Positions 1 to 64,000 of a stretch of 64,000 bases of DNA are shown here, in pieces; positions within the stretch are counted from its first letter, which is position 1; each line of letters opens with the position of its first letter. The notes under the pieces were generated by a model. It was not told where the DNA came from. It searched no databases and worked only from the letters and a program-made list of their open reading frames with translations. The stretch spans positions 1,280,001 to 1,344,000 of the forward strand of contig OZ253564.1 in the NCBI GenBank assembly GCA_965262915.1. The letters run 5' to 3'. The position numbers and the translations under genes are program-made. The DNA is from Candidatus Spongiisociaceae bacterium. Lineage in GTDB: Bacteria > Actinomycetota > Acidimicrobiia > Spongiisociales > Spongiisociaceae.

Positions 1-3000
1 TCACCACAGGCACTGGTTCGGGCAAGACCGAGGCATTCCTGCTCCCGATCCTCTCAAAGCTAGCTGACGAGGCCAGCCTGCGGCCGTGGTCGTTCGCGAT
101 GCCCGCTGTCCGCGCCCTGCTGCTCTATCCCATGAATGCACTTGTCAACGACCAGCTTGGCAGGCTTAGGCTCATGTTTGGTGACTCACTCGTCTCGGGA
201 TCCTTCCAAGAGTGGGCTGGCCGGCCCGCTCGGTTCGCTCGCTACACGAGCCGTACCCTGTATCCCGGCGTTAGGTCTGTGAGCAAAGACCAGCTGCGCC
301 TAAAGTCCATTGCGGACTTCTATGTCAAGTTGGTGGAACAGGCCCAGGACCTCGACGACCCGAACAGGAGGGCAGCTGCCAGACTCATCAAGAACCTCCA
401 AGACCGGGGAAAGTGGCCAGCCAAGCCCGATTTAGCTACGTGGTATGGAGGGACTGGAGCTCGATGGCGTAACAGGGCCGGGCAGTTTCAGCGTGCTGTC
501 ATGCTGCCCGATGATCCAGAACTCCTGACGCGTCATGAGGTGCTTGCAGCGCCGCCGGATCTGCTGGTAACCAACTACTCGATGCTCGAGTACATGCTGA
601 TGCGGCCGCTAGAACGACCTATCTTCGACTATACACGAGAGTGGCTCATCAGGAATCCGGAAGAGCGGTTGTTGCTCGTCATCGACGAAGCCCATCTCTA
701 CCGTGGGGCCGCTGGCACCGAGGTTGCACTTTTGCTTCGGAGGCTACGGGATCGGCTTGGAATCGCGGCGGATCGCCTGCAAGTCATCTGTACAAGCGCA
801 AGCTTCCATCATCGCGAGTATGCCGCAAACTTCGCAGCGGACCTGGCAGGCAAGGATCTCGGGGACTTTATTACCGTGACAGGCGACCTCGCCCTCCGCT
901 ACAGCGCCGCTGTTGGGAGCGCGAGCGATGCGGCACTACTTGCATCCATCTCGCTCGCCGACTTCTACGAGTCCCAGTCCGAAAGCGATCGGCTGTCGGC
1001 TGTCAAGTGCTTTCTTGTTTGTCGTGGCGTAGACACGGATCAACCGTGCAGCCGAGCGCTGTATGAGGCACTACACGACTATCCGCCGATGAGCCAACTG
1101 GTGAATACCACCATGCGTGAGGCTCTCTCTATTGACGAACTAAGCCGGGAACTCTTCCCAACAGCAGAAGAGCACTTAGCCCAGCGAGCATTGACGGCGC
1201 TCGTAGGTCTCGGTAGTTTCGCCCGCAGGGATCCTAAGCAGCCCGGGCTCCTCCCATGCCGCGTCCACTCCTTCTTCCGTGGGCTTCCTGGACTCTGGGC
1301 GTGTTTGGATGAGGAATGTACGGAACGGGACGAGACCCTCGACCCCGGCCCGGTGGGGGCTCTCTACTCGCAGCCACACGACACTTGCCGTTGCGGGAGT
1401 CGGATATTCGAATTCTATACCTGCAGAAACTGCGGAGCTGCCTATGCCCGTGCTTACACAGATAACGTGGAATGTCCCGACTTCTTGTGGGCCGAGGCAG
1501 GCAGTTCATTTCGGTCGGCTGCAGGGCACATTGAGGAACTGCAGCCGCTTGACCTGCTGCTGGAGTCGCCGTCCACTGACGATGTCGAGCTAGCGGACCT
1601 TGACTTAGTTACAGGTCGCATTAATCCAGAACGCCTTGGTAGCCGGGTCCGCAGCGTATACCTAAAAGCGGAGCGTCTCAACCCTCCAACCAACGAGGAC
1701 GAAGAGGAGCCACATTCGACTTCGAGTCTCGGTGAGTTCCGGCCGTGCGGTGTGTGCCGCCAGCAGGCTCCTTTTGGTCGTACGTTCGTTCAGGACCATC
1801 AGACAAAAGGCGATCAGCCCTTCCAGGCCCTTATTACGAGACAACTACAGGTCCAGCCCCCAAGCCCTGCACCTGCTACGGACTTTGCTCCACTCCGCGG
1901 GCGGAAAATTCTAGCTTTCTCCGACTCTCGCCAGACCGCAGCCCGCCTGGCACCCAAACTCCAAGATTACTCGATGAGAGACGCTTTGCGTCCGTTGATC
2001 CTACGTGGATGGCGGGATCTCAGTGGTATACCAGGGCTCGAGGATCAACTCTGCCTCAACGACCTGTACCTCTCCATCCTCATCGCCGCGGAGTCTATGG
2101 GTGTTCGTCTCCGGCCCAAACTCAAGGGCGTCGAATCCCTCCGCGCTGCGTTGACGGTCCGAGAGGAACTGGAGTCCGGCGCATTGGACGACCCATTCAA
2201 GACACTTCATCTCGTAATGGATGTGCGTAGTGAGAGACCGCCGGAGTCCTTGCTGCGCGCAGTGAACGAGATTCTCACTAGTCGCTACTTTGGTCTCCAA
2301 TCGCTTGCACTCGCGTCCGTTTGCGAACGTGGTAAGTTCACCTCCAGAATCGAGGAGCTCCCAGATCTGGCTGTTGCCTTTGATAGTGAGCAGAAGCTGG
2401 CGCTCGCACGGATGTGGCTTTTCTACTGGTCCAACCAGGGCTACTGGTTCCCAACCATGACCGAGGCGTTCTGGCAGACGCCGCGCGGGGTCCGCCCGCA
2501 CTCTGGCAGCTTTCAACCACTCAAGCGGTGGCTAGCAGACGAGACCACATCCAGAGTATTCAGAAAGCATTGGCTACCCATGTTGCTTAGCCTCTTCACC
2601 GAAACTGTCGCTCCAAGAAAGCACCGTATCCTTGCTCAGAACCTTGCCTTAGATCTAGAGGGGACTTGGGCGTACTGCCAGGCCTGCCGGTCAACCCAGC
2701 GTCCCTTCCCTGGCTCCAACAGATGCGTCTTGTGCTGCAGCGTTGGGTCGGTCCGAGAAATCGACCCAGACAACGACCAGGTCTTTATAGCCAGAAAAGG
2801 CTACTACCGAGCGAGTTCAGTACGCGCCCTGTCAAGCCCCTCCGAGCCCCCCTTGGCTCTAATTGCTGCGGAACACACAGCTCAATTGAATGCCGCTGAG
2901 ACGGATGAGGTGTTCTCGCGAGCGGAGCAGTACGAACTTCTGTTCCAGGATGTAGACATCGGCTTACCTATCCCCGGAAATCAATCCCACGCCGCTATCG

Positions 3001-5222
3001 ACGTCTTGTCATGTACGACTACAATGGAGGTGGGTATCGATATAGGTTCTCTCTCTGGTATCGCTCTCCGGAATATGCCGCCCTCTCGGTCGAGTTATCA
3101 ACAACGTGCAGGTAGGGCAGGTAGGCGCGGTAATGCTGTTGCCACTGTCGTTGCCTTCGGAAGTGCCGACAGCCACGACGAGCAGTACTTTCGTGAGCCA
3201 GCCGCTATGGTTCGAGGGAGAGTTGATGATCCAAGCCTAACGCTCGATAATGAAGAGATAGCGCAAAGACATGTGACTGCCTACCTGTTCCAGCGCTATC
3301 ACCAAGATCGACTCCCGACCATCGAGCCAGAGGATCAACCACACCTCTTCGCTGTACTGGGAACGGTAGCCGAATTCTTGGAGACGGCTTCTGAACTAAA
3401 CCGGTGGGATTTTGAAGAATGGTTGCGAGCCGCCGAGTCTGATCTATACATGTCAGTAGAGAGTTGGCTCCCGCAAGAGATCGATCCGACCGATCGCGCC
3501 ACTCTACTAGACCACTTCGTAGATGAGACCCTCCGGATAGTTGATGATGCCCTCTCGACTAGACAGCCTTTAAACGCTCCAACTTCCGACGCCTCTGTTC
3601 GTACAGGAAGGGCTGAGGGGACTTACCATGACGAGTTACAGCTCGAGGTACAGGCGGAGGTAGGCGAGGAGTCACGAACAAGTGGGAGCGGAGTCGAAAA
3701 CCTTCTTGATCGCCTACTCTATAAGGGTGTACTACCCCGATATGCATTTCCGACAGACGTCGTTTCTTTTCATATATTCGATCGCAATCGGTCTACCCGA
3801 TTCCGGGCCGCGTTCGAATACGCGCCTAGTCAAGGCTTGCCAGTTGCCCTATCCCAGTATGCTCCGGGCAAGGAAGTCTGGATCGATGGAAAACTTTGGA
3901 CGTCGGGGGCCCTGTACTCGCCCATACATGAGGACCGTTGTGAAGCGTGGCGTCAGCGTCGTCTCTACTTCGAGTGCAGTGTGTGCCGCTATGCGTGCAC
4001 AGTCGGTCAGACCGAGGCAGACAAGGGTGAGATAAGGGATTGTCCTGCATGTAGGACAGCAGCATCGTTCGGTACAGCGAAGAACTGGATGCGTCCCCCA
4101 GGATTCGCTCATCGGTCTACTGTAAAGGAGGGTACGTCGCCCGAGGATCAGCCAATAAGAAGCTACGCCACCCGTGCAAAACTCGTGGCGGAGGGACCAG
4201 CGGATCCTGATAAATGGCAGCCCGTAACATCCTACCTACGCGAATACTTCCACCGCACCCATCTCTTGGTGACGAACAGTGGCCCGCGCCGGGAGGGTTA
4301 CACTTACTGTACTAAGTGTGGCGTGATCGCCCCCACGGCGACCCCTGATTCCGGCATCTCGGGTGAGCACCCCAAGCCGTATCCCGACGAGCGTGAGCCT
4401 AACTGCACCGGTTCTGCAGCAGCAAGGGGACTCGTTCTAGGAACAGACTTCATCTCCGACGTACTTCTGATCGGACTGAAGGTCGGGCCACCGATGACAC
4501 TTCAGCCTGGGTACCTTGCAACAGATGTTGCACTCAGAACACTCGCAGATGCGATCACCATCGCAGGCTCGCTGGCTCTTGAGATCGAGCCAGGCGAACT
4601 CCAGGCTGAGTACCGTCCGGCTCTCGCTCCTGATGGCGATTCAGGGCTCGAGGCCGAGATTTACCTATATGATACCCTCGCTGGAGGCGCAGGATTCGCT
4701 CGACGTATCGGAGACATGGGCCTCCGACTCTTTGAAGATACAGTACAACTACTCGAAGGCTGTCCCTCGGAGTGCGATCGGTCCTGCTACCGCTGTTTAC
4801 GTAGTTTCAAAAACAGATTTGAACACGACCTACTTGACCGACATGTCGCTGCGAGCTTGCTCCGATACTTGCTCCGCGGTGAGGAACCGACGTTGACGAA
4901 GAGCAGGCTCGAAGTCTCCACAGATCGACTCTTCGAAGACCTGGACCGCCAGGGCCTTGAAGAAGTACAGTTCACTCGGAATACCCTAATAGATATCACG
5001 GGGATCGGTAGGATTGAAGTACCGATCTTGGCCCGATATGCTGGCGGCGATCTAATCATCGGTCTTCACACACCACTCACACCTGGCTATGCGGCAGACC
5101 CAGCCCTACGTGATGTAGCGGAGTACAGTACTACGACACCGGTGGTATTGGTAGACGAGATTCTTGTGAGTCGCCACCTACCTCGCGCAAGTATACAGGT
5201 CCTTGAAGCAGTAAACGCTTGA
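1..5222 (+). CDS. Large DEAD/DEAH-box SF2 helicase with C-terminal DUF1998 (YprA/Hrq1 superfamily, DruE-like); 5' end lies outside the window
   Basis: Frame is open from base 3: TTGTGSGKTE (Walker A), LYPMNALVNDQ, IDEAH, TSAS, FSDSRQTAA, TTTMEVGIDIG, QQRAGRAGRR, several CxxC pairs, terminal C...CDRSCYRCL zinc motif. Confidence 0.9.
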   Translation, partial: TTGTGSGKTEAFLLPILSKLADEASLRPWSFAMPAVRALLLYPMNALVNDQLGRLRLMFGDSLVSGSFQEWAGRPARFARYTSRTLYPGVRSVSKDQLRLKSIADFYVKLVEQAQDLDDPNRRAAARLIKNLQDRGKWPAKPDLATWYGGTGARWRNRAGQFQRAVMLPDDPELLTRHEVLAAPPDLLVTNYSMLEYMLMRPLERPIFDYTREWLIRNPEERLLLVIDEAHLYRGAAGTEVALLLRRLRDRLGIAADRLQVICTSASFHHREYAANFAADLAGKDLGDFITVTGDLALRYSAAVGSASDAALLASISLADFYESQSESDRLSAVKCFLVCRGVDTDQPCSRALYEALHDYPPMSQLVNTTMREALSIDELSRELFPTAEEHLAQRALTALVGLGSFARRDPKQPGLLPCRVHSFFRGLPGLWACLDEECTERDETLDPGPVGALYSQPHDTCRCGSRIFEFYTCRNCGAAYARAYTDNVECPDFLWAEAGSSFRSAAGHIEELQPLDLLLESPSTDDVELADLDLVTGRINPERLGSRVRSVYLKAERLNPPTNEDEEEPHSTSSLGEFRPCGVCRQQAPFGRTFVQDHQTKGDQPFQALITRQLQVQPPSPAPATDFAPLRGRKILAFSDSRQTAARLAPKLQDYSMRDALRPLILRGWRDLSGIPGLEDQLCLNDLYLSILIAAESMGVRLRPKLKGVESLRAALTVREELESGALDDPFKTLHLVMDVRSERPPESLLRAVNEILTSRYFGLQSLALASVCERGKFTSRIEELPDLAVAFDSEQKLALARMWLFYWSNQGYWFPTMTEAFWQTPRGVRPHSGSFQPLKRWLADETTSRVFRKHWLPMLLSLFTETVAPRKHRILAQNLALDLEGTWAYCQACRSTQRPFPGSNRCVLCCSVGSVREIDPDNDQVFIARKGYYRASSVRALSSPSEPPLALIAAEHTAQLNAAETDEVFSRAEQYELLFQDVDIGLPIPGNQSHAAIDVLSCTTTMEVGIDIGSLSGIALRNMPPSRSSYQQRAGRAGRRGNAVATVVAFGSADSHDEQYFREPAAMVRGRVDDPSLTLDNEEIAQRHVTAYLFQRYHQDRLPTIEPEDQPHLFAVLGTVAEFLETASELNRWDFEEWLRAAESDLYMSVESWLPQEIDPTDRATLLDHFVDETLRIVDDALSTRQPLNAPTSDASVRTGRAEGTYHDELQLEVQAEVGEESRTSGSGVENLLDRLLYKGVLPRYAFPTDVVSFHIFDRNRSTRFRAAFEYAPSQGLPVALSQYAPGKEVWIDGKLWTSGALYSPIHEDRCEAWRQRRLYFECSVCRYACTVGQTEADKGEIRDCPACRTAASFGTAKNWMRPPGFAHRSTVKEGTSPEDQPIRSYATRAKLVAEGPADPDKWQPVTSYLREYFHRTHLLVTNSGPRREGYTYCTKCGVIAPTATPDSGISGEHPKPYPDEREPNCTGSAAARGLVLGTDFISDVLLIGLKVGPPMTLQPGYLATDVALRTLADAITIAGSLALEIEPGELQAEYRPALAPDGDSGLEAEIYLYDTLAGGAGFARRIGDMGLRLFEDTVQLLEGCPSECDRSCYRCLRSFKNRFEHDLLDRHVAASLLRYLLRGEEPTLTKSRLEVSTDRLFEDLDRQGLEEVQFTRNTLIDITGIGRIEVPILARYAGGDLIIGLHTPLTPGYAADPALRDVAEYSTTTPVVLVDEILVSRHLPRASIQVLEAVNA

Positions 5223-6427
5223 CAGTAGGTTCCCAGTTCTCGACATCAATCGGACTACGTGGCGTCTGGCCCGGGCCTCCCAGCTACTGGAGTTTTTCGA
5301 GCCTTGAAGAAATGAAGGCTTGCCCACGTCGATTTGCTCTTACTCGTGCGACCTACGCGCAGATCTGGGAGCTAACAGGTTATCCAGACCGTATAACCGA
5401 GCAATCGCTCTTCGGTATCGTGATACACAAAGTTATAGAGACCGTGCTCGGCAGCTTCCTTTCAGCGGGATGTACCTCCGTGTCGGACCAACAAGCTATT
5501 GCCGTAATGCGGAAACTGGGGGGGTACACGGCGATTGTAGCAGCAGAAGTCGGTAGAGCTATCGAACGGCTTCAGTTGAATCCACGGATGGAATCGCAAC
5601 TCAACTATCTAGATGTAAGGCTTCGGCGACGGATGCCCGAAATAAGGGTAGCAGTCCAAAAGCTTATCGCACGTTCCTTACTAGTGAACTCGGAGTCAAT
5701 AGGTGATGGAGGTAGCGGCGTTTGGGCTAGTCGTGCGCCACGTCGTATCAGCAGAGGTTCTCACTCTGAGGTTACCCTCGTCGCCGAGGCCGAGCGGTTC
5801 ACTGGACGTGTGGACCTGGTGACTGTACGAGATGACTCTGCTGATCTGTTGGACTTCAAGTCTGGTAAGCCATCTGATCGTGACGCGCGGCAACTAACTT
5901 TGTATGGGTTGCTATGGGTTAGCGACAAAGTGGCGAACCCCGATCGACTGCCTGTGGGAGCGTTGACAGCTATGTACCCAGATTGTGACCGGTCCGTTCC
6001 CGTGCCCACGCAATGGCAAGCCGTGAAAGTACAACTCCGGGAAGAGATCGAGCGAGCAGAAGAGGAACTTGCCGAAACGCAACCTAAAGCCAACCCGTCT
6101 ACAGAGTGTTACTATTGTCCAGTGCGCCATATGTGTGATGAGTACTGGGGATCACCATTCATACGACGTGACGGAGTCTCATCTTCATTTACCGACATCG
6201 AGGTATTACTACAGCAACGCAACGGACCCCGGAGCTGGAAAGCGCGACTGGTTGCCGACGCCTCCGACATCCTTCTGAGAACCTCCAGCGAGGATGGGGC
6301 GTTCGCGCCTGGACAGCACTTACGTATCTTGGATATCGCACTTGTCGATTCCGGCGATACGGATTGGCCAGTGGCTACTGCAGTGGCTAGTACAGAGGTA
6401 TACAGTGTCGCTGGCGCGATGAGGTAA
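5219..6427 (+). CDS. PD-(D/E)XK nuclease, Cas4/AddB-like with Fe-S cysteines
   Basis: WSFSSLEEMKACPRRF, GRVDLV...LLDFKSG, QLTLY, CYYCPVRHMC; TTG start overlaps the helicase TGA (TTGA). Confidence 0.85.
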   Translation: MTVGSQFSTSIGLRGVWPGPPSYWSFSSLEEMKACPRRFALTRATYAQIWELTGYPDRITEQSLFGIVIHKVIETVLGSFLSAGCTSVSDQQAIAVMRKLGGYTAIVAAEVGRAIERLQLNPRMESQLNYLDVRLRRRMPEIRVAVQKLIARSLLVNSESIGDGGSGVWASRAPRRISRGSHSEVTLVAEAERFTGRVDLVTVRDDSADLLDFKSGKPSDRDARQLTLYGLLWVSDKVANPDRLPVGALTAMYPDCDRSVPVPTQWQAVKVQLREEIERAEEELAETQPKANPSTECYYCPVRHMCDEYWGSPFIRRDGVSSSFTDIEVLLQQRNGPRSWKARLVADASDILLRTSSEDGAFAPGQHLRILDIALVDSGDTDWPVATAVASTEVYSVAGAMR

Positions 6428-6429
6428 CC

Positions 6430-6900
6430 AGGAACAGAACATTGTACGCGTTGGTGAGATAGGCGTCCGCTGCGAGCTCTCGGACGAGTTTGTCATCGAT
6501 GCTGGGCTGGGCGGAGAAGTCAAAGTCTTCGACCTGCCCGGGTCTTGAGAAGTTAGCGAACCTGAGCCGGCCACTCCATCGACGGTGTTAGTTGCTTTGA
6601 CGTCGACCCGAAGCAGCTACTCTAGAAATGCGGTATGACCGATGCTGCTTCGGTTGGCTTGTCCGAGGTGAGCGGGCAGCGCTTCGGCTGCTGCTGCCAG
6701 CTTGAGGTAGGCGAGATGGCTCCGTAGTTACTGGTAGACCGAGTCTTCGCTCATCGGCGCTTCCGATCATGGTTCTGCGGGTCGATGTGCCGTTGGTAGA
6801 TCCCAAGATCAATCACAGCCTCGTTGTGGGCCACGCTGGCTCCGGTGTCAGCTGCGATCGCCAGCGAGTGGATTCTCCTCTCCGGAGTGATTGAGGGAAG
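6430..6900 (-). pseudogene. IS21-family remnant (istA 3' end plus broken istB)
   Basis: Minus-strand fragments HLAYLKLAAAAEALPAHL...TAFLE*LLRVDV and RFANF..EDFDFSAQPSIDDKLVRELAADAYLTNAYNVLFL resemble IstB, with stops and frameshifts. Confidence 0.65.
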
Positions 6901-8219
6901 TCTTCGAATCCGTAGTGGGGGTGAACTGGTCAGGTCTCTATTGTCACGGGGATTCCGATCTGTGTAGCGATTGGCGTGTAGAGGTCTACCTCGACTTCTT
7001 CGGTGTAGAGCGATACGAGGAGTGCATAACGCACCGACAGGTTGTTCCGGTCAGCTCGGTTGTTGTTCTTCCACCATCCACTGACTGGGTACACACCGAG
7101 AACCCCGCAGTCGCCGAGGTCGGCGGCTGTCCCTTCCCACAGGTCCGCATGTAGCGACCCGACATGGCGACTCTGGGGTCCGACAAGCCATTCTGGTTCC
7201 TGTCCTGGACTGTTGTGGGTTCCACCCTCCTCTACTTCGGCGAGACGATTCAAACGGCGTTGGAACTCTACGGTCGTCTCGCCGGGTCGGCGGATGTCGA
7301 ATCTCAGACTGTGGGATGGGTATACGTAGCGGCTTCTCCATCCACGATTCGAAGCATTGGGCTCGATGAAGTAGCTGAGAGTCACCCGCAGCCGCACGGG
7401 TGTTTCGCCAAGATCGAGGAGCTGGTCCCGGGGCCACGGGAGGTCGTGGGTATGCATTTCCCGAAGGCGCGCCTGGCTCCTGTTGTCTTGATCGAAGGGC
7501 TGGATGTGCGATTGGGCGATCAGTGTTACGGCATTGGAAGCACTCCGCAGCACCCGCTCATCGGTGGGGACGCCGAACCCGTAGCGCCTGAGTAGCTGTC
7601 GGCGCTTAGTCTTGGTCGGCGCTTGGTCGATTGCGGCCGCCATAGGCGGCGTCCACTCAGCAGCATGTACGAGCAGCCCTCGGATCGTCTCAGGCCACAG
7701 GTTGGGATAGTTTGCAGCTACCCGCCCGGCGAGGCGTGCTGCTTGAGCCGCCGCAGCGCTGGTCGCGTTTGCGGTCGTGAGCGGACGTCCCAGGGGTTCC
7801 AGGTAGGAGGTTGTCGCGATCGAGACCACATCGTGTTGGTCGAAGTGGGTGGCGTCCGGCGATACTAGGAGGTTGCCGCCTTCCATCACGATGTCCGGCT
7901 TGAGCGGCCAGATCTTAGAGTAATTGACGGATGTCCTGCTGAAGGGTGACAGTTCGCCGCGAGGTGCCAACGGCGTGTATCCAGCGAAGTCGGGATGTTG
8001 CGGCGTGACAGCGAGTTCGGTATAGGCTCCGACGGTCAAAGCGTTCCACGATTGGCCAGGATCTTCGATCGCCAACGTGTCACACACTTCCAGGAAGTTT
8101 GTTTTATGGCCGTCGCGGACGTTCCCTCCTGAGACGATAAGTAGTCGACTGGATTGGGAATCGGGGTCGGTGAGCAACTCGATGCCCGCTTCGGTTGCGG
8201 AAACGTCTGTGCCGAAACT

Positions 8220-9652
8220 GGCTCATCGGATTTCAGTGGGGAGTGACCGATGGGAGTAGGTCCCAGTTGGGTTTCCCCGCGTAGAGAAGGGCGCGGATTC
8301 GGTAGTTCGCGAAGTTGCGGAACCCGAACGCTGCTCGTTTGATCCGTTTGATGAGGTTGTTGAGGGCTTCGGTGGGTCCGTTGGTTACCTTCGAGATGTG
8401 CCAGTTGGTGATCTGGGGGGTCCAGCGGGCGATGGTACGACCCAGCTTGTTGATCTCGGGTGGGCAGGATTCGTGTTGGAGGTCGTCTGCGAGCTGGAGG
8501 GTGTATCGGAGAGCAAGGACCGGACTCTCGATCCCGTAGATGCCTCGTACCGTCTCTTTCGCGTGCCAGGCTGTGCGCACTTCCCCGTAGGGGTCACCAG
8601 CATCGAGGAGACCACGCAGCCGTATTTGACCCCGGTCGCTGATCCTCTCATGCGCAGCGGTTAGGAGCCGCCGTATCCGATACAGCGGGTCATCCTTGCG
8701 GCCTCGATGCCCGAGGGTTTCGTTTTGGACTCTTCGTCGTACCTCGTCGAGACGCTGGTTGGCGAGGCGGATGACGTGGAACGGGTCCGCTACCTGCAGC
8801 GCGTGCGGCAGCACCCTGTCATACGCCTTCCGATACGAACCGGACATGTCCAACACCGCCCAGCGGATAGCCTCACACCATTCGGTGGGTTGTGACCGGA
8901 ACCAGGCTGCGGCGCTTTCTGCTGTTCTACCAGGGACTATGTCGATCAGCTGGTGGCCGCCAACGTCGACGACAGAGGTGCACCAGACTTTGGTACGCCA
9001 ACGGCCCCGACGCCAGAACAACGTCTCGTCCACTCCCACAGCTTCGACGGTCCCGACCCGATCGGTGTCTGCTTCCAGCAGCGCTTCGCCCCAGCGGCCA
9101 ACCTCTTTGTTCACCGTATGCCAATCACAACCAAGTTCTGCGGCGACCTCGTCGACCGAACGGCCCCGCCCACCCACCTGGATGGTCACCCACCGGGCCG
9201 CTCGGGATGTCAACAACGCCCGTTGGGGACCAATCTTGGGGTCTTGTTCGATGAACGATCTGAGCGCACAGTCGGGGTTCGGACATGTCCAGCGCCGTTT
9301 CCGCCACCGCAGCCGCACAGGCCGGCCGAACGCCGGTAAATCCACCAACACAACCGTCCGATAGCCCTTCGACCACACCGACCCGCCACAGGACTCACAC
9401 AACGGCCGGGGCTTGCGGGACCGGATCACCACCTCCAACGGTGCCTCCTCGCCCGGGTCGTTGATCCCTACCAGATCAACCTCACCTAGGCCTACCAACT
9501 TCTCGCACATGCGCGTAGGATCAGCTTCCACAGGGGTCCTCCTGCCTCGGATGTCATTACCAACACCCGATTATGGAGGACCCCTCCTCACTTCTGGTGG
9601 ATTCCAACTCCCCCTGGCAGATCCCCTACTCCCCACTCATTTCCGAAGAGCC
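8220..9652 (-). mobile_element. ISL3-family insertion sequence, 1433 bp, 8-bp TSD
   Basis: IRs GGCTCATCGGATTTCAGTGGGGAGT / GGCTCTTCGGAAATGAGTGGGGAGT (21/25); CCGAAACT duplicated at 8212-8219 and 9653-9660. Confidence 0.95.
8233..9531 (-). CDS. ISL3 transposase
   Basis: Zinc finger CESC...CPNPDC, GVDET, VLDMS, ADPFHV, TNGPTEALNNLIKRIKRAAFGFRNF. Confidence 0.95.
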   Translation of the reverse strand: MEADPTRMCEKLVGLGEVDLVGINDPGEEAPLEVVIRSRKPRPLCESCGGSVWSKGYRTVVLVDLPAFGRPVRLRWRKRRWTCPNPDCALRSFIEQDPKIGPQRALLTSRAARWVTIQVGGRGRSVDEVAAELGCDWHTVNKEVGRWGEALLEADTDRVGTVEAVGVDETLFWRRGRWRTKVWCTSVVDVGGHQLIDIVPGRTAESAAAWFRSQPTEWCEAIRWAVLDMSGSYRKAYDRVLPHALQVADPFHVIRLANQRLDEVRRRVQNETLGHRGRKDDPLYRIRRLLTAAHERISDRGQIRLRGLLDAGDPYGEVRTAWHAKETVRGIYGIESPVLALRYTLQLADDLQHESCPPEINKLGRTIARWTPQITNWHISKVTNGPTEALNNLIKRIKRAAFGFRNFANYRIRALLYAGKPNWDLLPSVTPH

Positions 9653-10890
9653 CCGAAACTGAGGGCATCGATCGTCGCAGACCACAATGTGGGGCGACCA
9701 TCGGATCGGGAGTCTTGGTCGCTAATTGCCATACAGAAAATCCGTCGTCGTGCGGGCACGGATGCCTCCGGTGCGGACACGCCTGCTGCCGTTACGGCTC
9801 CGTAAGTCTCCGGTGGATTGGGAGTCGTATCAGGCAGAATCTTCACGGACTCGAGACGGTGAACCAACTGCACATCCAACCCCGAGGTGAGGACATCGGT
9901 CACGTCACCGAACAGGCCCAGACCTGCCATGGCCGTTCCGTGTCCGTTGCGGTCATGTCCGTCGGGGCCGACTACATCGTGGATGTCTCCAGCGTGGAGC
10001 GAGTCTCGGAACAGGGAGTGCTGGTAGATCCCGGTATCAAGCAGGCACACGGCGGGTGCATGCTCTGGAGCTGGGACGATGCGCCTTAGTGTTTTCTTTA
10101 CCCATTCCTGCTGGGTCTCGCGAGGAAGTTCGGCAGGCGAAGCCAGACTCGCGTATCGGATCTCAGCGATCGGAAGCCGAGACGCTAAAGAGGCACCCAG
10201 AGATGCCAAGTCTGTCCGGACGGCCGTAACGGTGCGTCCTGGGCGTGGGAACTCGACCGCTTGTGCAGCCAGTTCCCACTCGGCGCTTGCTGCGACCTGG
10301 GTGAGAGTGTCGAGTTCTTGTCCGGTACGGCGGAGCCAGATCTCCCACCAGCCCATGCTCTCGCTGGGATACGGACGGTGATCCGTCCACAACTGCTCCA
10401 GCGTCGCCCGCTGCAAGGACGCGATGTTGGCCACGAGCTTCTCGTGGCGTGGCGTGCCCTTGCGCGTTTCCTCATTGGCGTAGCGGTCAAGCCGTGAGAA
10501 GAACTGCCCGACTTGAGAGTCAGGAACGGAGACTGTCGCGATCTCGGCTGATAGAGGATCACCGGCAGGCAGTCTCACTGAGAGCAACTCGATACCCGAC
10601 CCTCGGAGATCGAGACTCTCCAAGGCGAGTGTGAACCCGTTCGGCCAACCCACCACAGCGAGAATGACACCGTCCGCTTTCAGTTCTTCGGACCACTGCT
10701 CTCGGGCATCCTGTGCCTCATCGATCGCCCCCTCGAGGCCTTCACGCAGTGCGCTGGCGTGTGCCTGCCGGTCGGGGATCTTAGGTAGCTTTGGTTGACC
10801 GTCCCCGCCACCGCGCCGCTGGTATCGGTCGGTGATCGGCTCGGCTGGAACCAGGATATGTGGAAGCTCGTAGACCATTCGCCCGCCCGA

Positions 10891-11868
10891 TCAGTTGTCG
10901 TTGGGACGCCGCTCTCGGAGCGCCTCTTCCAAGACAGCCGTTGTGATCCTCTTCTCTTGTGCTAACACGGTCTGTTTGGCTGCAGCCTCGGCAGCGCGAA
11001 CAAGGTCCGCTTGGCTTAAGCGAGCCGTCTGACCAGCAAGCACATCCCAATCAACGTCCATCGTGTCGAGCATCGCAAGCCGACTCCTCATCACCGCCAC
11101 CGCTGCACCAGGATCAGGCAGCGAATACTCGATAACCTGGTCAAATCTGCGATAAAGCGCTTGGTCCAACAACCTAGGATGATTCGTCGCCGCGACAACC
11201 ACGCTCACCGGTGACGCGTGTTCCAGGAATTGAAGGAAAGAGTTGAGCACCCGCCGAGCTTCGCCCACGTCGTTAGGCGCACCCCGTTCGGCTCCGAGAG
11301 CGTCAAACTCGTCGAACAGATAAACGGCTCTGGTCGACGCTACCGCATCGAACACGAGGCGCAGCTGAGCTGCCGTCTCCCCCATGTACTTGCTTATCAC
11401 TACATCGAGCTGGATGGTAAAGAGCGGTCGCTTCAAGCTATGGGCGAGCGCAGCCGCCGACATACTCTTGCCCGTACCCGGCGGGCCCAGAAGCAACACG
11501 CGATGAATAGGGTCAAGACCGTGGGTCGCCAGCAGGTCCGAGCGACGCTGCTCGGTGAGAATACGCTCAAGCTTCCTAAGCAACTGAGGTTCCAACGTCA
11601 TCATGTCCAAGGAGACCTCTGGGTAACTCACCGTCACCAGACCCGCGAGCTCCCCTCGCGGCTGCACCATCGGCACGGGACGCAAAGCCGCGGCCGCACG
11701 TTCTCCCTTCGCAGCATCGATCAAATCCCGAAGATCCTGGGCAAACCGATTCTTCCCTTCTCTGGCGGCTCTCGCAGCAACCTGAAGCGCGACGGAGTAG
11801 AAGCCGTCGTCGTCGCCATCCATGTGGCGACGAATTAATGCCTTGAAGTGATCAGCGGTGAGTGCCAT
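10891..11868 (-). CDS. ietA: AAA ATPase, IetA-like
   Basis: GPPGTGKS, LFDEFD, AATNH, RRFD; directly upstream of the S8 peptidase in the canonical ietAS order. Confidence 0.85.
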   Translation of the reverse strand: MALTADHFKALIRRHMDGDDDGFYSVALQVAARAAREGKNRFAQDLRDLIDAAKGERAAAALRPVPMVQPRGELAGLVTVSYPEVSLDMMTLEPQLLRKLERILTEQRRSDLLATHGLDPIHRVLLLGPPGTGKSMSAAALAHSLKRPLFTIQLDVVISKYMGETAAQLRLVFDAVASTRAVYLFDEFDALGAERGAPNDVGEARRVLNSFLQFLEHASPVSVVVAATNHPRLLDQALYRRFDQVIEYSLPDPGAAVAVMRSRLAMLDTMDVDWDVLAGQTARLSQADLVRAAEAAAKQTVLAQEKRITTAVLEEALRERRPNDN

Positions 11869-12089
11869 GAACTCCGTTCCCTCCCGGTGTCACCCCCGGC
11901 CCCGCCCCAGTCATCGCCAAGTCACTTCGTTCATGCCGGCGAGGACGTGGGTTGCACTCGGTTCTCACCATCCTACGCCGCCGACTCTCAGGTACGGCGC
12001 ATGTGCAGCTTCTTAGGTGTCTCCCACATCGGCTACTAAGCAAACGGCAGTTGAGACGATCGTGGAAGAACACACTCATAATGGAATGG

Positions 12090-12325
12090 CTCTTTCCTTT
12101 GGGGGCCACCTGCGAAGATGGGGTGGCCCCTTGGAGCGGGGGGCGGGTCTGACTCAAAAGAACACTGGCGTGCGCTTGCGTTGCCTTTGCGTTGATCTGT
12201 CGGCCTGTCCCCCGGTCCAGGGAAGAGCGGGGTTTCGGCTCCGAGCGGATGTGACCTAATAGGAGCTTTAGCTTCCCAGCACCGTGAGTGTACTGTCCAC
12301 CGCTTTTTGCCGGAACCCCGCAACA
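12090..12325 (+). ncRNA. IS110 bridge RNA (5' hairpin, target-binding loop, donor-binding loop); ends approximate
   Basis: Hairpin 12101-12130; stem 12133-12153/12199-12218 encloses AAGAACA (12158-64) and CGTTGAT (12190-96); stem ~12227-12255/12295-12321 encloses ATAGGAGC (12259-66) and TGAGTGT (12285-91). Confidence 0.8.
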
Positions 12326-12354
12326 AGAGTAGCGCCCTCGAGGAGGTGGTGGTC

Positions 12355-13587
12355 GTGTCGGGGAATCGGGTTGATGTGTTCGGTGGGGTTGATACCCATC
12401 GTGACACCCATGTAGCGGCGGTGGTGGATACTGCTGGTCGCCTGTTGGGGTCAGAGTCGTTCGCAGCGGAGGGAGCTGGGTATCAGCGGTTGGTCGCCTG
12501 GCTGGGATCGCAGGGACATCTGGTCCGGGTCGGGGTAGAAGGAACCGGTAGTTACGGCGCCGGGCTGGCCCGCTATCTGACCGAGGCCGACATCGAGGTG
12601 GTGGAGGTGAACCGGCCGAACCGCCAGCTACGCCGCCAGAAGGGCGGCAAGACCGACAGCGTCGACGCCGAGGCAGCAGCTCGGTCGGCCGCCTCGGGCC
12701 AAGCAACCGCAGTTCCCAAGTCCGGTGACGGTCCGGTCGAGTGCCTGCGGATGCTGAGGACGGCCCGCCGCTCCGCGGTCAAAGCCCGCACCCAGGCCGC
12801 CAACCAGATCCACTCTCTGGTGGTTACCGGCCCTGAGCAGGTCAAACAACAGCTAAAGGGCATGAATCTCAAAGCCCAGGTCCGAGTTTGCGCCCGGTTC
12901 CGACCCGGCACAGACCACACCACCACCGCCTACGCGAAGCGTGCCCTGCGGCATCTGGCCCGCCGATACCAAACCCTCGACACAGAGATCGGCGAACTCG
13001 ACACCGAGATCAGAGGCCTCTGCGCGAAGGCGAACCCGGCGCTGCTGGCGGCAGAAGGTGTCGGTCCTGACACAGCCGCCGCTTTGTTGGTCGCAGTCGG
13101 CGACAACCCCGGGCGTATGAAATCGGAACGGTCCTTTGCGGCGCTGTGCGGCACCAGCCCCGTCCAGGCATCATCGGGACAGACCATGCGGCATCGTCTC
13201 AACCGGGGCGGCGACCGGCAAGCAAACTGTGCGCTGTGGCGCATCGCTACCACCCGGATGCGCCACGACGCCCGCACCAAAGACTACGTAACCCGACGCC
13301 AGACCGAAGGAAAGAACCGAAAAGAGATCATCCGCTGCCTCAAGAGGCACATCGCCCGAGAAATATACCGACTCATCACTAACCCGCCACCAACCCCGAA
13401 CTGCGCGAAGCTGCGCACCCTACGCCAACAAGGCGGCATCACCATCACCCAAGCCGCCCACGCTCTCCGAACCCACCCTGCCCGCATCTCAGAAATCGAA
13501 CGCGGCCGAGACCACAACCACCAGCTCGCTACCCGATACCAGAACTGGCTCCGAACCCACCAACCCGCCCCACCATCATCGATTTGA
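12355..13587 (+). CDS. IS110 DEDD recombinase with an extra C-terminal XRE-type HTH
   Basis: GVDTH, VGVEGTGSYG, KTDSVDA, SPVQASSG, RLNRGGDRQAN; tail LRTLRQQGGITITQAAHALRTHPARISEIERG; AGGAGG at 12341-46 favours the GTG at 12355. Confidence 0.9.
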   Translation: MSGNRVDVFGGVDTHRDTHVAAVVDTAGRLLGSESFAAEGAGYQRLVAWLGSQGHLVRVGVEGTGSYGAGLARYLTEADIEVVEVNRPNRQLRRQKGGKTDSVDAEAAARSAASGQATAVPKSGDGPVECLRMLRTARRSAVKARTQAANQIHSLVVTGPEQVKQQLKGMNLKAQVRVCARFRPGTDHTTTAYAKRALRHLARRYQTLDTEIGELDTEIRGLCAKANPALLAAEGVGPDTAAALLVAVGDNPGRMKSERSFAALCGTSPVQASSGQTMRHRLNRGGDRQANCALWRIATTRMRHDARTKDYVTRRQTEGKNRKEIIRCLKRHIAREIYRLITNPPPTPNCAKLRTLRQQGGITITQAAHALRTHPARISEIERGRDHNHQLATRYQNWLRTHQPAPPSSI

Positions 13588-13601
13588 CAATCATAGGAGC
13601 A
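13584..13601 (+). promoter_or_regulatory. -35 box (TTGACA) at the IS110 right end; forms a promoter only on the excised circle
   Basis: Circle junction reads TTGACA-N16-CATAAT (-10 box at 12077-12082), pointing into the bridge RNA. Confidence 0.75.
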
Positions 13602-15106
13602 TCAACGAGCGAGCAGCATCATCGGACGACCCGATACCCGTAGGTCCAATCCAGCGGTGGGCACTTGAACTACTACCCAACCCGGCAACTCTGCTCCCCG
13701 AAGGCGCCGAGATGGCCTACGAAGCGCTTTCGGTGAACCGAAGCCGCACAGTCCGATCATCCCGCGGCACCATCCGCCGCGACCTGGCAAACGACCTGAG
13801 GCTGCGCGACGGCGGCAGCCGCGCGGATCGCGCAGCCTCCGCATTCCTTCGGTCTACGCGAAGTAGAGCCCGCCGAACCCTTAGCCTGAATCCACCGATG
13901 GGGAGCGCGCAGCGGACATGGAGATATGGTGGAAATGCCTCCTGATCTGCGGCGATAGCTATTGGTAAGGATGGTTCGGTCCTGGGAAGAGGAGCAACTT
14001 CCTGTGAGTGGTGGATCCCGGAGATCGCCCTGGTCAGGAGTGGTTTTCGGAACATGAATCGGTGGATTCAGGCTTAGAGGGTGCGCGGATAGGCGGACGC
14101 GACCGCCCCTATCCGTAACTCCTACGCGGTTCCCACGCGGAGAGACTGCTGGTCATAGCCTCAGGGTCGTCAACCGTCGCAGCCTCCACTGTTTCCCCAG
14201 GTGAGCACCTATCCGCGCACCCTCTTAATCGAGATGACCGTAGACGACGTAGGAGTCGTCTACTGGTGAGGGATCCTCCCCGAACGACAAACCAGTCCAT
14301 ACCAGTGATCACACACCCAGACCAACGACGTAGGACAGCGGCCTCCGGTCACCTCCAAAGCACTTGGCGCGCCATCATCGTCAACAACTCACCGGAACCA
14401 CCGACCTGACGTGCCCATTGTGGACGGTGGAGGACGATGTGTGGATCATCCACGAAACTAGTGACGAAACCTGTAACCGCCGGGATTGGGGTGCCGTCGG
14501 GCGGAGGATCGGCGGGAGGAGCATGGGTTGCTGGATCGGGGCCGCTAAGTTGAAGCGGCTCTACCTCGTTGCTGGCAGGCGCTCACAGACTGAACATTGG
14601 CTAGCGTTGGTCGCCGTGGCGGTCTCTCTGTCGATGGACAAGATCACGAAGTACTAACGACAGTGATACCGTGTTGAGCAGTCGTGTAGTAAAATGCCTG
14701 TTTAGCAGGGTAAACAGTCGCAACTCCGAGTTACAGCCGGTAACTGGCGGAAACACCCCACAACCCGACCCCCGAACGCTACACAACATAACCCAAAAGT
14801 TTACAAGCCGATTTGCGGGCCGAGAACGCGGTCCCACACCGGGAGGCCCACCGACCCCCCAGATTTTCAGGTCCGGATGCCCCGCTTACGGAATGCTAGG
14901 GGTCGCCCCGGTGCGGAACAGATGCACGAGGGTTACGGCAAACCTCGCCCCACGCGGTGTCCATCGCGACTGGTTCGTCAAGGTCGGACACCGAGCCAAT
15001 AGCGCTGACCATCACCGGCCGCAGGGACAGCCCAGACATCATCGGGGGTTGGGCCGGTCGGCCTGTTTCAGCTGGTGCAGCCTTGGCCGTCTCCGTCACG
15101 GTCCAA

Positions 15107-15665
15107 GGGGTAGATCCAGCATCTGTACAGAAAGCGTCGGTTTTGGGCGGCGGTTAGGGGTCGGAGTTGGCCTGGGGGTGGTGTGGTTGTGTTGGTGACG
15201 TCGTATCGACGGTGGAGGTTGATGTGTTGGTAAACGGTGGTCGATAGCTGCACCGAGGTAGGTGGTGTTCCAAGTGGCGATGGCGGTGGTAGGCAGGGCG
15301 AGGCATTGGGCTTTGGAGGTCTTGGTCGTCGGTGGCTGAACCAGTCGACGTACTCGAGGGCCGCGTACTCGAGGCGGCCGAGGTCCCGCCATGGTCCTTT
15401 CTCTCGGATGGGTACGGTCTTGCACAGACCGATGACGACGCTGCCATAGCGTTGTTGTAGGGATCAGGTCGTTTTGGCGGCTGATGCTTGTAGGCGTGAG
15501 ATGAGCAGTGACACGGGTGTGTGACCGTGGCGGACGGTCGCAGCGACTCTGGGGAGCTCGCCCCAACGATTCGAGGACCCGTTGGACTACAACTCGCATC
15601 TGGCCTAACCCTTGACCTGATTACACCCAAACCGACGCGTTCTGTACATTTGCTAGACCAACCCC
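15107..15665 (-). mobile_element. Non-autonomous Tn3-family derivative (559 bp) holding a tnpA 3' remnant and an IS3 transposase remnant
   Basis: 38-bp IRs starting GGGGT (31/38 identical); fragments CLALPTTAIATWNTTYLGAAIDH and TVYQHINLHRRYDV...GQLRPL (Tn3 TnpA end), and YNNAMA...KGPWRDLGRLEYAALEYVDWFSHRR (IS3); no clean 5-bp TSD. Confidence 0.75.
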
Positions 15666-15799
15666 GTCACCGCCGGCGTGTCAAGCGGTCGGCGGTGAGA
15701 CGTTACCTGCTGCACGACTGGCGTCTAATGATCCAGGGTCGTTCCGAAGCGGAACTGGCACACCCGCCCAGTGTTGTAGGACCTAGGCAGTCCACAACG

Positions 15800-17554
15800 C
15801 TACGTTACGTCAGCATCGGCTAGGGCTTGATCTGCTGACCGGTGTTCAGCGTTTGGGTTGAGCTGTGGTTGCGATGACAGGTCTTTGAGCCGCCAGTTGA
15901 TCGGCTTCTCTGGGTCGAAGCTCTTCTCCAGTTGGTGCAAGAAGTCGTTCCCAGGATGGTTCTCAACGGCGGTGGAGATGAGGTTGTGTGCATGCTCGGC
16001 CTTCCCCACAGCCTGGTAACGCGTCGCGAGGTCCAGGGATAAGCCTGCCCTAAATTCACGAGGCATCCTCAAGCAGTTACGCTTGCCATGGCTTCGGAGG
16101 TAGGCGTCGTGAACGGATTGGTGTTCCTCTAAGGGCCATTCTGGGACAGTTCCTAGGAGAAGATGCACTACCATAGCTTCAACAGATGGGGCCTCGACTT
16201 CTTCTCTGTATCTTGTTATGACAGCGTCATAATTCTGCATCGGTGTTTCGGCCATTGCCAGCTTGTTAAATAGGATATAGAGTGCTAAGTACGGCCTTCG
16301 TCGGGGCTTTCCTATATTCGGGAGCAGTTGTTCAACCTTCACGAGGGTATCTTGCAGGTCTGTAACGGCTTGTCCTCCGCGTACGAAGCCCGCTAATTGG
16401 TCTAGAAAGCCCTCCAGACGCTTCCGCCCAGCCGAGGCGGTCACGCTCTCGACCCGACCAATCCAGTACTGCGGAGCAGGAGGGACGTATACAATACCTG
16501 CGCGTTCTTGGCTGTAGTCGTAAACCTCGGTAGTGACCTTCGGCTGACTCCTTATGAAGTCGTTGATCACGTGACGTGCCAAGCGTGCCATACCCTGGAA
16601 CGTCAGGATAGTAACGCCGCCCATACTGAGGGATTCGCCGTGGTGCGGGACTGCCGTGAGTAAAGTCGGTAACTCCCCAAGCTCATGAATGTGCTTTGAG
16701 CGTAGTCCATAGGCTCGGTTCAGTGCGCGCCGAAGATCCGCGCGTCCTATCGGGTTTTCTGACCCCGAAGCCTCTTCACGAAAGTAAGACGGCTGTAGAT
16801 GATCTAGTGCAAATTCACAGAAACGACGGCTGGCTGCGACATGCTCAATCTCCAAGAGTGCACTCTTCACCCGCTCCCTTGTCTGGTCATCCGTCTCGTC
16901 CAACGCCTTGTCGAGTTTGCAGCGCTTGTCTTCAGGATAATCGTCCCAATTAGGAACATGGCCGTCGAACCCCTGAGTTAACGACTCAATGGAAGCGACT
17001 AGCAATGTATAAGTCAGTTCAGGATCGTCTACGAGCCGGTGGAGCCCAATAATATAGTTGCGTATTGCTCGCATGGACGCAAGGTAGGTCTTGCGTTCGA
17101 GTCCAATCAGATCGCTTACGAACCCGACCAGTGTGGTGGCGTCATCGTCGTGGCACCAGACTTGAGAATCGAAGGTCCGGCTAACTAGACTGCTCGGTAC
17201 AACACCAACCAGAGGGCCGCCCGGTTGACTACTTGTTAGCCTGCGGGTGAGTTCATGATCAGGCGTACATGTAACGTTCAGTGCGAAAGAGACGATTGCC
17301 GTAAAGTCACTCAGATATGGATCAATACCATGAGATACGATTACTCCGGGGCCGGGCTCACCTTCGATCAGTTCCGTCAGTTCGTATACGGCGGTACCCG
17401 CATCGCGTAGGAAACTCGTCGGCAATAGCCGGCCAGCAGCCGTCTCTATCGGGGCTCTGCCATACAGCTGGAGATTCGTATGAACTATCCCACGGAGTTC
17501 ATTACGCTGTGCTGGCCCGTGGCTAAAGAGTTTACCCGAAGCTATTTGAAGCAT
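15800..17554 (-). CDS. Hypothetical protein with a HEPN-like Rx4H motif (ApeA-like HEPN candidate)
   Basis: LLVASIESL helix followed by AYGLRSKHIH (R-x4-H); more AT-rich than flanks; ATG at 17554 (MLQIASG). Confidence 0.55.
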   Translation of the reverse strand: MLQIASGKLFSHGPAQRNELRGIVHTNLQLYGRAPIETAAGRLLPTSFLRDAGTAVYELTELIEGEPGPGVIVSHGIDPYLSDFTAIVSFALNVTCTPDHELTRRLTSSQPGGPLVGVVPSSLVSRTFDSQVWCHDDDATTLVGFVSDLIGLERKTYLASMRAIRNYIIGLHRLVDDPELTYTLLVASIESLTQGFDGHVPNWDDYPEDKRCKLDKALDETDDQTRERVKSALLEIEHVAASRRFCEFALDHLQPSYFREEASGSENPIGRADLRRALNRAYGLRSKHIHELGELPTLLTAVPHHGESLSMGGVTILTFQGMARLARHVINDFIRSQPKVTTEVYDYSQERAGIVYVPPAPQYWIGRVESVTASAGRKRLEGFLDQLAGFVRGGQAVTDLQDTLVKVEQLLPNIGKPRRRPYLALYILFNKLAMAETPMQNYDAVITRYREEVEAPSVEAMVVHLLLGTVPEWPLEEHQSVHDAYLRSHGKRNCLRMPREFRAGLSLDLATRYQAVGKAEHAHNLISTAVENHPGNDFLHQLEKSFDPEKPINWRLKDLSSQPQLNPNAEHRSADQALADADVT

Positions 17555-17573
17555 GATTATCTCGTTACACAAT

Positions 17574-17617
17574 TCTTTTCAAGGTTGATGGCGACTCTTT
17601 TTAATGTTGATGGCGAC
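17574..17617. repeat. Two tandem 22-bp repeats upstream of the HEPN-like gene
   Basis: TCTTTTCAAGGTTGATGGCGAC / TCTTTTTAATGTTGATGGCGAC (20/22). Confidence 0.8.
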
Positions 17618-17768
17618 GCGATCTAGTCGGCCCTTCACGGGACGCTGGGTTTCGTCGGTTCTTGTTGTCGGTGTCCGTTCATGTTAGGAGGCGGATTCGG
17701 GCGGTGTAGCTGCGTGGGTACCTCGTCCTCCAGACTACGGCTCGACTGCATCATGCCAAGTAGTAGAG

Positions 17769-18170
17769 CTACTCGTCGAGCGTCTGGCTCATCCGGATCG
17801 AGTTGTAGATGTGCTCCCAGCGCTCACGGGTTTGGGGTCGCACGCCGCGGAACTCGATGCCAGCCAGCATCCGAACGTCGCTTTCGGGGAGCCCCTTCGC
17901 CTGGGCGAACTCGTGCAGGCTGTCGGGGATGTCGGTGGGCTGCTTTGCGAGCAGCCGACGGCCGAGGAGGGCGCTCATGGTGACGCCGAGTGCTTTGGCG
18001 ACGGCGTAGAGGGTTTCGGCCGATGGTCGCTTGCCGGCCGTGTTCTCAAGACTCCAGAGGTAACCCTTGCTCACCCCGGCGGATATGGCGAGCTGGCTGA
18101 GACTTAGGCCGGTGTCACCTCGATACTTGCGGATTCGATCTCCAATTGATTCGCCGGTCTCGTTGCTCAT
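17769..18170 (-). CDS. capH: XRE-family repressor, CapH/DdrO-like
   Basis: IRKYRGDTGLSLSQLAISAGVSKGYLWSLEN HTH; C-domain IEFRGVRPQTRERW resembles the DdrO ELRG cleavage region; paired with an IrrE-like peptidase beside CBASS. Confidence 0.75.
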   Translation of the reverse strand: MSNETGESIGDRIRKYRGDTGLSLSQLAISAGVSKGYLWSLENTAGKRPSAETLYAVAKALGVTMSALLGRRLLAKQPTDIPDSLHEFAQAKGLPESDVRMLAGIEFRGVRPQTRERWEHIYNSIRMSQTLDE

Positions 18171-18213
18171 GGTTGGTGGAGGCTGCGTGGTGCGATCATG
18201 GGTCTCCCTTTCG

Positions 18214-19140
18214 TTACAGGCCACGGCGGTAGAGCGCAAGGACGCGCTTTCGTCCGTTGTAGGGCACTACCCGTGCCGAAACCTCGACATCCGGAACAGG
18301 CTCCCGCGAGAGCTCGTCGAGGGTCGTGTGTTCATGCACCACCTCTCCCTGCATGGCACGCCCAAGGGGTGAGTCGATGCTGACCGACTTGTGGGTGGGG
18401 ATGAATGGCCAGTCCCCCCGGCTTCGGGCGGTACGAACACGCAATTTAGGCTCGGCGTGCGGGTCGCCGTGCTGGCTTGGCTTTAGATTGTCTTCGAGGA
18501 CGATGAACATCGTCGGGTAGGGTGCGAGGTCCACGATTCGGTGTCCGCTCGCTTCGAGGCTCGCCTGGTAGGTCTCTGCCACGTTCATCAGGGTCTCTAT
18601 CCCGAAGTCGGTGTTGTTCAGGTCCGCTTGCAGGTGCTTCTGAGGTAGGAGAAGTGAGCTAGCGCCCTGATCGCACATGGCTTCGAGGTCATTGCCTTTC
18701 CCTGGAGTGACCGAAGGTGCGCATCGGTAGCGCGGCTGCAGCTCAAAGCCCTGAAAGAAGGTGTGAACACACTCGTGGAAGATGGTGAATCGCCGTCGCG
18801 TCTCTCCATCCGAGGCCCTCACCTTGATCGTGATGTCCTGATCGTCGCAGATGAGGCACCCCGCGACATCAAGTTCGGTCTCCTCGATTCGTGACACATC
18901 GAGGTATGAGGCCACGACTGCGGGATCGATTGGGGGAGTTAGCGCCAGCTCATTGATGACGTCGTCCGCGACGGCGACAACGTCCGCGGGCCCGGGCTGG
19001 CGGAGGCACTGGAACTCGAGGAGGGACAGCTGTTTCACGTTCCCGTTCGATGATAGGGCGTTCTCGGTCAGGAACTGGTATCGTACTCCGGTAGAGAACG
19101 GGATGGTCCCGTTCGGGAACGGGGGGTGAGATGAGCTCAC
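18214..19140 (-). CDS. capP: ImmA/IrrE-family metallopeptidase, CapP-like (true start probably downstream of 19140)
   Basis: RRRFTIFHECVH (HExxH), EAMCDQGASSLLLP, YQASLEA, then a C-terminal GAF-like region. Confidence 0.8.
   Translation of the reverse strand: MSSSHPPFPNGTIPFSTGVRYQFLTENALSSNGNVKQLSLLEFQCLRQPGPADVVAVADDVINELALTPPIDPAVVASYLDVSRIEETELDVAGCLICDDQDITIKVRASDGETRRRFTIFHECVHTFFQGFELQPRYRCAPSVTPGKGNDLEAMCDQGASSLLLPQKHLQADLNNTDFGIETLMNVAETYQASLEASGHRIVDLAPYPTMFIVLEDNLKPSQHGDPHAEPKLRVRTARSRGDWPFIPTHKSVSIDSPLGRAMQGEVVHEHTTLDELSREPVPDVEVSARVVPYNGRKRVLALYRRGL
19096..19123. promoter_or_regulatory. Overlapping inverted repeats in the divergent capP/CBASS control region (candidate operator)
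   Basis: GAACGGGA-tgg-TCCCGTTC (19096-19114) and CCCGTTC-gg-GAACGGG (19108-19123); further GTTC/GAAC half-sites at about 19037-19075. Confidence 0.5.
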
Positions 19141-19376
19141 GCAACGAACGACACGTTACGCCGCATCCGGAGGGTGGCTGGCAGGTTACCCGTCCGGGTG
19201 CCGCCCGGGCCATTGCGCGTACCGAAACGCAAGCAGACGGGATCGACCGAGCAAGAGCACTCCTGGGCAACGACGACGGCGGCGAGTTGGTGATTCATGG
19301 CCGCGACGGCCGGATCCGTGACTCGGACACGATCTCGCCGGGCAACGATCCGTTCCCACCAGCGGACACGCGGTAA
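19131..19376 (+). CDS. DUF2188 family small protein
   Basis: HVTPHPEGGWQV...TETQADGIDRAR...GGELVIHGRDGRIRDSDT. Confidence 0.85.
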   Translation: MSSRNERHVTPHPEGGWQVTRPGAARAIARTETQADGIDRARALLGNDDGGELVIHGRDGRIRDSDTISPGNDPFPPADTR

Positions 19377-19384
19377 CCGCCACC

Positions 19385-20386
19385 ATGGATGTGTCCGAGT
19401 CCACCGCGGCTGGGTTGCCGGACCCATGCGCCGCGCCCCTCCAGGTGCTCGCGCTCGACGGCGGGGGACTACGCGGGATCTTCACGGCGGCAACGTTGGC
19501 GGCGTGGGAGGAAGACTTCGGCACGTCGATCGCTGATCACTTCGATCTGATCGTCGGGACCTCGACCGGCGGCGTTATTGCGCTCGCGCTAGGGCTCGGC
19601 GTGTCCCCGGCCGAGATCCTGTCGATCTATGTCGATCACGGCGACCGTATCTTCCCGCCAGCGCAGCGAACGCGTCGCGGATTGTGGCGACGGCTTCGAC
19701 GACCTCGATACAGCGCTATCGACCTGCGCGCGGTGTTGCAGGACTGCTTTGGCAATCAGATTCTCGGGGACTCGCGAGTGCGGCTCGCCATTCCAAGCTA
19801 CGACCTGGCCGCTGATCACGTCCACCTCTTTCGCACCCCGCACCATCCAGATCTCCGACGCGACTGGCGAGTGCCGGTCGTCGACGTCGCGTTGGCCACC
19901 ACAGCAGCACCGACATTCCTCCCCGCCCATCGGATGGATGCGCACCGTCTGATCGATGGTGGTGTATGGGCTCACAACCCCACGCTGGTAGGCGTGGCGG
20001 AATGCTTCGATCGCCTCGGGGGAGAACGCGGCCGCATCCGTGTTCTCAGTGTGGGTACTACAAGCGAGATCCGCGAACGGCGACCCGCCCTCGACAACGG
20101 AGGACTCCTCGCATGGCGCTCTGACGGTCTCGATGTGATGCTGCGGGGCCAATGCCTCGCGGCAACTAACCACGCCCGCCTCATTCTCGGGCGACACAAC
20201 GTGGTGCGGGTGGACGTGTCGACCCCCGAAGGCCTCCACACTCTTGACTTGGTGACCACACAGGACCTGATCGGACGCGCCCACGCAGAAAGCCGCACCC
20301 GGTCGCCAGCGCTGGCAGATCTCCTCAAGCATTCCCCCTCAAAGTACGACCCCTTCTATTGCAAGGAGCATCCCCATGGCCAATGA
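19385..20386 (+). CDS. capV: Patatin-like phospholipase, CBASS effector (CapV-like)
   Basis: DGGGLRG, GTSTG, AAPTF, IDGG; overlaps the CD-NTase start. Confidence 0.9.
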   Translation: MDVSESTAAGLPDPCAAPLQVLALDGGGLRGIFTAATLAAWEEDFGTSIADHFDLIVGTSTGGVIALALGLGVSPAEILSIYVDHGDRIFPPAQRTRRGLWRRLRRPRYSAIDLRAVLQDCFGNQILGDSRVRLAIPSYDLAADHVHLFRTPHHPDLRRDWRVPVVDVALATTAAPTFLPAHRMDAHRLIDGGVWAHNPTLVGVAECFDRLGGERGRIRVLSVGTTSEIRERRPALDNGGLLAWRSDGLDVMLRGQCLAATNHARLILGRHNVVRVDVSTPEGLHTLDLVTTQDLIGRAHAESRTRSPALADLLKHSPSKYDPFYCKEHPHGQ

Positions 20387-21506
20387 CGACCTCCGGTTGA
20401 TCTCGCAACTGCTCGGCGCCTCGGTCGAGGTGCTCGACATCTCAGCCGAGCAGTACGAACTCGCAGTGTGTCGGTACGAAGACCTCGGCCAGTGGCTCGT
20501 CACGCAAGGCATCGGCGATCCCGACGTGTACCCACAGGGCTCGTTCCGGCTGGGAACGGTCGTGCGGCCAACCAACAGCAGCGACTTCGATATCGACCTT
20601 GTCTTCCTCCGGTCCCTGGCCAAGGAGTCGATCACCCAGAAGGAACTCCGCTCCCAGGCGGGGAAGCTGCTGCGGGCCTACATCGCCACTCGCGGAGACG
20701 AGAACGGGAACCCGGGGTTGGAGGAGAAAAGCCGCTGCTGGACACTTGTCTATACCAACGACAAGTTCCACATGGACGTGCTACCGGTCATCCCCGATCC
20801 CGACGGCGACGACACTGCCATCCTGCTCTCCGATCGTGACCTGTTCCAGTGGCAACACAGCAACCCGATCGGATACGCCGACTGGTTCTGGAGATCCATG
20901 GGAGACGCCGTTGAGATCGGCAGAGCCCAACTGGCCACGACCCTCAGCCGAGACGTCGAAGACGTCCCCCGGTGGCTGGTGCGGACCACGCTGCAGCGTG
21001 TTGTCCAACTCCTCAAGCTGCACCGCGACACCTTCTTCCGCAACCAGCCCCGAGACAAGCCCGCCTCCATTCTCATCACGACTCTGGCAACTCACGCGTA
21101 CAGCGGCGAGAGCGACCTATACGAGGCGTACCGGAAGATCGCGTACAACCTCCCCTCCCATATCGAACGGCGCAACCGCAAGTTCTGGGTTCCGAACCCA
21201 GCCCACGAGGAGGAAAACTTTGCAGACAAGTGGAACACGAACCCGGCCCGTAAAGCGCACTTTGATCGGTGGGCTCAGGCCCTGACCGCCGATGCCGACC
21301 GGTGGATCGGCAGCGCCGGCGTCGACGAAGCGGTGCGGTCACTCGGCGCTGCACTTGGAAGTGCGCCGGTGCAAGCGGGAGCGAAGCGCGTAGCGACGAG
21401 ACTTTCCTCCGCCACAGCAAGCGGCGCCCTCGCCGTCACCCAGCGCGGGAGGTTGACTCAGGGGCGGGGCACCGAGATCCCGCGCCACGACTTCCATGGC
21501 CAGTAA
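20376..21506 (+). CDS. cGAS/DncV-like nucleotidyltransferase (CD-NTase, SMODS)
   Basis: QGSFRLGTVVRP...DFDIDL, HMDVLP, SNPIGYADWF, NPAHEEENFADKW; C-terminus RHDFHGQ. Confidence 0.9.
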   Translation: MANDDLRLISQLLGASVEVLDISAEQYELAVCRYEDLGQWLVTQGIGDPDVYPQGSFRLGTVVRPTNSSDFDIDLVFLRSLAKESITQKELRSQAGKLLRAYIATRGDENGNPGLEEKSRCWTLVYTNDKFHMDVLPVIPDPDGDDTAILLSDRDLFQWQHSNPIGYADWFWRSMGDAVEIGRAQLATTLSRDVEDVPRWLVRTTLQRVVQLLKLHRDTFFRNQPRDKPASILITTLATHAYSGESDLYEAYRKIAYNLPSHIERRNRKFWVPNPAHEEENFADKWNTNPARKAHFDRWAQALTADADRWIGSAGVDEAVRSLGAALGSAPVQAGAKRVATRLSSATASGALAVTQRGRLTQGRGTEIPRHDFHGQ

Positions 21507-21966
21507 CCGCCTACCCGGACTCTTTCGCGAGATCAAGCTACTTCGTAGCCACTATCCCGACGGGACTACGAAGCTGAAGGCGGGAACGCTGCAATGGACT
21601 GGTGAACTCCAGCCGAGTGAGATCAGCAACCTATACCTCGTGGTTCTAAGATACGCGCCGCCGAAGCACCCTCACATCATCGTACGGAAGCCCCAGTTGG
21701 TTGCCGATGCCGACGGCCACCTACCCCACAGCTACCACAACGGCAGCCTCTGTCTCTACAAACCCGGCCAGTGGGAACATGGCGATCGACTCGCTACCAC
21801 GATCCTGCCTTGGACGTGTGAGTGGCTGCTCCACTACGAGTTCTGGCGCGCAACCGGGGAGTGGTGTGGGAGTGGCGGCGACCACGCCGGTCCGGTCAAC
21901 CGGCCCAAGCACCACTCCGGGCGTCGGGGTAAGACTCGCGCCGGGCGTCGGATCGTTGCGAACTGA
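21496..21966 (+). CDS. Stand-alone E2-like protein of short type II CBASS
   Basis: WTGELQPS...Y..LRY, LPHSY...SLCLY (putative catalytic Cys), ILPWTCEWLLHYEFWRATGEW; overlaps the CD-NTase stop. Confidence 0.8.
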   Translation: MASNRLPGLFREIKLLRSHYPDGTTKLKAGTLQWTGELQPSEISNLYLVVLRYAPPKHPHIIVRKPQLVADADGHLPHSYHNGSLCLYKPGQWEHGDRLATTILPWTCEWLLHYEFWRATGEWCGSGGDHAGPVNRPKHHSGRRGKTRAGRRIVAN

Positions 21967-22379
21967 CTTCCCGCTACCCGCGATCACCTGACGGGCCGGG
22001 ACGCCCACTCGGCCCGCCCTAGAGGAGCCAGCAGGCTACGTGGGAAACATCGCAGTACCGCCACCGAGGTCCGACACCACCGCCCCCAGACAGAACGCGT
22101 AGCTGCGTCGGGCGTTTGGGGATAGCGGTTTGGCAGCGAGGAATTGTTCAACAGCGCGGTCCAGAGACGGCACCCTATCCGGGAGAAGAACAGGCTCAGC
22201 CACCCCAGGACCTTCCTTAGGAGAGATAACAGGCAGGGTTCACCGGAGGGGACGGTAACCGCTCCCCCAGCGTGTTCGGGGTTTCGTTCCGTTGTTAGGA
22301 GAGATAATGGGCCAATATCTCTCGTTTGGCACAGGCGAACCCTACCCACGGGCTTCCGGGCACCATCCGATGTGTGCCC

Positions 22380-22570
22380 TAGTCAAACCCGCCAGCGGAT
22401 GGACACTCCACCAACTACGACACTCGGCCCTCACCCACCTCGGCGAGCAAGTTGCCTCCGCTGTCCTACCCCAAGCCAAAAGCCGCCACTACGACCTTCG
22501 CGCCCTCACCCAATACACCACACCTGGCAAGAAGCGGTCGCCGTTTTCACCGCACAGTTCGACCCAGGAG
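22380..22570 (+). pseudogene. Tyrosine recombinase C-terminal remnant
   Basis: GWTLHQLRHSALTHLGE...KSRH..LRALTQY (HxLRH...H...Y); N-terminal part absent. Confidence 0.7.
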
Positions 22571-22615
22571 GCGATACCCCATGAGCCATCACACTCCAGA
22601 AACCTGAGGAAGGCG

Positions 22616-23396
22616 TTAGAGAGTTGCTGCTCGGTTGTCCTTGGCGCGATGTGGGACTGATCGGAATCCGAAGCCGATTAGGTCGCCCGCCTCCTCAACC
22701 GCAGCCCACGGATCGCATGCCTTGAGTTGCAGCAGGAAGCCGCCGTTGTGGCGCAGCATCGCTGTGGGCGCGTTCTGTGACAGCCACCGTGTCGTTGCCG
22801 CGGCGTCTAACCACTCCGGTGGCATCTGTTGGCCGTGCCGTGCGAGGGCGATGAACGGCACGAGAACATCCCAGAGGCGAGGTTGACGGCGTGCGACCTC
22901 TTCGGCCTTCGCCGAACACTTCCGCGAGGCTTGCCGGGTTTCTCCTTTTCGCAAGCCATGTCACCCAGCGGTGAAGGTAATCGGGGCTGAAACCCAACCC
23001 CAATAGGTGGCCTGCGAGGGTCCTTGACGCCTCCTCCGGTGCGAGCGCCTCGGGCTCGGAGGATAGGACTTGGCTCCAGTGAGCGAGGTAGTCCGTCGTG
23101 ATGCCTGAGAGAAGGTCATCTGGTTGATGTCGGGCGATCGGGCTTCTAGGCGACTCCTGCAGTTTGCGGAGTGTGGCGGTCAGGGCCGACCGAACCGCCG
23201 ACGGCCCCAGACCGAGATCTGGACCCGATCTGCGCTGCGCCATTCGTGCCAACTCTTTGACGGTCGCGGCGCGGTGGCCACTGGCAAGCAGGTCGACAGC
23301 CTCAAGGGTCTCCTGCAAGACAGTGACAGTCCCGGGGTTCCAGAGCCGCCGCTGCCAATTGGTGCGCCGCCCGAAGTAGTCGAGCAGTCGTGCCAT
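22616..23396 (-). pseudogene. Frameshifted and truncated hypothetical gene
   Basis: Protein-like sequence of ORF 23396-22695 continues in ORF 22954-22616 after a shift near 22920. Confidence 0.5.
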
Positions 23397-23810
23397 GACC
23401 AGAGCGGGCGCATTCTGAGCATCTCCTGTGCTCTAATCTGCTGCAGGATTCATATCCGACTTCTATCCGGGGAGAGCCGCCCTCCGGGGCCGCTCTCCCC
23501 GGCTACTTTTCCTCGCGCCGAGCGGCCCCAGTGCCGTGATCGTGGGTTGTCGCGGCCTACCGGGGAGGAGCAACCAGTAGCTTGGCAACTGTCCACGAGG
23601 GCTTCCCTTTCTGAGTCGTAGACTTCTTTCACCCACAACTCAACCAGGTACGCCCTCAAATCAAGTGTCAATAACGTCCAAGGGAAATACCGCTTGTGGC
23701 TAGTGGCTAGATCAGCCTGTAATAGTAGTAAGTGGGGTACAACGACCACTGACCACTGACCAGCGGCTCCGCTGGTACCCTCGGATCCCTCGTGGAACCG
23801 GTGGTGTGAC

Positions 23811-24218
23811 GTGGACCTTGAACTGACAGCAGCGATCGAGAAGATCCACACTCCCGCCGGATGGGTGCATCTGGCCACGATCGGCCCGGACGGCAGCCCG
23901 CACGTGGCGCCGATGATGATGGCGGTGGGTGACGGGGTTCTGCTGTTCAGCCTCACCGGCAAGCAGAAGAAACGCAATCTCGAGCGCGACCCGCGCGCGA
24001 CGGTGTCGCTGGCAGAGGCCGGTACCCTCGGCCACGTGATTGCCTGGGGCTCCATCGAGATGCGCCACGATGACGAAGCCCAAGTCCTCTGGGAGGGCAT
24101 GATCAAGAACGCTTTCGGCGAGTCCGGACTGGTGAACCGGGATCGCCGGTTGAGCCTGGACGGAACGAGCCTCGGTGTGATGACCGTTTCGCGGCACAGG
24201 ATCTACGGAATCACGTGA
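23811..24218 (+). CDS. PPOX-class (split-barrel) F420/FMN-binding oxidoreductase
   Basis: HLATIGPDGSPHVAPM...KQKKRNLERDPRATV. Confidence 0.85.
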   Translation: MDLELTAAIEKIHTPAGWVHLATIGPDGSPHVAPMMMAVGDGVLLFSLTGKQKKRNLERDPRATVSLAEAGTLGHVIAWGSIEMRHDDEAQVLWEGMIKNAFGESGLVNRDRRLSLDGTSLGVMTVSRHRIYGIT

Positions 24219-25021
24219 CCGCCGCAGTGCGCCGGGCGTATTCGGATTACCGGCACGGGCAACTGCACTATCGGATAGCAGGTTCGAGGGAATCCGACCG
24301 TACCCCCCTGATGTGTTTCCACCTCAGTCCCGTGTCGGGATTGGTCTACGAGCGACTGCTCGCCGAGATGGGCAAGGATCGGCTGGCTGTCGCGCCGGAC
24401 AATCCCGGTTTCGGCGGTTCGGATCCTCCGGACTCACCCCCCACCATCGGCGGTTACGCGGCGGTGATGGGGGAGTTCGCCGATTGGTTGGAGATCGGAT
24501 CGGTAGATGTGATCGGTTACCACACCGGCGCCAAGATCGGTATCGAACTGTCGCTGCAACGACCCGAGTTGGTGCGCAAGCTGGTGTTGGTGTCGACGCC
24601 GGTGTACACCGAGGAGGAACTGGCCCGCCAGCATGCAACGCTGGGGAAACCTAGCTGGTTCGACGAGAAGGGTGGCCACTTGCTCGAGGTGTGGGACGGG
24701 CACTGGGAGTGGCGCGGCCCTGGCCAGACCATCGAGATGGTTCACGAGACGGTCGCAGAAGTGTTCCGGGCCGGAAGCCGGGCCTGGTGGGGTCATCGGG
24801 CGGCCTTCGAATACCAGATGGGCGACCGGCTTCCGCTTGTCACCCACCCGACGCTGGTGCTGTGCCCGCACGACGACCTCCTCGAGCCCACCAGACGTTC
24901 GGAACCGCTGATCCGCAACGGACGACTCCTCGAACTACCGGATCGGGGCCACGGCATGATGGACGTACATACAGAGGAGTTCGCCTCCATACTCAGGGGT
25001 TTTCTCGACGAGGACTGCTGA
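24215..25021 (+). CDS. Alpha/beta hydrolase-fold protein, His at the nucleophile elbow
   Basis: APDNPGFGGSD, GYHTG, C-terminal GHG. Confidence 0.85.
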   Translation: MTAAVRRAYSDYRHGQLHYRIAGSRESDRTPLMCFHLSPVSGLVYERLLAEMGKDRLAVAPDNPGFGGSDPPDSPPTIGGYAAVMGEFADWLEIGSVDVIGYHTGAKIGIELSLQRPELVRKLVLVSTPVYTEEELARQHATLGKPSWFDEKGGHLLEVWDGHWEWRGPGQTIEMVHETVAEVFRAGSRAWWGHRAAFEYQMGDRLPLVTHPTLVLCPHDDLLEPTRRSEPLIRNGRLLELPDRGHGMMDVHTEEFASILRGFLDEDC

Positions 25022-25070
25022 CGGCACGGCCTTCGGTCTTGCACATCGTCGTGCCCGTCTTCACCTGTCC

Positions 25071-25100
25071 GGATATACCGTGCAATCCGCGTATATATCC
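25071..25100. promoter_or_regulatory. Inverted repeat before vapB (likely autoregulatory operator)
   Basis: GGATATA-N16-TATATCC ending 6 bp before the GTG start. Confidence 0.55.
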
Positions 25101-25106
25101 AGCGAT

Positions 25107-25301
25107 GTGGGAAAGCACTTGGTAGACATAGATGAGAAGGCATTGAGCGCGGCGCGTGCCGAGATGGGAACGGCAACGATCAAGAAAACGGTGAACAGGG
25201 CGCTTCGCCTCGCTACCTCCGGCCGTGACTCCCGGGTAGCCAGGGCTCTCGATGTCCTTGCTGATGCCGAGTACCAGGAACGTTCCCAGGCGTGGCGTTG
25301 A
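25107..25301 (+). CDS. vapB: VapB antitoxin
   Basis: VDIDEKALSAARAEMGTATIKKTVNRAL; overlaps the PIN gene. Confidence 0.85.
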   Translation: MGKHLVDIDEKALSAARAEMGTATIKKTVNRALRLATSGRDSRVARALDVLADAEYQERSQAWR

Positions 25302-25705
25302 GCCATCTCCTGGATACAAGCGTATTGACCCGCCTCAACCAGCCCTCGGTGAGAGCGGTGATTGAACCACTGATCGCCAGTGGCCAAGCGGCTCGTGCCG
25401 CCATAAGCGATCTGGAGATCGGCTTCGCGGCACGCAACGACACCGAATGGGATAGACGCATGCGCGCGCTTGAGGTTCTTGCACCGGTCGAGACATCGGC
25501 CCGGCACGTTCGGAGGGCACGGCAAGTCCAGCGCATGCTGGCCGCCAGGAGTCAGAGGGGCCGCAAGATTCCCGATCTGCTGGTAGCGGCCGCAGCAGAA
25601 CAGGTGGGTTATACGGTGTTGCATTACGACCGAGACTTCGACCTGATCTCCTCGGTTACCGGACAATCCTCCGAGTGGGTAGTCCCCCCGGGGAGCATTG
25701 ACTAG
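25292..25705 (+). CDS. vapC: VapC PIN-domain toxin
   Basis: LLDTSV, LEIGF, IPDLLVAAAA, LHYDRDFD. Confidence 0.9.
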   Translation: MALSHLLDTSVLTRLNQPSVRAVIEPLIASGQAARAAISDLEIGFAARNDTEWDRRMRALEVLAPVETSARHVRRARQVQRMLAARSQRGRKIPDLLVAAAAEQVGYTVLHYDRDFDLISSVTGQSSEWVVPPGSID

Positions 25706-25725
25706 ATGTCGTATAGCATCCGCAC

Positions 25726-25977
25726 ATGACCTTCATCATCACCGAGGCCTGTATCGACGAGAAGGACGCCTCGTGTGTCGACGTGTGTCCGGTGGACTGC
25801 ATCCACGAGGGTGAGGACCAGTTCTACATCGACCCCATCGAGTGCGTCGACTGCTACGCGTGCGTGCCGGTGTGCCCGGTGAAGGCGATCTATCCGGAGG
25901 ACGAGGTACCGGAGCGCTACGCCGCATACATCGACAGTAACTACCTGTATTTCGGCGTAACGCCACCCGGCCGCTGA
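25726..25977 (+). CDS. Ferredoxin (FdxA-like, two-cluster)
   Basis: CIDEKDASCVDVCPVDCI...CVDCYACVPVCP. Confidence 0.9.
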   Translation: MTFIITEACIDEKDASCVDVCPVDCIHEGEDQFYIDPIECVDCYACVPVCPVKAIYPEDEVPERYAAYIDSNYLYFGVTPPGR

Positions 25978-25987
25978 ACGGCTCGCG

Positions 25988-26701
25988 GTGAAGCACAGGA
26001 CGGTCACGGGCCGGATCACCTACCGGCGTTTCGACGGCCGGGTCCGCGGGCACGAGAGCTTCCACCTCACCGTACATACCGGCGGCGACCGCACCATCAG
26101 GGCAGTGTCGGAGATCTACGACACGGGCATCCTCCGGGATGTCACCTACACGGTCGACCGGCGTTGGCAGCCGAAGGACGCGGCGATCCGGCTCCGGATA
26201 CAGGACGAGTTCGTGGGGTCGAGTTGGTTCCGTTTCGACGGTCGGCATGCCGAGTGCGAGGCGTTCCTTGCGGACGGGGGTCGGATAAGCCAGCAGATGC
26301 TCCTGGACGTGCCCCCGTCTAGCTTCAACCCCCATCCGGTACAGCTGGATATGTGGCACTTCGGGCCTTACCGCCCCGGTGCCGGACGGGTACAGACCAT
26401 CAAGGTACTGACGGCCTCGCCACTTCACGACGGCGCATCCGGACCCCTGCTTACCGCCCTCGACCTACCCATCGAATACATAGGGCCGGAGAGGATCACG
26501 GTCGAGGCGGGCACCTTCGACACCCATTACTTCCGGTTCCTCCACGCAGTCGACTGGCCTCCCCAGGACGCGTGGTGCTACGGGGATGACCTGATCCTCG
26601 TACGGATGGACTGGAAGCTGACGGGAACCAGGTACGAGTTGGTCGAACTCGCCCAGGAGCGTGGTGTGAAACCCTTCACGGCCCGTCGACCGATGACATA
26701 A
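25988..26701 (+). CDS. Hypothetical beta-rich protein (DUF3108-like), paralog of 27702-28409
   Basis: Shared segments RDVTYTVD..WQP.DA..RL, GS.WFRF, Y.GPE..TVEAGTF.T..FRF. Confidence 0.7.
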   Translation: MKHRTVTGRITYRRFDGRVRGHESFHLTVHTGGDRTIRAVSEIYDTGILRDVTYTVDRRWQPKDAAIRLRIQDEFVGSSWFRFDGRHAECEAFLADGGRISQQMLLDVPPSSFNPHPVQLDMWHFGPYRPGAGRVQTIKVLTASPLHDGASGPLLTALDLPIEYIGPERITVEAGTFDTHYFRFLHAVDWPPQDAWCYGDDLILVRMDWKLTGTRYELVELAQERGVKPFTARRPMT

Positions 26702-26769
26702 TACCTGTTCAGAGGAAGACGGGCCCGCTGCTCTCCACCGTTTTGGGCCACCCCCCTAACCGCGGACGG

Positions 26770-27705
26770 TCAGGGTCCTAGGACCAAGGGCAGATCGGGG
26801 TCACGAGCCCACTCGGTCATCGAACCGTCGTACACGGCCACATCCTCACGGCCGAGAAGGAGCAGGGCGAAGGCATCAGTAGTAGCGGAGATCCCCCCAC
26901 CGCAGTAGGTGATGATCCGCTCCGACTCCAGTACCCCCGCCTGTTCGAAGTGGGCGCCCAGTTCGTCGGCCGGCTTGAAGGTGCGGTCATGGCGATCCGT
27001 CAGGTCTGCTGCGTAGACGTTCACGCTACCTTTGATGTGTCCGCGCCGGTGATAGTTCGGTACGAACTTCTCACCGGTGTGAACGGCAGGAGGGAGCGCG
27101 TTGACGAGGCATGTCCCAGGATCGTCCAAGGCGTCCAAAACCTCCTCCCGGCCCACGATGAGCCCGGTGTGTGGGACGGCGACGAACCGAGCGGGGGGGA
27201 AGGGCACAGTGTCGGTAGTCAGCGGTCGATCCTCCCGGCTCCACTTGTCGAACCCGCCGTTGAGAACCCGGACGTTGTCGAACCCGAACGCGCGGAACAT
27301 GAAGAAGAGGCGGGTCGCCCAGTAGTTTATGCCCCGGCTGTAGAGGACGACATCGTGTTCGTTACCGACGCCCCGATCGGACATCACCCGGGCGAACTGT
27401 TCCGCAGGCGGAAGCATGAACTTCAGATGCGGGTGGTCGTCGGCGAGTTCGTCGGACAGGTCCACATAGACGGAGCCCGGGATATGTGCCTCCACCCAGG
27501 CATCCGAGCCGGACCGGACGGTGTATCCACCGTCCGCCAGGCGATCCAGGAAGATGTTGCAGTCTATGATCCGCAGGCCCGGATCCCCGAGCCTCACCTC
27601 GAGTTCGTCGGTCTCGATTATGAGCTCGGGCCGCGCATAGCCATACGGACAGGGATCCGGCGCGGAGCTTCGTTCGCTTCGCTCGGGTCGGATCGTCTTG
27701 TTCAT
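26770..27705 (-). CDS. Two-domain rhodanese/sulfurtransferase
   Basis: HIPGSV, VLNGGFDKW, YCGGG, YDGSMTEW. Confidence 0.9.
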   Translation of the reverse strand: MNKTIRPERSERSSAPDPCPYGYARPELIIETDELEVRLGDPGLRIIDCNIFLDRLADGGYTVRSGSDAWVEAHIPGSVYVDLSDELADDHPHLKFMLPPAEQFARVMSDRGVGNEHDVVLYSRGINYWATRLFFMFRAFGFDNVRVLNGGFDKWSREDRPLTTDTVPFPPARFVAVPHTGLIVGREEVLDALDDPGTCLVNALPPAVHTGEKFVPNYHRRGHIKGSVNVYAADLTDRHDRTFKPADELGAHFEQAGVLESERIITYCGGGISATTDAFALLLLGREDVAVYDGSMTEWARDPDLPLVLGP

Positions 27706-28409
27706 CCTTCCAGATCCACGAGTTCATAGGTGGTGGCCATTACGTCGAATCGGACCTTGACGATGATCAGATCCTCCGGCAGGCACCAGATGTCCTCCGG
27801 TATCGACTCCTCTCCGAGGAGGAAGCGGAAGTGATCAGTCTCGAAGGTACCGGCTTCCACGGTGACCGTTTCCGGTCCCACGTATTCGATCCGGAACTCG
27901 TCGGTGCTCACCCCGCCGGTCTCCAGCACCGTCCTGCTCAGGAACGGGCCCGACGCGCCATCCGGCCGGGGAGAGCTCATCAACGTCCCCTTGATGGTCT
28001 GGATCCTGATCCCGCTGTCCATGTCGAAGGCGCCTATGTGCCACACATCGCACGCCACCGGATGCGGACCGAAGGATGGCGGGAGTCCGTTCAGCTTCAT
28101 CCGCTGGGAAATGCGCCCGGCATCCGCGGTGTAGGTCTCGCACTCCGCGTACTCGCCGGTGAAACGGAACCAGCCGCTTCCCATGAACTCGTCGTTCTCG
28201 GTCAACCGGACGAAGGCATCCACGGGCTGCCAATTGTCGTCGACGGTGTAGGTGACATCGCGTACCAGACCGGTGTTGAGGACCTCCACGAAGGAACGGA
28301 TCGTCCGATGACCGCCGCCATGCTTGGTGACGGTGAACCACTCACGGCCCCGTTCTCCCAACGTGTCACTCCGGTACACGACCTTGCCACGATAGGTCTC
28401 GTGCTTCAT
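27702..28409 (-). CDS. Hypothetical beta-rich protein (DUF3108-like)
   Basis: Paralog of 25988-26701; start and stop overlap the neighbouring genes. Confidence 0.7.
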   Translation of the reverse strand: MKHETYRGKVVYRSDTLGERGREWFTVTKHGGGHRTIRSFVEVLNTGLVRDVTYTVDDNWQPVDAFVRLTENDEFMGSGWFRFTGEYAECETYTADAGRISQRMKLNGLPPSFGPHPVACDVWHIGAFDMDSGIRIQTIKGTLMSSPRPDGASGPFLSRTVLETGGVSTDEFRIEYVGPETVTVEAGTFETDHFRFLLGEESIPEDIWCLPEDLIIVKVRFDVMATTYELVDLEG

Positions 28410-28987
28410 GAGGTCTCCTTGGTTCGGCGTTCGATGAGTTCGATCTTCTCGCCCAGGTCACCGGAGAACACGGCGCACCTTCCCCCGTTGTAAGGGGGTA
28501 TGTCGACGCTGGATACCGGGCCCACGGTCGGGTATCCGGCGTTCTCCATGGACTCTACGGCGGCATCGAAGCTGCTCGTGTAGAAGGAGAGGAGACCGAA
28601 CCCGGGTGGAAGTTCGTTCGCCGGATGGGTTCGCATGGGACGGTCGGCAGGGAATCGGTCCACTTCCACCCTTGTCCGACCCTGCGGCGCCAGAACGGTG
28701 AACTCGTAGACGTGGTCGAGCGGTAGGCCGGCCTGCCTCGAGATCATCCCGACCGCGGCCTCGAATCTCCAGGCAGGGTTCATCCCCAGCCCCCGTATGT
28801 AAGGCGTGAGCTGTGTGTCCGGGTCGGAGATCCCCCAAGCCCGGGCTAGAGGCAGACCCAGCCGCCCCTCGTGACGTAACTCGTATCCGAACAGACATCG
28901 GTACGCTGCCACGGAATCGCCCATCGCGCCTTCAGGGACTGTGACCGTTCCCGTTGCCAGGTCATGTACCAGTGGTCGCAGCGTCAT
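28406..28987 (-). CDS. VOC/glyoxalase-like hypothetical protein
   Basis: 3' part of ORF 28406-29782 from an ATG coupled to the upstream stop (ATGA); ends GDLGEKIELIE. Confidence 0.55.
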   Translation of the reverse strand: MTLRPLVHDLATGTVTVPEGAMGDSVAAYRCLFGYELRHEGRLGLPLARAWGISDPDTQLTPYIRGLGMNPAWRFEAAVGMISRQAGLPLDHVYEFTVLAPQGRTRVEVDRFPADRPMRTHPANELPPGFGLLSFYTSSFDAAVESMENAGYPTVGPVSSVDIPPYNGGRCAVFSGDLGEKIELIERRTKETS

Positions 28988-29937
28988 ATCCCTCCTGCGA
29001 TCTCCGCTTTGATGTGCTCGTCGGCCATCAGCCTCTGCCCGGACGGGCTGAGGATCGCACCGATCACGCCCGTCAGCGCGAGGCCTCCTCCGACGACGTG
29101 CATCATGGTGATCGGCTCCGAGAGTAACCACCAGGCCAGTCCGCTCGCTAACACCGGCTCGCCCCGGAGTATGAGGGGCGGGATGTTGGCGGGGAGCCAG
29201 CGGTAGGACCAGGTCATCAGCAACAGCCCGAAGCCTCCCGGAATAGCTGTCATGTATGCCAGCAGAATCCAGTCGCGGTCGGAGACCGGACCGATGTTCC
29301 AACCGGTTGCCGCCACGTAGATCGTGACCACGACCCCGGCGACACCGAAGATACTCCAGAGCAGGGTGAACGCGTCCAGGTGCGTCCTGGCGATCTTCAG
29401 GCACACCATGTAGAAGGCCCAGCCGATCAGCGAGACTCCGGCTATCGCCATGCCGAGCGGGTTTCCCTCGATACCGGTCGATCCCCCGTACGCAACTATT
29501 CCGGCTCCGGCCACTGCCAGCAAAGCCCATAAGTGGAAGCGGCGGCCCGGTCGTTCTCCAAGGATCGGAAACGCTACGAGGCTGACCAGCAAAGGCATCA
29601 GGGAAGTCAACAATACGACGTCGGTTACCGAAGTGAGCTTCATCGCGGTGAACATCGTCGGTTGGGCAAAGCCGGCGAGCAGTCCCGGCCAGATCGCCCA
29701 ACGGAGGGAGGCCAGAGGCGGTCGGACGCCGAACCAGACTGCCCGGACAACCACGATGACGCCGAATGCCAGCACGATGCACCAGATGCGCCAGAAAGAG
29801 AACTGTACCCCCGTAAGATCGGATGCCTGGATTACGACCAATCCGGTGCTCATGACCACGACCGCGATGCTCATCCCCGCCAGTGGTGCGTTCAGGCGTC
29901 TAGCACCAGGTGTCTTGTCCAAAGGGAGATCCGTCAA
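28984..29937 (-). CDS. DMT/EamA family transporter
   Basis: About 10 hydrophobic helices; PLLVSLVAFPILGER, EPVLASGLAWWLLSE. Confidence 0.9.
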   Translation of the reverse strand: MTDLPLDKTPGARRLNAPLAGMSIAVVVMSTGLVVIQASDLTGVQFSFWRIWCIVLAFGVIVVVRAVWFGVRPPLASLRWAIWPGLLAGFAQPTMFTAMKLTSVTDVVLLTSLMPLLVSLVAFPILGERPGRRFHLWALLAVAGAGIVAYGGSTGIEGNPLGMAIAGVSLIGWAFYMVCLKIARTHLDAFTLLWSIFGVAGVVVTIYVAATGWNIGPVSDRDWILLAYMTAIPGGFGLLLMTWSYRWLPANIPPLILRGEPVLASGLAWWLLSEPITMMHVVGGGLALTGVIGAILSPSGQRLMADEHIKAEIAGGI

Positions 29938-30022
29938 CCAGCTGTCCTCTCAATGGGTCGGGAAGTGCGGATCCCGACCCGGAACAAGAGACTAGCTGCG
30001 ACCTGTCGGCCTCCCTGAGGGG

Positions 30023-30676
30023 CTAGCCGCGAATGAACCCGTCGACGATCTCGACGAACTCCTCCGGGTACTCGTCTGCAACGTCGACGCCCGCGCCGGG
30101 CATGGGGGCGAAGTGGCCGTTGGCAAACAACCCTGCTCCGGTAGTGCGGTTGTCCTCCCAGAAATGATCCCGGTTGCCGCAGATCACCAGGGTGGGGGCG
30201 GTCACCCGCTTGGCCACCTCGACCTCGTCGGTCCTTCCGATGGTGTGGTAGGCGTAGGACCACTCGGGTCCCACTTGGAGGCGGGCGATCATGGTCCGCC
30301 GGGCGATATCGCTGTTGTAAGCCAAGCGATCCCCCGGCTCGGCGAGCATCTCGCTCATGTCCCAACGGTTGATCCAGGCCTGCAGGACTTCGTTGCCCTC
30401 CCGGTCGTAGACGCGGGGCTTGGCGTTGCTCATGTACTCCCGGTTGATGAAGGCGAAGTGCTCGTTCTTCTCGGGAACCTGGGGTAGACCGTAGAAGAGC
30501 AGATGGGTGACCCTGTCGGGATAGTCGGCTGCTATCCAGAGGGCCACTGTGGCACCGAAGTGGTGGCCCAGGACGCTGTAGCGATCTATACCGAGCAGTC
30601 GGGTGACCCCGTCGACCCGCCGGGCGTACTCGGGCCCGTCGGGCTGGCTGGGAGGCGGATAGGATTGACCGTGGCC
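30023..30676 (-). pseudogene. Alpha/beta hydrolase (GHHFG elbow) lacking its N-terminus, which is replaced by the dispersed repeat
   Basis: Homology begins abruptly at GHGQS next to the repeat end GAGGACTGGC. Confidence 0.7.
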
Positions 30677-30800
30677 AGTCCTCGATGATCGGTTCTGTGG
30701 CCACCGACGGGACGGACAGGTCACCAACTCAGCTCAAAGACACCGAGCATCCTTCAGTCCCGCCAGTCACCACTGACCACTGACACCTGACACCTGACAC
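30674..30800 (-). repeat. Dispersed ~110-bp repeat, copy 1, with heptamer tail
   Basis: Reverse complement is near-identical to 50756-50862; flanked by TGACCAC/TGACACC heptamers. Confidence 0.9.
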
Positions 30801-30815
30801 ACCTATTCTCCCGAC

Positions 30816-32179
30816 ATGACCGTTACCCGATGCATGGCGACCGAAGTTGCCCGATCCGAGTTCGACAACCTCCCTCTCGAGGCCGTATCGATGGTCAAGC
30901 AGGCGTTGATGGACGATGTAGGGGTGGCGTTGCTGGCCTACCGCTATCTCGATGAACCGCTGGTCCGTTTCGCCCGGGAGGTGGGAGGAGTTGCCGAAGC
31001 CACACTGATGGGCGACGGTGCCCGCGTCTCCGCCGGTCTGGCGGCCGGGGTGAACGCGGAGATGGCGTCGCACTCCGACTTCGAGGAGTCCGGTCCGGGA
31101 GTCCACGCCTTCTCGCCGATAGGCCAGACGGCAGTGGCGGTCGCCGAGCGGGTAGGGGGGTCGGGCCGTGAGATCATCACCGCCATCGCGGTGAGCTACG
31201 AGATCAACGGTCGCTTTGCCCGTAACCTCGCGGATACGAGGCCGCTCATCCACCTCTTTCCCGCCCATTTCCGGCGTCATCTGATCGTCAACCCGGCGCT
31301 GGCCGCCGCCAGGTTCCTGAGGCTGGATGCGGACGCCATCAATCGGGTGATCGGCTTGGCCTGGACCATGGTGCCTCCCGACATGGAGCACATCTATCTG
31401 ACGCCCCGGCTGGGCTGGCCCAACAGCCAGCACAACCTGTGGAGCTGCCAGATAGGGATCCAGTCGGCCATGCTGGTCGCCGCGGGTTCGGGAGGCCCGC
31501 CCGACATCCTCGACGACGGAGCGGCTGACACCTACGACCTTGCCCGCTTGGTCGAGTCCCCCTCGCCCTATTACTACCTGACCCGCGAGATTACTACCTG
31601 ACCCGCGAGTTCAACTTCAAGCCCTGGATCGGCAGCTACGGCTTCATGGGCGGCATGCAGATAGCGGGGCGGCTGACGACGCAACATCGGATCGAGCCCT
31701 CCTCGATCGACCGTGTCGTGTTCCGCGGTAGCGCGGTCTACAACGATCCGGACAGCATCTTCATCGACCCCGAACCGGACACGGCCTGGAAGGCCCTCGG
31801 ATGCGTACCGTGGGCCATCGCCAACGTGATCCTCGGCCATCCGGCCGGCCCGGACTGGTTGGCCCCGGAGAGCCTGGCCGATCCGCAACGCCGCGCTCTA
31901 GCCCGGCGCGTGAGGCTGGAGACCTCCGAAAGCCCCTACGTCAACGAGGTCGAGATATCGGCCGGTGGCGAGACCTACCGGGGCAGGATCCGGCGGGAGG
32001 ACTACCTGGGCAGCCCCCGCAACCCCATGACCCGGGAACAACTGGAGGCCAAGTTCGTACGGAACGCGTCGGTCGTGGTCGGCGACTCCCGGGCGAGGGA
32101 AATGGCGGCCGTCTTCGGCGCTCTTGAGGAATTGGACGACATCCGCAAGCTCACCCGGCTGTTCTCGCCATCGCCCTGA
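30816..32179 (+). pseudogene. MmgE/PrpD family gene frameshifted by a 20-bp tandem duplication
   Basis: ATTACTACCTGACCCGCGAG at 31570-89 and 31590-609; removing one copy restores YYYLTREFNFKPWIG. Confidence 0.9.
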
Positions 32180-32305
32180 CGGTCACGCCCCACTTGCATT
32201 CGAAGGCGGTGTCAGACCGGTATCGGGCTAGGAAGGACCAGGAGTCTCCATCATTGGATTGTGTTCTATTGGTCAAAGAGGTATGAAGCGGGTTTAGTTC
32301 GGTTA

Positions 32306-32343
32306 TGTCATAGGTATCGTGTATGATACGAACATATGTACGA
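32306..32343 (+). promoter_or_regulatory. DNA-damage promoter: RecA-NDp/PafBC-like motif plus a LexA box
   Basis: TGTCAT-N10-TATGAT (32306-32327) and CGAAC-ATAT-GTACG (32329-32342) overlapping the ATG. Confidence 0.6.
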
Positions 32344-33705
32344 CTTCCTACTCGACATCGCCGATCAGGACACCATCCAACCCGCCCCTGTGATCGCGCC
32401 GGTGGGGGATCGGTCGCATCTCGATGTGTATATGACCCGCTATCAGAAGCAGCGGCAGCGTGTCTATGACCGGGCCCGGCATCTGGTCGATGGCCGCAAC
32501 CATTCCCGTGTTGAGGTGCGGGATGCCAAGGCCGAAGCGGGCTTAGTCGGTAGCGAGGCCAGGATCAGCCGGGAGCGGGGAGCCCAGCTCATGTGGGTGC
32601 GTAGCTTGGTGCAAAACACGGCGCGGTCCGGTACGGGTATCGCAGCACGGTAGACCTGGTGGTCTCCCGTGCCGATATGCATCGTTCGACGGCGCGGGAT
32701 CTGGTGTATCTGGCGCAGCGGCTGCGCGAGGGCGAGATCGAGCGGATACGGGCGGGTGAGGTCTCCTACACCCGGGTGTTGGAGGAGACCCGCCTCGGTG
32801 AGGCCGGCGCCCCGGCGGAGGAGATCGCCCGAACCCGGGATATGGACCTCGACTCGGTGAGACGGGTCGCACAGAAGCGCCGCAAGGTGACCCGCAGCGA
32901 CGAGCGGAAGGCCTTCGAGAGCCAGTATGTGGCGTTCCAGCCGTCGTTGGACGGTACCCACATGCGGGTGATGGGACGGCTGGGCGCTTACGAAGGAGAG
33001 ATCTGCCGCAAAGCCCTCGACCGGCCGGGCGATGAGATGGTACCGGCGGGTGAAACCCGGCCCGAAGCGGGAACACGCCGAGCGTTGGCGCTCACCACAC
33101 TATGTATGGACGAACTGGACCGCAGCCCCACCTCCACCCGAACAGGCGAGGGCACTGTTCCTTCAGGAAGCCGTCGGGAGCCCCTCCTCATGGTGGTAGC
33201 CGACGGCCCCCTAACCCAGGCATCCGACTTCGAGCAGGGCGCCGCGATCCTCGCCGGACCGCGGGTCGGACCCGACACCATCGACCTCATCCTCTGTACT
33301 GGCAGAACCGCAAACATCACTACCACAGGACAGCACATCACCAACCACACCTCGACCACTTCCATACGCCCCGGGTTGCGGAGAGCGGTCCTCGCCCGCG
33401 ACGACGGATGCACCATCGACGGCTGCAGCTCCACCTACCGTCTCGAAGTCCACCACATCCTCGAACTATCAAAGGGCGGGGACAACTCGGCGGAGAACCT
33501 CACCACCCTGTGCTGGTGGCACCACCACGTCGCCGTACACCGCCAAGGCATGCGCATCGACCCCCAATCCCCACCCCGCAGAAGACGGCTACTACACCCC
33601 CGGGCCAACTGCGGCTACCAACCCCCACCCCCCGCCCCCCACACCCTCGCCATACTCCGCGCCCTCAACACACCCACCAACCGTGCCCCACCCCGACCGG
33701 GGTAG
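32336..33705 (+). pseudogene. DUF222/13E12-like HNH endonuclease gene with a frameshift near 32600-32660
   Basis: LRRAVLARDDGCTIDGC...EVHHILELSKGGDNSAENLTTLCWWHH; the two ORFs are in different frames; C-rich 3' end. Confidence 0.75.
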
Positions 33706-33766
33706 TGACCGCCTAGCCGAATTGGTGGTCCCGCTGATCGGGGACTGCCTAGTCTCCTGCGCGAGG

Positions 33767-34424
33767 ATGAAACCGACCAAGCTTCCCCCCTCGGCTATTA
33801 CCTGGCGTATGAAGCGCGCAACTGGCCGGAGTGTCGGGTGACCGCATCGGCCAATGGGCACGATACGGCTACATATGTTCGTCGCAGTCTGATGGCCCGC
33901 CACGGATCTACTCGTACCAGGACGTAGCCGAGGCGATCGTGGTCCATGGGCTGATTCGCGACGGTATGCCGATGAGGAACGTTCGCATGGCAGTCTGGAA
34001 CCTACGGGATGAGTTCGGACCCTGGCCGCTTCAGGACGCACCCCTGTACCGCGAACTGGATCGTCGGATCCTGCTGCTGGACTCGGGCGAACTGTGGGAA
34101 GTTGACGCCAAGAAGATGCCGGGGCACGGTGTGATCTACCCGACGGTGCAGCAAGACCTCAAGCAGATCGCCCCCGACCTTCGTAGAGGAGGCTGGGCAG
34201 TTTGCGAACGCCCCGACCTCGAACACATCGAGGTCAACCCGCAGCGGCTGTCCGGTCGCCCCACCATCAAGGGCCGTCGCATACCGGCCCGTTTCGTTGC
34301 AGAGACGGCCCGAACCGCCGGCGGCAGGGAGCTACTCCGGACAGATTTCGACCTCGAACCATCTCAGATCGACGACGCGGTCTCCTGGCTCGAATCCGTC
34401 GACTCAAATCTCGCTGCCGCATAG
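33767..34424 (+). CDS. MerR-like HTH + DUF433 protein (VapB45-like antitoxin); 5' end carries apparent indels
   Basis: YSYQDVAEA, IEVNPQRLSGRPTIKGRRIP; upstream ATG 33767 (MKPTKLPP..YYLAYEA) is out of frame; no downstream PIN toxin. Confidence 0.7.
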
Positions 34425-34507
34425 TTCGTGCGGGCCCGTCCCGCCTCCGTTAGTAACATCATCATGTCCCGGCATGGTGGCCGGCTGGAGTCCTGGGGAG
34501 GCGGAAC

Positions 34508-34918
34508 ATGGAAGCGGTGCTGATCATCGGACGGATTCTCTTCTCTCTGATATTCCTAGGGGCCGGGATAGGTCACCTCGTCAAGCCCAAGGAAACGGCC
34601 GCGTATGCCGAGTTAAGAGGCGTTCCTGCTGCTGACTGGCGAGTCCGCGTCTCGGGTGTACTCATCGCCGCGGGCGGCCTCGGTGTCATCCTCGGTGTGT
34701 GGATGGACCTCGCCGCGCTCGGACTAACCGCCTACGTACTGATCGCCGCCTTCCTGGTTCATCACTTCTGGTCCGACGAAGAGCCCACCAGGACTACGGA
34801 AATGGCCATGTTCATGAAGAACCTCGCCATCGCCGGCGCCGGTTTGATCATCTTCGCACTGTCGGCCAGAGGCGCCGACATGGGCTGGGAACTGGGAACC
34901 AGCGCCTTCAACCTCTGA
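34508..34918 (+). CDS. DoxX family membrane protein
   Basis: GRILFSLIFLGAGIGHL, HHFW, FMKNLAIAG. Confidence 0.9.
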   Translation: MEAVLIIGRILFSLIFLGAGIGHLVKPKETAAYAELRGVPAADWRVRVSGVLIAAGGLGVILGVWMDLAALGLTAYVLIAAFLVHHFWSDEEPTRTTEMAMFMKNLAIAGAGLIIFALSARGADMGWELGTSAFNL

Positions 34919-34936
34919 GCCGATATCATTGGAGTC

Positions 34937-35200
34937 ATGGCTTCGGCTGAGATGATTCGCGGTGCCCGGCATCGGTCGGGCCTCTCGCTCCCGGCTCTCG
35001 CCGAGCGAGTCGGCATCCCGAATTCGGAGATGGCGGCTTACGAGACCGGGACGGAGACTCCCGATCCCGAGATACTGGATTGGATCCTCGCCTGCGCCGC
35101 CCTTGATCGAGGCGAGGAGTTGGAGGCCCTTCTCGAACTCGCCGAGCAGTTCCCCGCCCGATACAGGCCCACACTCGAGTATCCCGTGTTCGGTCGGTGA
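34937..35200 (+). CDS. XRE HTH protein (putative antitoxin)
   Basis: IRGARHRSGLSLPALAERVG...AYETG; GTGA overlap with the next gene. Confidence 0.8.
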   Translation: MASAEMIRGARHRSGLSLPALAERVGIPNSEMAAYETGTETPDPEILDWILACAALDRGEELEALLELAEQFPARYRPTLEYPVFGR

Positions 35201-35724
35201 ACCTCACCGAGCGCATAGTTGCCATCCATGAAGCCTTGGAGTCCGGCCGTATCCCTCACGCCTTCGGTGGTGCCCTTGCGCTGGCCTGGTGTGTCCCCCG
35301 TCCCCGGGCCACCATCGACATAGACGTGAATCTGTTCGTGAAGAAGGCGGACGCGGTGGCGGCATTGGAAGCACTTCCTCAAGGCATAGCTGTGAGCGCA
35401 GCAACTCATCGGGCAATCGCTAGAGACGGTCAGGCCCGGCTCCGGTGGAATGAGACACCCGTCGATGTCTTCTTCAACACCACGTCCTTCCACGACGAGG
35501 TAGCTCAGCGGGTACGGCGGGAGTTCTTCGGTGGATCCTGGATTCCGTTCCTCGCATGCCGCGACTTGGCGGTCTTCAAGGCTTTCTTCAACCGATCCCA
35601 GGACTGGGTGGACCTCGAGAACATGGTCGTGTCCCGGAGCATCGACGTCGAAGAGGTGGCGGATACACTCGCCCACCACCTTGGCGCTGACGATCTCCGG
35701 GTTCGCCGCCTTCGCAGCTTGTGA
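35197..35724 (+). CDS. Nucleotidyltransferase-fold protein (putative toxin)
   Basis: GGALALAW...PRATIDIDV, LAVFKAFFNRSQDWVDLE. Confidence 0.75.
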   Translation: MNLTERIVAIHEALESGRIPHAFGGALALAWCVPRPRATIDIDVNLFVKKADAVAALEALPQGIAVSAATHRAIARDGQARLRWNETPVDVFFNTTSFHDEVAQRVRREFFGGSWIPFLACRDLAVFKAFFNRSQDWVDLENMVVSRSIDVEEVADTLAHHLGADDLRVRRLRSL

Positions 35725-35894
35725 ATACGTCCGCTGTCTGCGAAGGGCTTCGGTCCGCGGTGGGTGCTGACCGAGGCTTCCGGGCATCCGCCCTGCGTCG
35801 GCTCCCTGCCTACCGATTCCCGTAGCGGGTCCGCCCAAGGGCTGGAGGTGCCCACTGGTAGAGTCGCAGCGCTCGTCTGAGGAGGGTTCCGGCT

Positions 35895-37088
35895 ATCGAA
35901 GGATCACTGCCACTGGAGGGGATACGCGTCGTTGATGCGTCGACCCTGATCGCCGGGCCTCTGGCGGCCACGATCCTGTCCGACTTCGGTGCCGACGTGA
36001 TCAAGATCGAGCATCCCCGTGGGGATCCGATCCGAGATCACGGTCATGCGAAGGACGGGGTTCCGCTGTGGTGGAAGGTTGTTGGGCGCAACAAGCGTGC
36101 CGTGACCCTTAACCTGTCCAAGGAGGCCGGCCAGGAGATCCTCATCAAGCTCGTCGAGCGGTCCGATGTGCTAATCGAGAACTTCCGGCCGGGAACGTTC
36201 GAGCGGTGGAACCTGAGGCCGGAGCGGCTGCACGCCGTCAACCCCCGGCTCATCATCACCCGTGTTACCGGGTTCGGCCAGTTCGGGCCCTACTCGTCGA
36301 GACCAGGCTTCGGGACCCTTGCCGAGTCGATGAGCGGATTCGCTCACATGACCGGAGAGCCCGACGGGCCACCCACCCTGCCGCCTTTCGGACTGGCCGA
36401 CGGCATCGCTGCCCAGGCCACTGCCAACGCCATCCTCATGTGCCTCTACAACCGCGATGCGCGCGACGGCGGCGGGCAGATCATCGACGTGGCGATCATC
36501 GAGCCGATCCTCACTGTGCTCGGTTCCCAACCGACTGTCTACGACCAGTTGGGGATCGCGCAGCGCCGCTCCGGCAACCGTTCAGTGAACAACGCTCCCC
36601 GCAATACCTACAAGACCAGGGATGGACACTGGGTAGCTATCTCGACCAGCGCCCAGAGTGTGGCGGAACGGGTGATGAGGTTGGTGGGGCACCCCGAGGT
36701 GATCGCCGAGCCGTGGTTCGACTCGGGTCGGGAGCGCGCCAAACACGCCGACTTGCTCGACGGCTACGTCGGATCGTGGATCGGGAGTCGGGATCTAGGG
36801 GAGGTGGTGGACGCTTTTGAGAAGGCCCAGGCTGCGGTTGCACCGATCTACGACGCGAAAGGAATCCTCGACGACCCCCAGTACCAGGCCCTCGAATCGA
36901 TAGTCACCATCGAGGACCCCGAGTTGGGGCCAGTGAAGATGCAGAACGTGATGTTCCGGCTCAGCGAGACTCCCGGCCACATTCGTTGGGCGGGGAGGCC
37001 ACTTGGCGCAAACAATCGTTCCGTTTACGCGGAACTTGGACTCTCGGAACGCGAGATCGACGACTTGGCTGGTGCCGGGGTGATCTGA
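35895..37088 (+). CDS. CaiB/BaiF class III CoA transferase (start uncertain)
   Basis: PLEGIRVVDASTLIAGP...DFGADVIKIEHP, RNKRAVTLNL, ENFRPG; homology starts upstream of the called GTG at 35997. Confidence 0.9.
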   Translation: MEGSLPLEGIRVVDASTLIAGPLAATILSDFGADVIKIEHPRGDPIRDHGHAKDGVPLWWKVVGRNKRAVTLNLSKEAGQEILIKLVERSDVLIENFRPGTFERWNLRPERLHAVNPRLIITRVTGFGQFGPYSSRPGFGTLAESMSGFAHMTGEPDGPPTLPPFGLADGIAAQATANAILMCLYNRDARDGGGQIIDVAIIEPILTVLGSQPTVYDQLGIAQRRSGNRSVNNAPRNTYKTRDGHWVAISTSAQSVAERVMRLVGHPEVIAEPWFDSGRERAKHADLLDGYVGSWIGSRDLGEVVDAFEKAQAAVAPIYDAKGILDDPQYQALESIVTIEDPELGPVKMQNVMFRLSETPGHIRWAGRPLGANNRSVYAELGLSEREIDDLAGAGVI

Positions 37089-37091
37089 GCC

Positions 37092-37892
37092 ATGGACCTT
37101 CAACAGCTGACCCGAGCTCGGGTCATCGATCTGGCCCATCCCATGGAACGGGGAATGCCGGTTTCCCCCAACCATCCGGCCTTCGAGATAGCGATGATGC
37201 GGCGGCATGGTGACGTGGTCCGCCCCGACGGTGGGTCGGCCGCCAACGAGATGATCACCCTCGGCGGTCACGTGGGTACCCACATCGACGCTTTGGGGCA
37301 TGTGTCACAGGACGGCCTGCTCCATGGTGGCGTTGAGGCCTCGGACGTGCAGACCAACCGCGGCCTCGGAGCTCTAGGAATCGACATGGTGGAACCCATC
37401 GTGGGCCGAGGGGTGCTGCTCGATGTGGCGGCGTTTCACGGGATCGAATGCCTTCCCCCTGCCTACGAGATCACTGTTGAGGATCTGGAGGCGGCCGAGC
37501 AGGCCGGTGGAGTGGGAGTGCGGACTGGGGACTCGGTGCTCATCAGGACAGGCTGGGCCGCGCACTGGGGTGATCCGGACCTGTTCCGGGGTCAGATCGA
37601 CGGTGCTCCGGGCCCAGGAGCCGCGGGGGGACGGTGGCTTGCCGACCGGCGCGTGCGCCTGGTGGGAGGAGAGACCATCGCCTTCGAGGTGATCCGCCCG
37701 GGCGCCGGTCACGCCACCTTGCCCGTCCACCGCATCCTGCTGGTGGAGGCCGGTATCCATATCGTCGAAACCATGAACCTGACGGAACTCGCGGCGACCG
37801 GATCGGCGGAGTTCGTGCTGGTGGTGGCCCCGCTCAAGATCGTGGGAGGCACCGGGTCGCCTATCCGCCCGATCGCGCTGATCGATGGCTGA
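37092..37892 (+). CDS. Cyclase / kynurenine formamidase-like metal hydrolase
   Basis: HVGTHIDALGH, LIRTGW, PLKIVGGTGSPIRP. Confidence 0.9.
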   Translation: MDLQQLTRARVIDLAHPMERGMPVSPNHPAFEIAMMRRHGDVVRPDGGSAANEMITLGGHVGTHIDALGHVSQDGLLHGGVEASDVQTNRGLGALGIDMVEPIVGRGVLLDVAAFHGIECLPPAYEITVEDLEAAEQAGGVGVRTGDSVLIRTGWAAHWGDPDLFRGQIDGAPGPGAAGGRWLADRRVRLVGGETIAFEVIRPGAGHATLPVHRILLVEAGIHIVETMNLTELAATGSAEFVLVVAPLKIVGGTGSPIRPIALIDG

Positions 37893-39315
37893 AGGTCTCG
37901 TAGTACGCCTCGGTCATTTCGCGGCGGCGCTACGCGACGCCGGTTTGAACGAGGATGTAGCCGCCAACGTGCACGACCGCATTCTGGACGTGCTCGGCGT
38001 CGGCCTTGCCGCCCGAGGTGAGGATGCGGGGAAGGCAACGCTCGGTCTGGTGCGAAGCCAGGGGGGAATTGCGGAGTCGACGGTGTGGGGTGAGCAGGAT
38101 CGGCTTCCCGCAGCTGCGGCGGCGCTGGTTAACGGGACCCATTGCCATGCCCTCGACTTCGACGACACCCACCTGCCTTCGGTGTTGCATCCGTCCGCCT
38201 CGGTGGTTCCGGCGGCCTTGGCCGCCGCCGAAGCGGTTGACGCGTCAGGCACCGAGTTGATGGCGGCGGTGGCCGCGGGCACCGAGATATGCATCAGGCT
38301 GGGAATGGCGTCCTACGATCCCGAGATCCGCAACTCGATCTTCTTCGAGAACGGTCTCCATGCAACCTCGGTCTGCGGAGCCTTGGCATCGGCCGCGGCG
38401 GCGGCTGCGCTGCTCGGACTGGACGGTGAAGGTATTGCCCACGCTATAGGCATAGCGGCGAGCATGGGGGCCGGGATCATCGAAGCCAACCGCACCGGGG
38501 GCAGTGTGAAGCGGATCCACTGCGGATGGGCGGCGCACGCCGGTGTGTCCGCCGCCCAACTGGCCTTGCACGGTTTGACTGGACCCCCGACCGTCCTCGA
38601 AGGCCGTTTCGGGTTCTACCGGGCCTATTCGGAAGGCCGTTTCGATACTGATGCGTTGGTGGGCGGACTGGGCGATAGATGGGATCTGCTACGGGTCTGG
38701 TACAAGCCATATCCGACCAACCACTTCACCCATGCCGGAATCGACGCCGCACTGGCCATTGTTGGCGAAGGCGTCGATACGGCCGATATCGAAGCGATCG
38801 AGCTGGGCGTTCCCCAGCCGGTGTTACGGACCATCGCCCAGCCGCCGGAAGTGAAGGCCCGCCCCACCAGCCCCTACACAGCCCGGTTCAGCGGCCCGTT
38901 CTGCGTGGCCGCCGCCCTCGTCGGGGGAGGCGGGCTCGGTGTCTATCTGGACGACTTCACCGCAGACACGATCAGGGATACCGAACGGATTCGCCTCGCC
39001 GGTCTGGTGACTTGCTATGCCGACGAGGAGGCCACCGACATCTTCCCCCACCAGTTCCCCGGCGTGCTGCGAGCCAGGCTGCGAGACGGTTCTGTGGTAG
39101 AGCATCGGGTGCGACACAATCGGGGCGGGCCCGAGAACCCCCTATCGGCCGAGCAACTGGCACTGAAGTTCAGGCTGAACGCCAATCTCTCCATGAGCCC
39201 ACCAGCCGTCGCTGCCATTCAGGAGGCAGTGAGTTCACTAGGGGTGGTCAGGGCTCGAGACCTTGCGGAAGTCCTTGCCGAGCCGGAGAGCCGGTCGCAA
39301 GCCGGTTCCGGCTAG
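37885..39315 (+). CDS. MmgE/PrpD family protein
   Basis: NGTHCHALDFDDTH, HPSASV, KPYPTNHFTH, GGPENPLS. Confidence 0.9.
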   Translation: MAEGLVVRLGHFAAALRDAGLNEDVAANVHDRILDVLGVGLAARGEDAGKATLGLVRSQGGIAESTVWGEQDRLPAAAAALVNGTHCHALDFDDTHLPSVLHPSASVVPAALAAAEAVDASGTELMAAVAAGTEICIRLGMASYDPEIRNSIFFENGLHATSVCGALASAAAAAALLGLDGEGIAHAIGIAASMGAGIIEANRTGGSVKRIHCGWAAHAGVSAAQLALHGLTGPPTVLEGRFGFYRAYSEGRFDTDALVGGLGDRWDLLRVWYKPYPTNHFTHAGIDAALAIVGEGVDTADIEAIELGVPQPVLRTIAQPPEVKARPTSPYTARFSGPFCVAAALVGGGGLGVYLDDFTADTIRDTERIRLAGLVTCYADEEATDIFPHQFPGVLRARLRDGSVVEHRVRHNRGGPENPLSAEQLALKFRLNANLSMSPPAVAAIQEAVSSLGVVRARDLAEVLAEPESRSQAGSG

Positions 39316-39363
39316 ACGCGCCGGACTTCATCCGGAGCGGTCCGCATTGTAGGACGGGTTCAC

Positions 39364-39447
39364 TCCAGACTGTGGGATAACACTCAGCCAAGTCGTTGAT
39401 TTACTGTTGTCCCTTCTGTGGGATAGATCGAGTCCAGACTGTAGGAT
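39364..39447. repeat. Three spaced direct repeats upstream of the AAA_14/DUF4143 gene
   Basis: TCCAGACTGTGGGAT (39364-78), CTGTGGGATA (39416-25), TCCAGACTGTAGGAT (39433-47). Confidence 0.65.
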
Positions 39448-39480
39448 CATCAGCAGAGGTAAGCGAAGAGGGTTAGCAGG

Positions 39481-40752
39481 ATGAACGAGAGGCTCATACC
39501 CGGGGGCTATCTTCCCCGGCTAGCCGACGATGAGGTCCGATCTGTCATGGAGTCCTCGGCGGCGGTGGTCATCGAGGGCCCCAAGAGCTGTGGCAAGACT
39601 TGGACGGGACTACGCCACTCCCGCAGCGCCGTCATGTTGGACCGCGACCCGGACGCCCGGCTGTCCGCGGCTGTGAATCCGGCCCCTCTACTCAACGGGC
39701 CGTATCCCAGGCTCTTGGATGAATGGCAGACAGCTCCGGAGTTGTGGAACGCGGTCCGCGGTGCGTGCGACGACGGGACGGGCCCGGGTCGTTTCATTCT
39801 GACCGGATCCGCTGTCCCGGCTGATGACACCACCAGGCACTCCGGCGCCGGCCGTATCCGACGGGTACGGATGCGACCGATGTCGTTGTTCGAGTCTGGA
39901 GAGTCCACCGGCGAGGTGTCTCTCGGGACACTTCTCGACGGCGGCGGATGCACCGCGGGCCGACCCGATATGGATTTCAGGGGCTTGGTCGAGTCAGTAT
40001 GCAGGGGCGGATGGCCTCGTCTCCTCAAGCTCCCTCCGGCGCAGGCCCAAGCGGAACTCCGGGCCTACCTCGACGAGATCTGCCGTACCGATATATCTCG
40101 GGTCGACACAACGCGTCGCAATCCGGTGGGCGTTAGCCGGCTGCTCACTTCAGTGGCCCGAAATGTGGCAACTGAAGCGTCGATTTCCAAACTTGCAGCC
40201 GACACCGGGGGCGAGCGGCCGGTCGACCGAACCATCGCCAAGGCCTACTTACAGGCCCTCCAAAGGCTGTTCGTGGTAGAGGATGTGCCGCGTTGGCCCA
40301 CCCACCTTCGTTCGCGCAAGCCGCTTCGCGGCGTGCCGAAGCGCCACTTGGTGGATCCATCGTTGGCGGCGGCGCAACTGCGCGCGACGCCTATGAAGCT
40401 CGAAGCCGAGTTGCGCTACTTCGGTTTCCTCTTCGAGTCATTGGTGGTGAGGGATCTCCGGATCTACGGGCAGCCGGCCGACTCCCTTGTATGGCACTAC
40501 CGCGACAGCGACGGGCTTGAGGTGGACATCATCGTCGAGGCCGGTGACGGCCGCTGGATCGCCATAGAGGTCAAACTCGGCAGCGAGCGGCTGATCGACG
40601 CCGGCGCTGCGTCACTGCTGCGGCTTCGTGCCAAAGCGGTGGCCGATCGGATCGAACCGCCCGCCAAACTGCTGGTGGTCACCGCCACCGGGTTCGGCTA
40701 CGAGCGCCGCGACGGCGTGGCGGTGGTGCCTATCACCGCGTTGGGTCCCTGA
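39481..40752 (+). CDS. AAA_14 ATPase with DUF4143 and a C-terminal PD-(D/E)XK-like motif
   Basis: GPKSCGKT, LLDEWQ, LTGSA, HSGAGR, EVDIIV...IAIEVK. Confidence 0.9.
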   Translation: MNERLIPGGYLPRLADDEVRSVMESSAAVVIEGPKSCGKTWTGLRHSRSAVMLDRDPDARLSAAVNPAPLLNGPYPRLLDEWQTAPELWNAVRGACDDGTGPGRFILTGSAVPADDTTRHSGAGRIRRVRMRPMSLFESGESTGEVSLGTLLDGGGCTAGRPDMDFRGLVESVCRGGWPRLLKLPPAQAQAELRAYLDEICRTDISRVDTTRRNPVGVSRLLTSVARNVATEASISKLAADTGGERPVDRTIAKAYLQALQRLFVVEDVPRWPTHLRSRKPLRGVPKRHLVDPSLAAAQLRATPMKLEAELRYFGFLFESLVVRDLRIYGQPADSLVWHYRDSDGLEVDIIVEAGDGRWIAIEVKLGSERLIDAGAASLLRLRAKAVADRIEPPAKLLVVTATGFGYERRDGVAVVPITALGP

Positions 40753-40897
40753 CGGCTCTCAGGTCGTGTGCGATGTCTCCCAGGGACAACCTCCCGAGGT
40801 GGAGATGACGGGCTCTCCGCTCAGATCCGTTGGGTAGATCTCGACGCATTCGCCTTCGGGGCTGAGGAACGTCGCCAGCCTTGCGGGTCCGGTGTGT

Positions 40898-42898
40898 CTA
40901 TCTTCTGAGCATCCACCAAGGACTCTTCTGTCGTAGTCGCCGACCGAGAAACTGCTCCAGGCTCGCCTTGTGCATGACTGTTCGGTCCCCGCCGCTCGCG
41001 GCTTCGTCGATGAGGGTGGAGGGGAGGTCGTCCCAGCTGAAGCCGCGCCTGCCGAATGCGTCCCGCTGTTCCCACACGATGATGTTGTTCCCCTCGATGG
41101 TCCAGCCGTTGGGTGTCTCGCCCTCTCGTTTTGAATAGGCCGCGTGGCGGAGCAGATTGAGGACCCGGGCCCTCACCCGATCATAGCGTTTGTCGGCATA
41201 GTCGAGCCAGGTCACTTCCCGACACCAGGGTGGGGCAGCGCCTTCGGCTGCCTCCCTAAGGATGCCGCTCAGGACGCTCGAGGAGATGGCTAGCCAGTCC
41301 TCCGGGAGCCGCTCGTGTTCGAGGCGGTCCATGACGTCGACCAGGTAGCGCCGGTACAGGTGACCCGTCAGATCGCTGCGGATCTGCTGGATACGGCTTT
41401 GCAGACGTTGGCGCAACTGTTCGTGGTGCGCAGGCAGGGCTGTGGTGGTGTAGACAGTCAGGCTGCGTTTGACGACCTCATCGGGGAAGGAGTGAGGTTC
41501 CGCGTTCATCGACAGCACGAAGCCCGGGTATTCCGTCACCTGCGGCGGGTTCTCATCCTTGATGATGTCCTTGCCGTGGTTGTTGAAGGCCTTCCGTCCG
41601 ATGTCGTCGAACACGACCGGGTGACGCTTGTAGGCGTGCTGCAGGCCCCGCAGCCTCGCAGTCGTGAAGCTCCTCTTCTCGACCGTGTGTGCCCGACCGA
41701 ACATGGAGGTGACGAGCGTATCGACAAGGCTGGTCTTGCCGCAGTTCGACTTGCCGAAGATGATGGCGAAGGAGGGGTATCGAACTACGTCGCTGTCCTG
41801 TAGATGGGCTAGAGAACGAATGTCGCAGATAAAGGGGGAGAAATACAACCAGGCCATGAACGTGAAGTAGTCACGTTGAAGCATGGGAACGTCTCCGTCA
41901 AACGCCCCCTCGTAGTTGCCGAAGTAGTCCAGGAAGAGTCTGGCGTCGGATCGAACAGACTCGTCATCCGAATGCAACGAGAACTTCTCACCAGACAACT
42001 CCGCCGTCCGGTTCAACCGATCTATGGATAGGTATCGGGTGGTGGTTTCGTCGGTCGACTTGACCAGACGGATTCGGCTCAATTCCCGCTTGATCTTGGG
42101 CGTGATCGTTTGTTTACCGGCGCGCAGCGGCGGGATCGCCGCCGATAGGCGCGGCCTCAACACCGCGGCTACCTTCTCGATGCGCTCGACCTGCGCCGGT
42201 CCCGAAACTTCGGCTTCGGCCGGCTCGGTGGGGGTGATGATCACGGTAGAGGAGGTGTCGGACAGCACCGGTGTGTCGGGCACCTCGATCTCGGCGCGGG
42301 TGATCCGTTCTTCGGGTAGGGGGATCTCGTCCGAGCCCGAGTCCCGGATCGTGTCGAACATGCGGCTGTAATGACGCCACGCCGTCTCGTCGTTGTCGAA
42401 GACGACCAGCGTCTCGGGCTGGATACCCGAGAAGGCCCGCTCGGACAGGTTGGCGGAGCCGACTATCACTCGGGTCCGCTCGGAATCGGCCAACAGGTAC
42501 AGCTTGGCGTGGGCCACCGACTCGCGGAGAACCCTGAACTTGGCTTGGCCGGCGGCGACCCTCTCCAGGATGCGGTGGTGGCGTTTGTCCCTGAGGCCCA
42601 TGATCGCCGCCCTCGTCCCCTCGACCGCAACCTTCTGGAACGCCAGAACGTCGATGATGTTTCCAAGCGTGGCCTCGCAGCCGAAGACACACTCGAAGCT
42701 GTCGAAGGAGAACTCGTCGAGCATCTTTACGATGGCGTTGCTGCTGGCCGAGTAGGTCAGAACCCGCAGGCTCTCGAAGCCCTCGAACAAGGTCCACTCG
42801 AACTTGGCTTCGTCCACGAACGTGGCTCGGACCACACGAAGTCCGGTGCCGTCATCCAACCCCAGGGTCAGCGTCGGTGCATGCCCACGGTTCGGCAT
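40898..42898 (-). CDS. PLD-fold (NgoFVII-like) nuclease fused to a P-loop ATPase
   Basis: HAKLYLL...VIVGSANLSERAFSGIQPE; GKSNCGKT and VVFDD. Confidence 0.75.
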   Translation of the reverse strand: MPNRGHAPTLTLGLDDGTGLRVVRATFVDEAKFEWTLFEGFESLRVLTYSASSNAIVKMLDEFSFDSFECVFGCEATLGNIIDVLAFQKVAVEGTRAAIMGLRDKRHHRILERVAAGQAKFRVLRESVAHAKLYLLADSERTRVIVGSANLSERAFSGIQPETLVVFDNDETAWRHYSRMFDTIRDSGSDEIPLPEERITRAEIEVPDTPVLSDTSSTVIITPTEPAEAEVSGPAQVERIEKVAAVLRPRLSAAIPPLRAGKQTITPKIKRELSRIRLVKSTDETTTRYLSIDRLNRTAELSGEKFSLHSDDESVRSDARLFLDYFGNYEGAFDGDVPMLQRDYFTFMAWLYFSPFICDIRSLAHLQDSDVVRYPSFAIIFGKSNCGKTSLVDTLVTSMFGRAHTVEKRSFTTARLRGLQHAYKRHPVVFDDIGRKAFNNHGKDIIKDENPPQVTEYPGFVLSMNAEPHSFPDEVVKRSLTVYTTTALPAHHEQLRQRLQSRIQQIRSDLTGHLYRRYLVDVMDRLEHERLPEDWLAISSSVLSGILREAAEGAAPPWCREVTWLDYADKRYDRVRARVLNLLRHAAYSKREGETPNGWTIEGNNIIVWEQRDAFGRRGFSWDDLPSTLIDEAASGGDRTVMHKASLEQFLGRRLRQKSPWWMLRR

Positions 42899-43115
42899 CC
42901 GCAGAGTCCTCTCTCCTTCTCGCCTTGGACGATATCAGTGGACCGTGACACCGGAATCCCCGATCAGGGGCAAGGTGGCTTTCACGGGCTGAGGTTCTGG
43001 TTCGGGTATTCCGCGTCGTCCCATCGGCATCGAGGATGGGAACCGGAAGAACGGTCAAGACGCCGGGACCGGGAGACCGGTCCGGAGCGGAGGGGTCCGG
43101 GTTCTGAGTAGAACC

Positions 43116-44189
43116 TCAACTGTGTGTGGTGTTGACCTGATCCACCGCTGCGGTCATCACGGCGAGTTTGCGTCGGGCAATGTCACGGCTCAGGAAGCCG
43201 AGTCCGCAGTCCGGGGCGGCTATCAGACGATCGGGGGAAACGTACTTCACAGCTTCGGTCAAGCGGCCGGCGATCTCCTGGATGGTCTCCACGCGACTTC
43301 GCGCCACGGCCACCACTCCGAGGATCACCTTTGTGGTGGCGAACCGGGGCAGCAGAGTGGCGAGGTCGTTGGGTCGGTGGGCATCCTCGATGCTGATCGC
43401 GTCGAGGGGCGCCGCGTCGAGGGCCTCGGCAACCTGTAGGTACGCGCCGGGATCGGCTTTCGGGTAGTCGCTCTGATCGAGCCGTTCGGGGTAGCCACAA
43501 CAGCAGTGGACCACCCGCACCACATGATCCGGCACTCCCTCGAAACAGCGGGCCAAGTGGTCGATACCGTGGACAAGCGCCCCATCGGGGTTGCGGGCCA
43601 TTACCGGCTCGTCCACCTGTACGTGGTTGCACCCGGCCGCGACCAGTTCGAGGATCTGGGTGTTGATAGCGGCCGCGAGGTCGTCGCCGAGGGTGACCTC
43701 GTCGTGGTAGTACCTATCGACGGTGGTGTCGATGATCGTCATCGGACCCGGGATCGTGACCCTCACGGGATTCGGCGAGCGCGATCGGGCTACCTCGAAG
43801 TCACGGACCAGCGGCGAGGTGTCCAGGTAGCGGACCTCTCCTGTCACTGTCGGCAAGAGAGCGGATGTGACACCACGAAGGCGACGCGGGCTCAGCTTGC
43901 CGAAGTCGAAACCGGAGAAGTGGCGACACTGGTAGTGAATGTAGTTCTCACGCCGCACCTCGCCATCGGTCACGACATCGATCCCGGCTTCCACCTGGTC
44001 GGCGATGACCTCGGCAGTTGCCCTCCGGAACAGGCCCTCCGCCGCAGCCCCTGCCTTCGACATCTCGCGGGTGAAAGCGGTCGTGTAGTCCGTCGTGCCA
44101 TCGTGGTTATTCGGGTCCGAGAACCAGTCTGAAATCGGTACGTAATCCGGCTTCGGGTAAGCACCGATCGTGGTGGTGGTGATCACCAC
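43116..44189 (-). CDS. Cobalamin-independent methionine synthase II family (single barrel)
   Basis: TTTIGAYPKP, TDGEVRRENY, QVDEP, VHCCCGYP, APDCGLG. Confidence 0.9.
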   Translation of the reverse strand: MVITTTTIGAYPKPDYVPISDWFSDPNNHDGTTDYTTAFTREMSKAGAAAEGLFRRATAEVIADQVEAGIDVVTDGEVRRENYIHYQCRHFSGFDFGKLSPRRLRGVTSALLPTVTGEVRYLDTSPLVRDFEVARSRSPNPVRVTIPGPMTIIDTTVDRYYHDEVTLGDDLAAAINTQILELVAAGCNHVQVDEPVMARNPDGALVHGIDHLARCFEGVPDHVVRVVHCCCGYPERLDQSDYPKADPGAYLQVAEALDAAPLDAISIEDAHRPNDLATLLPRFATTKVILGVVAVARSRVETIQEIAGRLTEAVKYVSPDRLIAAPDCGLGFLSRDIARRKLAVMTAAVDQVNTTHS

Positions 44190-44190
44190 C

Positions 44191-45375
44191 CTAGGATGTT
44201 GGAGCCTGGGCGGACGCTATCTGATCAGGTGTCAGACCTAGCAAGCCCTCGAGGATCTCCTGGTTGTGTTGGCCCAGTTCGGGCCCTACCCAGCGGACCT
44301 CACCCGGTGTCTCGGACAGCTTCGGGGCCACGTTCTGCATGCGGAAGTCGCCGAACTCGGGGTGCAGGAGCGTGACGATCGCTTCCCGAGCTGCGAAATG
44401 GGGATCTTCGAGCATGTCGGGCGCGCGGTAGATCCGGCCGGCCGGGACGCCCGTCTCATCGAGAAGGTCCACCAGCGTCTGGCCCGTGACTGTCTGGGTC
44501 CACTCGGTGACGATGTCGTCGAGTTCGGCCTGGTTGGCTCCGCGGGCGGCGTGGTTGTCGAATCGGGGATCGACTGCCAGATCTTCTCTTCCCATCACCT
44601 TGGCAAGGCGGGCGAAGACGGTGTCCTGGTTGGCGGCGATGAGGACCATCGATCTGTCGCTGGTCGGGTACACGTTCGAAGGGGCCACGTTCGGGAGGAT
44701 GGCGCCGCTCCGCTCTCTTATGTACCCACCGATGTCGAACTCGGGTATGAGTGACTCCATGTAGGAGAGCACGGCCTCGTATATGGCGGTATCCACGACC
44801 TGGCCGCGTCCGGTGCGCTCGCGGTGGTGTAGGGCGACCATTCCGCCGAGGGCGCCCAGCGTGCCGGCCAGGGCATCTCCGATGCTGACACCCACCCGGC
44901 TGGGCGGGGTTCGCGGATCCCCGGTTATGTACCGGAGGCCTCCCATGGCCTCGCCGATCGCGCCGTAGCCGGCCTTCCCGGCGTCGGGTCCGGTCTGGCC
45001 GAATCCGGTGACCCTTATCAGAACGATCCCCGGGTTGAGGCGGGCGAGCTGGTCGTATCCGAGATCCCATCGCTCCAGGGTTCCCGGTCGGAAGTTCTCG
45101 ACCACGACATCGCTCCGAGCGACGAGGTCGCGGGCCACCTTCTGCCCGGCCTCCGCCCGTAGGTTGAGGGTGACGGACTTCTTGTTGCGAGCCACCACCG
45201 GGAACCAGAGCGATCGTCCGTAGGGCCTCTCCCGGCCCCACTGCCGCATGGGGTCGCCGCGGAGGGGCTCCTCGATCTTGACGACTTCGGCCCCGAAGTC
45301 TCCGAACAGCTGGGCGCAGAACGGCCCGGCCAGCAGTTGGCCCATCTCGACTACCCGGATATCGCTGAGAGGCAT
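44191..45375 (-). CDS. CaiB/BaiF CoA transferase
   Basis: MPLSDIRVVEMGQLLAGP, RNKKSVTLNL, ENFRPG. Confidence 0.9.
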   Translation of the reverse strand: MPLSDIRVVEMGQLLAGPFCAQLFGDFGAEVVKIEEPLRGDPMRQWGRERPYGRSLWFPVVARNKKSVTLNLRAEAGQKVARDLVARSDVVVENFRPGTLERWDLGYDQLARLNPGIVLIRVTGFGQTGPDAGKAGYGAIGEAMGGLRYITGDPRTPPSRVGVSIGDALAGTLGALGGMVALHHRERTGRGQVVDTAIYEAVLSYMESLIPEFDIGGYIRERSGAILPNVAPSNVYPTSDRSMVLIAANQDTVFARLAKVMGREDLAVDPRFDNHAARGANQAELDDIVTEWTQTVTGQTLVDLLDETGVPAGRIYRAPDMLEDPHFAAREAIVTLLHPEFGDFRMQNVAPKLSETPGEVRWVGPELGQHNQEILEGLLGLTPDQIASAQAPTS

Positions 45376-45466
45376 CTGCTTCAGGTGGACGTCCCCGAGG
45401 TTGCTTCCCCGAGTGTAAGCACCGGCCTTCCGGTTATGGTGTCGCAAGGAACTCCCTGGAGCGTTT

Positions 45467-46381
45467 GTGACCGCAGGCATCATCGAGATCGTCGAAGTGG
45501 GCCCGCGTGACGGGCTGCAGAACGAGGATGTCCTCCTCGCCACCGACAGGAAGGTCGAGCTCATCGGCCGGCTGGTCGCCGCCGGGATCAGGCGTGTCGA
45601 GGCGGTCAGCTTCGTACACCCCCGGCTGGTTCCGCAGATGGCCGACGCCGAGGCGGTCATGGCATCTCTTCCGGATGCGGAAGGGGTTTCCTACATAGGG
45701 CTGGCACTCAACGAGCGCGGGGTGGACCGCGCGTTGGGGGCCGGTGTCGACGAGGTCAACTTCGTGGTCGTGGCCACCGACACGCTCAGCCGCCGGAACC
45801 AGGGGTCCACGACCGCCGAGTCGATAGACACCTGGGAGAGGTTGATGTCCTGGGACGACGCGAGCGGCATGCGTTTCGGCGTGACGATCGGGGCTGCGTT
45901 CGGCTGCCCATTCGAGGGGGAGGTTCCCGTGGAACGGGTCGTGGAGGTAGCCACCCGGGTTGCTGCGGCCGGTCCCGCGGAGATCACGCTCGCTGACACG
46001 ATCGGGGTCGCTTCTCCCGGAGATGTCGCCCAACGGTTCGAGGCTGTGCGGGAAGCAGTGGGGTCGATCCCGCTGCGGTGCCACTTCCACAACACCCGCA
46101 ACACCGGGCTCGCCAACGTCTTCTCGGCCGTCCTGGCCGGCGTACAGAGCCTCGACGCTTCGATCGCAGGTCTCGGAGGTTGCCCGTTCGCCCCCGATGC
46201 CACCGGGAACATACCGACCGAGGACCTCGTGTACATGCTCCAGCGGATGGGCGAGGTTCCCGAGCTGTCCCTGCCGACCCTCATCGACACAGCGCTGTGG
46301 CTCGAAGGCAACATAGGGAGGCGCCTCCCGGGGATGCTTATGCGAGCGGGGATCTTCCCGACCGCGGGCGCGCCGGCTTGA
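45467..46381 (+). CDS. Hydroxymethylglutaryl-CoA lyase family
   Basis: EVGPRDGLQNE, HFHNT, GLGGCPFAP..TGN. Confidence 0.9.
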   Translation: MTAGIIEIVEVGPRDGLQNEDVLLATDRKVELIGRLVAAGIRRVEAVSFVHPRLVPQMADAEAVMASLPDAEGVSYIGLALNERGVDRALGAGVDEVNFVVVATDTLSRRNQGSTTAESIDTWERLMSWDDASGMRFGVTIGAAFGCPFEGEVPVERVVEVATRVAAAGPAEITLADTIGVASPGDVAQRFEAVREAVGSIPLRCHFHNTRNTGLANVFSAVLAGVQSLDASIAGLGGCPFAPDATGNIPTEDLVYMLQRMGEVPELSLPTLIDTALWLEGNIGRRLPGMLMRAGIFPTAGAPA

Positions 46382-46382
46382 G

Positions 46383-47274
46383 ATGAAACCCGCCGACTTC
46401 GAGTATGTCGCCCCCGGTCACTTGGATGCTGCGTTGGGGATGCTCGCGTCCCGGCCCTCCGAAACGCGAGTACTGGCCGGGGGCCAAAGCCTCCTACCGC
46501 TGCTGAAGGCCCGGCTGGTGAGTCCCGTGACGTTGATCGACCTCGGGCGTATTGAGGACCTGGACCGGATCGAGTTGAGGAACGGAGCGCTGCAGTTGGG
46601 TGCCATGACCCGTCAGTCGAGGGCGCTCGAATCCAGGCTGGTGAGCACTCATGCCCCGTTGCTGGCGCGGGCGTTACGCCTGATCGGCAGCCCGGCCATC
46701 CGCAACCGGGGCACGATCGGCGGCAGTGCCGCCCACGCCGACCCGGCAGCCGAGATCCCGGCGGTCCTGGTCGCGCTGAACGCCACCCTTACGGTCGTGA
46801 GCACCGCCGGAAGGCGCGAGATACCCGCCCGCACCTTCTACCGGTACGCCTACGAGACTTCACTGTCGGATGACGAGATAGTGGCCGACCTGAGCATTCC
46901 GCTCCGGACGGCAGGCCAGGATACCGGGGTGTCGTTCTACGAGATCGCCATCCCCAGCCACAATTTCGCCCTGGCCGGCGCGGCGGTCAGTGTGACTGTG
47001 GCCGGTGGCGTCATGAATGACGTTCGGATCGGGCTCTGCGGGCTCGGGGCGACACCTTTGCGCGCTCGCGAGGCGGAGACCCTGGCCGACGGCTCGCCTC
47101 CTACCCCCGATGTAGTCCGCCGTGTAGCGCGTGGAGCCGCCGCGGTCGCGGAACCGTGGACGATGTCCTTGCCTCCGGCTCCTACCGCCGGGACATCGCC
47201 CGGTGGTGATCCGGCGCGCCCTTCTGGAAGCGCTGGGCGAGGCAGAGGCTCATCGGGATGGAGCGCCGCGATGA
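46383..47274 (+). pseudogene. Mo-hydroxylase FAD subunit (CoxM/XdhB-like) with two 1-bp deletions near its 3' end
   Basis: LAGGQSL, IRNRGTIGG, HADPAAE; the expected DDVLASGSYRR..VVIRRAL tail lies in shifted frames at about 47160 and 47203. Confidence 0.8.
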
Positions 47275-47390
47275 GCCGGGTTCACGAGGTGTCCATCACC
47301 GTCAACGGGGTCCGGTCCGGCGAGATCGTTGCCTCGAGGCCCTCGCCGCCGAACTCCTTGTCCGGTCTCCCGACAAAGCGGGAGGCGCGG
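47271..47390 (+). pseudogene. 2Fe-2S small subunit (CoxS-like) reduced to an N-terminal stub
   Basis: MSRVHEVSITVNG, then only about 120 bp before the large subunit; no Cys motifs. Confidence 0.7.
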
Positions 47391-47391
47391 G

Positions 47392-49836
47392 ATGACCGAC
47401 GTAACGGTCCGCGGCGACCTGCCCACCGCCGGTCCAGAGTTCGCCACGGTCGAGTCGGCCCGGATGGTGCGCGGGCATGGCGCGTTCATCGACGACTTCG
47501 ACGCCCGGGGGGTACTCCACATGGCGTTGGTCCGGAGCCCGTTTGCCCATGCCCGCATCATCGGCGTCGATGTCAGCGGGGCGCGCGAGCTTCCCGGTGT
47601 TCACGGTGTTGTCACAGGCCAGGACGTGATCGAGCGAACCGGTCCCATATTCACCCTCGCCGATGTCAGCGATCCTCCTCTCCCGATCCCCATGTATGCG
47701 CTCGCTGCCGGCAAGGTACGCCATGTCGGAGAAGCGCTGGCGGCCGTGGTCGCAACCAGCCGCGAGGTAGCGGAGGACGCCTGCCGCAGGGTCGTGGTCG
47801 ACTACGAGCCTCTGCCGCCGATCCCGACGATCGAGGTGGCGACCGCCCCGACCGCTCCGCTGATCCATGAGGGCCTCGGGTCCAACGTGATCATGCGGAG
47901 GAAGCTCGAATGGGGTGACCCGGAAGCTGCTTTCGACAGCGCCGGCCATATCGTGCGCCGCACCATGCGATGGGGCCGCCACAGCGGCGCGGCTCTGGAC
48001 ACGTTCGGTGTCGTGGCTGCGTTCAACCCGGGTCGGGGAGAGCTCACCTACTGGAGCAACTCCCAGAGCAACGCTCTGCTGTGGACGCTCGGCGACACAC
48101 TTGGTCTCCCCACCCACAAGATCCAGGGAATCCCCAGAGACGTGGGAGGGGCGTTCGGTGGAAAGTTCTGGGTCCCCCGCAACATGGTGCTGGTCGGGAT
48201 GTTCGCGATGGACACCGGTCAGCACGTCAAGTACATCGAGGACCGCTGGGAGGACCTGATCGTCGGTGACAACCACGGCGAGGACCGGCGTTACGACGCC
48301 GAGTTGGCCCTCGACGGCGACGGTCGCATGCTCGGGATGAGGTTCCGGGTGGTCGAGGACTACGGTGCCTACTTCCTTCTGGGGCCTGCCGCCAACTCCA
48401 GCCCTCTGGCCCAGGCCACGGGGCCCTACCGGATTCCCTCGCTGCAGGTGGACTTCACCGCGGTGCTCACCAACAAGACCAACCAGGGTGCATATCGCGG
48501 GCTCGGCGCTTCCCCGATGGCGATGGTCCTCGAGAGCCTGGTGGATGCGGCAGCCGACCGGCTTGGCCTGCCACCCGAGGAGATCCGCCGTCGCAACTTC
48601 ATCCAGCCGGACGAGTTCCCCTTCAAGACCCCCGTGGGTAACATCTACGACTCCGGCGACTACCCGGCGGCACTCGAACGTGCTCTCGAGTTCGGCCGGG
48701 TGGAGGAATGGCGCCGCCGCCAGGAGGAGGCCCGAGCCGCAGGCCGGTACGTGGGGATAGGCTTGGCGACCACCCAGGAGCGGAGCGTTCCCAGCATGAC
48801 CGAACTCTGGGTAATGTTCGAGAACCCGGGACGTCGGCCGACTACCTCCGCCGAGACGGTGACCTGCCGCATCGACTCGCACGGCCACCTGTCGATCATG
48901 CTGCACTCGCCGTCACTCGGTACATCGCCCGAGACGGTGGCCGTGATGGTGGCGACCGAGGAACTGGGTATCGACCCCGGGCATATCGTCGTCGACCGGA
49001 TGACGACCAGGGCGGCAGGTCCGCCAATGGGACCTGCCGGTAGCCGCATGACGGTCATGACATCCGGCGCGCTGAACGGCGCCCTGATGGAGATCAAGCA
49101 GAAGCTGGTCCGGATCGCCGCCCACCTGCTGGAGGCGGCGCCCGAGGATGTCGTGTACGACTCCGCCACGCCCGGATGCCGGGTGCGCGGTACGCCAGGC
49201 GCGGTCAAGACCCTTACCGAGCTGTCCTTGGTGGCCAACACGGCCAGCCTCCTGCTCCCGCCCGGTGAGTCGAGCGGGCTCGAGTCGACCCACACCTACG
49301 ATCATCCGCTGGCGACCATGCCGGGGCCCGACGGTGACTGGGGCAGCTTCAACCCGATCATGGGGCATTCGGTCCACATACCTGTCGTCGAGGTGGACAT
49401 CGAAACCGGTCTGGTGAGCCTTCTCGACTACGCGGTGGTGCACGACTGCGGGACCGTGCTCAATCCCCCGGCGGTTAGGGGTCAGATCATCAGAGGGATA
49501 TGCCAGGGTATCGGCAGCGCCCTGTACGAGGAGTTCGTATATGACGAGGCCGGCACTCCGCTCAACGGCAGCTTCGCCTCATACCTGATGCCGACCTTCA
49601 TGGAGATGCCGCCGGTTCGGATCGAGCATCTCTGCACACCGTCGCCGTTCACCTACCGAGGGGTAAAGGGAGCCGGTGAAGGCGGACGTATCGGCGCGCC
49701 CGCCGCCATCGCGTCGGCCATCGAGGACGCGCTGGCGCCCCTCGGTGTCGTGGTCGACCAGGTACCGATGACCGCGGAGAGGCTGCTCGGGCGTATCAAG
49801 AAAGCACAGGCGGCAGAGAGGGGGGCTAATGCCTGA
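47392..49836 (+). CDS. Xanthine dehydrogenase-family molybdopterin subunit
   Basis: VRSPFAHARI, VGGAFGGK, AYRGLG, HDCGTVLNP, KGAGEGG. Confidence 0.9.
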   Translation: MTDVTVRGDLPTAGPEFATVESARMVRGHGAFIDDFDARGVLHMALVRSPFAHARIIGVDVSGARELPGVHGVVTGQDVIERTGPIFTLADVSDPPLPIPMYALAAGKVRHVGEALAAVVATSREVAEDACRRVVVDYEPLPPIPTIEVATAPTAPLIHEGLGSNVIMRRKLEWGDPEAAFDSAGHIVRRTMRWGRHSGAALDTFGVVAAFNPGRGELTYWSNSQSNALLWTLGDTLGLPTHKIQGIPRDVGGAFGGKFWVPRNMVLVGMFAMDTGQHVKYIEDRWEDLIVGDNHGEDRRYDAELALDGDGRMLGMRFRVVEDYGAYFLLGPAANSSPLAQATGPYRIPSLQVDFTAVLTNKTNQGAYRGLGASPMAMVLESLVDAAADRLGLPPEEIRRRNFIQPDEFPFKTPVGNIYDSGDYPAALERALEFGRVEEWRRRQEEARAAGRYVGIGLATTQERSVPSMTELWVMFENPGRRPTTSAETVTCRIDSHGHLSIMLHSPSLGTSPETVAVMVATEELGIDPGHIVVDRMTTRAAGPPMGPAGSRMTVMTSGALNGALMEIKQKLVRIAAHLLEAAPEDVVYDSATPGCRVRGTPGAVKTLTELSLVANTASLLLPPGESSGLESTHTYDHPLATMPGPDGDWGSFNPIMGHSVHIPVVEVDIETGLVSLLDYAVVHDCGTVLNPPAVRGQIIRGICQGIGSALYEEFVYDEAGTPLNGSFASYLMPTFMEMPPVRIEHLCTPSPFTYRGVKGAGEGGRIGAPAAIASAIEDALAPLGVVVDQVPMTAERLLGRIKKAQAAERGANA

Positions 49837-50572
49837 CGTTGTCGGGTACCGGGCCAAGTTCGGCGTGATTGTCCCGTCCACCAACACGGTGGTCGAGCAC
49901 GACTTCAACATGATCGGACCGCGTGGTGTCACGTTCCACACCGGCCGCATGTACATCGGGACCCCAACCCTCGACTCCGACGAGTCCTTCCTGGCCCTGA
50001 TCGGGGAGATCCGCGCCTCCATATCCGTCGCCGTGCGGGACGTGCTCACCTGCCAACCCGACTACATGGTGATGGGTATGTCGGCGGAGACCTTCTGGAA
50101 CGGGGTGGAAGGTAACCGGCGCTTCGAGACCCGCATCAAGGACGCCACCGGACTGGAATTGAGCACCGGCGCCACCAGTTGCCGGACCGCTCTCGAACTG
50201 CTCGGAGTGGAGCGTATCGCCGTGCTCACTCCTTACCAGCCGGTTGCCGACCGGGAGGTCGCCCGGTTCTTCACGGAGGCCGGTTTCTCGGTCAGGCGGG
50301 CGGAGGGTCTCAAGTGCCCTACGGCGACCTCGATCGCCGAGGTCACGCGTGCAACGCTTGTCCATGTATTGCGGGAACTGGACGGCGATGATGTCGACGC
50401 CATCGTGCAGGCGGGTACCAACCTGTCGATGGTGCGCCTGGCAGCAGAGGCAGAGGAGTGGCTGGCCAAGCCCGTGATCGCCATCAACGCCGCGACGCTG
50501 TGGCACGCGCTGCGCGCCAACGGGTTCGACGACCGTTTCGAGGGTCTCGGTTCGTTATTCGCCGAGCACTAG
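49829..50572 (+). CDS. Asp/Glu racemase / maleate isomerase / arylmalonate decarboxylase superfamily protein
   Basis: GVIVPSTNTVVE, LTPY, QAGTNL, KPVIAIN. Confidence 0.85.
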   Translation: MPDVVGYRAKFGVIVPSTNTVVEHDFNMIGPRGVTFHTGRMYIGTPTLDSDESFLALIGEIRASISVAVRDVLTCQPDYMVMGMSAETFWNGVEGNRRFETRIKDATGLELSTGATSCRTALELLGVERIAVLTPYQPVADREVARFFTEAGFSVRRAEGLKCPTATSIAEVTRATLVHVLRELDGDDVDAIVQAGTNLSMVRLAAEAEEWLAKPVIAINAATLWHALRANGFDDRFEGLGSLFAEH

Positions 50573-50574
50573 CT

Positions 50575-50870
50575 GGTGTCAGGTGTCAGGTGTCAGGTGT
50601 CAGGTGTCAGGTGCCAGGGGTCAGTGAAGACTGGCGGGACTGAAGGATTTTCGGTGTTTTTGAGTTGGGTTGGTGACCTGTCTGTCCTGTCGGTGGCCAT
50701 AGAACCGATCATTGAGGATTGGTACCTGGCACCTGGTACCTGGCACCTGTTGTCGGGTGTCAGTGGTGACTGGCGGGATTGAAGGATTCTCGGTGTCTTT
50801 GAGCTAGGTTGGTGACCTGTCCGTCCCGTCGGTGGCCACAGAACCCATCATCGAGGACTGGCACCTGGCT
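50575..50870 (+). repeat. (GGTGTCA)5 array plus two tandem copies of the ~110-bp dispersed repeat
   Basis: Heptamers at 50575-50616; cores at about 50620-50722 and 50760-50862, each followed by TGGCACC/TGGTACC units; fills the gap between convergent genes. Confidence 0.9.
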
Positions 50871-51513
50871 AGATGTCGGCACGCACGGTCCATAGATACT
50901 TGATGGCGTCGTCCTCGCTCACCACCTCCGCGTACTTGGCTTGGAGGTCGAAGAGGTTGGCCTCGTGGGGCCTGGGATCGCGGTCGCCGACCGCGTCGGC
51001 AACGACGATCGGGATGAATCCGTACTGCATGGCGTCCACTGCGGATGCCCGGACGCACCCGCTCGTGGAGAGACCCACGATGACCACCGTGTCTACACCC
51101 AGGGCCGTCAACGTAGAGGCAAGGGATGTGCCGAAGAAGGCGCTGGCGTACTGCTTGTAGATGATGATCTCGTCCCGTCCGGGCGCCAGCTCGTCCGGAA
51201 TCTCGCCTAGCGAAGATCCGGCTTCGAACACCTCCAACACAGGGATCTTGCGGTAGAAGATGCCACCGTCGACACCGCCCGGCGTGTAGATCACCTTGGT
51301 GTAGATGACCGGGATAGTGCTCTTCCGGGCCGCAGCGAGCACGCGGCCCGCGGATTGCAATGCGTTCTCCACTCCTGCGTACAGTGGTGAGTCCGGATCG
51401 AGGTAGGCGTTGACGAAGTCGATGACGAGAAGCGCCGGACGCTCTCCCGGCTCCAGGCTTCGCTTGAAACCGGCAGCCTCGTAGTCGGCGTCGAGGTCGA
51501 TGTCGGTGCTCAT
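50869..51513 (-). CDS. Isochorismatase-family cysteine hydrolase (N-carbamoylsarcosine amidase/NicF-like)
   Basis: ALLVIDF, KQYASAFFGT, GLSTSGCVRASAVDA. Confidence 0.9.
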   Translation of the reverse strand: MSTDIDLDADYEAAGFKRSLEPGERPALLVIDFVNAYLDPDSPLYAGVENALQSAGRVLAAARKSTIPVIYTKVIYTPGGVDGGIFYRKIPVLEVFEAGSSLGEIPDELAPGRDEIIIYKQYASAFFGTSLASTLTALGVDTVVIVGLSTSGCVRASAVDAMQYGFIPIVVADAVGDRDPRPHEANLFDLQAKYAEVVSEDDAIKYLWTVRADI

Positions 51514-51611
51514 GCGTTTCTCCGTTCAGCAGGCCATCGCCGCGATCGACAGTAGCCGGGATCGCAATCCGGCTGTGCCCAGCCGCACCCTCCTAGAGTC
51601 TGGTAGCGAGT

Positions 51612-52522
51612 ATGGGTTCCAGCGGCATTCTCATCACCAAGATGCTCGGCGCCACTCTGGCGGTGCCCGAGCCTACCCGCACCGTCGAGGCCCTGGCCGA
51701 TGCCTTCGAGTGGAGGGTTCACGGCACGGGCGACCTCGACGGGCGCTGGTCCTCACTGGGCCTGGCGGGAGTCGGACTTCGTAGTCATGGGTCGTCCGGA
51801 GGCCACCCGTGGGCTGGTAAGGCTGATCCGTGCCTCGGTCACGGGAGGGCGGCGGCCGCTTACCCCGCGCATGGTCGTCGGTGGAGCCCGTGGTGCGGGA
51901 TCTCGGCGGGCTGGTGGACATGGTGGACCGGCACCCCGAGTTCGAACTCTCGAGTCCGGGTATCGAACTCGACATGAGGGACCACGGGAGCAACATCCAC
52001 CAGGCGGCGGTGGCGCGGCTGCATGACTGCCTGTTCGTGCTGACGATGGCCGTGACCCGACCGGCCGAGAGGGACTTCCCCGAGTCGCCCCCCAGGGTCG
52101 GCCATATCTTCGCCGCCCATCTCCGCTCGACCGAGGCCGATGCAGCCCGACATCTGTACACCGATGCGTTCGGGATGCGTCCGCTGATGGTGGTGAAAGG
52201 CTACGACACCTTCATACACCAGTTCTGGGGCGTTGACAGCCGTTATCCGGTACGAGTGGACGTTCTCCAGGGAGTCGCCGAGGGGCTCGGGCTGGGAGCC
52301 GTGGAGGTCCAGTCGTGGCCCCGCGGCTACCTGGGGCGGTACGTGACCGAGCCGGTACCACCCGGGATCTCGGCCGTCACCTACCAGACCCCCGATCTGC
52401 CCGTCGCTCGCTCGGCGGTTGCCCGAGCCGGCATCACGATCGTTGGCGAGGACCCCGACGGCTTCGTAGTGCGCGGAGCGGAGGGCGAACTCCTGGAGGT
52501 CATCTCGACGGTCTGGATCTGA
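51612..52522 (+). pseudogene. VOC-like hypothetical gene, frameshifted
   Basis: Protein-like segments spread over ORFs 51612, 51700 and 51830; ends RGAEGELLEVI, like 28406-28987. Confidence 0.55.
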
Positions 52523-52543
52523 GCGACCGTTCGCGTCCGATCC

Positions 52544-53467
52544 TCAGCGGAACTGCGGCATGACCCCGGAGGCGAACTGGCGGATGGCATCCGAGTCGAA
52601 GGGCGGTCGGTTGCCGAATACGTTCAGGTTGATCTGCTCGGCGCCGGCGTCTCGGTAGGCGGCTACCTGCTCGACGACCTCGTCGACGGTTCCCAGTAGC
52701 ACCTCGTCGGGGCGCAGGTAGGACGCTCCTACCAGTTCCCGGTAGGCGTCGGCTTCCGCTCGCGTCGTTCCCATGTAGAACCCGACGTTGATGGCCCTTC
52801 CTACCTCCCGGCGGCTTCGGCCCTCCATCTCCAGGACCTCGTCGAGCCTCTCGATTCGGGCCGTGTACTCGGAAGGGGTCATGTTGTTGCCGTTGTACAC
52901 GTCGGCGTACCGGGCTGCCAGCGGAACCAGACGGACCATACCCTTGCCGCCGATCCACAGCGGGATCCGGTCCTGGATAGGACGCGGGGTGAGTGCCGCG
53001 TCATCGACCCGGAAGTGGCGTCCCCGGTAGGTGAAGCGCTCGTTATGCAGCATGCCCGGCACGACCACGCAGGCCTCTGAGAGCTGGTCGAGGCGTACTC
53101 CCGCAGTGGGGAACTCGTATCCGAAGGCGGTGTACTCGGCTTCCATCGCACCGGTACCGAGGCCCAGTTCGACCCGGCCCTTGCTCCAGCGGTCGACCGT
53201 GGCCACCGCCTTGGCGATCAGGCCGGGTGACCGGAACCCCACCGCCCACACCAGGCAGCCGATCCTGACGCGGGTCGTTTCGAGGGCCAGCGCGGTGAGC
53301 GTTGCGACCGGCTCGTAGCAGACCGGGGATCCGTCGCCGCGTGGGATCGGATAGAAGTGATCCGATGTGAAGATCGTGTCGAACCCCACGTTCTCGGCCA
53401 GCCGCCAGACGTCGACCAGATCGTCAAGCGAGCATTCCTGCTGTCCCGTATGCAGCCCGAACCGCAT
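52544..53467 (-). CDS. LLM-class (F420-dependent) oxidoreductase
   Basis: GFDTIFTSDHF, GRVELGLGTG, PLWIGGKG. Confidence 0.9.
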   Translation of the reverse strand: MRFGLHTGQQECSLDDLVDVWRLAENVGFDTIFTSDHFYPIPRGDGSPVCYEPVATLTALALETTRVRIGCLVWAVGFRSPGLIAKAVATVDRWSKGRVELGLGTGAMEAEYTAFGYEFPTAGVRLDQLSEACVVVPGMLHNERFTYRGRHFRVDDAALTPRPIQDRIPLWIGGKGMVRLVPLAARYADVYNGNNMTPSEYTARIERLDEVLEMEGRSRREVGRAINVGFYMGTTRAEADAYRELVGASYLRPDEVLLGTVDEVVEQVAAYRDAGAEQINLNVFGNRPPFDSDAIRQFASGVMPQFR

Positions 53468-53587
53468 CGATCGACCTCCTCTTCTTCCTCGGGATGCTGG
53501 TACGGCGTGGGCATCCCGCGGCCGGCATCCCTGGCGAATCCTTGTTAGGGGGTTCCCAGCATCAGTTCCTTAGGGTACGGTAAGTGC

Positions 53588-53794
53588 ATGGAGGCCCTCT
53601 CGGATTGGATCACTCCTGCCATAGTCATCGCTGTGTCGGGCCTGTTCTGACGGCACCTCGTCCGGATCGAGCACCGGTTCGACCGGGTGGAGGATCGTCT
53701 GGATGTCCTAACCCGTGAAGTCGCGGCCAACGGCACGGCTATAGCCCGGCTCGAGGGGCGCCACGAGGGACACCCTGTTCCCGCTACCGAATAA
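53588..53794 (+). pseudogene. Small membrane-anchored coiled-coil protein with an internal TGA (absent from the ORF track)
   Basis: MEALSDWITPAIVIAVSGLF*RHLVRIEHRFDRVEDRLDVLTREVAANGTAIARLEGRHE; TGA at 53648-50. Confidence 0.6.
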
Positions 53795-53836
53795 ATACTG
53801 TCAAGCCGAGACCCGGTGCGGGACTCGGCAGGCTTC

Positions 53837-54787
53837 TCAGGGCACTACCAATACGCGGCCGCGGCCACCGACGGCTGCGTAGCCGGCGGCCATTTCCTCC
53901 AGCGGGACGGTCAGGCGGACGATCGGCTTTAGTACTCCCTGCGAGATGTCTTCAAGCACCTCTGCGATGACCTCCTGGTAGCGGCCGGGAGGGGCCTGGT
54001 AGGCGTGGAAACCCATGAGGCGGTGCTGGCGGATCATCGTCAGTGGGATGGTGAAGTTGGTACTCCTTCCGGCGCTGTACCCGATCAACAGGTGCCGCGC
54101 CCTGGGCGCGCCGCACAGGATGGCGGAGTTGAGGTAGGGGGCCGCCCAAGGGGTCGATGATCACGTCGGCGCCCTTGCCGCCGGTGGCGGCCATAACCTC
54201 CGCCGTCAGGTTCTCGATGGATATCGGTATGGCGTCCAAGTCGTCGAGCGCGGAGGTGTCACGGCCCGCGGCCAGGACCGAAGCCCCGAACGCGGCGGCG
54301 ATCTGGCAGGCGGCTCTTCCTACCGATCCGGTAGCGCCGAGTACCAGCACCGTCCCGTCGGGCTGCAGTCGCCCGTAGTCGAACAGCGACTGCCGTGCGG
54401 AGATGCCTCCGCTCACGCCGGCTGCGGCCAGCATCGGGTCCACACCCTCCGGGATGGGTACTGCCGCGGCGTCGGGCACCGAAACCTGCTCCGCCATCAC
54501 TCCCGGCCGGCGGTTCCCGATGCCGAACGGCCCCCCGCCGACGTAGACGAGTCCTCCGGAGTCCAGTGTCTCCGAACTCAGGACACGCCCCACGCCCGTG
54601 GCGCCCGGCTGGATGGGGAGCGGTCCGGCGCCGGGCAGGTTCCCCATGGCGATCTGGCGGTCGAGCGGGGCTATCTCAGCGGCGATGATTCGATCAGGGT
54701 CTCCCCGACGCCGGGTTCCGGTGTTGGTATGTCGACAACAACCGGACCGGGGGGGTCGGCGAACTCGGGAATCCTCACGGCGCGCAC
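53837..54787 (-). pseudogene. MDR/quinone oxidoreductase family, frameshifted
   Basis: GTG after AGGAGG; VLVLGATGSVG, GADVIIDPLGG; N- and C-termini lie in other frames. Confidence 0.75.
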
Positions 54788-54802
54788 TGCGGCACCTCCT
54801 CT

Positions 54803-56263
54803 TCAGGTTGCGGGTCGCCGGATGAACCGACCCGTCGGGTTTCCGGTGATCTTCCCGTCTGCCAGGATCTGCCCCCCTCGCAGGAATACGTCTTTGACCC
54901 ATCCGGTGAGTTCGTGACCCTCGAACGGGGTGTACTCCTGGGCTGACTCAGACTCGGCTGCGGTCACCACGAACGACTTGGCCGGATCCAGCACCACCAG
55001 GTCGGCGTCCAATCCGGGAGCTATATCACCCTTGGTGTGCAGTCCGTAGCGGCGAGCCGGGTTGGCGCTCAAGAGTTCCGCGACCCGGTTGGGGGACAGC
55101 CCACGTCGCGTCCCTTCGCCGAAAACGCCTGACAGCAGGTACTCGGCCCCCCCGAATCCGGCCTTGGCCAGGAACACGTCATCGCGATCGGCAGGCGAGA
55201 ACTTCATCTCGTCCAAGCAGCAGGCATGGTCCGAAACCACCCAGTCCACGTTTCCGTCGAGCAGGTGGCGCCACAGGGCTTCGCGGTCCGCCTCGCTCCG
55301 CAGCGGAGGGTTGACCTTCCCGCCGAGGCCGCCGGCCGTGTCGTAGCTTGTCAGCAGGTGCCCCACGGTGACCTCGCGCCGGAAGTCGATGTTCTCGAAG
55401 GTAGTGGCCATCAGCATCGCCGCATCGAGGGCCTTGGCCGAAGACAGGTGCAGGAGGTTGATGGTCGCCAATCCGGTCTCGTAGGCGAGGTATGCGGCCA
55501 CCGTCACCGCCAGGCCTTCGGAGTGGGGAGGCCGTGAGGCACTGTAAGCCTCGAGGCCGGACAGAGTGGTGTCCTGTTCGACCTTCTCCGTGTAGGCGCG
55601 CATGATCTCCGCCGTCTCGCAGTGGAGAGACAGGCTGATGTTGTCGGCGATGCTGCCGAAGCGTTCCCGAGCAGCCTGGATACCCCGCATCACCTCCTCG
55701 AAGTGGGCCACGTCATAGGACTCCCCCTCGGGTGTCATGAGAAAGGACCGCTGATCGGTTGAACGTCCGTGAAGGCCGTGACCGCCGTAGAACATGAAGA
55801 TCTTGAAGGACGGTACCCCGAAGTCCTCGATAATCGACGGGATCTCCTCTACGTGCCGGCGCATCATCGGAGCTACATGGAAGCTGTAGTCGACGTAGGC
55901 CCGGTTGGCGGCCATATCCAGCGCCACTGGCAGGAACTCCGCATAGGGACCCCCCCGGTTCAGGTAGTACTGGCCGGTACGGATGTAGGTGATGCCGGTG
56001 GTCACGCCACCCTGTGCGGATGCGCGGCTCTCCGTTTCCGCGTCCACCTCGAGCGGGTTGTAGATGCCCCAGTGCTGGTGAGCATCCACGACACCCGGGA
56101 AAACCAGGAGTCCTCCCGCGTCATGGGTAGGAGCGCCGGCCGGATCGATGTTCGGCTGGAGTGCGGCGATCCTGCCATCGCGAACGGCTACATCGAGGTG
56201 TCGGACATCGGTTCGGAAAGGCCGTACGACCCTTCCGTTCTTGATGACCAGATCGTAAGGCAT
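54803..56263 (-). CDS. Allantoinase/dihydroorotase-family cyclic amidohydrolase
   Basis: PGVVDAHQH, SFKIFM, LHCE, LHLSS, VNPPLR, SDHA, GLDADLV. Confidence 0.9.
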   Translation of the reverse strand: MPYDLVIKNGRVVRPFRTDVRHLDVAVRDGRIAALQPNIDPAGAPTHDAGGLLVFPGVVDAHQHWGIYNPLEVDAETESRASAQGGVTTGITYIRTGQYYLNRGGPYAEFLPVALDMAANRAYVDYSFHVAPMMRRHVEEIPSIIEDFGVPSFKIFMFYGGHGLHGRSTDQRSFLMTPEGESYDVAHFEEVMRGIQAARERFGSIADNISLSLHCETAEIMRAYTEKVEQDTTLSGLEAYSASRPPHSEGLAVTVAAYLAYETGLATINLLHLSSAKALDAAMLMATTFENIDFRREVTVGHLLTSYDTAGGLGGKVNPPLRSEADREALWRHLLDGNVDWVVSDHACCLDEMKFSPADRDDVFLAKAGFGGAEYLLSGVFGEGTRRGLSPNRVAELLSANPARRYGLHTKGDIAPGLDADLVVLDPAKSFVVTAAESESAQEYTPFEGHELTGWVKDVFLRGGQILADGKITGNPTGRFIRRPAT

Positions 56264-56434
56264 CCAGCCTTCCCCTTTCACCGTGGCAGGGCGGAGGATG
56301 TGGTGAAACTAGTATGTGCTACGACCCACCGCCGAATCCGGCGGGCTTCTATCAAACAGGGCTCAGTGCAGATCCTCCGAAGGAACAACCGATCGAGACA
56401 CGGTCTGACCTCCTCAGGGTCATGCGACAGACCC

Positions 56435-57685
56435 ATGCCGACCAGCAAGCGGCTTGGCCGCCTTCCGATGCTGAGGGCCTTCCGCCATCGCGGGTTCACA
56501 ATCCTCTGGAGTTCGATGCTCCTCTACCGTCTCGGGTTCTGGATAGGTTCGATTACCTTTCAGTGGTTGGTGGCGCGCGTCACCGATAACAGCCCTTTGA
56601 TGTTGGGTCTACTGGCATTCTTCAACCTGATCCCGATGCTGTTCATAACCCCTGTGGGTGGTGTGGTGGCGGATCGGGTGGGTCGAAGTCAGATCATGGT
56701 GGTTACCCAACTCGTTATGGGTGCGTTCACCGGACTTCTCACCCTGCTGGTCGTGCTTGGTCGAGCCGACTCCGTGGTTGTCCTTTTCGCCTTCGCCTTC
56801 GTTTTCGGTGTGGTCCTCTCCTTCAACGCTCCGGCCAACCAAGCCGCGGTCGCCAACTCGGTTCCGGACTCGGACCTGAGAAGCGCTATTGCTCTCAACT
56901 CCATAGGTCTCAACCTGGCCAGGATCGGAGGTCCGGCCCTCGCAGGGCCGCTCATCCTTGCGTGGGGAGCGGGGGCCAGCTTCGGCCTATGGGCGTTGGT
57001 ATGCGTGTCAGCCGCAGTCGGAATCTCAGCCGTCACCTTGAGACCCTACGAGCGCGAACCCGATTCACTGGGCGTGATGCGCCGGATAGTTCAAGGGTTC
57101 GACCATGTGCGGGCGCGACCTCCCGCCATGCTCGCGCTCACGCTGGTCGCGGTCCTTACGATCTTCGGGCAGTCGTACTCGGCGGTCGTAGCCGTCATCG
57201 CATATGACACCCTTGGCCTCGGTGATCGGGCCTTCACGTTGTTGGTCACATTCACAGGGATCGGAGCCATGGTTGGTGCTCTGGCGGCAGGAACCGGACG
57301 GTTGCCGTCGAAGCTTCCCCGTCTTGCGATGTGGACGGTGGGCTACGCAGTGGTGCAGGCGGCTTTCGGCATGTCCCGCTCGCTTTGGATCTCGTTGGCC
57401 CTGATCGCCTGTGTAGGGGGCCTCAACTTCTTCCTGATGACCTCGCTGAACGTGCTCCTGCAGCACCTCACGGTCGAATCCAAGAGAGGAAGGGTCATGA
57501 GCCTGTTCATGCTGGCGTGGGGTGGGCTGTATCCCGTCGGGGGTCTTGCCATCGGTTTCGTCGGTGAGCTCATCTCGGTGCCGACCACCCTCGTCGTGTT
57601 CGCGGCGGTGCTCAGCGTGCTCAGCCTTTGGATCGGGTGGGTCGCCCGGTCCGCGGCCTCGACGGTTCAAGCAGGTCGGGCGTAG
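56435..57685 (+). CDS. MFS transporter
   Basis: About 12 TM helices; GGVVADRVGR, RGRVMSL. Confidence 0.9.
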   Translation: MPTSKRLGRLPMLRAFRHRGFTILWSSMLLYRLGFWIGSITFQWLVARVTDNSPLMLGLLAFFNLIPMLFITPVGGVVADRVGRSQIMVVTQLVMGAFTGLLTLLVVLGRADSVVVLFAFAFVFGVVLSFNAPANQAAVANSVPDSDLRSAIALNSIGLNLARIGGPALAGPLILAWGAGASFGLWALVCVSAAVGISAVTLRPYEREPDSLGVMRRIVQGFDHVRARPPAMLALTLVAVLTIFGQSYSAVVAVIAYDTLGLGDRAFTLLVTFTGIGAMVGALAAGTGRLPSKLPRLAMWTVGYAVVQAAFGMSRSLWISLALIACVGGLNFFLMTSLNVLLQHLTVESKRGRVMSLFMLAWGGLYPVGGLAIGFVGELISVPTTLVVFAAVLSVLSLWIGWVARSAASTVQAGRA

Positions 57686-58614
57686 ATCTCCCTGAGCCTG
57701 GGATCCAGGAACGCGTAAAGGACATCGACTGCCGCGTTCAACAGTAGAAAGAAGGTCGCCAGGAACAGGGTTGCTCCGGTTGTCACCGGGATGTCCTGGT
57801 TACGGAGGGATTGCACGAGGAGCCGGCCGACGCCGGGGATCGTGAAGACCGTCTCGACGATGGCCGTTCCGCTGATCAATACCCCTACCAGCAGACCTAT
57901 CACCGTTGCTGTCGGAAGCACGGCATTGGGGAGCGCCACATGCCGCATCACCTTGCTTTCGGCCAGCCCGGCGGAGCGTCCGAACGTGACGTAGTCGCGT
58001 TGGAGGGTCTCCCGCATCGAGACCTGGAGGGTCCGGGAAACCAGCGCGACGGTTGCCAGACCGAGCACAAACGAGGGTAGGACGAGGTGCATGAGATTCC
58101 CGGCGGGATCCTCGGAGAACGGGACCCATCCACCGGCCGGAAGCAGGTCCGGCAGATACAGACCGAACAGCATCAGCAGCAGCAGCCCTAGCCAGAATCT
58201 CGGTACCGAAACCCCGATCACCGTCGCCACCCTGATCGCGATGTCCCCATACCGCCCCCTCCGGGCGGTGGCGTAGAGACCCAGTCCGAGACCGATCGAC
58301 GTTGCGGCTACGGCGGTGAAGAGAGCGAGTTCGAGGGTGGGACCGGCCCGGTCGGCGACCAGGTCGACGACCTCGGCGCCGCTCAGCCACGACCGTCCCA
58401 GGTCCCCCCGGACGAGGTTGGAAATGTAACGCCCGTACTGGACGGCCAGCGGCCGATCGAGACCCAGTTCCCGGGCGTCGAGACCCCCGAAGATCATCGC
58501 CACGTTCCCGGGTGTCAAGGAGATGAGCAGGAAGACAATGGTTGCCACCGCCCAGAGCACCAGCACCGAGGTGACGAACCGTCTCACGATGAACCGCCAG
58601 ATCAGCCCATCCAT
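57667..58614 (-). CDS. Peptide/nickel ABC transporter permease (OppB/DppB-like), orphan
   Basis: GLDRPLAVQY, GDLGRS, ETVFTIPGVG, LDPR; no other subunits adjacent. Confidence 0.9.
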   Translation of the reverse strand: MDGLIWRFIVRRFVTSVLVLWAVATIVFLLISLTPGNVAMIFGGLDARELGLDRPLAVQYGRYISNLVRGDLGRSWLSGAEVVDLVADRAGPTLELALFTAVAATSIGLGLGLYATARRGRYGDIAIRVATVIGVSVPRFWLGLLLLMLFGLYLPDLLPAGGWVPFSEDPAGNLMHLVLPSFVLGLATVALVSRTLQVSMRETLQRDYVTFGRSAGLAESKVMRHVALPNAVLPTATVIGLLVGVLISGTAIVETVFTIPGVGRLLVQSLRNQDIPVTTGATLFLATFFLLLNAAVDVLYAFLDPRLREIYARPA

Positions 58615-58668
58615 TGCCTCATCTTCACGGTCGGAGGACCGGCCCGCGAATCGGATCGGCGGCTTTCA

Positions 58669-59748
58669 TCACGCAGGCCGGACGTTGTGGTTCCTGAGGT
58701 GTTCCCAACGCTTGGCCTCGACCGGACCGACTCCGGTGAAGTCCTCCATGCGCTCGCTCACCGCGAACATGGTCACCCCTAGGTCCAGGTAGCGGGCGAA
58801 CTACTGGTGGAACCGATCGGGATCCGGTACTCCGGTGAGGGTGAAGTGCGGGGCGACGGCGGTCTTGGCCAGGGTGGCTGCTTTCTCTGCGGCGCCCGCA
58901 GCGGCCAGGCGGCGGATCTCCATGGCTTCCGTCCACAGGTCGCCGTGGCGCCACAGCGACTCGAACCCGGGGTGGGAGCAATGCAGGACGATGTTCTTCA
59001 GCCATGACTGCTGTCTAGCCTTCAAGAAAGGGTCGTCTATGTCGGTGAGAAAGTGGGTCTCGACGCAGACCTCGAATCCGTCGAGCGAACGACCGTTCCG
59101 TGCCGCTCCCTCCCGGATCCTGTCCCATGCCCACCTCACGTAGGTCTCGGAGGCATGCTCGAGAATCACGCCGTCCGCCCAGGCGCCTGCGATCCGTAGC
59201 ATCATCGGCCCTACGGCGGCGATGTAGATCGGGGGGATGCGGTCCGGGATCAGGTCCAGGGTGGCGTGCCGGACGCGGACGGTCTTCCCCTCATACCGCA
59301 GGGCGCCTGTCGGAGAGCGTTCGATCCCGGGAACTTCCTGGCCGAACAGTGCCCTGTACAGCTTGATGGTGTCCTCCATGCGGCTGGCCGGCCGTTTGAA
59401 CTTCAGGCCCATCACGTCTTCGACCATGTAGGGCATCGAGGCGCCCAGGCCCAGGGAGAATCGACCCCTCGACACTGCGTCGACCCAGGCCGCCCCGGAG
59501 GCGAGCAGCGTGGGGGAGTGGCCGAATACCCCCATGATCCGGGAGTTGACCTCCACACGGCTGGTTGCCTGGGCGATCAAGGTGAGTCCCGGGAAGAGCT
59601 CGCTGCGTCCGAAGTCCGCCAGGCACACCACATCGAACCCTGCCTCCTCCTGGGCGAGCGCGGTTGCGACCACATGATCCGGAGTGATCCTGCCTTCCCA
59701 CCCTGGGATGGTGAAGTGGTTTGCCTGAGTGGCGAATCGGACTGTCAA
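58669..59748 (-). pseudogene. LLM-class oxidoreductase with an internal TAG
   Basis: AQEEAGFD, GRFSLGLGAS, PIYIAAVGP; TAG at 58801-03 followed by 43 more in-frame sense codons. Confidence 0.75.
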
Positions 59749-59826
59749 GGAGACCGGAACTGCCTTGTGCGGGACCAGGAGTGTACATTTCGGGGCCGAG
59801 CACCAACGTGGGTAGGGGAGGGGAGC

Positions 59827-60600
59827 GTGGAACGCCGGATCATCAGTACGAGCCTGGGGCAGGTCCATGCCGTCATCGACGGACCGGACAACGCTCCTCC
59901 GGTGGTGTTGCTGCACCAGACCCCCCGCTCGACCGACGAGTTTGCCGAGGTGGTTCCCCTGCTGTCCGGGACCCTGCGGGTCATCGCAATGGACACTCCC
60001 GGGTACGGGGCTTCCGACCACCCGCCGACGCCGCCCAGCATGGAGGACTATGCAGGGGTGGCGGCCGAGGTCCTCAAGGAAGTGGCGGATAGACCGGCCT
60101 ACGTGTGCGGGCATCACACCGGAGCGATCATCGCCGTGGAGTTCGGGGCGGCGTATCCGGAACTGACGCGAAAGGTGATCGCTTCCGGCCTGATCTACGT
60201 CGACGACGAGGTGCGCGCCGATCTCGGCCCCCGCTTCAAGCAGTGGACCGTACAGGCGGACGGGTCTCACCTGATGGCGCACTGGGAGCGCCTCTCCTAC
60301 TGGACTTCACCCGATACGGCACTGACCCAGCGCCTGCTCCTCGATGTCTACCGGGCCGGTGAGACCAGCGAGTGGGGGCACTGGGCCTGCCTCGACTACG
60401 ACATGGAGGCCCGGTTGGCCCTCGTCACCAAACCTGTTCTCATCCTCACGGGTAGGGACGATCCGTTCGTCACTCCCCGGATGATCGAACAGCTGACCGG
60501 TGCTCTCCCCGACACCGAACTGTCCTACATCGACGGCAGCGTATTCCTGCCCAACGAGAATCCCGAAGGCTTCGCCGATGCGATCCTGTCGTTCATGTGA
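59827..60600 (+). CDS. Alpha/beta hydrolase-fold protein, His at the nucleophile elbow
   Basis: LLHQTPRS, MDTPGYGASD, GHHTG. Confidence 0.85.
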   Translation: MERRIISTSLGQVHAVIDGPDNAPPVVLLHQTPRSTDEFAEVVPLLSGTLRVIAMDTPGYGASDHPPTPPSMEDYAGVAAEVLKEVADRPAYVCGHHTGAIIAVEFGAAYPELTRKVIASGLIYVDDEVRADLGPRFKQWTVQADGSHLMAHWERLSYWTSPDTALTQRLLLDVYRAGETSEWGHWACLDYDMEARLALVTKPVLILTGRDDPFVTPRMIEQLTGALPDTELSYIDGSVFLPNENPEGFADAILSFM

Positions 60601-60624
60601 CAACCGGAAGGGTTGGGAGGTCGC

Positions 60625-60981
60625 ATGGAACTCGATACCGCCCTCTCGATAGTTGAGGCTGCACGGCAGGCCGCCGAGGAAATCGGCATCCCGATGGCCA
60701 TCACGGTCGTCGACGCCGGCAAGCATCCCGTCGCGATGTTGCGGATGGACGGTGCCCTCCCGGTCGCGGTCGATACGGTGCTCGCGAAAGGACGCACCGC
60801 CGTGCAGTTCGGGTGCACGACCGGAGAAGTACTTGAAGCAGCCAGGACCAACCCGACCGTGTACGACTCCTTCCTCACCGCGGTGCCCGACAAGATGGTG
60901 TATTCCCGCGGCGGGATCCCGAACTCCGGGAGTCGCCGGCGGATGACTCGACGCCCTCCGGTCGGCGCGGTGTCCACCTAG
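60625..60981 (+). pseudogene. GlcG/HbpS-like heme-binding protein, C-terminus lost
   Basis: ITVVDAG..RMDGA..KGRTA..GGIP, then the expected GAVGVSG is missing. Confidence 0.7.
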
Positions 60982-62777
60982 CCCCAATTCTTCATGGGTT
61001 GGCGGGTTGGGGGGTGTGAGCGGCTTGGGGTGGGGTGCTGGGGTGGTTGTCTTGGGTTGGCCGGTTCTGGGGGTGTTGGGGTGTGTTGGGGTGGGCTCGT
61101 AGGGGGTGGGGTTGGTGTTCGGGGCGTGGTCGGGTTGGGGTTCGAGGTGTGTGTTGGGGGTTCGGTTCATGAACCGTACCGGGTTTCCCGGGGCGATTCA
61201 TCAGGGTTAGAGGGTCTGGATTTGTTGGTGGGTGGTTGCGATGAGGGTGGCGGTGGGCCAGGTGGTTGGTATTCGGAGGGTGGTTTGTCGGCTGTGGCGT
61301 GCGATGACGCCGGGTATGTGCCATAGGTTCGGGCGCAGTGTTTTGGGTTTGGCTCGGGTGAGGGGGTGGTGTTTGGGTAGGGAGAGTTTCTGGAACCAGC
61401 GGACCAGGGTGTCGGCGAGGGCGACGATGTGGAGCCAGAGCCGGTTAGGGGCGTATCTGGCGAATGGGAAGCGGTTGCCGCCGTGGTCTTTGACGCGGGC
61501 GATGTGGGTTTCGACTCGGGCGTGGGCGCGCATGTCGCGGTCGGATTCGGGGGCGGGTGGGGGTTGGTCGGTCCAGTGTCCCCAGTATCGGTAGCGTTCG
61601 GAGCCGAACAGGGAAGTTTGCGCGCCGGGGTGGAGGGGTTCGCGTCTGATGACGAGTCGGAGGTCTTCGGGCCAGTTGTAGGCTTTGACGTGGTCGGTGA
61701 GTTCGATCACATGGGCACGAACCGGCTTAGGTTCCAGATCTTCGGTTTTGTTGTCGGAGCGGACAGCGTCGGGTCCCTCCTCCGGGTTGTCGACCCCTGC
61801 GGTGTTCGGGTTGTTGTGTTGGGCTGGTCTGGGTTGGGGAAGGGCGGGCTGCCAGCGTGGGTCGTCTACGGGGATGTGGCTGAGGGCTTCCGCGATCCCG
61901 TCGGATCTTCGAGCAACGAAACTGAACCCGATGTTACGTTTGCGGCATTCGGTAGCGAACGCGGGTCCCGCCGCGGAGTCGGCCCGGACCCGGATCGGAT
62001 AGACCACCCGCTCGGGGTCGTCACCCGGCGAATGCCCCACCCGCATCCGGGCGGGCAGCGCCCTGATAGCCGCGTCCAGCACCTCTGTCAGGTCCGAAAC
62101 CTGATTAGGGGTTGCGTCACCCCGCCGCAGCCGAACAGCGAGCGGCTCCCCCGTCCAGTCCCCAAAGCAGTACATGGGATGGAACCCGTACTTGTAGTTA
62201 TAGGTCGGCGCGGCGCCCGCCTTGTTCTCCGAATGCACCTCATGGATCGACGAATCGATATCCAAGATCACCGTCTCGCCTTCGGGATAGTCAGCCCACA
62301 CCCGCTCCCGGACCCTGACCATCGCCCCGGCCAGCCTCTCCAACGACCCCTCATCCGCCCCGGTGAGGGTCCGGTACAGGGTCGAGTCCGACGCCACCTC
62401 GCCGAACAATCCCCGCTGGGAACGCAACGTCTCGATGTCAGTGCAAGCCTCCCCACCCCCGGCCAACACGAGCATCAAATGAACCAGCACCCGGCCCCGA
62501 TCACCAACCACCCCCGAAGAACCGAACGCTTCTGACAGCACTTCGCCCACCCACATACGATCCGCGAACCGGCCCAACAGCCACAACCCCACATGACCCA
62601 CCTGGCCGCCACCCCCCACCTCGACCCTCAACGCCAAACTGCTGTTAGCCTTCACCATACGGGTGCCCTCCTGACTGCGACCACGGACGATTACTTCACC
62701 GCCCATAATCGCAGGTCAGAAGGGCATTCCCGTGTCAAACCACCCACCCCCACCACCAACCCCATGAAGAATCAGGG
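60982..62777 (-). mobile_element. IS1380-family element, 1796 bp, CTAG target duplication
   Basis: IRs CCCCAATTCTTCATGGG / CCCTGATTCTTCATGGG; CTAG at 60978-81 and 62778-81. Confidence 0.9.
61207..62658 (-). CDS. IS1380 transposase
   Basis: VASDSTLYR, ILDIDSS, GFHPM, VRADSA, RREPLHPGAQ, RAHARVETHI. Confidence 0.9.
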   Translation of the reverse strand: MVKANSSLALRVEVGGGGQVGHVGLWLLGRFADRMWVGEVLSEAFGSSGVVGDRGRVLVHLMLVLAGGGEACTDIETLRSQRGLFGEVASDSTLYRTLTGADEGSLERLAGAMVRVRERVWADYPEGETVILDIDSSIHEVHSENKAGAAPTYNYKYGFHPMYCFGDWTGEPLAVRLRRGDATPNQVSDLTEVLDAAIRALPARMRVGHSPGDDPERVVYPIRVRADSAAGPAFATECRKRNIGFSFVARRSDGIAEALSHIPVDDPRWQPALPQPRPAQHNNPNTAGVDNPEEGPDAVRSDNKTEDLEPKPVRAHVIELTDHVKAYNWPEDLRLVIRREPLHPGAQTSLFGSERYRYWGHWTDQPPPAPESDRDMRAHARVETHIARVKDHGGNRFPFARYAPNRLWLHIVALADTLVRWFQKLSLPKHHPLTRAKPKTLRPNLWHIPGVIARHSRQTTLRIPTTWPTATLIATTHQQIQTL

Positions 62778-63680
62778 CTAGTCGGAGGTCTCCTCTTCAA
62801 CCTCGGGCAGCGCCCGCAACTCGAAGACCATCGTGATGCGGGAGGTGACTACCTCAGCGCCCCCGAACACGGGTGTCGGCACGGAGACCGAGTCCGAAGC
62901 CTCGGCCACTACCCCATCGAGTCCTAATCTGCGGCGGTCTCCGTACGGGTCGAAGCCGCCACCTGGCATCATCCTGACGATCCGCACGATCTCGTACCCC
63001 ATGTGATCGGCGATGGCTTGGGCGGTCGCCCGGGCGTCGTCGATGGCGTCGAGCAGCGCGAGCCGTTCGAATTCTGCGCGGCGGGAGACGGTGAAGTCCA
63101 GTCCTTCGAACCGGACGTTGTCTCCCCCGCTCGTGATCACCAAGTCGACCAGCCCGCCGGCGAATCCCGTGCCGCGGATAGCAATAGTGAGCCGGTTCTC
63201 GTAGCGGAAGCCGTTCGAGACCTGGCCCTGTTCGGTCCAGTCGAACTCCTCCTGGATACGGATGCCCACCGTCTGCAAGCCGCGCGGGGAGATGCACGTC
63301 GGGTCGGTCGTGTGATCGGCGTCCTCCGGTTCCCCCTCGGTGCACTTCTCCTCGACCGCGTCGGCAATGGCCTGGACCGTCGCGTTACCGTCCGACACCG
63401 CGGTGATGAGCGAATCGCGCAGCACGCTCACCGTGAACCGGCCGATCGCTCCGTCATAGTTGACGCTGCGCGAACCGATGCCCTCCACCGTGAGTTCCGT
63501 CAGCTCTTCCCGTTCCGACCGAACCTCATCGTCGGGCATGATCGACGCGCGCTCCTGCACGCCATTCGCTCGCGCGGCGTGGGTCAGTGAGGGCGCGCTC
63601 ACCGCTCCCAGCACTACAAGCACCGCCAGCCCGACTACGACCATCCGGCGCAGGCCCGGAATCCGTATCGCTTCCCTCAT
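62778..63680 (-). CDS. SIMPL (DUF541) domain secreted protein
   Basis: N-terminal signal/TM segment, LTVEGIGS, ALLDAIDDARATAQAIA, ITMVFEL. Confidence 0.8.
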   Translation of the reverse strand: MREAIRIPGLRRMVVVGLAVLVVLGAVSAPSLTHAARANGVQERASIMPDDEVRSEREELTELTVEGIGSRSVNYDGAIGRFTVSVLRDSLITAVSDGNATVQAIADAVEEKCTEGEPEDADHTTDPTCISPRGLQTVGIRIQEEFDWTEQGQVSNGFRYENRLTIAIRGTGFAGGLVDLVITSGGDNVRFEGLDFTVSRRAEFERLALLDAIDDARATAQAIADHMGYEIVRIVRMMPGGGFDPYGDRRRLGLDGVVAEASDSVSVPTPVFGGAEVVTSRITMVFELRALPEVEEETSD

Positions 63681-63855
63681 GTTGATCACTCCACTTCGCT
63701 AGCAATTGGCGGTCGGTCAAGCCGACGCCTGATTGTCCCACGTCGACAGGACCTCGGGGTGGCACCCTGGTCGTGATCGACGAGGCTCAGGATGCCCCAG
63801 CCGAGCCGCAGTTTGGCTCTTGACGGCCTCGAGACGAACTCGGAACAGCACCTAG

Positions 63856-63953
63856 GAGAATGCTGAAAAACGGGTAATTGGTTGGCCCGTCGTCCGCTGA
63901 CGTGGCATTTTGTCATCGACCGCCGGGCCAACGGGGGGTTTCTCAGCACTCTC
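63856..63953. mobile_element. 98-bp MITE flanked by CTAG
   Basis: IRs GAGAATGCTGAAAAAC / GAGAGTGCTGAGAAAC (14/16); CTAG at 63852-55 and 63954-57; inner TTGGCCCG/CGGGCCAA. Confidence 0.75.
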
Positions 63954-64000
63954 CTAGTACAACGCGGCGAGTTCTTTGGCGCTGTGGACTGACTCGACCG

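Follow-up and report, generated by a model that had tools for sequence, protein, structure and literature searches.

A bridge RNA in the left end of an Acidimicrobiia IS110-group element, and a crossover at which target and donor probably share a single base

Computation has already predicted thousands of orthologues of the known bridge RNAs and IS110 recombinases, so that one more IS110 element with decodable guides is expected rather than surprising. The closest described system is the IS621 bridge RNA and IS110 recombinase of E. coli (Durrant 2024, PMC11208160; Hiraizumi 2024, PMC11208158). As the main texts describe it, the IS621 RNA consists of a 5′ stem-loop, a target-binding loop and a donor-binding loop (PMC11208158), and CT is the core of IS621 and its close orthologues, the same in target and donor. 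Each top strand is cleaved after the core; once the strands have been exchanged, handshake guides form base pairs with the non-cognate DNA (PMC11208158; PMC13626964). ISCro4/IS622 (bioRxiv 10.1101/2025.05.14.653916; PDB 9T56) is described as a member of the same family with a 14-nt recognition scheme and handshake bases upstream of the core. The IS1111 group, according to the text of PMC11208160, likewise chooses its sites by RNA guidance with a DEDD recombinase from this family, and its members often insert into other mobile elements; a long right end holds their RNA (seekRNA or bridge RNA), and they have subterminal inverted repeats of 7-17 bp.

We analysed a window of 64,000 nucleotides, whose positions 12074-13603 are an IS110-group insertion sequence of ~1.5 kb with a bridge RNA in its left end. 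Our full reading, which we hold with a probability of about 0.85, adds to this a crossover at target position 9 (C9), the only base that target and donor have in common. The host is an Acidimicrobiia bacterium, and the nearest relatives of the element are found in sponge-associated MAGs.

12074..13603, forward strand: inserted element, 1,530 bp, ACTCATAAT...ATAGGAGCATC; a metagenome contig skips exactly these 1530 bases
12355..13587, forward strand: recombinase gene, 410 aa, start GTG at 12355, ribosome-binding site GAGGAGG at 12340-46; RuvC-like DEDD domain, Tnp domain with catalytic Ser, and C-terminal XRE-type HTH (~13408-13512)

The protein matches PF01548 (4.4e-27), PF02371 (5.4e-20), HTH_31 (5e-6) and HTH_3 (1.7e-5) in Pfam. 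When aligned to IS621 (8WT6), it keeps GxDxx, the E of VEGTGSY, TDSVDA and SSG; its four acidic residues (D, E, D, D) fall on the catalytic motifs GIDT, IEATGTY and TDTVDA of IS621, and the catalytic Ser, the S of ASSGQ, aligns with the S of IS621 ESGSS. As in the published description of IS621, a DEDD domain and a Tnp domain with catalytic Ser are combined with a long left and a short right end (noncoding parts of 281 nt, 12074-12354, which holds the RNA, and 16 nt, 13588-13603). In contrast to IS621, the protein is larger (410 versus 326-328 aa), has an added C-terminal HTH and shows low similarity (phmmer E 1.5e-10, two short stretches). Such an extra HTH was not seen in the main texts of the papers searched, where we found neither HTH-tailed IS110 recombinases nor actinobacterial bridge RNAs; a term search in the accessible text of 10.1101/2024.06.21.599552 returned no mention of HTH. 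The IS1111 arrangement of a long right end with RNA and 7-17 bp subterminal inverted repeats was not found, the right end having 16 nt and the RNA model described below matching upstream of the gene. A 3-nt ATA/TAT subterminal inverted repeat as in IS621 was not evident by eye.

The left end folds (minimum free energy, MFE) into a 5′ hairpin and two internal loops enclosed by stems, at -129.2 kcal/mol (z = -4.8), an energy equalled by 0 of 200 shuffles.

12101..12131, forward strand: 5′ stem-loop of the bridge RNA, 11-bp stem and 9-nt loop in the MFE fold
12138..12213, forward strand: target-binding loop module; outer stem 12138-53 with 12199-213, 5′ loop TCAAAAGAACACT at 12154-66, inner hairpin 12167-85, 3′ loop 12186-98, from folds and stem co-variation
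12228..12321, forward strand: donor-binding loop module; outer stem 12228-40 with 12309-21, inner stem GCGG.TG.GAC 12245-55 with GTC.CA.CCGC 12295-303, T-run 12304-08, from folds

This layout had been proposed by an initial annotation of the sequence, and both the fold and the stem co-variation agree with its 5′ hairpin, which lies at 12101-12131, and its two stem-enclosed loops; its assignment to the IS621-type architecture (5′ stem-loop, target-binding loop, donor-binding loop) likewise holds. In relatives, 18 of 26 stem pairs are changed on both sides, and 93.6% of cells are paired as against at most 47.3% with the partners slid, in an alignment fitted to the model; the outer stem of the donor module shows compensatory changes between families. 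An RNAalifold consensus on 10 own-genome copies gave an implausible donor loop and was replaced by a structure set by hand and checked pair by pair. The covariance model built on these 10 copies matches 66 of 80 relatives' loci, directly upstream of the gene, and the target-loop layout is also kept in 66 of the 80. A scan of 11500-14500 against Rfam (E up to 1) returned nothing; either Rfam 15 has no matching bridge-RNA model or its models fall short of this clade. The predicted RNA is longer than that of IS621 (~230 versus 177 nt).

Four guides can be read in the two loops.

12157..12165, forward strand: left target guide (LTG), AAAGAACAC, target positions 1-9 in top-strand sense
12188..12196, forward strand: right target guide (RTG), TGCGTTG (12188-94, reverse complement of C+AACGCA), then AT (12195-96), which equals donor positions 7-8 and not target
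12259..12269, forward strand: left donor guide (LDG), ATAGGAGC (12259-66), then T (mismatch, donor position 7), T (equal to donor position 8) and T (G.U wobble possible, position 9)
12285..12291, forward strand: right donor guide (RDG), TGAGTGT, reverse complement of A-C-ACTCA, that is, target-type position 8, C9 and right-donor positions 10-14

The four strings named in the initial annotation (AAGAACA 12158-64, CGTTGAT 12190-96, ATAGGAGC 12259-66 and TGAGTGT 12285-91) are indeed at these places. The 7-nt matches that it gave to the right guides need trimming: in ATCAACG, CAACG is target DNA and AT matches the donor end, and the first A of ACACTCA is the target's base.

The guides fit the junctions of the element itself, and in relatives they co-vary with the flanks. 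Junctions could be located on both sides in 48 loci, yielding 35 distinct guide pairs, for which own guide and own flank agree at a mean of 10.29 of 15 positions, compared with 4.43 for swapped pairs. Scores of 12 or more were reached by 18 of the 35 own pairs and by 2 of 1190 swapped ones; 17 of the 35 own pairs score below 12, and the junction finder failed or mis-set the left end at some loci. In sister families and relatives, a change of left flank goes with a change of LTG. Read as its reverse complement, the RTG loop is AGATC+AACGCA+AA, where AGATC is nearly constant in relatives and the next 5-6 nt track the right flank. On the donor side, the LDG ATAGGAGC matches the right end at 13593-13600, and families c04 and c05 show an A-to-G co-variation, with GTAGGAG in LDG and element end alike; the RDG matches 12072-12078, the reverse complement of TGAGTG matching CACTCA of the left end. 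This natural co-variation suggests that the RNA of the element is programmable. One could take the left-end structure for a mere leader or attenuator in the transposase mRNA, with incidental matches to the junctions, and the metatranscriptome contig described below, which comes without strand or ends, would fit this. Such a reading is scarcely credible, as the co-variation of guides and flanks over 35 pairs greatly exceeds that of swapped controls, 66 of 80 loci keep the architecture and loop layout, and the family is homologous to IS621, whose RNA function is shown (main text of PMC11208160).

The ends of the element were set by an element-free contig from a metagenome (one contig, run X1; 883 nt, depth 4, lying on 11950-12072 and 13603-13799), in which 12072 is followed directly by 13603, the 1530 bases between them being absent and 2 letters at the joint ambiguous. 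Because of this join, the empty site is GGAAGAACAC/AACGAG, in full GGAAGAACACAACGAG. The contig has 8 differences from the window in its flanks and so represents a different strain or allele; run X1, the best of the DNA runs, may be the genome's own sample. Raw reads (run X22) exit the element just after 13603, and three genome copies (100, 99.9 and 99.2% identical), a check that the initial annotation had proposed, have the same ends, none differing. The insertion is scarless, as only the 2 letters are common at the empty-site joint, with nothing of the target duplicated beyond the core. Among 22 own-genome copies, the right end is intact in 21, and all of these have the same GGAGCATC; nearly all relatives end in ATC, GTC or TTC on this side, and the CAT at the right junction is element DNA.

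12065..12073, forward strand: left target half, positions 1-9, GAAGAACAC, with AC at positions 8-9; 8 of 9 match the LTG AAAGAACAC
13604..13609, forward strand: right target half, AACGAG; the guide expects AACGCA, 4 of 6 match
13593..13603, forward strand: left donor end, ATAGGAGCA (13593-601) and TC (13602-03, donor positions 8-9)

These sites differ from those of the initial annotation, which had placed a CA core at 12071-72 and 13600-01, with target GGAAGAA-CA-TCAACG, donor ATAGGAG-CA-CACTCA (reading ...GGAGCACACTCA...) and GGAAGAACATCAACG as the empty site. CA does occur at both places, an effect of the tandem CACA at the left junction, and the four guide strings match the junctions so written. 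However, the element-free contig lacks T 13602, a donor base that makes GGAAGAACATCAACG one base too long, so that the outcome which the annotation had named as its own refutation, an empty site other than GGAAGAACATCAACG, is the one observed; the whole reconstruction is one base out of register. The join it implies also breaks the host frame at two sister copies (c02 and c03), and the parse disagrees with the empty sites seen for families c04 and c06. The right-junction ATC and the GAT of the RTG are constant in relatives whatever their target, and the 13-mer AAGAACATCAACG of the annotation has 0 exact matches in the 5.05-Mb genome. We regard a core at 12071-72 as very improbable; the empty-site contig, the frame test and the relatives place the crossover at C 12073 / C 13603, with the top strand probably cut after C 12073. 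The annotation was right that the core is not CT.

Copies c02 and c03 sit inside another IS110-family transposase gene. Since no empty site for them was found in the genome, their site was tested with an 80%-similar uninterrupted paralogue and a frame test: when their flanks are joined as ...AAGAACA+CAACG..., the frame is restored and collinear with the paralogue (...RKRAQGKEHNAAVIYVARRRPNIILAMLK... versus ...RKRAEGKRHNAAVVCVARRRPNIILAMLK...). Their site is exactly the guide optimum AAAGAACAC/AACGCA, which replaces the preferred target AAAAGAACATCAACG suggested earlier, and the LTG matches it at 9 of 9 positions, compared with 8 of 9 at the window copy. The earlier remark that the window copy inserted despite distal mismatches is roughly right, with 8 of 9 left and 4 of 6 right positions matching. 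In the 5.05-Mb genome the optimum AAAGAACACAACGCA has 0 intact sites at up to 1 mismatch.

The relatives fix the register, calling left target position 9 as C 12073. Target (AC) and donor (TC) then have only the C at position 9 in common; position 8 is A in the target, as read by LTG and RDG, and T in the donor, as read by LDG and RTG. No identical core dinucleotide read by all four guides was found, which makes an IS621-like core less likely and leaves membership of the family unaffected, such a core being a feature of the IS621 clade and not of the family. In 21 well-matched pairs, the right junction and the RTG both have T at position 8 without exception (21/21), and the left junction is matched at this position by the LTG in 20 pairs and by the RDG in 16 (A/A 11, C/C 4, G/G 1), the RDG disagreeing in 5. 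Position 8 behaves as a handshake base rather than as one letter of a CA core. Where IS621 has T as its invariant crossover base, this element has C; position 8 differs between target (A here, C, G or T in relatives) and donor (T), whereas IS621 has CT in both; and the natural pairing of RTG and target is longer than in IS621, 6-7 nt after C9. The element also departs from ISCro4/IS622, for which the preprint text states that CT (or GT) cores must match between target and donor, in that its natural pair is mismatched at position 8.

With the window copy alone, the crossover is equally readable as a 2-nt CA at 12073-74 / 13603-04. A true CA core there, one base to the right of the earlier proposal and cut after A, would keep the same target and donor: the 2 letters at the empty-site joint fit either side, and CA is exactly common to target GAACA-CA-ACG and donor GCAT-CA-CTCA. 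We consider it unlikely, because the base after C9 is the variable first right-target base in same-scaffold relatives, A in the donor, and the A is shared only because this target happens to start AACG. Moreover, the common part is only C in the L052-57 and ISL3-end sites and TC in c04, and in the fixed loop register C9 is the only position at which LTG and RTG overlap. A single C is common to target and donor in the Streptomyces relatives L052, L053, L055 and L057, which interrupt a TnpB-like frame, and empty sites of sister family c04 show the TC overlap at the same place. Whether, across this Actinomycetota/Acidimicrobiia clade, target and donor need only C9 in common, with position 8 set independently and insertion crossing a built-in mismatch that is paired only after top-strand exchange, is in our judgement an even bet. 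If true, the rule of a matching dinucleotide core for bridge-editing sites would not be general, and the clade would offer a scaffold with a one-base constraint, relaxing a design constraint of bridge editing. One-base or unequal cores may already be present among the six diverse elements whose cores are the subject of Extended Data Fig. 10c of PMC11208160. A 1-nt register anomaly is seen in the abundant sister families at ISL3 ends (c06-c21); in 14 occupied ISL3 copies, a pattern for the ISL3 left inverted repeat, sought upstream to decide between two ISL3-end variants, was not found.

With IS621 as a model and C9 as the crossover, the element would excise as a circle with the junction ATAGGAGCA-TC-ACTCATAAT (...GGAGCATCACTCATAAT...). 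The target loop would pair with AAAGAACAC (bottom strand, positions 1-9) and with C+AACGCA (top strand, positions 9-15), the target site in this parse being GGAAGAACACAACG, and the donor loop with ATAGGAGC..T(C) and C+ACTCA. The top strands would be cut after C9 and then exchanged, on which pairing at positions 7-9 would rise from 2 to 5 bp, because the RTG has donor A7-T8 and the RDG has target A8. The handshake logic would be that of IS621, extended into its first core position. According to the published accounts, IS621 likewise has an LTG of 9 nt, scarless insertion, a promoter split across the junction of right and left end (RE-LE), and RTG and RDG extensions matching non-cognate DNA.

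Joined in silico, the RE-LE junction of the element reads TTGACA-17 nt-CATAAT, a promoter that in the circle would drive a bridge RNA of ~230 nt.

12077..12082, forward strand: -10 half CATAAT; the promoter is complete only in the circle junction
13584..13589, forward strand: -35 half TTGACA, overlapping the stop codon TGA at 13585-87

In the integrated state, no promoter-like site was found in 11900-13750. The split promoter is kept in 21 of 25 relatives, 16 of these with the 17-nt spacer. A read or contig across a circle junction was found in none of four runs, three of them available as contigs only and the fourth a Hi-C run of which ~2% was read, which is not evidence of absence, and the donor sequence is for this reason deduced from the two junctions. 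In a sponge metatranscriptome (run X19), RNA spanning both loops appears far commoner than RNA of the gene, as judged from one contig without strand or ends: its 177 nt cover 12124-12300 at a depth of 86.8 with 2 differences, compared with a 173-nt piece of the gene at depth 3.1 and depth 0 in the other gene bins.

Of ~45 matches in the genome, ~25 are complete or almost complete copies, and these fall into at least five guide lineages, whose target loops differ and whose donor ends are unchanged, a natural reprogramming series within one genome. The guides of one copy (c15) fit its own site badly; its empty-site candidates are paralogous repeats in which the site itself varies by one 3-nt repeat unit, and this kept a definite target from being assigned. 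Co-resident lineages with near-identical donor ends and different target loops may, as at c15, cross-guide one another.

The element encodes an IS110-group recombinase, with domain matches to DEDD_Tnp_IS110 (4.4e-27) and Transposase_20 (5.4e-20) and a short C-terminal match to HTH_31/HTH_3 (5e-6 and 1.7e-5, respectively). In a phmmer alignment with the protein of IS621, the E. coli model system (PDB 8WT6), the acidic residues and the serine named as catalytic in IS621 by Hiraizumi et al. (PMC11208158) are conserved. The gene, its C-terminal domain and two near-identical copies of the element in the same genome are located as follows:

12355-13587: recombinase gene, GTG start, 410 aa, with the ribosome-binding site GAGGAGG at 12340-46
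13408-13512: C-terminal XRE-type helix-turn-helix, residues ~352-386 of 410, a domain match absent from IS621
713847-715373 (-): near-identical copy c02
1730356-1731882: near-identical copy c03

The whole window lies within a single 5.05-Mb contig, and a DNA search of the genome gave 46 matches to the element (45 HSPs by blastn). The window copy, c02 and c03 are 99.2-100% identical and have the same ends; ~20 further copies are 72-83% identical. c02 and c03 each lie in a copy of another IS110-family transposase gene. The two gene copies are 96% identical to each other, and since these flanks diverge more than the inserts, c02 and c03 probably arose by separate insertion events. In a scan of species-representative genomes the C-terminal helix-turn-helix was present in Acidimicrobiia relatives and a few Actinomycetes (Kocuria, Cryobacterium), while in most other relatives the protein match stopped short of this region. 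HTH_31 was also found, by hand count among the matches listed, in 66 of 120 homologues of 71-100% identity. The main texts of the papers searched held no mention of a C-terminal helix-turn-helix on IS110 recombinases.

The initial annotation had described a bridge RNA with a CA core in the left end of the element, and each of the four guide strings that it named lies where it had been placed. Its division of the junctions between target and donor did not stand. In an alignment of 22 copies, the right end, wherever it is intact, stops at ...[A/G]TAGGAGCATC in all lineages, whatever DNA comes next, and GATCT always closes the 3' side of the first loop, a pattern that casts doubt on reading ATC as target DNA. 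The placement of the crossover was tested in four independent ways, with agreeing results. First, when public sequencing runs were compared with 11900-13800, an 883-nt contig (depth 4) from run X1 matched 11950-12072 and 13603-13799, skipping 1530 bases with two letters that fit either side; this one low-depth contig gives the empty site as GGAAGAACAC|AACGAG, and the uninterrupted stretch would be expected to read GGAAGAACACAACGAG. The site differs from that reconstructed in the initial annotation, a discrepancy that the annotation had itself proposed as refuting, and the reconstruction is wrong in detail. Second, joining the c02 flanks as ...AAGAACA+CAACG... restored a reading frame collinear with an uninterrupted paralogue; the earlier join shifted the frame. 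Third, the empty sites of the sister family c04 (..GAAATTCCCCACCC, ..GAAAATCCCCACCC) overlap the c04 junctions by TC only, at the same place. Fourth, four Streptomyces copies (51% protein identity) break a TnpB-like frame, with one C common to target and donor there.

Together with raw reads of the Hi-C run X22, which exit the element exactly after 13603, these tests place the insert at 12074-13603, from which we infer the donor junction ATAGGAGCA-TC-ACTCATAAT. An alternative crossover would cut after A 12074 rather than after C 12073. With the cut after C 12073, the C at position 9 of the 15-base site (C9) appears from the sequences to be the only base common to target and donor, and the circle junction would read ...ATAGGAGCATC|ACTCATAATGG... 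instead of the ...ATAGGAGCACACTCA... of the earlier parse. Up to position 9, the left side of every junction is target sequence and the right side donor sequence, which fits products defined by the top strand. Excision of IS621 is mainly single-strand, according to a 2026 preprint (10.64898/2026.08.31.748434).

In the corrected register the first loop reads:

First loop: TC-AAAAGAACAC-T ... TTTGCGTTGATCT

The left target guide (LTG), AAAGAACAC, matches 9/9 bases at c02 and c03 and 8/9 at the window copy. The right target guide (RTG), when reverse-complemented, reads AGAT-C-AACGCA-AA. At c02 and c03 its C+AACGCA matches 7/7, and at the window copy C+AACG does; its AT corresponds to donor positions 7-8. 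The target given by the guides is AAAGAACAC|AACGCA. The left donor guide (LDG), ATAGGAGC-T-T-T, matches ATAGGAGC-A-T-C at the right end: position 7 is mismatched, position 8 agrees and position 9 could form a G.U pair. The reverse complement of the right donor guide (RDG) is A-C-ACTCA, where the first A is the target's position 8. The genome held no intact copy of the guide optimum AAAGAACACAACGCA at up to one mismatch. Junction finding via the donor guides placed both ends in 48 loci, yielding 35 distinct guide pairs, in which the mean match of guides to their own flanks was 10.29 of 15, against 4.43 for swapped pairs. Scores of at least 12 were reached by 18/35 own pairs and 2/1190 swapped pairs; the 17 own pairs below 12 include some with a visibly misplaced automatic left end (for example, loci L039 and L041).

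At position 8, in 21 well-matched guide pairs, T was found in both the right junction and the RTG (21/21), and the base of the left junction was found in the LTG in 20/21 and in the RDG in 16/21 (A/A 11, C/C 4, G/G 1). These counts suggest that the target's base is read by the LTG and RDG, and the donor's T by the LDG and RTG. Top-strand cleavage in IS621 falls immediately behind the core, after which the incoming non-cognate strand base-pairs with the RTG and RDG; the state after exchange is favoured by handshake guides at positions 6-7 (PMC11208158; PMC13626964). In the window element this handshake logic appears to extend to position 8. At positions 7-9 its RTG and RDG together would pair two bases before exchange and five after.

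In the fold of the RNA region (12079-12345), a 5' hairpin (12101-12131) precedes two stem-enclosed internal loops, as the initial annotation described; the energy, -129.2 kcal/mol (z = -4.8), was equalled by 0/200 shuffles. Rfam gave no match for this region. The scan of species-representative genomes returned 80 loci, the closest of which (65-80% protein identity) are Acidimicrobiia MAGs, several named as sponge symbionts, and the farther ones (45-57%) Actinomycetes. With a covariance model trained on 10 copies from the genome itself, hits lay directly upstream of the gene in 66/80 loci. In the model-fitted alignment, 18/26 stem pairs had changed on both sides, and 93.6% of cells paired versus at most 47.3% with partners slid. 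The loop layout is constant in relatives: in the 5' loop, [T/C]C is followed by 9-10 variable bases, the last of them C, and by a final T; the 3' loop, when reverse-complemented, has variable bases between AGATC and AA.

No sigma-70-like site was found in integrated 11900-13750. Joining the ends by script places TTGACA (13584-89) 17 nt from CATAAT (12077-82), and the rebuilt junctions of distinct relatives have TTGACN, a 17- or 18-nt spacer and NANNNT in 21/25 (17 nt in 16); three of the other four have TTGCAA instead. The sponge metatranscriptome X19 contained one 177-nt contig over 12124-12300 (depth 86.8, two differences; contigs give neither strand nor ends), and over the recombinase gene a single 173-nt piece at depth 3.1, the rest of the gene being uncovered. 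The end at 12300 is an assembly break, because a DNA contig stops there too. A bridge RNA from the + strand would be expected to begin around 12089-12091 and finish around 12305-12321.

The family-defining features that could be tested were found, and the element probably works like IS621. Unlike IS621, it has no CT core common to target and donor, and its recombinase is distant from the IS621 protein, with the extra helix-turn-helix tail. According to Durrant et al., most IS110 elements are predicted to have a bridge RNA, cores vary, and longer RTGs occur.

Two genes beside the element (9637-11868, -) match the Iet anti-phage system: an AAA ATPase matching IetA (3.2e-66) and an S8 peptidase weakly matching IetS (3.1e-10; 413 aa versus profiles of 795-855 positions). 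The insertion precedes the ietA start by ~205 bp and may lie in the promoter region of that gene.

In the same genome (G000), the families that share 77-81% DNA identity with the window element, for example L006 (G000:C1:1759289-1760734, -) and 13 further copies, all lie 8-9 bp from the end of an ISL3-family IS (Pfam DDE_Tnp_ISL3). At their left junction the LTG match ACTGAAATC is longer by one C, a 1-nt register anomaly; unoccupied ISL3 ends read CACTGAAATCCGATGAGCC in 12 copies, GAAGAGCC in three more and CACTGAAATCGATGAGCC in one. The copy c15 (G000:C1:3663636-3665083, -) has an ISL3-directed target loop, yet its site (..AAAGAACCCC|..|ACCGCC..) fits its own guides poorly and, once shifted by 1 nt, matches the window element's LTG at 8/9 bases; the insertion could have been guided in trans by another bridge RNA resident in the genome, or have used a half match.

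In a relative, on an Acidimicrobiia MAG chromosome (L031:126-491), a 51-nt unit running from the element's first base through the LTG is repeated 7.2 times in tandem with 99% matches. The pattern looks as if the element's own left end had been joined again and again to LTG-encoding DNA used as its target half-site, or the repeat could be an assembly artefact. Left-end-only fragments of ~170-190 nt with an intact target loop occur at G000:C1:293120-293303 (-), 341505-341690 (+), 287118-287301 (+) and 3969952-3970118 (-). Three end inside the left donor guide (..GTGACCTGATAG) followed by ACAC, and one of these then runs into a right-end-like ATAGAAGCATC beside an ISL3 end; the fragments could be deletion derivatives of a MITE-like kind, or could have arisen where donor-guide DNA acted as a pseudo-end.

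Four raw X22 reads leave the element right after 13603 into GAACTCATCC..., a flank that matches the RTG at only 1/6 positions; it could mark a further, off-target insertion in the sample, or stem from chimeric ligation. A remnant of a close relative with a different target loop lies at G000:C1:3624779-3624851 (-): its 73 nt share 93% identity with the initial 72 nt of the left end of the window element and directly adjoin a c04-type target (..TCGATCATTGAATTTC|ACTCATAATGG).

What the first reader, a model, noticed from the sequence alone, without database searches (positions are those of the whole stretch)
17769..21966. CBASS with an E2-only ancillary gene, a leading DUF2188 gene and a divergent IrrE/DdrO-like switch
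Seen: tightly packed DUF2188-patatin-CD-NTase-E2 operon with no E1 or JAB gene, divergent from a peptidase and HTH pair. Known: short type II CBASS encode only an E2, and CapH/CapP de-repress CBASS on DNA damage. Inference: DUF2188 as first cistron (8 bp from the patatin) may be an uncharacterised CBASS accessory, such as a conjugation target or regulator. I do not recall this complete six-gene arrangement being characterised in actinobacteria.
Basis: partly seen in the sequence, partly recalled or inferred. Interest (0 to 1): 0.72.

Follow-up and report, generated by a model that had tools for sequence, protein, structure and literature searches.

The report
Repressor-gated E2-only CBASS led by DUF2188
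This is an ordinary anti-phage alarm system (CBASS) under a DNA-damage-type switch; its small extra first gene (DUF2188) is real and strongly conserved, but it follows such switches ahead of many kinds of immune operon and is not specific to CBASS.

Summary
The six genes are real and lie where the finding says. They are capH, capP, DUF2188, capV (patatin), a CdnG-like CD-NTase and an E2-only Cap2. They sit in a defence island. No E1 or JAB gene lies in the window.

The CBASS and CapH/CapP reading holds. The catalytic residues, the E2 cysteine, the CD-NTase C-terminal glycine motif and an IrrE/CapP-like fold are all present.

DUF2188 is a genuine gene. It has the lowest dN/dS of the six genes (0.06-0.09).

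It is not CBASS-specific:
- 8 of 79 related CBASS loci hold it.
- About 3 of 44 of its close metagenomic relatives precede a CBASS.
- 14 of 49 of those relatives directly follow a CapH/CapP-like pair.

The operons it heads include CBASS types I, II and III, Pycsar, TIR, E2/ubiquitin-like and peroxidase cargo.

The window's copy has no lysine, which argues against the conjugation-target idea.

The literature already notes CapH/CapP-DUF2188 operons. PADLOC lists the family as candidate PDC-S16. Earlier notes of this scan describe DUF2188-led defence operons on other DNA.

Verdict: a new member of a known kind. The function of DUF2188 remains open.

The parts
17769..18170 (-). capH: HTH (XRE-type) repressor, 133 aa from ATG 18170
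   Evidence: Pfam HTH_31 1.5e-09. PADLOC capH 3.1e-14. The start was chosen because relatives carry 133-aa ORFs and the translation begins MSNETG.
18214..19038 (-). capP: IrrE/PprI-like Zn metallopeptidase, 274 aa from GTG 19038
   Evidence: PADLOC capP 8.8e-25. Pfam Peptidase_M78 6.6e-05. H88, E89, H92 and E119 are invariant in 27 sequences. The model has pLDDT 71.6. It matches PprI 8slm at E 1.5e-09, IrrE 3dte/3dti, and Thauera CapP 7t5t at E 2.9e-08 over 304 columns. The start comes from alignment A2.
19039..19130 (.). 92-bp divergent control region with GTTC/GAAC repeats and palindromes; candidate CapH operator and promoters (inferred)
   Evidence: Perfect 8-nt inverted repeat GAACGGGA/TCCCGTTC at 19096-19114, plus a third copy at 19041-19048. 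The GTTC, GAAC and GAACGG columns are invariant across 5 relatives, while the surrounding columns vary. The sigma-70 consensus scan found nothing here. The TANNNT -10 candidates were read by eye only.
19131..19376 (+). DUF2188 gene (81 aa), first cistron of the operon; PADLOC candidate family PDC-S16
   Evidence: Pfam PF09954 2.2e-22. PADLOC PDC-S16 5.9e-25. It is 86-90% identical in four relatives, the highest of the six genes. dN/dS is 0.058-0.094. The model has pLDDT 83.8 with a beta3-alpha-beta2 arrangement.
19385..20386 (+). capV: patatin-like phospholipase effector, 333 aa
   Evidence: Pfam Patatin 6.2e-25. PADLOC phospholipase effector 5.7e-102. GTSTG and DGG motifs were read in the translation; the motif definitions are recalled.
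20376..21506 (+). CD-NTase (CdnG-like), 376 aa
   Evidence: PADLOC cyclase PDLC00780 3.5e-111. Nearest solved chains are 9woo_A at 4.2e-52 and SmCdnG 8hsb at 3.2e-30. Q54-G55-S56, D72, D74 and D134 are invariant. H371, F373 and G375 are nearly invariant in 44 sequences.
21496..21966 (+). E2-only Cap2 (156 aa)
   Evidence: PADLOC E2 PDLC00876 9.3e-42. P77, H78 and C86 are invariant in 51 sequences.

Best explanation
The locus is a CapH/CapP-gated, E2-only (type II-short) CBASS inside a defence island.

Shown by sequence:
- a divergent pair of an HTH repressor (CapH) and an IrrE/PprI-like Zn peptidase (CapP);
- a 92-bp spacer rich in repeats;
- a four-gene operon DUF2188-capV-cdn-E2, with an 8-nt gap and then two 11-nt overlaps.

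Inferred from the characterised homologues (Lau et al. 2022; Xiao et al. 2026):
- CapH represses the operon until CapP, activated by single-stranded DNA, cleaves it.
- The CdnG-like cyclase is held by covalent linkage of its C-terminal glycine (G375) to the E2 cysteine (C86).
- On infection the cyclase makes a cyclic dinucleotide, which switches on the CapV phospholipase and kills the infected cell.

DUF2188 is a real, strongly constrained protein made as the first product of the de-repressed promoter. My reading is inference, at about 40-50% odds. On this reading it is not a CBASS part proper. It is a portable, regulator-linked accessory: a small protein that travels with damage- or stress-responsive switches (CapH/CapP above all) at the head of interchangeable immune operons. 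It would act at the level of the switch or as a general brake or feedback, not on the CD-NTase or E2 specifically.
For: CBASS core:
- HMM matches.
- Catalytic and conjugation residues are conserved.
- No E1 or JAB in the window.

CapP:
- HExxH plus E119 are invariant.
- The full-length fold matches PprI/IrrE and Thauera CapP.

Control region: palindromes and invariant GTTC/GAAC columns.

DUF2188 is a functional gene:
- It has the lowest dN/dS of the genes in 4 of 4 comparisons.
- It has the highest identity, 86-90%.

Link to regulators:
- In 79 metagenomic loci with a relative (46-76% identical), 18 have a capP/capH-like gene within 1.5 kb upstream.
- Of the 49 loci that have at least 1200 nt upstream, 14 do.
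- Most of these regulators are divergent, with a spacer of 100-250 nt.
- Other upstream genes are sigma-70 region-4 proteins (6 loci), a Peptidase_S24 (LexA-like) protein (L250) and HTH proteins.

Cargo behind DUF2188 is interchangeable:
- CapV-CdnG-E2 (the window and L032, L036, L037, L040)
- Cap5-CdnG-E2 (L031)
- CapV plus a CD-NTase::E2 fusion (L068)
- CD-NTase-E2-Cap5 (L111)
- CD-NTase-CapV (L233)
- TRIP13-HORMA-HORMA (L182)
- PycC-E2-PycTM (L112)
- ThsB-like TIR (L250)
- Prok-E2_E (L245)
- haem peroxidase (L172, L113)

On a tree of 107 DUF2188 proteins, the CapH/CapP-linked and CBASS-linked members are scattered.

Lau et al. 2022 report CapH/CapP operons with DUF2188.
Against: - Most DUF2188 genes have no CapH/CapP-like neighbour: 35 of 49 assessable metagenomic loci, and 58 of 60 phylum stretches lack capP.
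- Of 21 CBASS loci with an adjacent capP-like gene, 17 lack DUF2188. Neither partner needs the other.
- The family also occurs in plainly non-immune settings. It is fused to DUF2382, DUF6766, DJ-1 and an IleRS. It also lies after class II ribonucleotide reductase.
- The model has no informative structural match.
- No biochemical activity, expression data or binding partner is known.
- My gene calls in foreign loci are heuristic. The local HMMs miss divergent CD-NTases, as they did in L233 and L182, so the counts are lower bounds.
- The cyclic nucleotide, the CapH operator and CapP activation are all inferred from homologues.
Confidence: 0.5

Rival explanations
1. One reading: DUF2188 is a dedicated CBASS accessory. 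It would be either a target of CD-NTase/E2 conjugation or a direct regulator of the cyclase or E2.
For: - It is the first cistron, 8 nt from capV, and is kept in four relatives.
- L031 shares a 93%-identical cyclase and an 84%-identical E2. Its effector is swapped to Cap5 and its DUF2188 is only 57% identical, yet the operon still begins with DUF2188.
- CBASS-linked DUF2188 genes occur at several separate places on the tree: the window clade, L031, L068, L111, L246, L233 and L182.
- A Rhodococcus plasmid copy, 65% identical, lies between two nucleotidyltransferase-SLATT pairs.
- DUF2188 is drawn beside the P. aeruginosa Pa011 CBASS.
- E2-like genes recur near DUF2188 even without a CD-NTase (L112, L121, L245).
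Against: - Only 8 of 79 related CBASS loci hold it, and in 2 of those it lies 1.3-2.5 kb away, behind hsdS in a type I R-M operon.
- Of the 12 closest loci that can be assessed, 7 lack it.
- Of 60 phylum DUF2188 stretches, 1 is beside a CD-NTase. About 3 of 44 metagenomic loci with enough downstream DNA are.
- The window's protein has no lysine and ends in ...PPADTR. It can be neither a lysine acceptor nor a glycine-terminal donor.
- In characterised E2-CBASS the cyclase is linked to the E2 itself.
Confidence: 0.12
2. DUF2188 is a self-contained small defence or stress gene (PADLOC candidate PDC-S16). It merely shares defence islands, prophages and plasmids with other systems, and its place in this operon has no functional meaning for CBASS or CapH/CapP.
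For: - PADLOC models it as a single-gene candidate.
- It is found in 59 of 401 phylum genomes, against 9 of 401 for the cyclase.
- It lies beside R-M, Dsr1, integrases, transposases and toxin-antitoxin genes.
- It occurs in 20 phage records, mostly in prophage lysogeny or moron regions, and in 39 plasmid records.
- In L074 and L093 it is one of several inserts inside a type I R-M operon.
Against: - The position is fixed: first gene, same strand, an 8-nt gap, and the regulator's divergent promoter directly upstream. The same layout recurs in unrelated lineages.
- It is the most constrained gene of the operon.
- 14 of 49 loci directly behind one particular regulator type is far more than loose island clustering would give. 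I had no matched control set to put a number on this.
Confidence: 0.25
3. DUF2188 is a host-encoded safety catch for signalling immune systems. It would be either an antitoxin-like neutraliser or a binder of nucleotide second messengers that sets the activation threshold.
For: - It heads operons built on four unrelated signal makers: CD-NTase, PycC, TIR and, as neighbours, GGDEF.
- In M. abscessus prophages the domain is the C-terminal part of a 197-aa protein annotated as an antitoxin, next to a BrnT-like toxin.
- The best Foldseek hit is the HicB antitoxin N-domain (probability 0.93 but E 0.12, 42 columns).
- Conserved polar residues (H8, W17, T32-Q33, H56, D59-G60, R63) would suit a ligand site.
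Against: - The structural match is not significant and was not reproduced by the second aligner, whose best hit was Z 5.3 to AcrIF5.
- Many DUF2188 loci hold no signalling enzyme.
- The 'antitoxin' label is an annotator's, not an experiment.
Confidence: 0.1

Closest known systems
E2-CBASS (type II-short) of Serratia marcescens, SmCdnG-SmE2 (Xiao et al. 2026, PMC12948482; abstract and first part of Results read)
   Same: - A single-domain E2 follows a long CD-NTase.
- SmCdnG (8hsb) is one of only three solved relatives found, at E 3.2e-30.
- The C-terminal H-x-F-[HY]-G motif and the E2 cysteine are conserved.
- There is no E1 or JAB.
   Different: - The window adds CapH/CapP and a leading DUF2188 gene.
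- It comes from an Acidimicrobiia-like genome. This is judged from the titles of the closest loci, not from a name for the genome itself.
- No biochemistry has been done.
CapH/CapP-regulated CBASS of E. coli MS115-1 and Thauera sp. K11 (Lau et al. 2022, bioRxiv 10.1101/2022.04.27.489752; passages read)
   Same: - A divergent HTH repressor is paired with an HExxH metallopeptidase that has an IrrE-like three-domain fold. 7t5t matches the CapP model at E 2.9e-08.
- The pair lies upstream of the immune operon and on the opposite strand.
   Different: - Here capP is proximal to the promoter and capH is distal.
- I did not test for the cysteine-switch loop.
- The first gene under the promoter is DUF2188, not a CBASS gene.
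CapH/CapP + DUF2188 operons of Tsuneonella flava MS1-4 and Extensimonas perlucida HX2-24 (Lau et al. 2022, Fig. 6F legend)
   Same: A CapP-like and a CapH-like gene sit next to a DUF2188 gene and a nucleotide cyclase or unknown genes. My locus L112 (capH-capP, then DUF2188-PycC-E2-PycTM) is of this kind.
   Different: There the cargo is not a CBASS. The authors did not study the DUF2188 gene.
Pseudomonas aeruginosa BWHPSA011 type II CBASS (Huiting et al. 2022, bioRxiv 10.1101/2022.03.30.486325; Fig. 1A legend read)
   Same: A DUF2188 gene is drawn adjacent to a CapV-CD-NTase-Cap2 operon.
   Different: That system has an E1/E2 Cap2 and a JAB Cap3 and carries CdnA. DUF2188 is treated there as a neighbour, not as part of the system.
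PADLOC-DB candidate PDC-S16
   Same: The window's DUF2188 matches both PDC-S16 models (5.9e-25 and 4.7e-22).
   Different: PDC-S16 is a single-gene candidate. I found no paper that names it (0 papers).
Mycobacterium abscessus CmaABC CBASS (Wang et al. 2025, PMC12359967; abstract and one Results section read)
   Same: It is an actinobacterial CBASS with a phospholipase-type effector and a cGAS-like cyclase, and phage defence has been shown experimentally.
   Different: CmaC has both E1 and E2 domains, so it is not an E2-only system. The parts I read mention neither DUF2188 nor CapH/CapP.

Membership tests
CBASS, type II-short (E2-only) | CD-NTase with the GS motif and three catalytic acidic residues | tested here: met
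   Q54-G55-S56, D72, D74 and D134 are invariant in a 44-sequence alignment. PADLOC cyclase 3.5e-111.
CBASS, type II-short (E2-only) | A nucleotide-activated effector encoded in the operon | tested here: met
   Patatin/CapV: Pfam 6.2e-25 and PADLOC 5.7e-102. The GTSTG and DGG motifs are present in the translation.
CBASS, type II-short (E2-only) | E2-like protein with a catalytic cysteine; no E1 domain and no JAB peptidase | tested here: met
   E2 at 9.3e-42, with C86, P77 and H78 invariant in 51 sequences. The protein is 156 aa. The genome's ThiF and Prok-JAB matches all lie outside the window.
CBASS, type II-short (E2-only) | CD-NTase C-terminal glycine available for linkage to the E2 | tested here: met
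   H371, F373 and G375 are each conserved in at least 90% of 44 sequences. Among the loci with a separate E2 gene listed, nearly all end in H-x-F-[HY]-G followed by 1-8 further residues. The CD-NTase::E2 fusions there lack this end, and one locus (L066) ends W-Y-G.
CBASS, type II-short (E2-only) | Makes a cyclic oligonucleotide and protects against phage | not testable with these tools
   Needs biochemistry and phage assays.
CD-NTase clade G | Groups with clade G reference sequences | tested here: inconclusive
   One of the two nearest solved chains is named CdnG (8hsb, 3.2e-30). The closest, 9woo_A, is titled only 'cyclic GMP-AMP synthase'. According to Xiao et al., 73.65% of E2-CBASS cyclases are clade G. 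I built no tree with references for all clades.
CapH/CapP regulator pair | CapP: HExxH Zn metallopeptidase with an IrrE-like peptidase-linker-GAF architecture | tested here: met
   H88, E89, H92 and E119 are invariant. The model matches PprI, IrrE and CapP over 267-304 columns at E 1.5e-09 to 2.9e-08. The C-terminal domain of the model has low confidence, pLDDT 50-70.
CapH/CapP regulator pair | CapH: an HTH repressor encoded next to CapP, upstream of the immune operon and on the opposite strand | tested here: met
   HTH_31 at 1.5e-09 and PADLOC capH at 3.1e-14. The orientation follows from the coordinates.
CapH/CapP regulator pair | CapH binds the operon's promoter, and ssDNA-activated CapP cleaves CapH | not testable with these tools
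   Only indirect evidence: conserved repeats and palindromes in the 92-bp spacer.
DUF2188 (PF09954) / PADLOC PDC-S16 | Profile match above the curated cut-off | tested here: met
   79.4 bits against a cut-off of 22. PDC-S16 at 5.9e-25.
HicB-type antitoxin N-domain (considered for DUF2188) | A significant structural match to the HicB N-terminal fold | tested here: inconclusive
   Foldseek 6hpb_B: E 0.12, probability 0.93, 42 columns. It is not among the top rows of the second aligner, whose best hit is Z 5.3.

The most novel reading that the evidence does not exclude
DUF2188 is the unrecognised third part of a portable, damage-gated controller of bacterial immunity. The controller would be a cleavable repressor system (CapH/CapP, or a LexA-like or sigma-type regulator) plus DUF2188 as the first product of de-repression. 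This cassette would be plugged in front of CBASS types I-III, Pycsar, Thoeris-like, ubiquitin-like and still unknown effectors. DUF2188 would set the feedback or the auto-immunity threshold.
Probability: 0.3. Interest if true: 0.7.

Novelty: new member of a known kind. Interest (0 to 1): 0.4.

Why it matters
The CBASS itself adds little. It is an E2-only, CapV-armed, CapH/CapP-gated system of a described kind, in a poorly studied actinobacterial lineage.

The useful outcome concerns DUF2188. It is a widespread 80-residue protein with no known function. It is the most constrained gene of this operon. It repeatedly sits as the first gene behind damage- or stress-responsive switches and ahead of interchangeable immune cargo.

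If it proves to tune such switches, it would explain how toxic abortive-infection systems are kept quiet. It would also mark the head of unknown defence operons. Several loci here carry uncharacterised cargo behind CapH/CapP-DUF2188, for example 300-aa proteins without a family match and haem peroxidases.

Tried and rejected
- Complex prediction of CdnG + E2 + DUF2188, with DUF2188 as the partner, gave no verdict (score 0.00). It was a three-chain job, unlike the tool's calibration. It is not used as evidence either way.
- A profile of the 35-sequence DUF2188 alignment found no solved structure up to E = 1.
- Fold searches of the DUF2188 model found nothing significant. Foldseek against PDB gave a best E of 0.12. 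VIA-align gave a best Z of 5.3, to AcrIF5. Against viral models, the single hit at E <= 0.001 was an unnamed protein. The next hit was a mycobacteriophage protein at E 1.2e-3, and the DUF1508 proteins were weaker.
- The protein atlas, searched with DUF2188 clusters left out, gave no usable hit.
- A search for longer homologues found 5 proteins, most probably with over-called N-termini. One is fused to hydantoinase domains.
- The sigma-70 and terminator consensus scan of 17500-22500 found nothing in the 92-bp spacer and no terminator after the E2 gene. That scan is not made for high-GC actinobacterial promoters.
- I considered that CapV's C-terminal HGQ might be a second conjugation site. It is not conserved in the relatives. 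It arises from the overlapping start of the next gene.
- I considered that E2 might be the specific partner of DUF2188. E2-like genes recur (L112, L121, L245), but so do operons without any E2 (L233, L182, L250). I left this as an open observation.
I repeated it with the single protein.
- Burroughs & Aravind 2020, which Lau et al. cite for DUF2188, is not held, so I could not see what it says.

Full report
OBSERVATION

- Pfam finds HTH_31 (1.5e-09), Peptidase_M78 (6.6e-05), DUF2188 (2.2e-22), Patatin (6.2e-25), and DncV-like NTFase/SMODS (6.4e-10 / 4.1e-07). It finds nothing for the last ORF.
- PADLOC names all six: capH 3.1e-14, capP 8.8e-25, PDC-S16 5.9e-25, phospholipase effector 5.7e-102, cyclase PDLC00780 3.5e-111, E2 PDLC00876 9.3e-42.
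- DUF2188 ends 8 nt before capV. capV/cdn and cdn/E2 each overlap by 11 nt.

Two gene starts need correction.
- An alignment of the spacer with four related loci puts the capP start at GTG 19038; the relatives have ATG there. This gives 274 aa, as in the relatives.
- capH starts at ATG 18170 and gives 133 aa.
The divergent units are therefore separated by 92 bp (19039-19130).

That spacer holds a perfect 8-nt inverted repeat, GAACGGGA/TCCCGTTC, and a third copy of TCCCGTTC. Its GTTC, GAAC and GAACGG columns are invariant among the five loci, while the neighbouring columns vary. I read this as the CapH operator and promoter region. That is inference: the consensus promoter scan found nothing there.

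SURROUNDINGS

Positions 1-23 kb form a defence island with lower third-position GC than the rest of the window. It holds:
- a DruE-like helicase and a PD-(D/E)xK nuclease (99-6427);
- IetA and an IetS gene split by an ISL3 transposase (6930-11868);
- an IS110 transposase.
Housekeeping-type genes start near 23.8 kb. There is no tRNA in the window.

The genome is one 5.06-Mb contig. The window's DUF2188 is its only match to the family.

THE CBASS CORE

In 44 aligned cyclases, the GS motif (Q54-G55-S56) and D72, D74 and D134 are invariant. H371, F373 and G375 are nearly so. The C-terminus reads H-x-F-[HY]-G plus 1-8 residues in nearly all listed relatives that have a separate E2 gene.

In 51 E2 sequences, P77, H78 and C86 are invariant.

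The only solved relatives are 9woo_A (4.2e-52), SmCdnG 8hsb (3.2e-30) and 7ljn (3.4e-07).

Xiao et al. 2026 (PMC12948482; abstract and first part of Results read) report three relevant points. E2-CBASS cyclases are long and 73.65% of them are clade G. The E2 becomes covalently linked to the cyclase C-terminus. The E2 removes residues or fusions beyond the glycine. The window fits this picture. My clade assignment rests on nearest named neighbours only.

Hobbs & Kranzusch 2026 (preprint; abstract and first part of Results read) report that phage prohead proteases activate CdnG-type cyclases by cutting a surface loop. I did not test for such a loop here.

No E1 or JAB gene is in the window. The genome's ThiF and Prok-JAB matches lie elsewhere.

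THE SWITCH

In 27 aligned CapP-like proteins, H88, E89, H92 and E119 are invariant. These correspond to the HExxH motif plus the third zinc ligand that Lau et al. describe for Thauera CapP (passage).

The AlphaFold model has mean pLDDT 71.6, with a weaker C-terminal domain. It matches full-length PprI 8slm (E 1.5e-09), IrrE 3dte/3dti and Thauera CapP 7t5t (E 2.9e-08, 304 columns).

By homology, CapH should repress the operon until ssDNA-activated CapP cleaves it (Lau et al. 2022, passages). None of this can be tested here.

THE DUF2188 PROTEIN

The model is confident (pLDDT 83.8). It shows three strands, a helix and two strands, followed by a disordered, proline-rich tail.

In 35 relatives, W17 and G60 are nearly invariant. 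The consensus is HVvP..GGW.V...GA.RAS...TQ.EA...A.......G.E..IH..DG.IR..D..G.DP.PP.D.

No solved structure matches by sequence or convincingly by fold.

The window's protein contains no lysine and ends in PPADTR. It cannot accept an isopeptide on lysine, and it cannot act as a glycine-terminal donor. About ten of the 35 relatives do end in ...PPKG, which I leave unexplained.

Against four loci with the same six-gene layout, DUF2188 is the most conserved gene. It is 86-90% identical, against 72-84% for cdn, 65-79% for E2, 79-82% for capV, 73-83% for capP and 75-85% for capH. It has the lowest dN/dS in 4 of 4 comparisons: 0.058-0.094, against 0.10-0.36 for the others. The capH value failed for one locus. 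DUF2188 is a working protein, not a leader artefact.

IS IT A CBASS PART? THE VIEW FROM CBASS

A scan of species-representative genomes with the cyclase gave 79 loci. The closest are Acidimicrobiia genomes assembled from metagenomes, 62-93% identical. Local HMMs built from the window's six proteins find DUF2188 in 8 of the 79.
- In six it lies directly upstream of the effector: L031, L032, L036, L037, L040 and L068.
- In two it lies 1.3-2.5 kb downstream: L074 and L093. In both, PADLOC shows the CBASS and DUF2188 as separate inserts inside a type I R-M operon.

At least seven loci are cut by contig ends close upstream of the first CBASS gene (for example L042 and L063). The count of 8 is therefore a lower bound.

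Among the 13 closest loci, 5 have DUF2188, 7 lack it and 1 cannot be assessed.

Of 21 loci with an adjacent capP-like gene, 4 have DUF2188. All four have separate capH and capP genes and belong to the window's lineage. Most of the loci with one ORF that matches both capH and capP (Mycobacterium, Micromonospora and others) lack it.

L031 is instructive. Its cyclase is 93% and its E2 84% identical to the window's. Its effector is a Cap5-type SAVED-HNH nuclease, its upstream gene is a transposase fragment, and its DUF2188 is only 57% identical. The operon still starts with DUF2188.

THE VIEW FROM DUF2188

(a) Phylum sample of 401 genomes.
- DUF2188 occurs in 59 genomes, at 71 places. These tallies include four genomes flagged as unpublished, which hold five places.
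- The cyclase query matches in 9 genomes, at 11 places.
- The two lie together only in the window's genome and in G121.
- I fetched +-7 kb around 60 stretches from 52 genomes. I left out the window's own genome, the unpublished genomes and three matches below the cut-off.
- Local HMMs find a CD-NTase in 1 stretch (L111) and capP-like genes in 2 (L112, L113).
- I ran Pfam on the two genes either side for 40 loci (147 proteins) and PADLOC on 50 chosen neighbours. The contexts were:
  - L111: DUF2188-CD-NTase-E2-Cap5 plus two more cyclases;
  - L112: capH-capP divergent from DUF2188-PycC-E2-PycTM;
  - L113: capH-capP-DUF2188, then a PDC-S66/CHAT-like protein and a haem peroxidase;
  - L121: weak BilB/C/D-like genes followed by DUF2188;
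  - L133: Dsr1;
  - many R-M, integrase and transposase neighbours;
  - plain housekeeping settings as well.

(b) The 80 closest metagenomic relatives, 46-76% identical.
- 79 have a callable ORF.
- 18 have a capP/capH-like gene within 1.5 kb upstream. Of the 49 with at least 1200 nt upstream, 14 do. Most of these regulators are divergent, with a spacer of 100-250 nt.
- Of the 44 with at least 1500 nt downstream, 3 are followed by CBASS genes: L182 (TRIP13-like AAA plus two HORMA), L233 (CD-NTase plus CapV) and L246 (CD-NTase).
- One (L250) is followed by a ThsB-like TIR, and its upstream gene is a Peptidase_S24 (LexA-like) protein.
- Other downstream genes are a Prok-E2_E (L245), a haem peroxidase (L172), DNA methyltransferases, and many proteins without a family match.
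- Upstream genes in loci without CapP include sigma-70 region-4 proteins (6 loci), DUF3892 (4), class II ribonucleotide reductase (4) and toxin-antitoxin genes.

(c) Mobile elements.
- 20 phage records hold a homologue. In M. abscessus prophages it is the C-terminal part of an annotated antitoxin beside a BrnT-like toxin. In a Streptococcus prophage I looked at (Javan35), it lies in the lysogeny module.
- 39 plasmid records hold one. In a Rhodococcus plasmid it lies between two nucleotidyltransferase-SLATT pairs.

(d) Tree. A quick tree of 107 DUF2188 proteins used 92 columns, so many forks are unresolved.
- The window groups with its four relatives (SH-aLRT 98).
- That group sits inside a 12-row clade (SH-aLRT 97) that also holds the CapH/CapP-linked L182 (type III CBASS parts) and L172 (peroxidase).
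- The CapH/CapP label needs 16 changes for 20 rows. The shuffled mean is 18.2, and 57 of 500 shuffles were as low.
- The CBASS-linked rows are scattered.
The links are therefore made and broken often.

READING

DUF2188 is neither necessary for, nor specific to, CBASS. Two features recur: its position as the first gene behind a damage- or stress-type regulator, and the interchangeability of what follows it.

I therefore favour a regulator-linked, portable accessory, at about 40-50% odds. The alternatives are an independent small defence or stress gene (about 25%), a CBASS-specific partner or conjugation target (about 12%), and a nucleotide-binding or antitoxin-like safety catch (about 10%).

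E2-like genes near DUF2188 in systems without a CD-NTase (L112, L121, L245) remain an unexplained recurrence.

WHAT IS KNOWN

The full-text search for DUF2188 with CBASS found 3 papers. The search for DUF2188 alone found 13. The search for PDC-S16 found none.
- Lau et al. 2022 list CapH/CapP operons with DUF2188. They cite Burroughs & Aravind 2020 for a predicted defence link. That paper is not held.
- Huiting et al. 2022 draw DUF2188 next to the Pa011 CBASS.
- A 2025 Thoeris preprint mentions a putative effector with DUF2188.
- I saw no experiment on the protein.
- Supplementary tables of the preprints are closed and may list this arrangement.

Earlier notes of this scan describe DUF2188 behind LexA-like repressors, heading CBASS, TIR and other cargo in Patescibacteria. 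They also describe it with an ImmA/IrrE peptidase and a sigma factor at a ubiquitin-like operon, and fused to IleRS. These are unchecked AI leads. My own data reproduce:
- one S24-DUF2188-TIR locus (L250);
- sigma-like neighbours;
- E2/ubiquitin-like neighbours;
- an IleRS fusion (L136).

LIMITS

- Gene calls in foreign loci are heuristic (longest ORF plus third-position GC).
- The local HMMs miss divergent family members.
- Many contigs are short.
- No matched control set was available to turn the co-occurrence counts into enrichment statistics.
- Nothing here tests expression or activity.

Noticed in passing
window 99-6427 (+): A 1707-aa DruE-like helicase (PADLOC DruE1, E = 0; the match starts at profile position 146) is followed by a PD-(D/E)xK nuclease with a weak DruK match. 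This looks like a Druantia-like system at the left edge of the island.
   Followed up: no
window 6930-11868 (-): An IetA AAA ATPase (3.2e-66) lies with an IetS subtilase gene that is split in two (6930-8177 and 9637-10878) by an ISL3 transposase (8233-9531). This is a Ietas-type system, probably inactivated by the insertion.
   Followed up: no
window 15800-17572 (-): A 590-aa ORF lies directly downstream of capH on the same strand. It has low third-position GC (0.56) and no Pfam or PADLOC match. It may be a further island gene.
   Followed up: partly
G000:C1:4429644-4431811 (outside the window): The genome holds a second, weak CD-NTase-like match (1.5e-6, 338-aa frame). A ThiF/E1-like match in a 598-aa frame lies 1.5 kb away. 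This may be a second, E1/E2-type CBASS.
   Followed up: no
L074 4319-15043; L093 4336-14600: In an Oscillibacter genome and a Planctomycetales genome, a Cap5-CD-NTase-E2 CBASS sits between hsdM and hsdS of a type I R-M operon. DUF2188 plus PDC-S34 or PDC-S54 sits between hsdS and hsdR. Both are defence cargo nested inside an R-M operon.
   Followed up: partly
L112 (G232) 4170-8276: capH-capP is divergent from DUF2188-PycC-E2-PycTM. This is a Pycsar-type cyclase operon that also carries an E2-like gene with a SEC-C motif.
   Followed up: partly
L175, L184, L187, L192 (metagenome); L137 (G119): DUF2188 lies directly after a class II (B12-dependent) ribonucleotide reductase gene with a TSCPD domain in five loci. 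In two of them a DNA methyltransferase follows.
   Followed up: no
L222, L240, L247, L248; also L183, L206: A small DUF3892 gene directly precedes DUF2188 in four loci, and a DUF1508 gene lies next to it in two. Lau et al. name DUF3892 as the other CapH/CapP-linked unknown family. DUF1508 proteins are among the weak structural look-alikes of the DUF2188 model.
   Followed up: no
L172 852-2249; L113 8412-9815: An animal-haem-peroxidase-family protein lies behind CapH/CapP-DUF2188 in two unrelated loci. This is an unusual candidate cargo.
   Followed up: no
window 20366-20395 and 21486-21515: Both gene junctions of the operon use nearly the same overlapping sequence, CATGGCCA[A/G]T[G/A]A. As a result both upstream proteins end in HGQ, and both downstream proteins start with MA.
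   Followed up: yes
L136 (G119) 3188-7204: An isoleucyl-tRNA synthetase ORF runs on into a C-terminal DUF2188 domain (residues 1272-1330, 6.7e-16).
   Followed up: no
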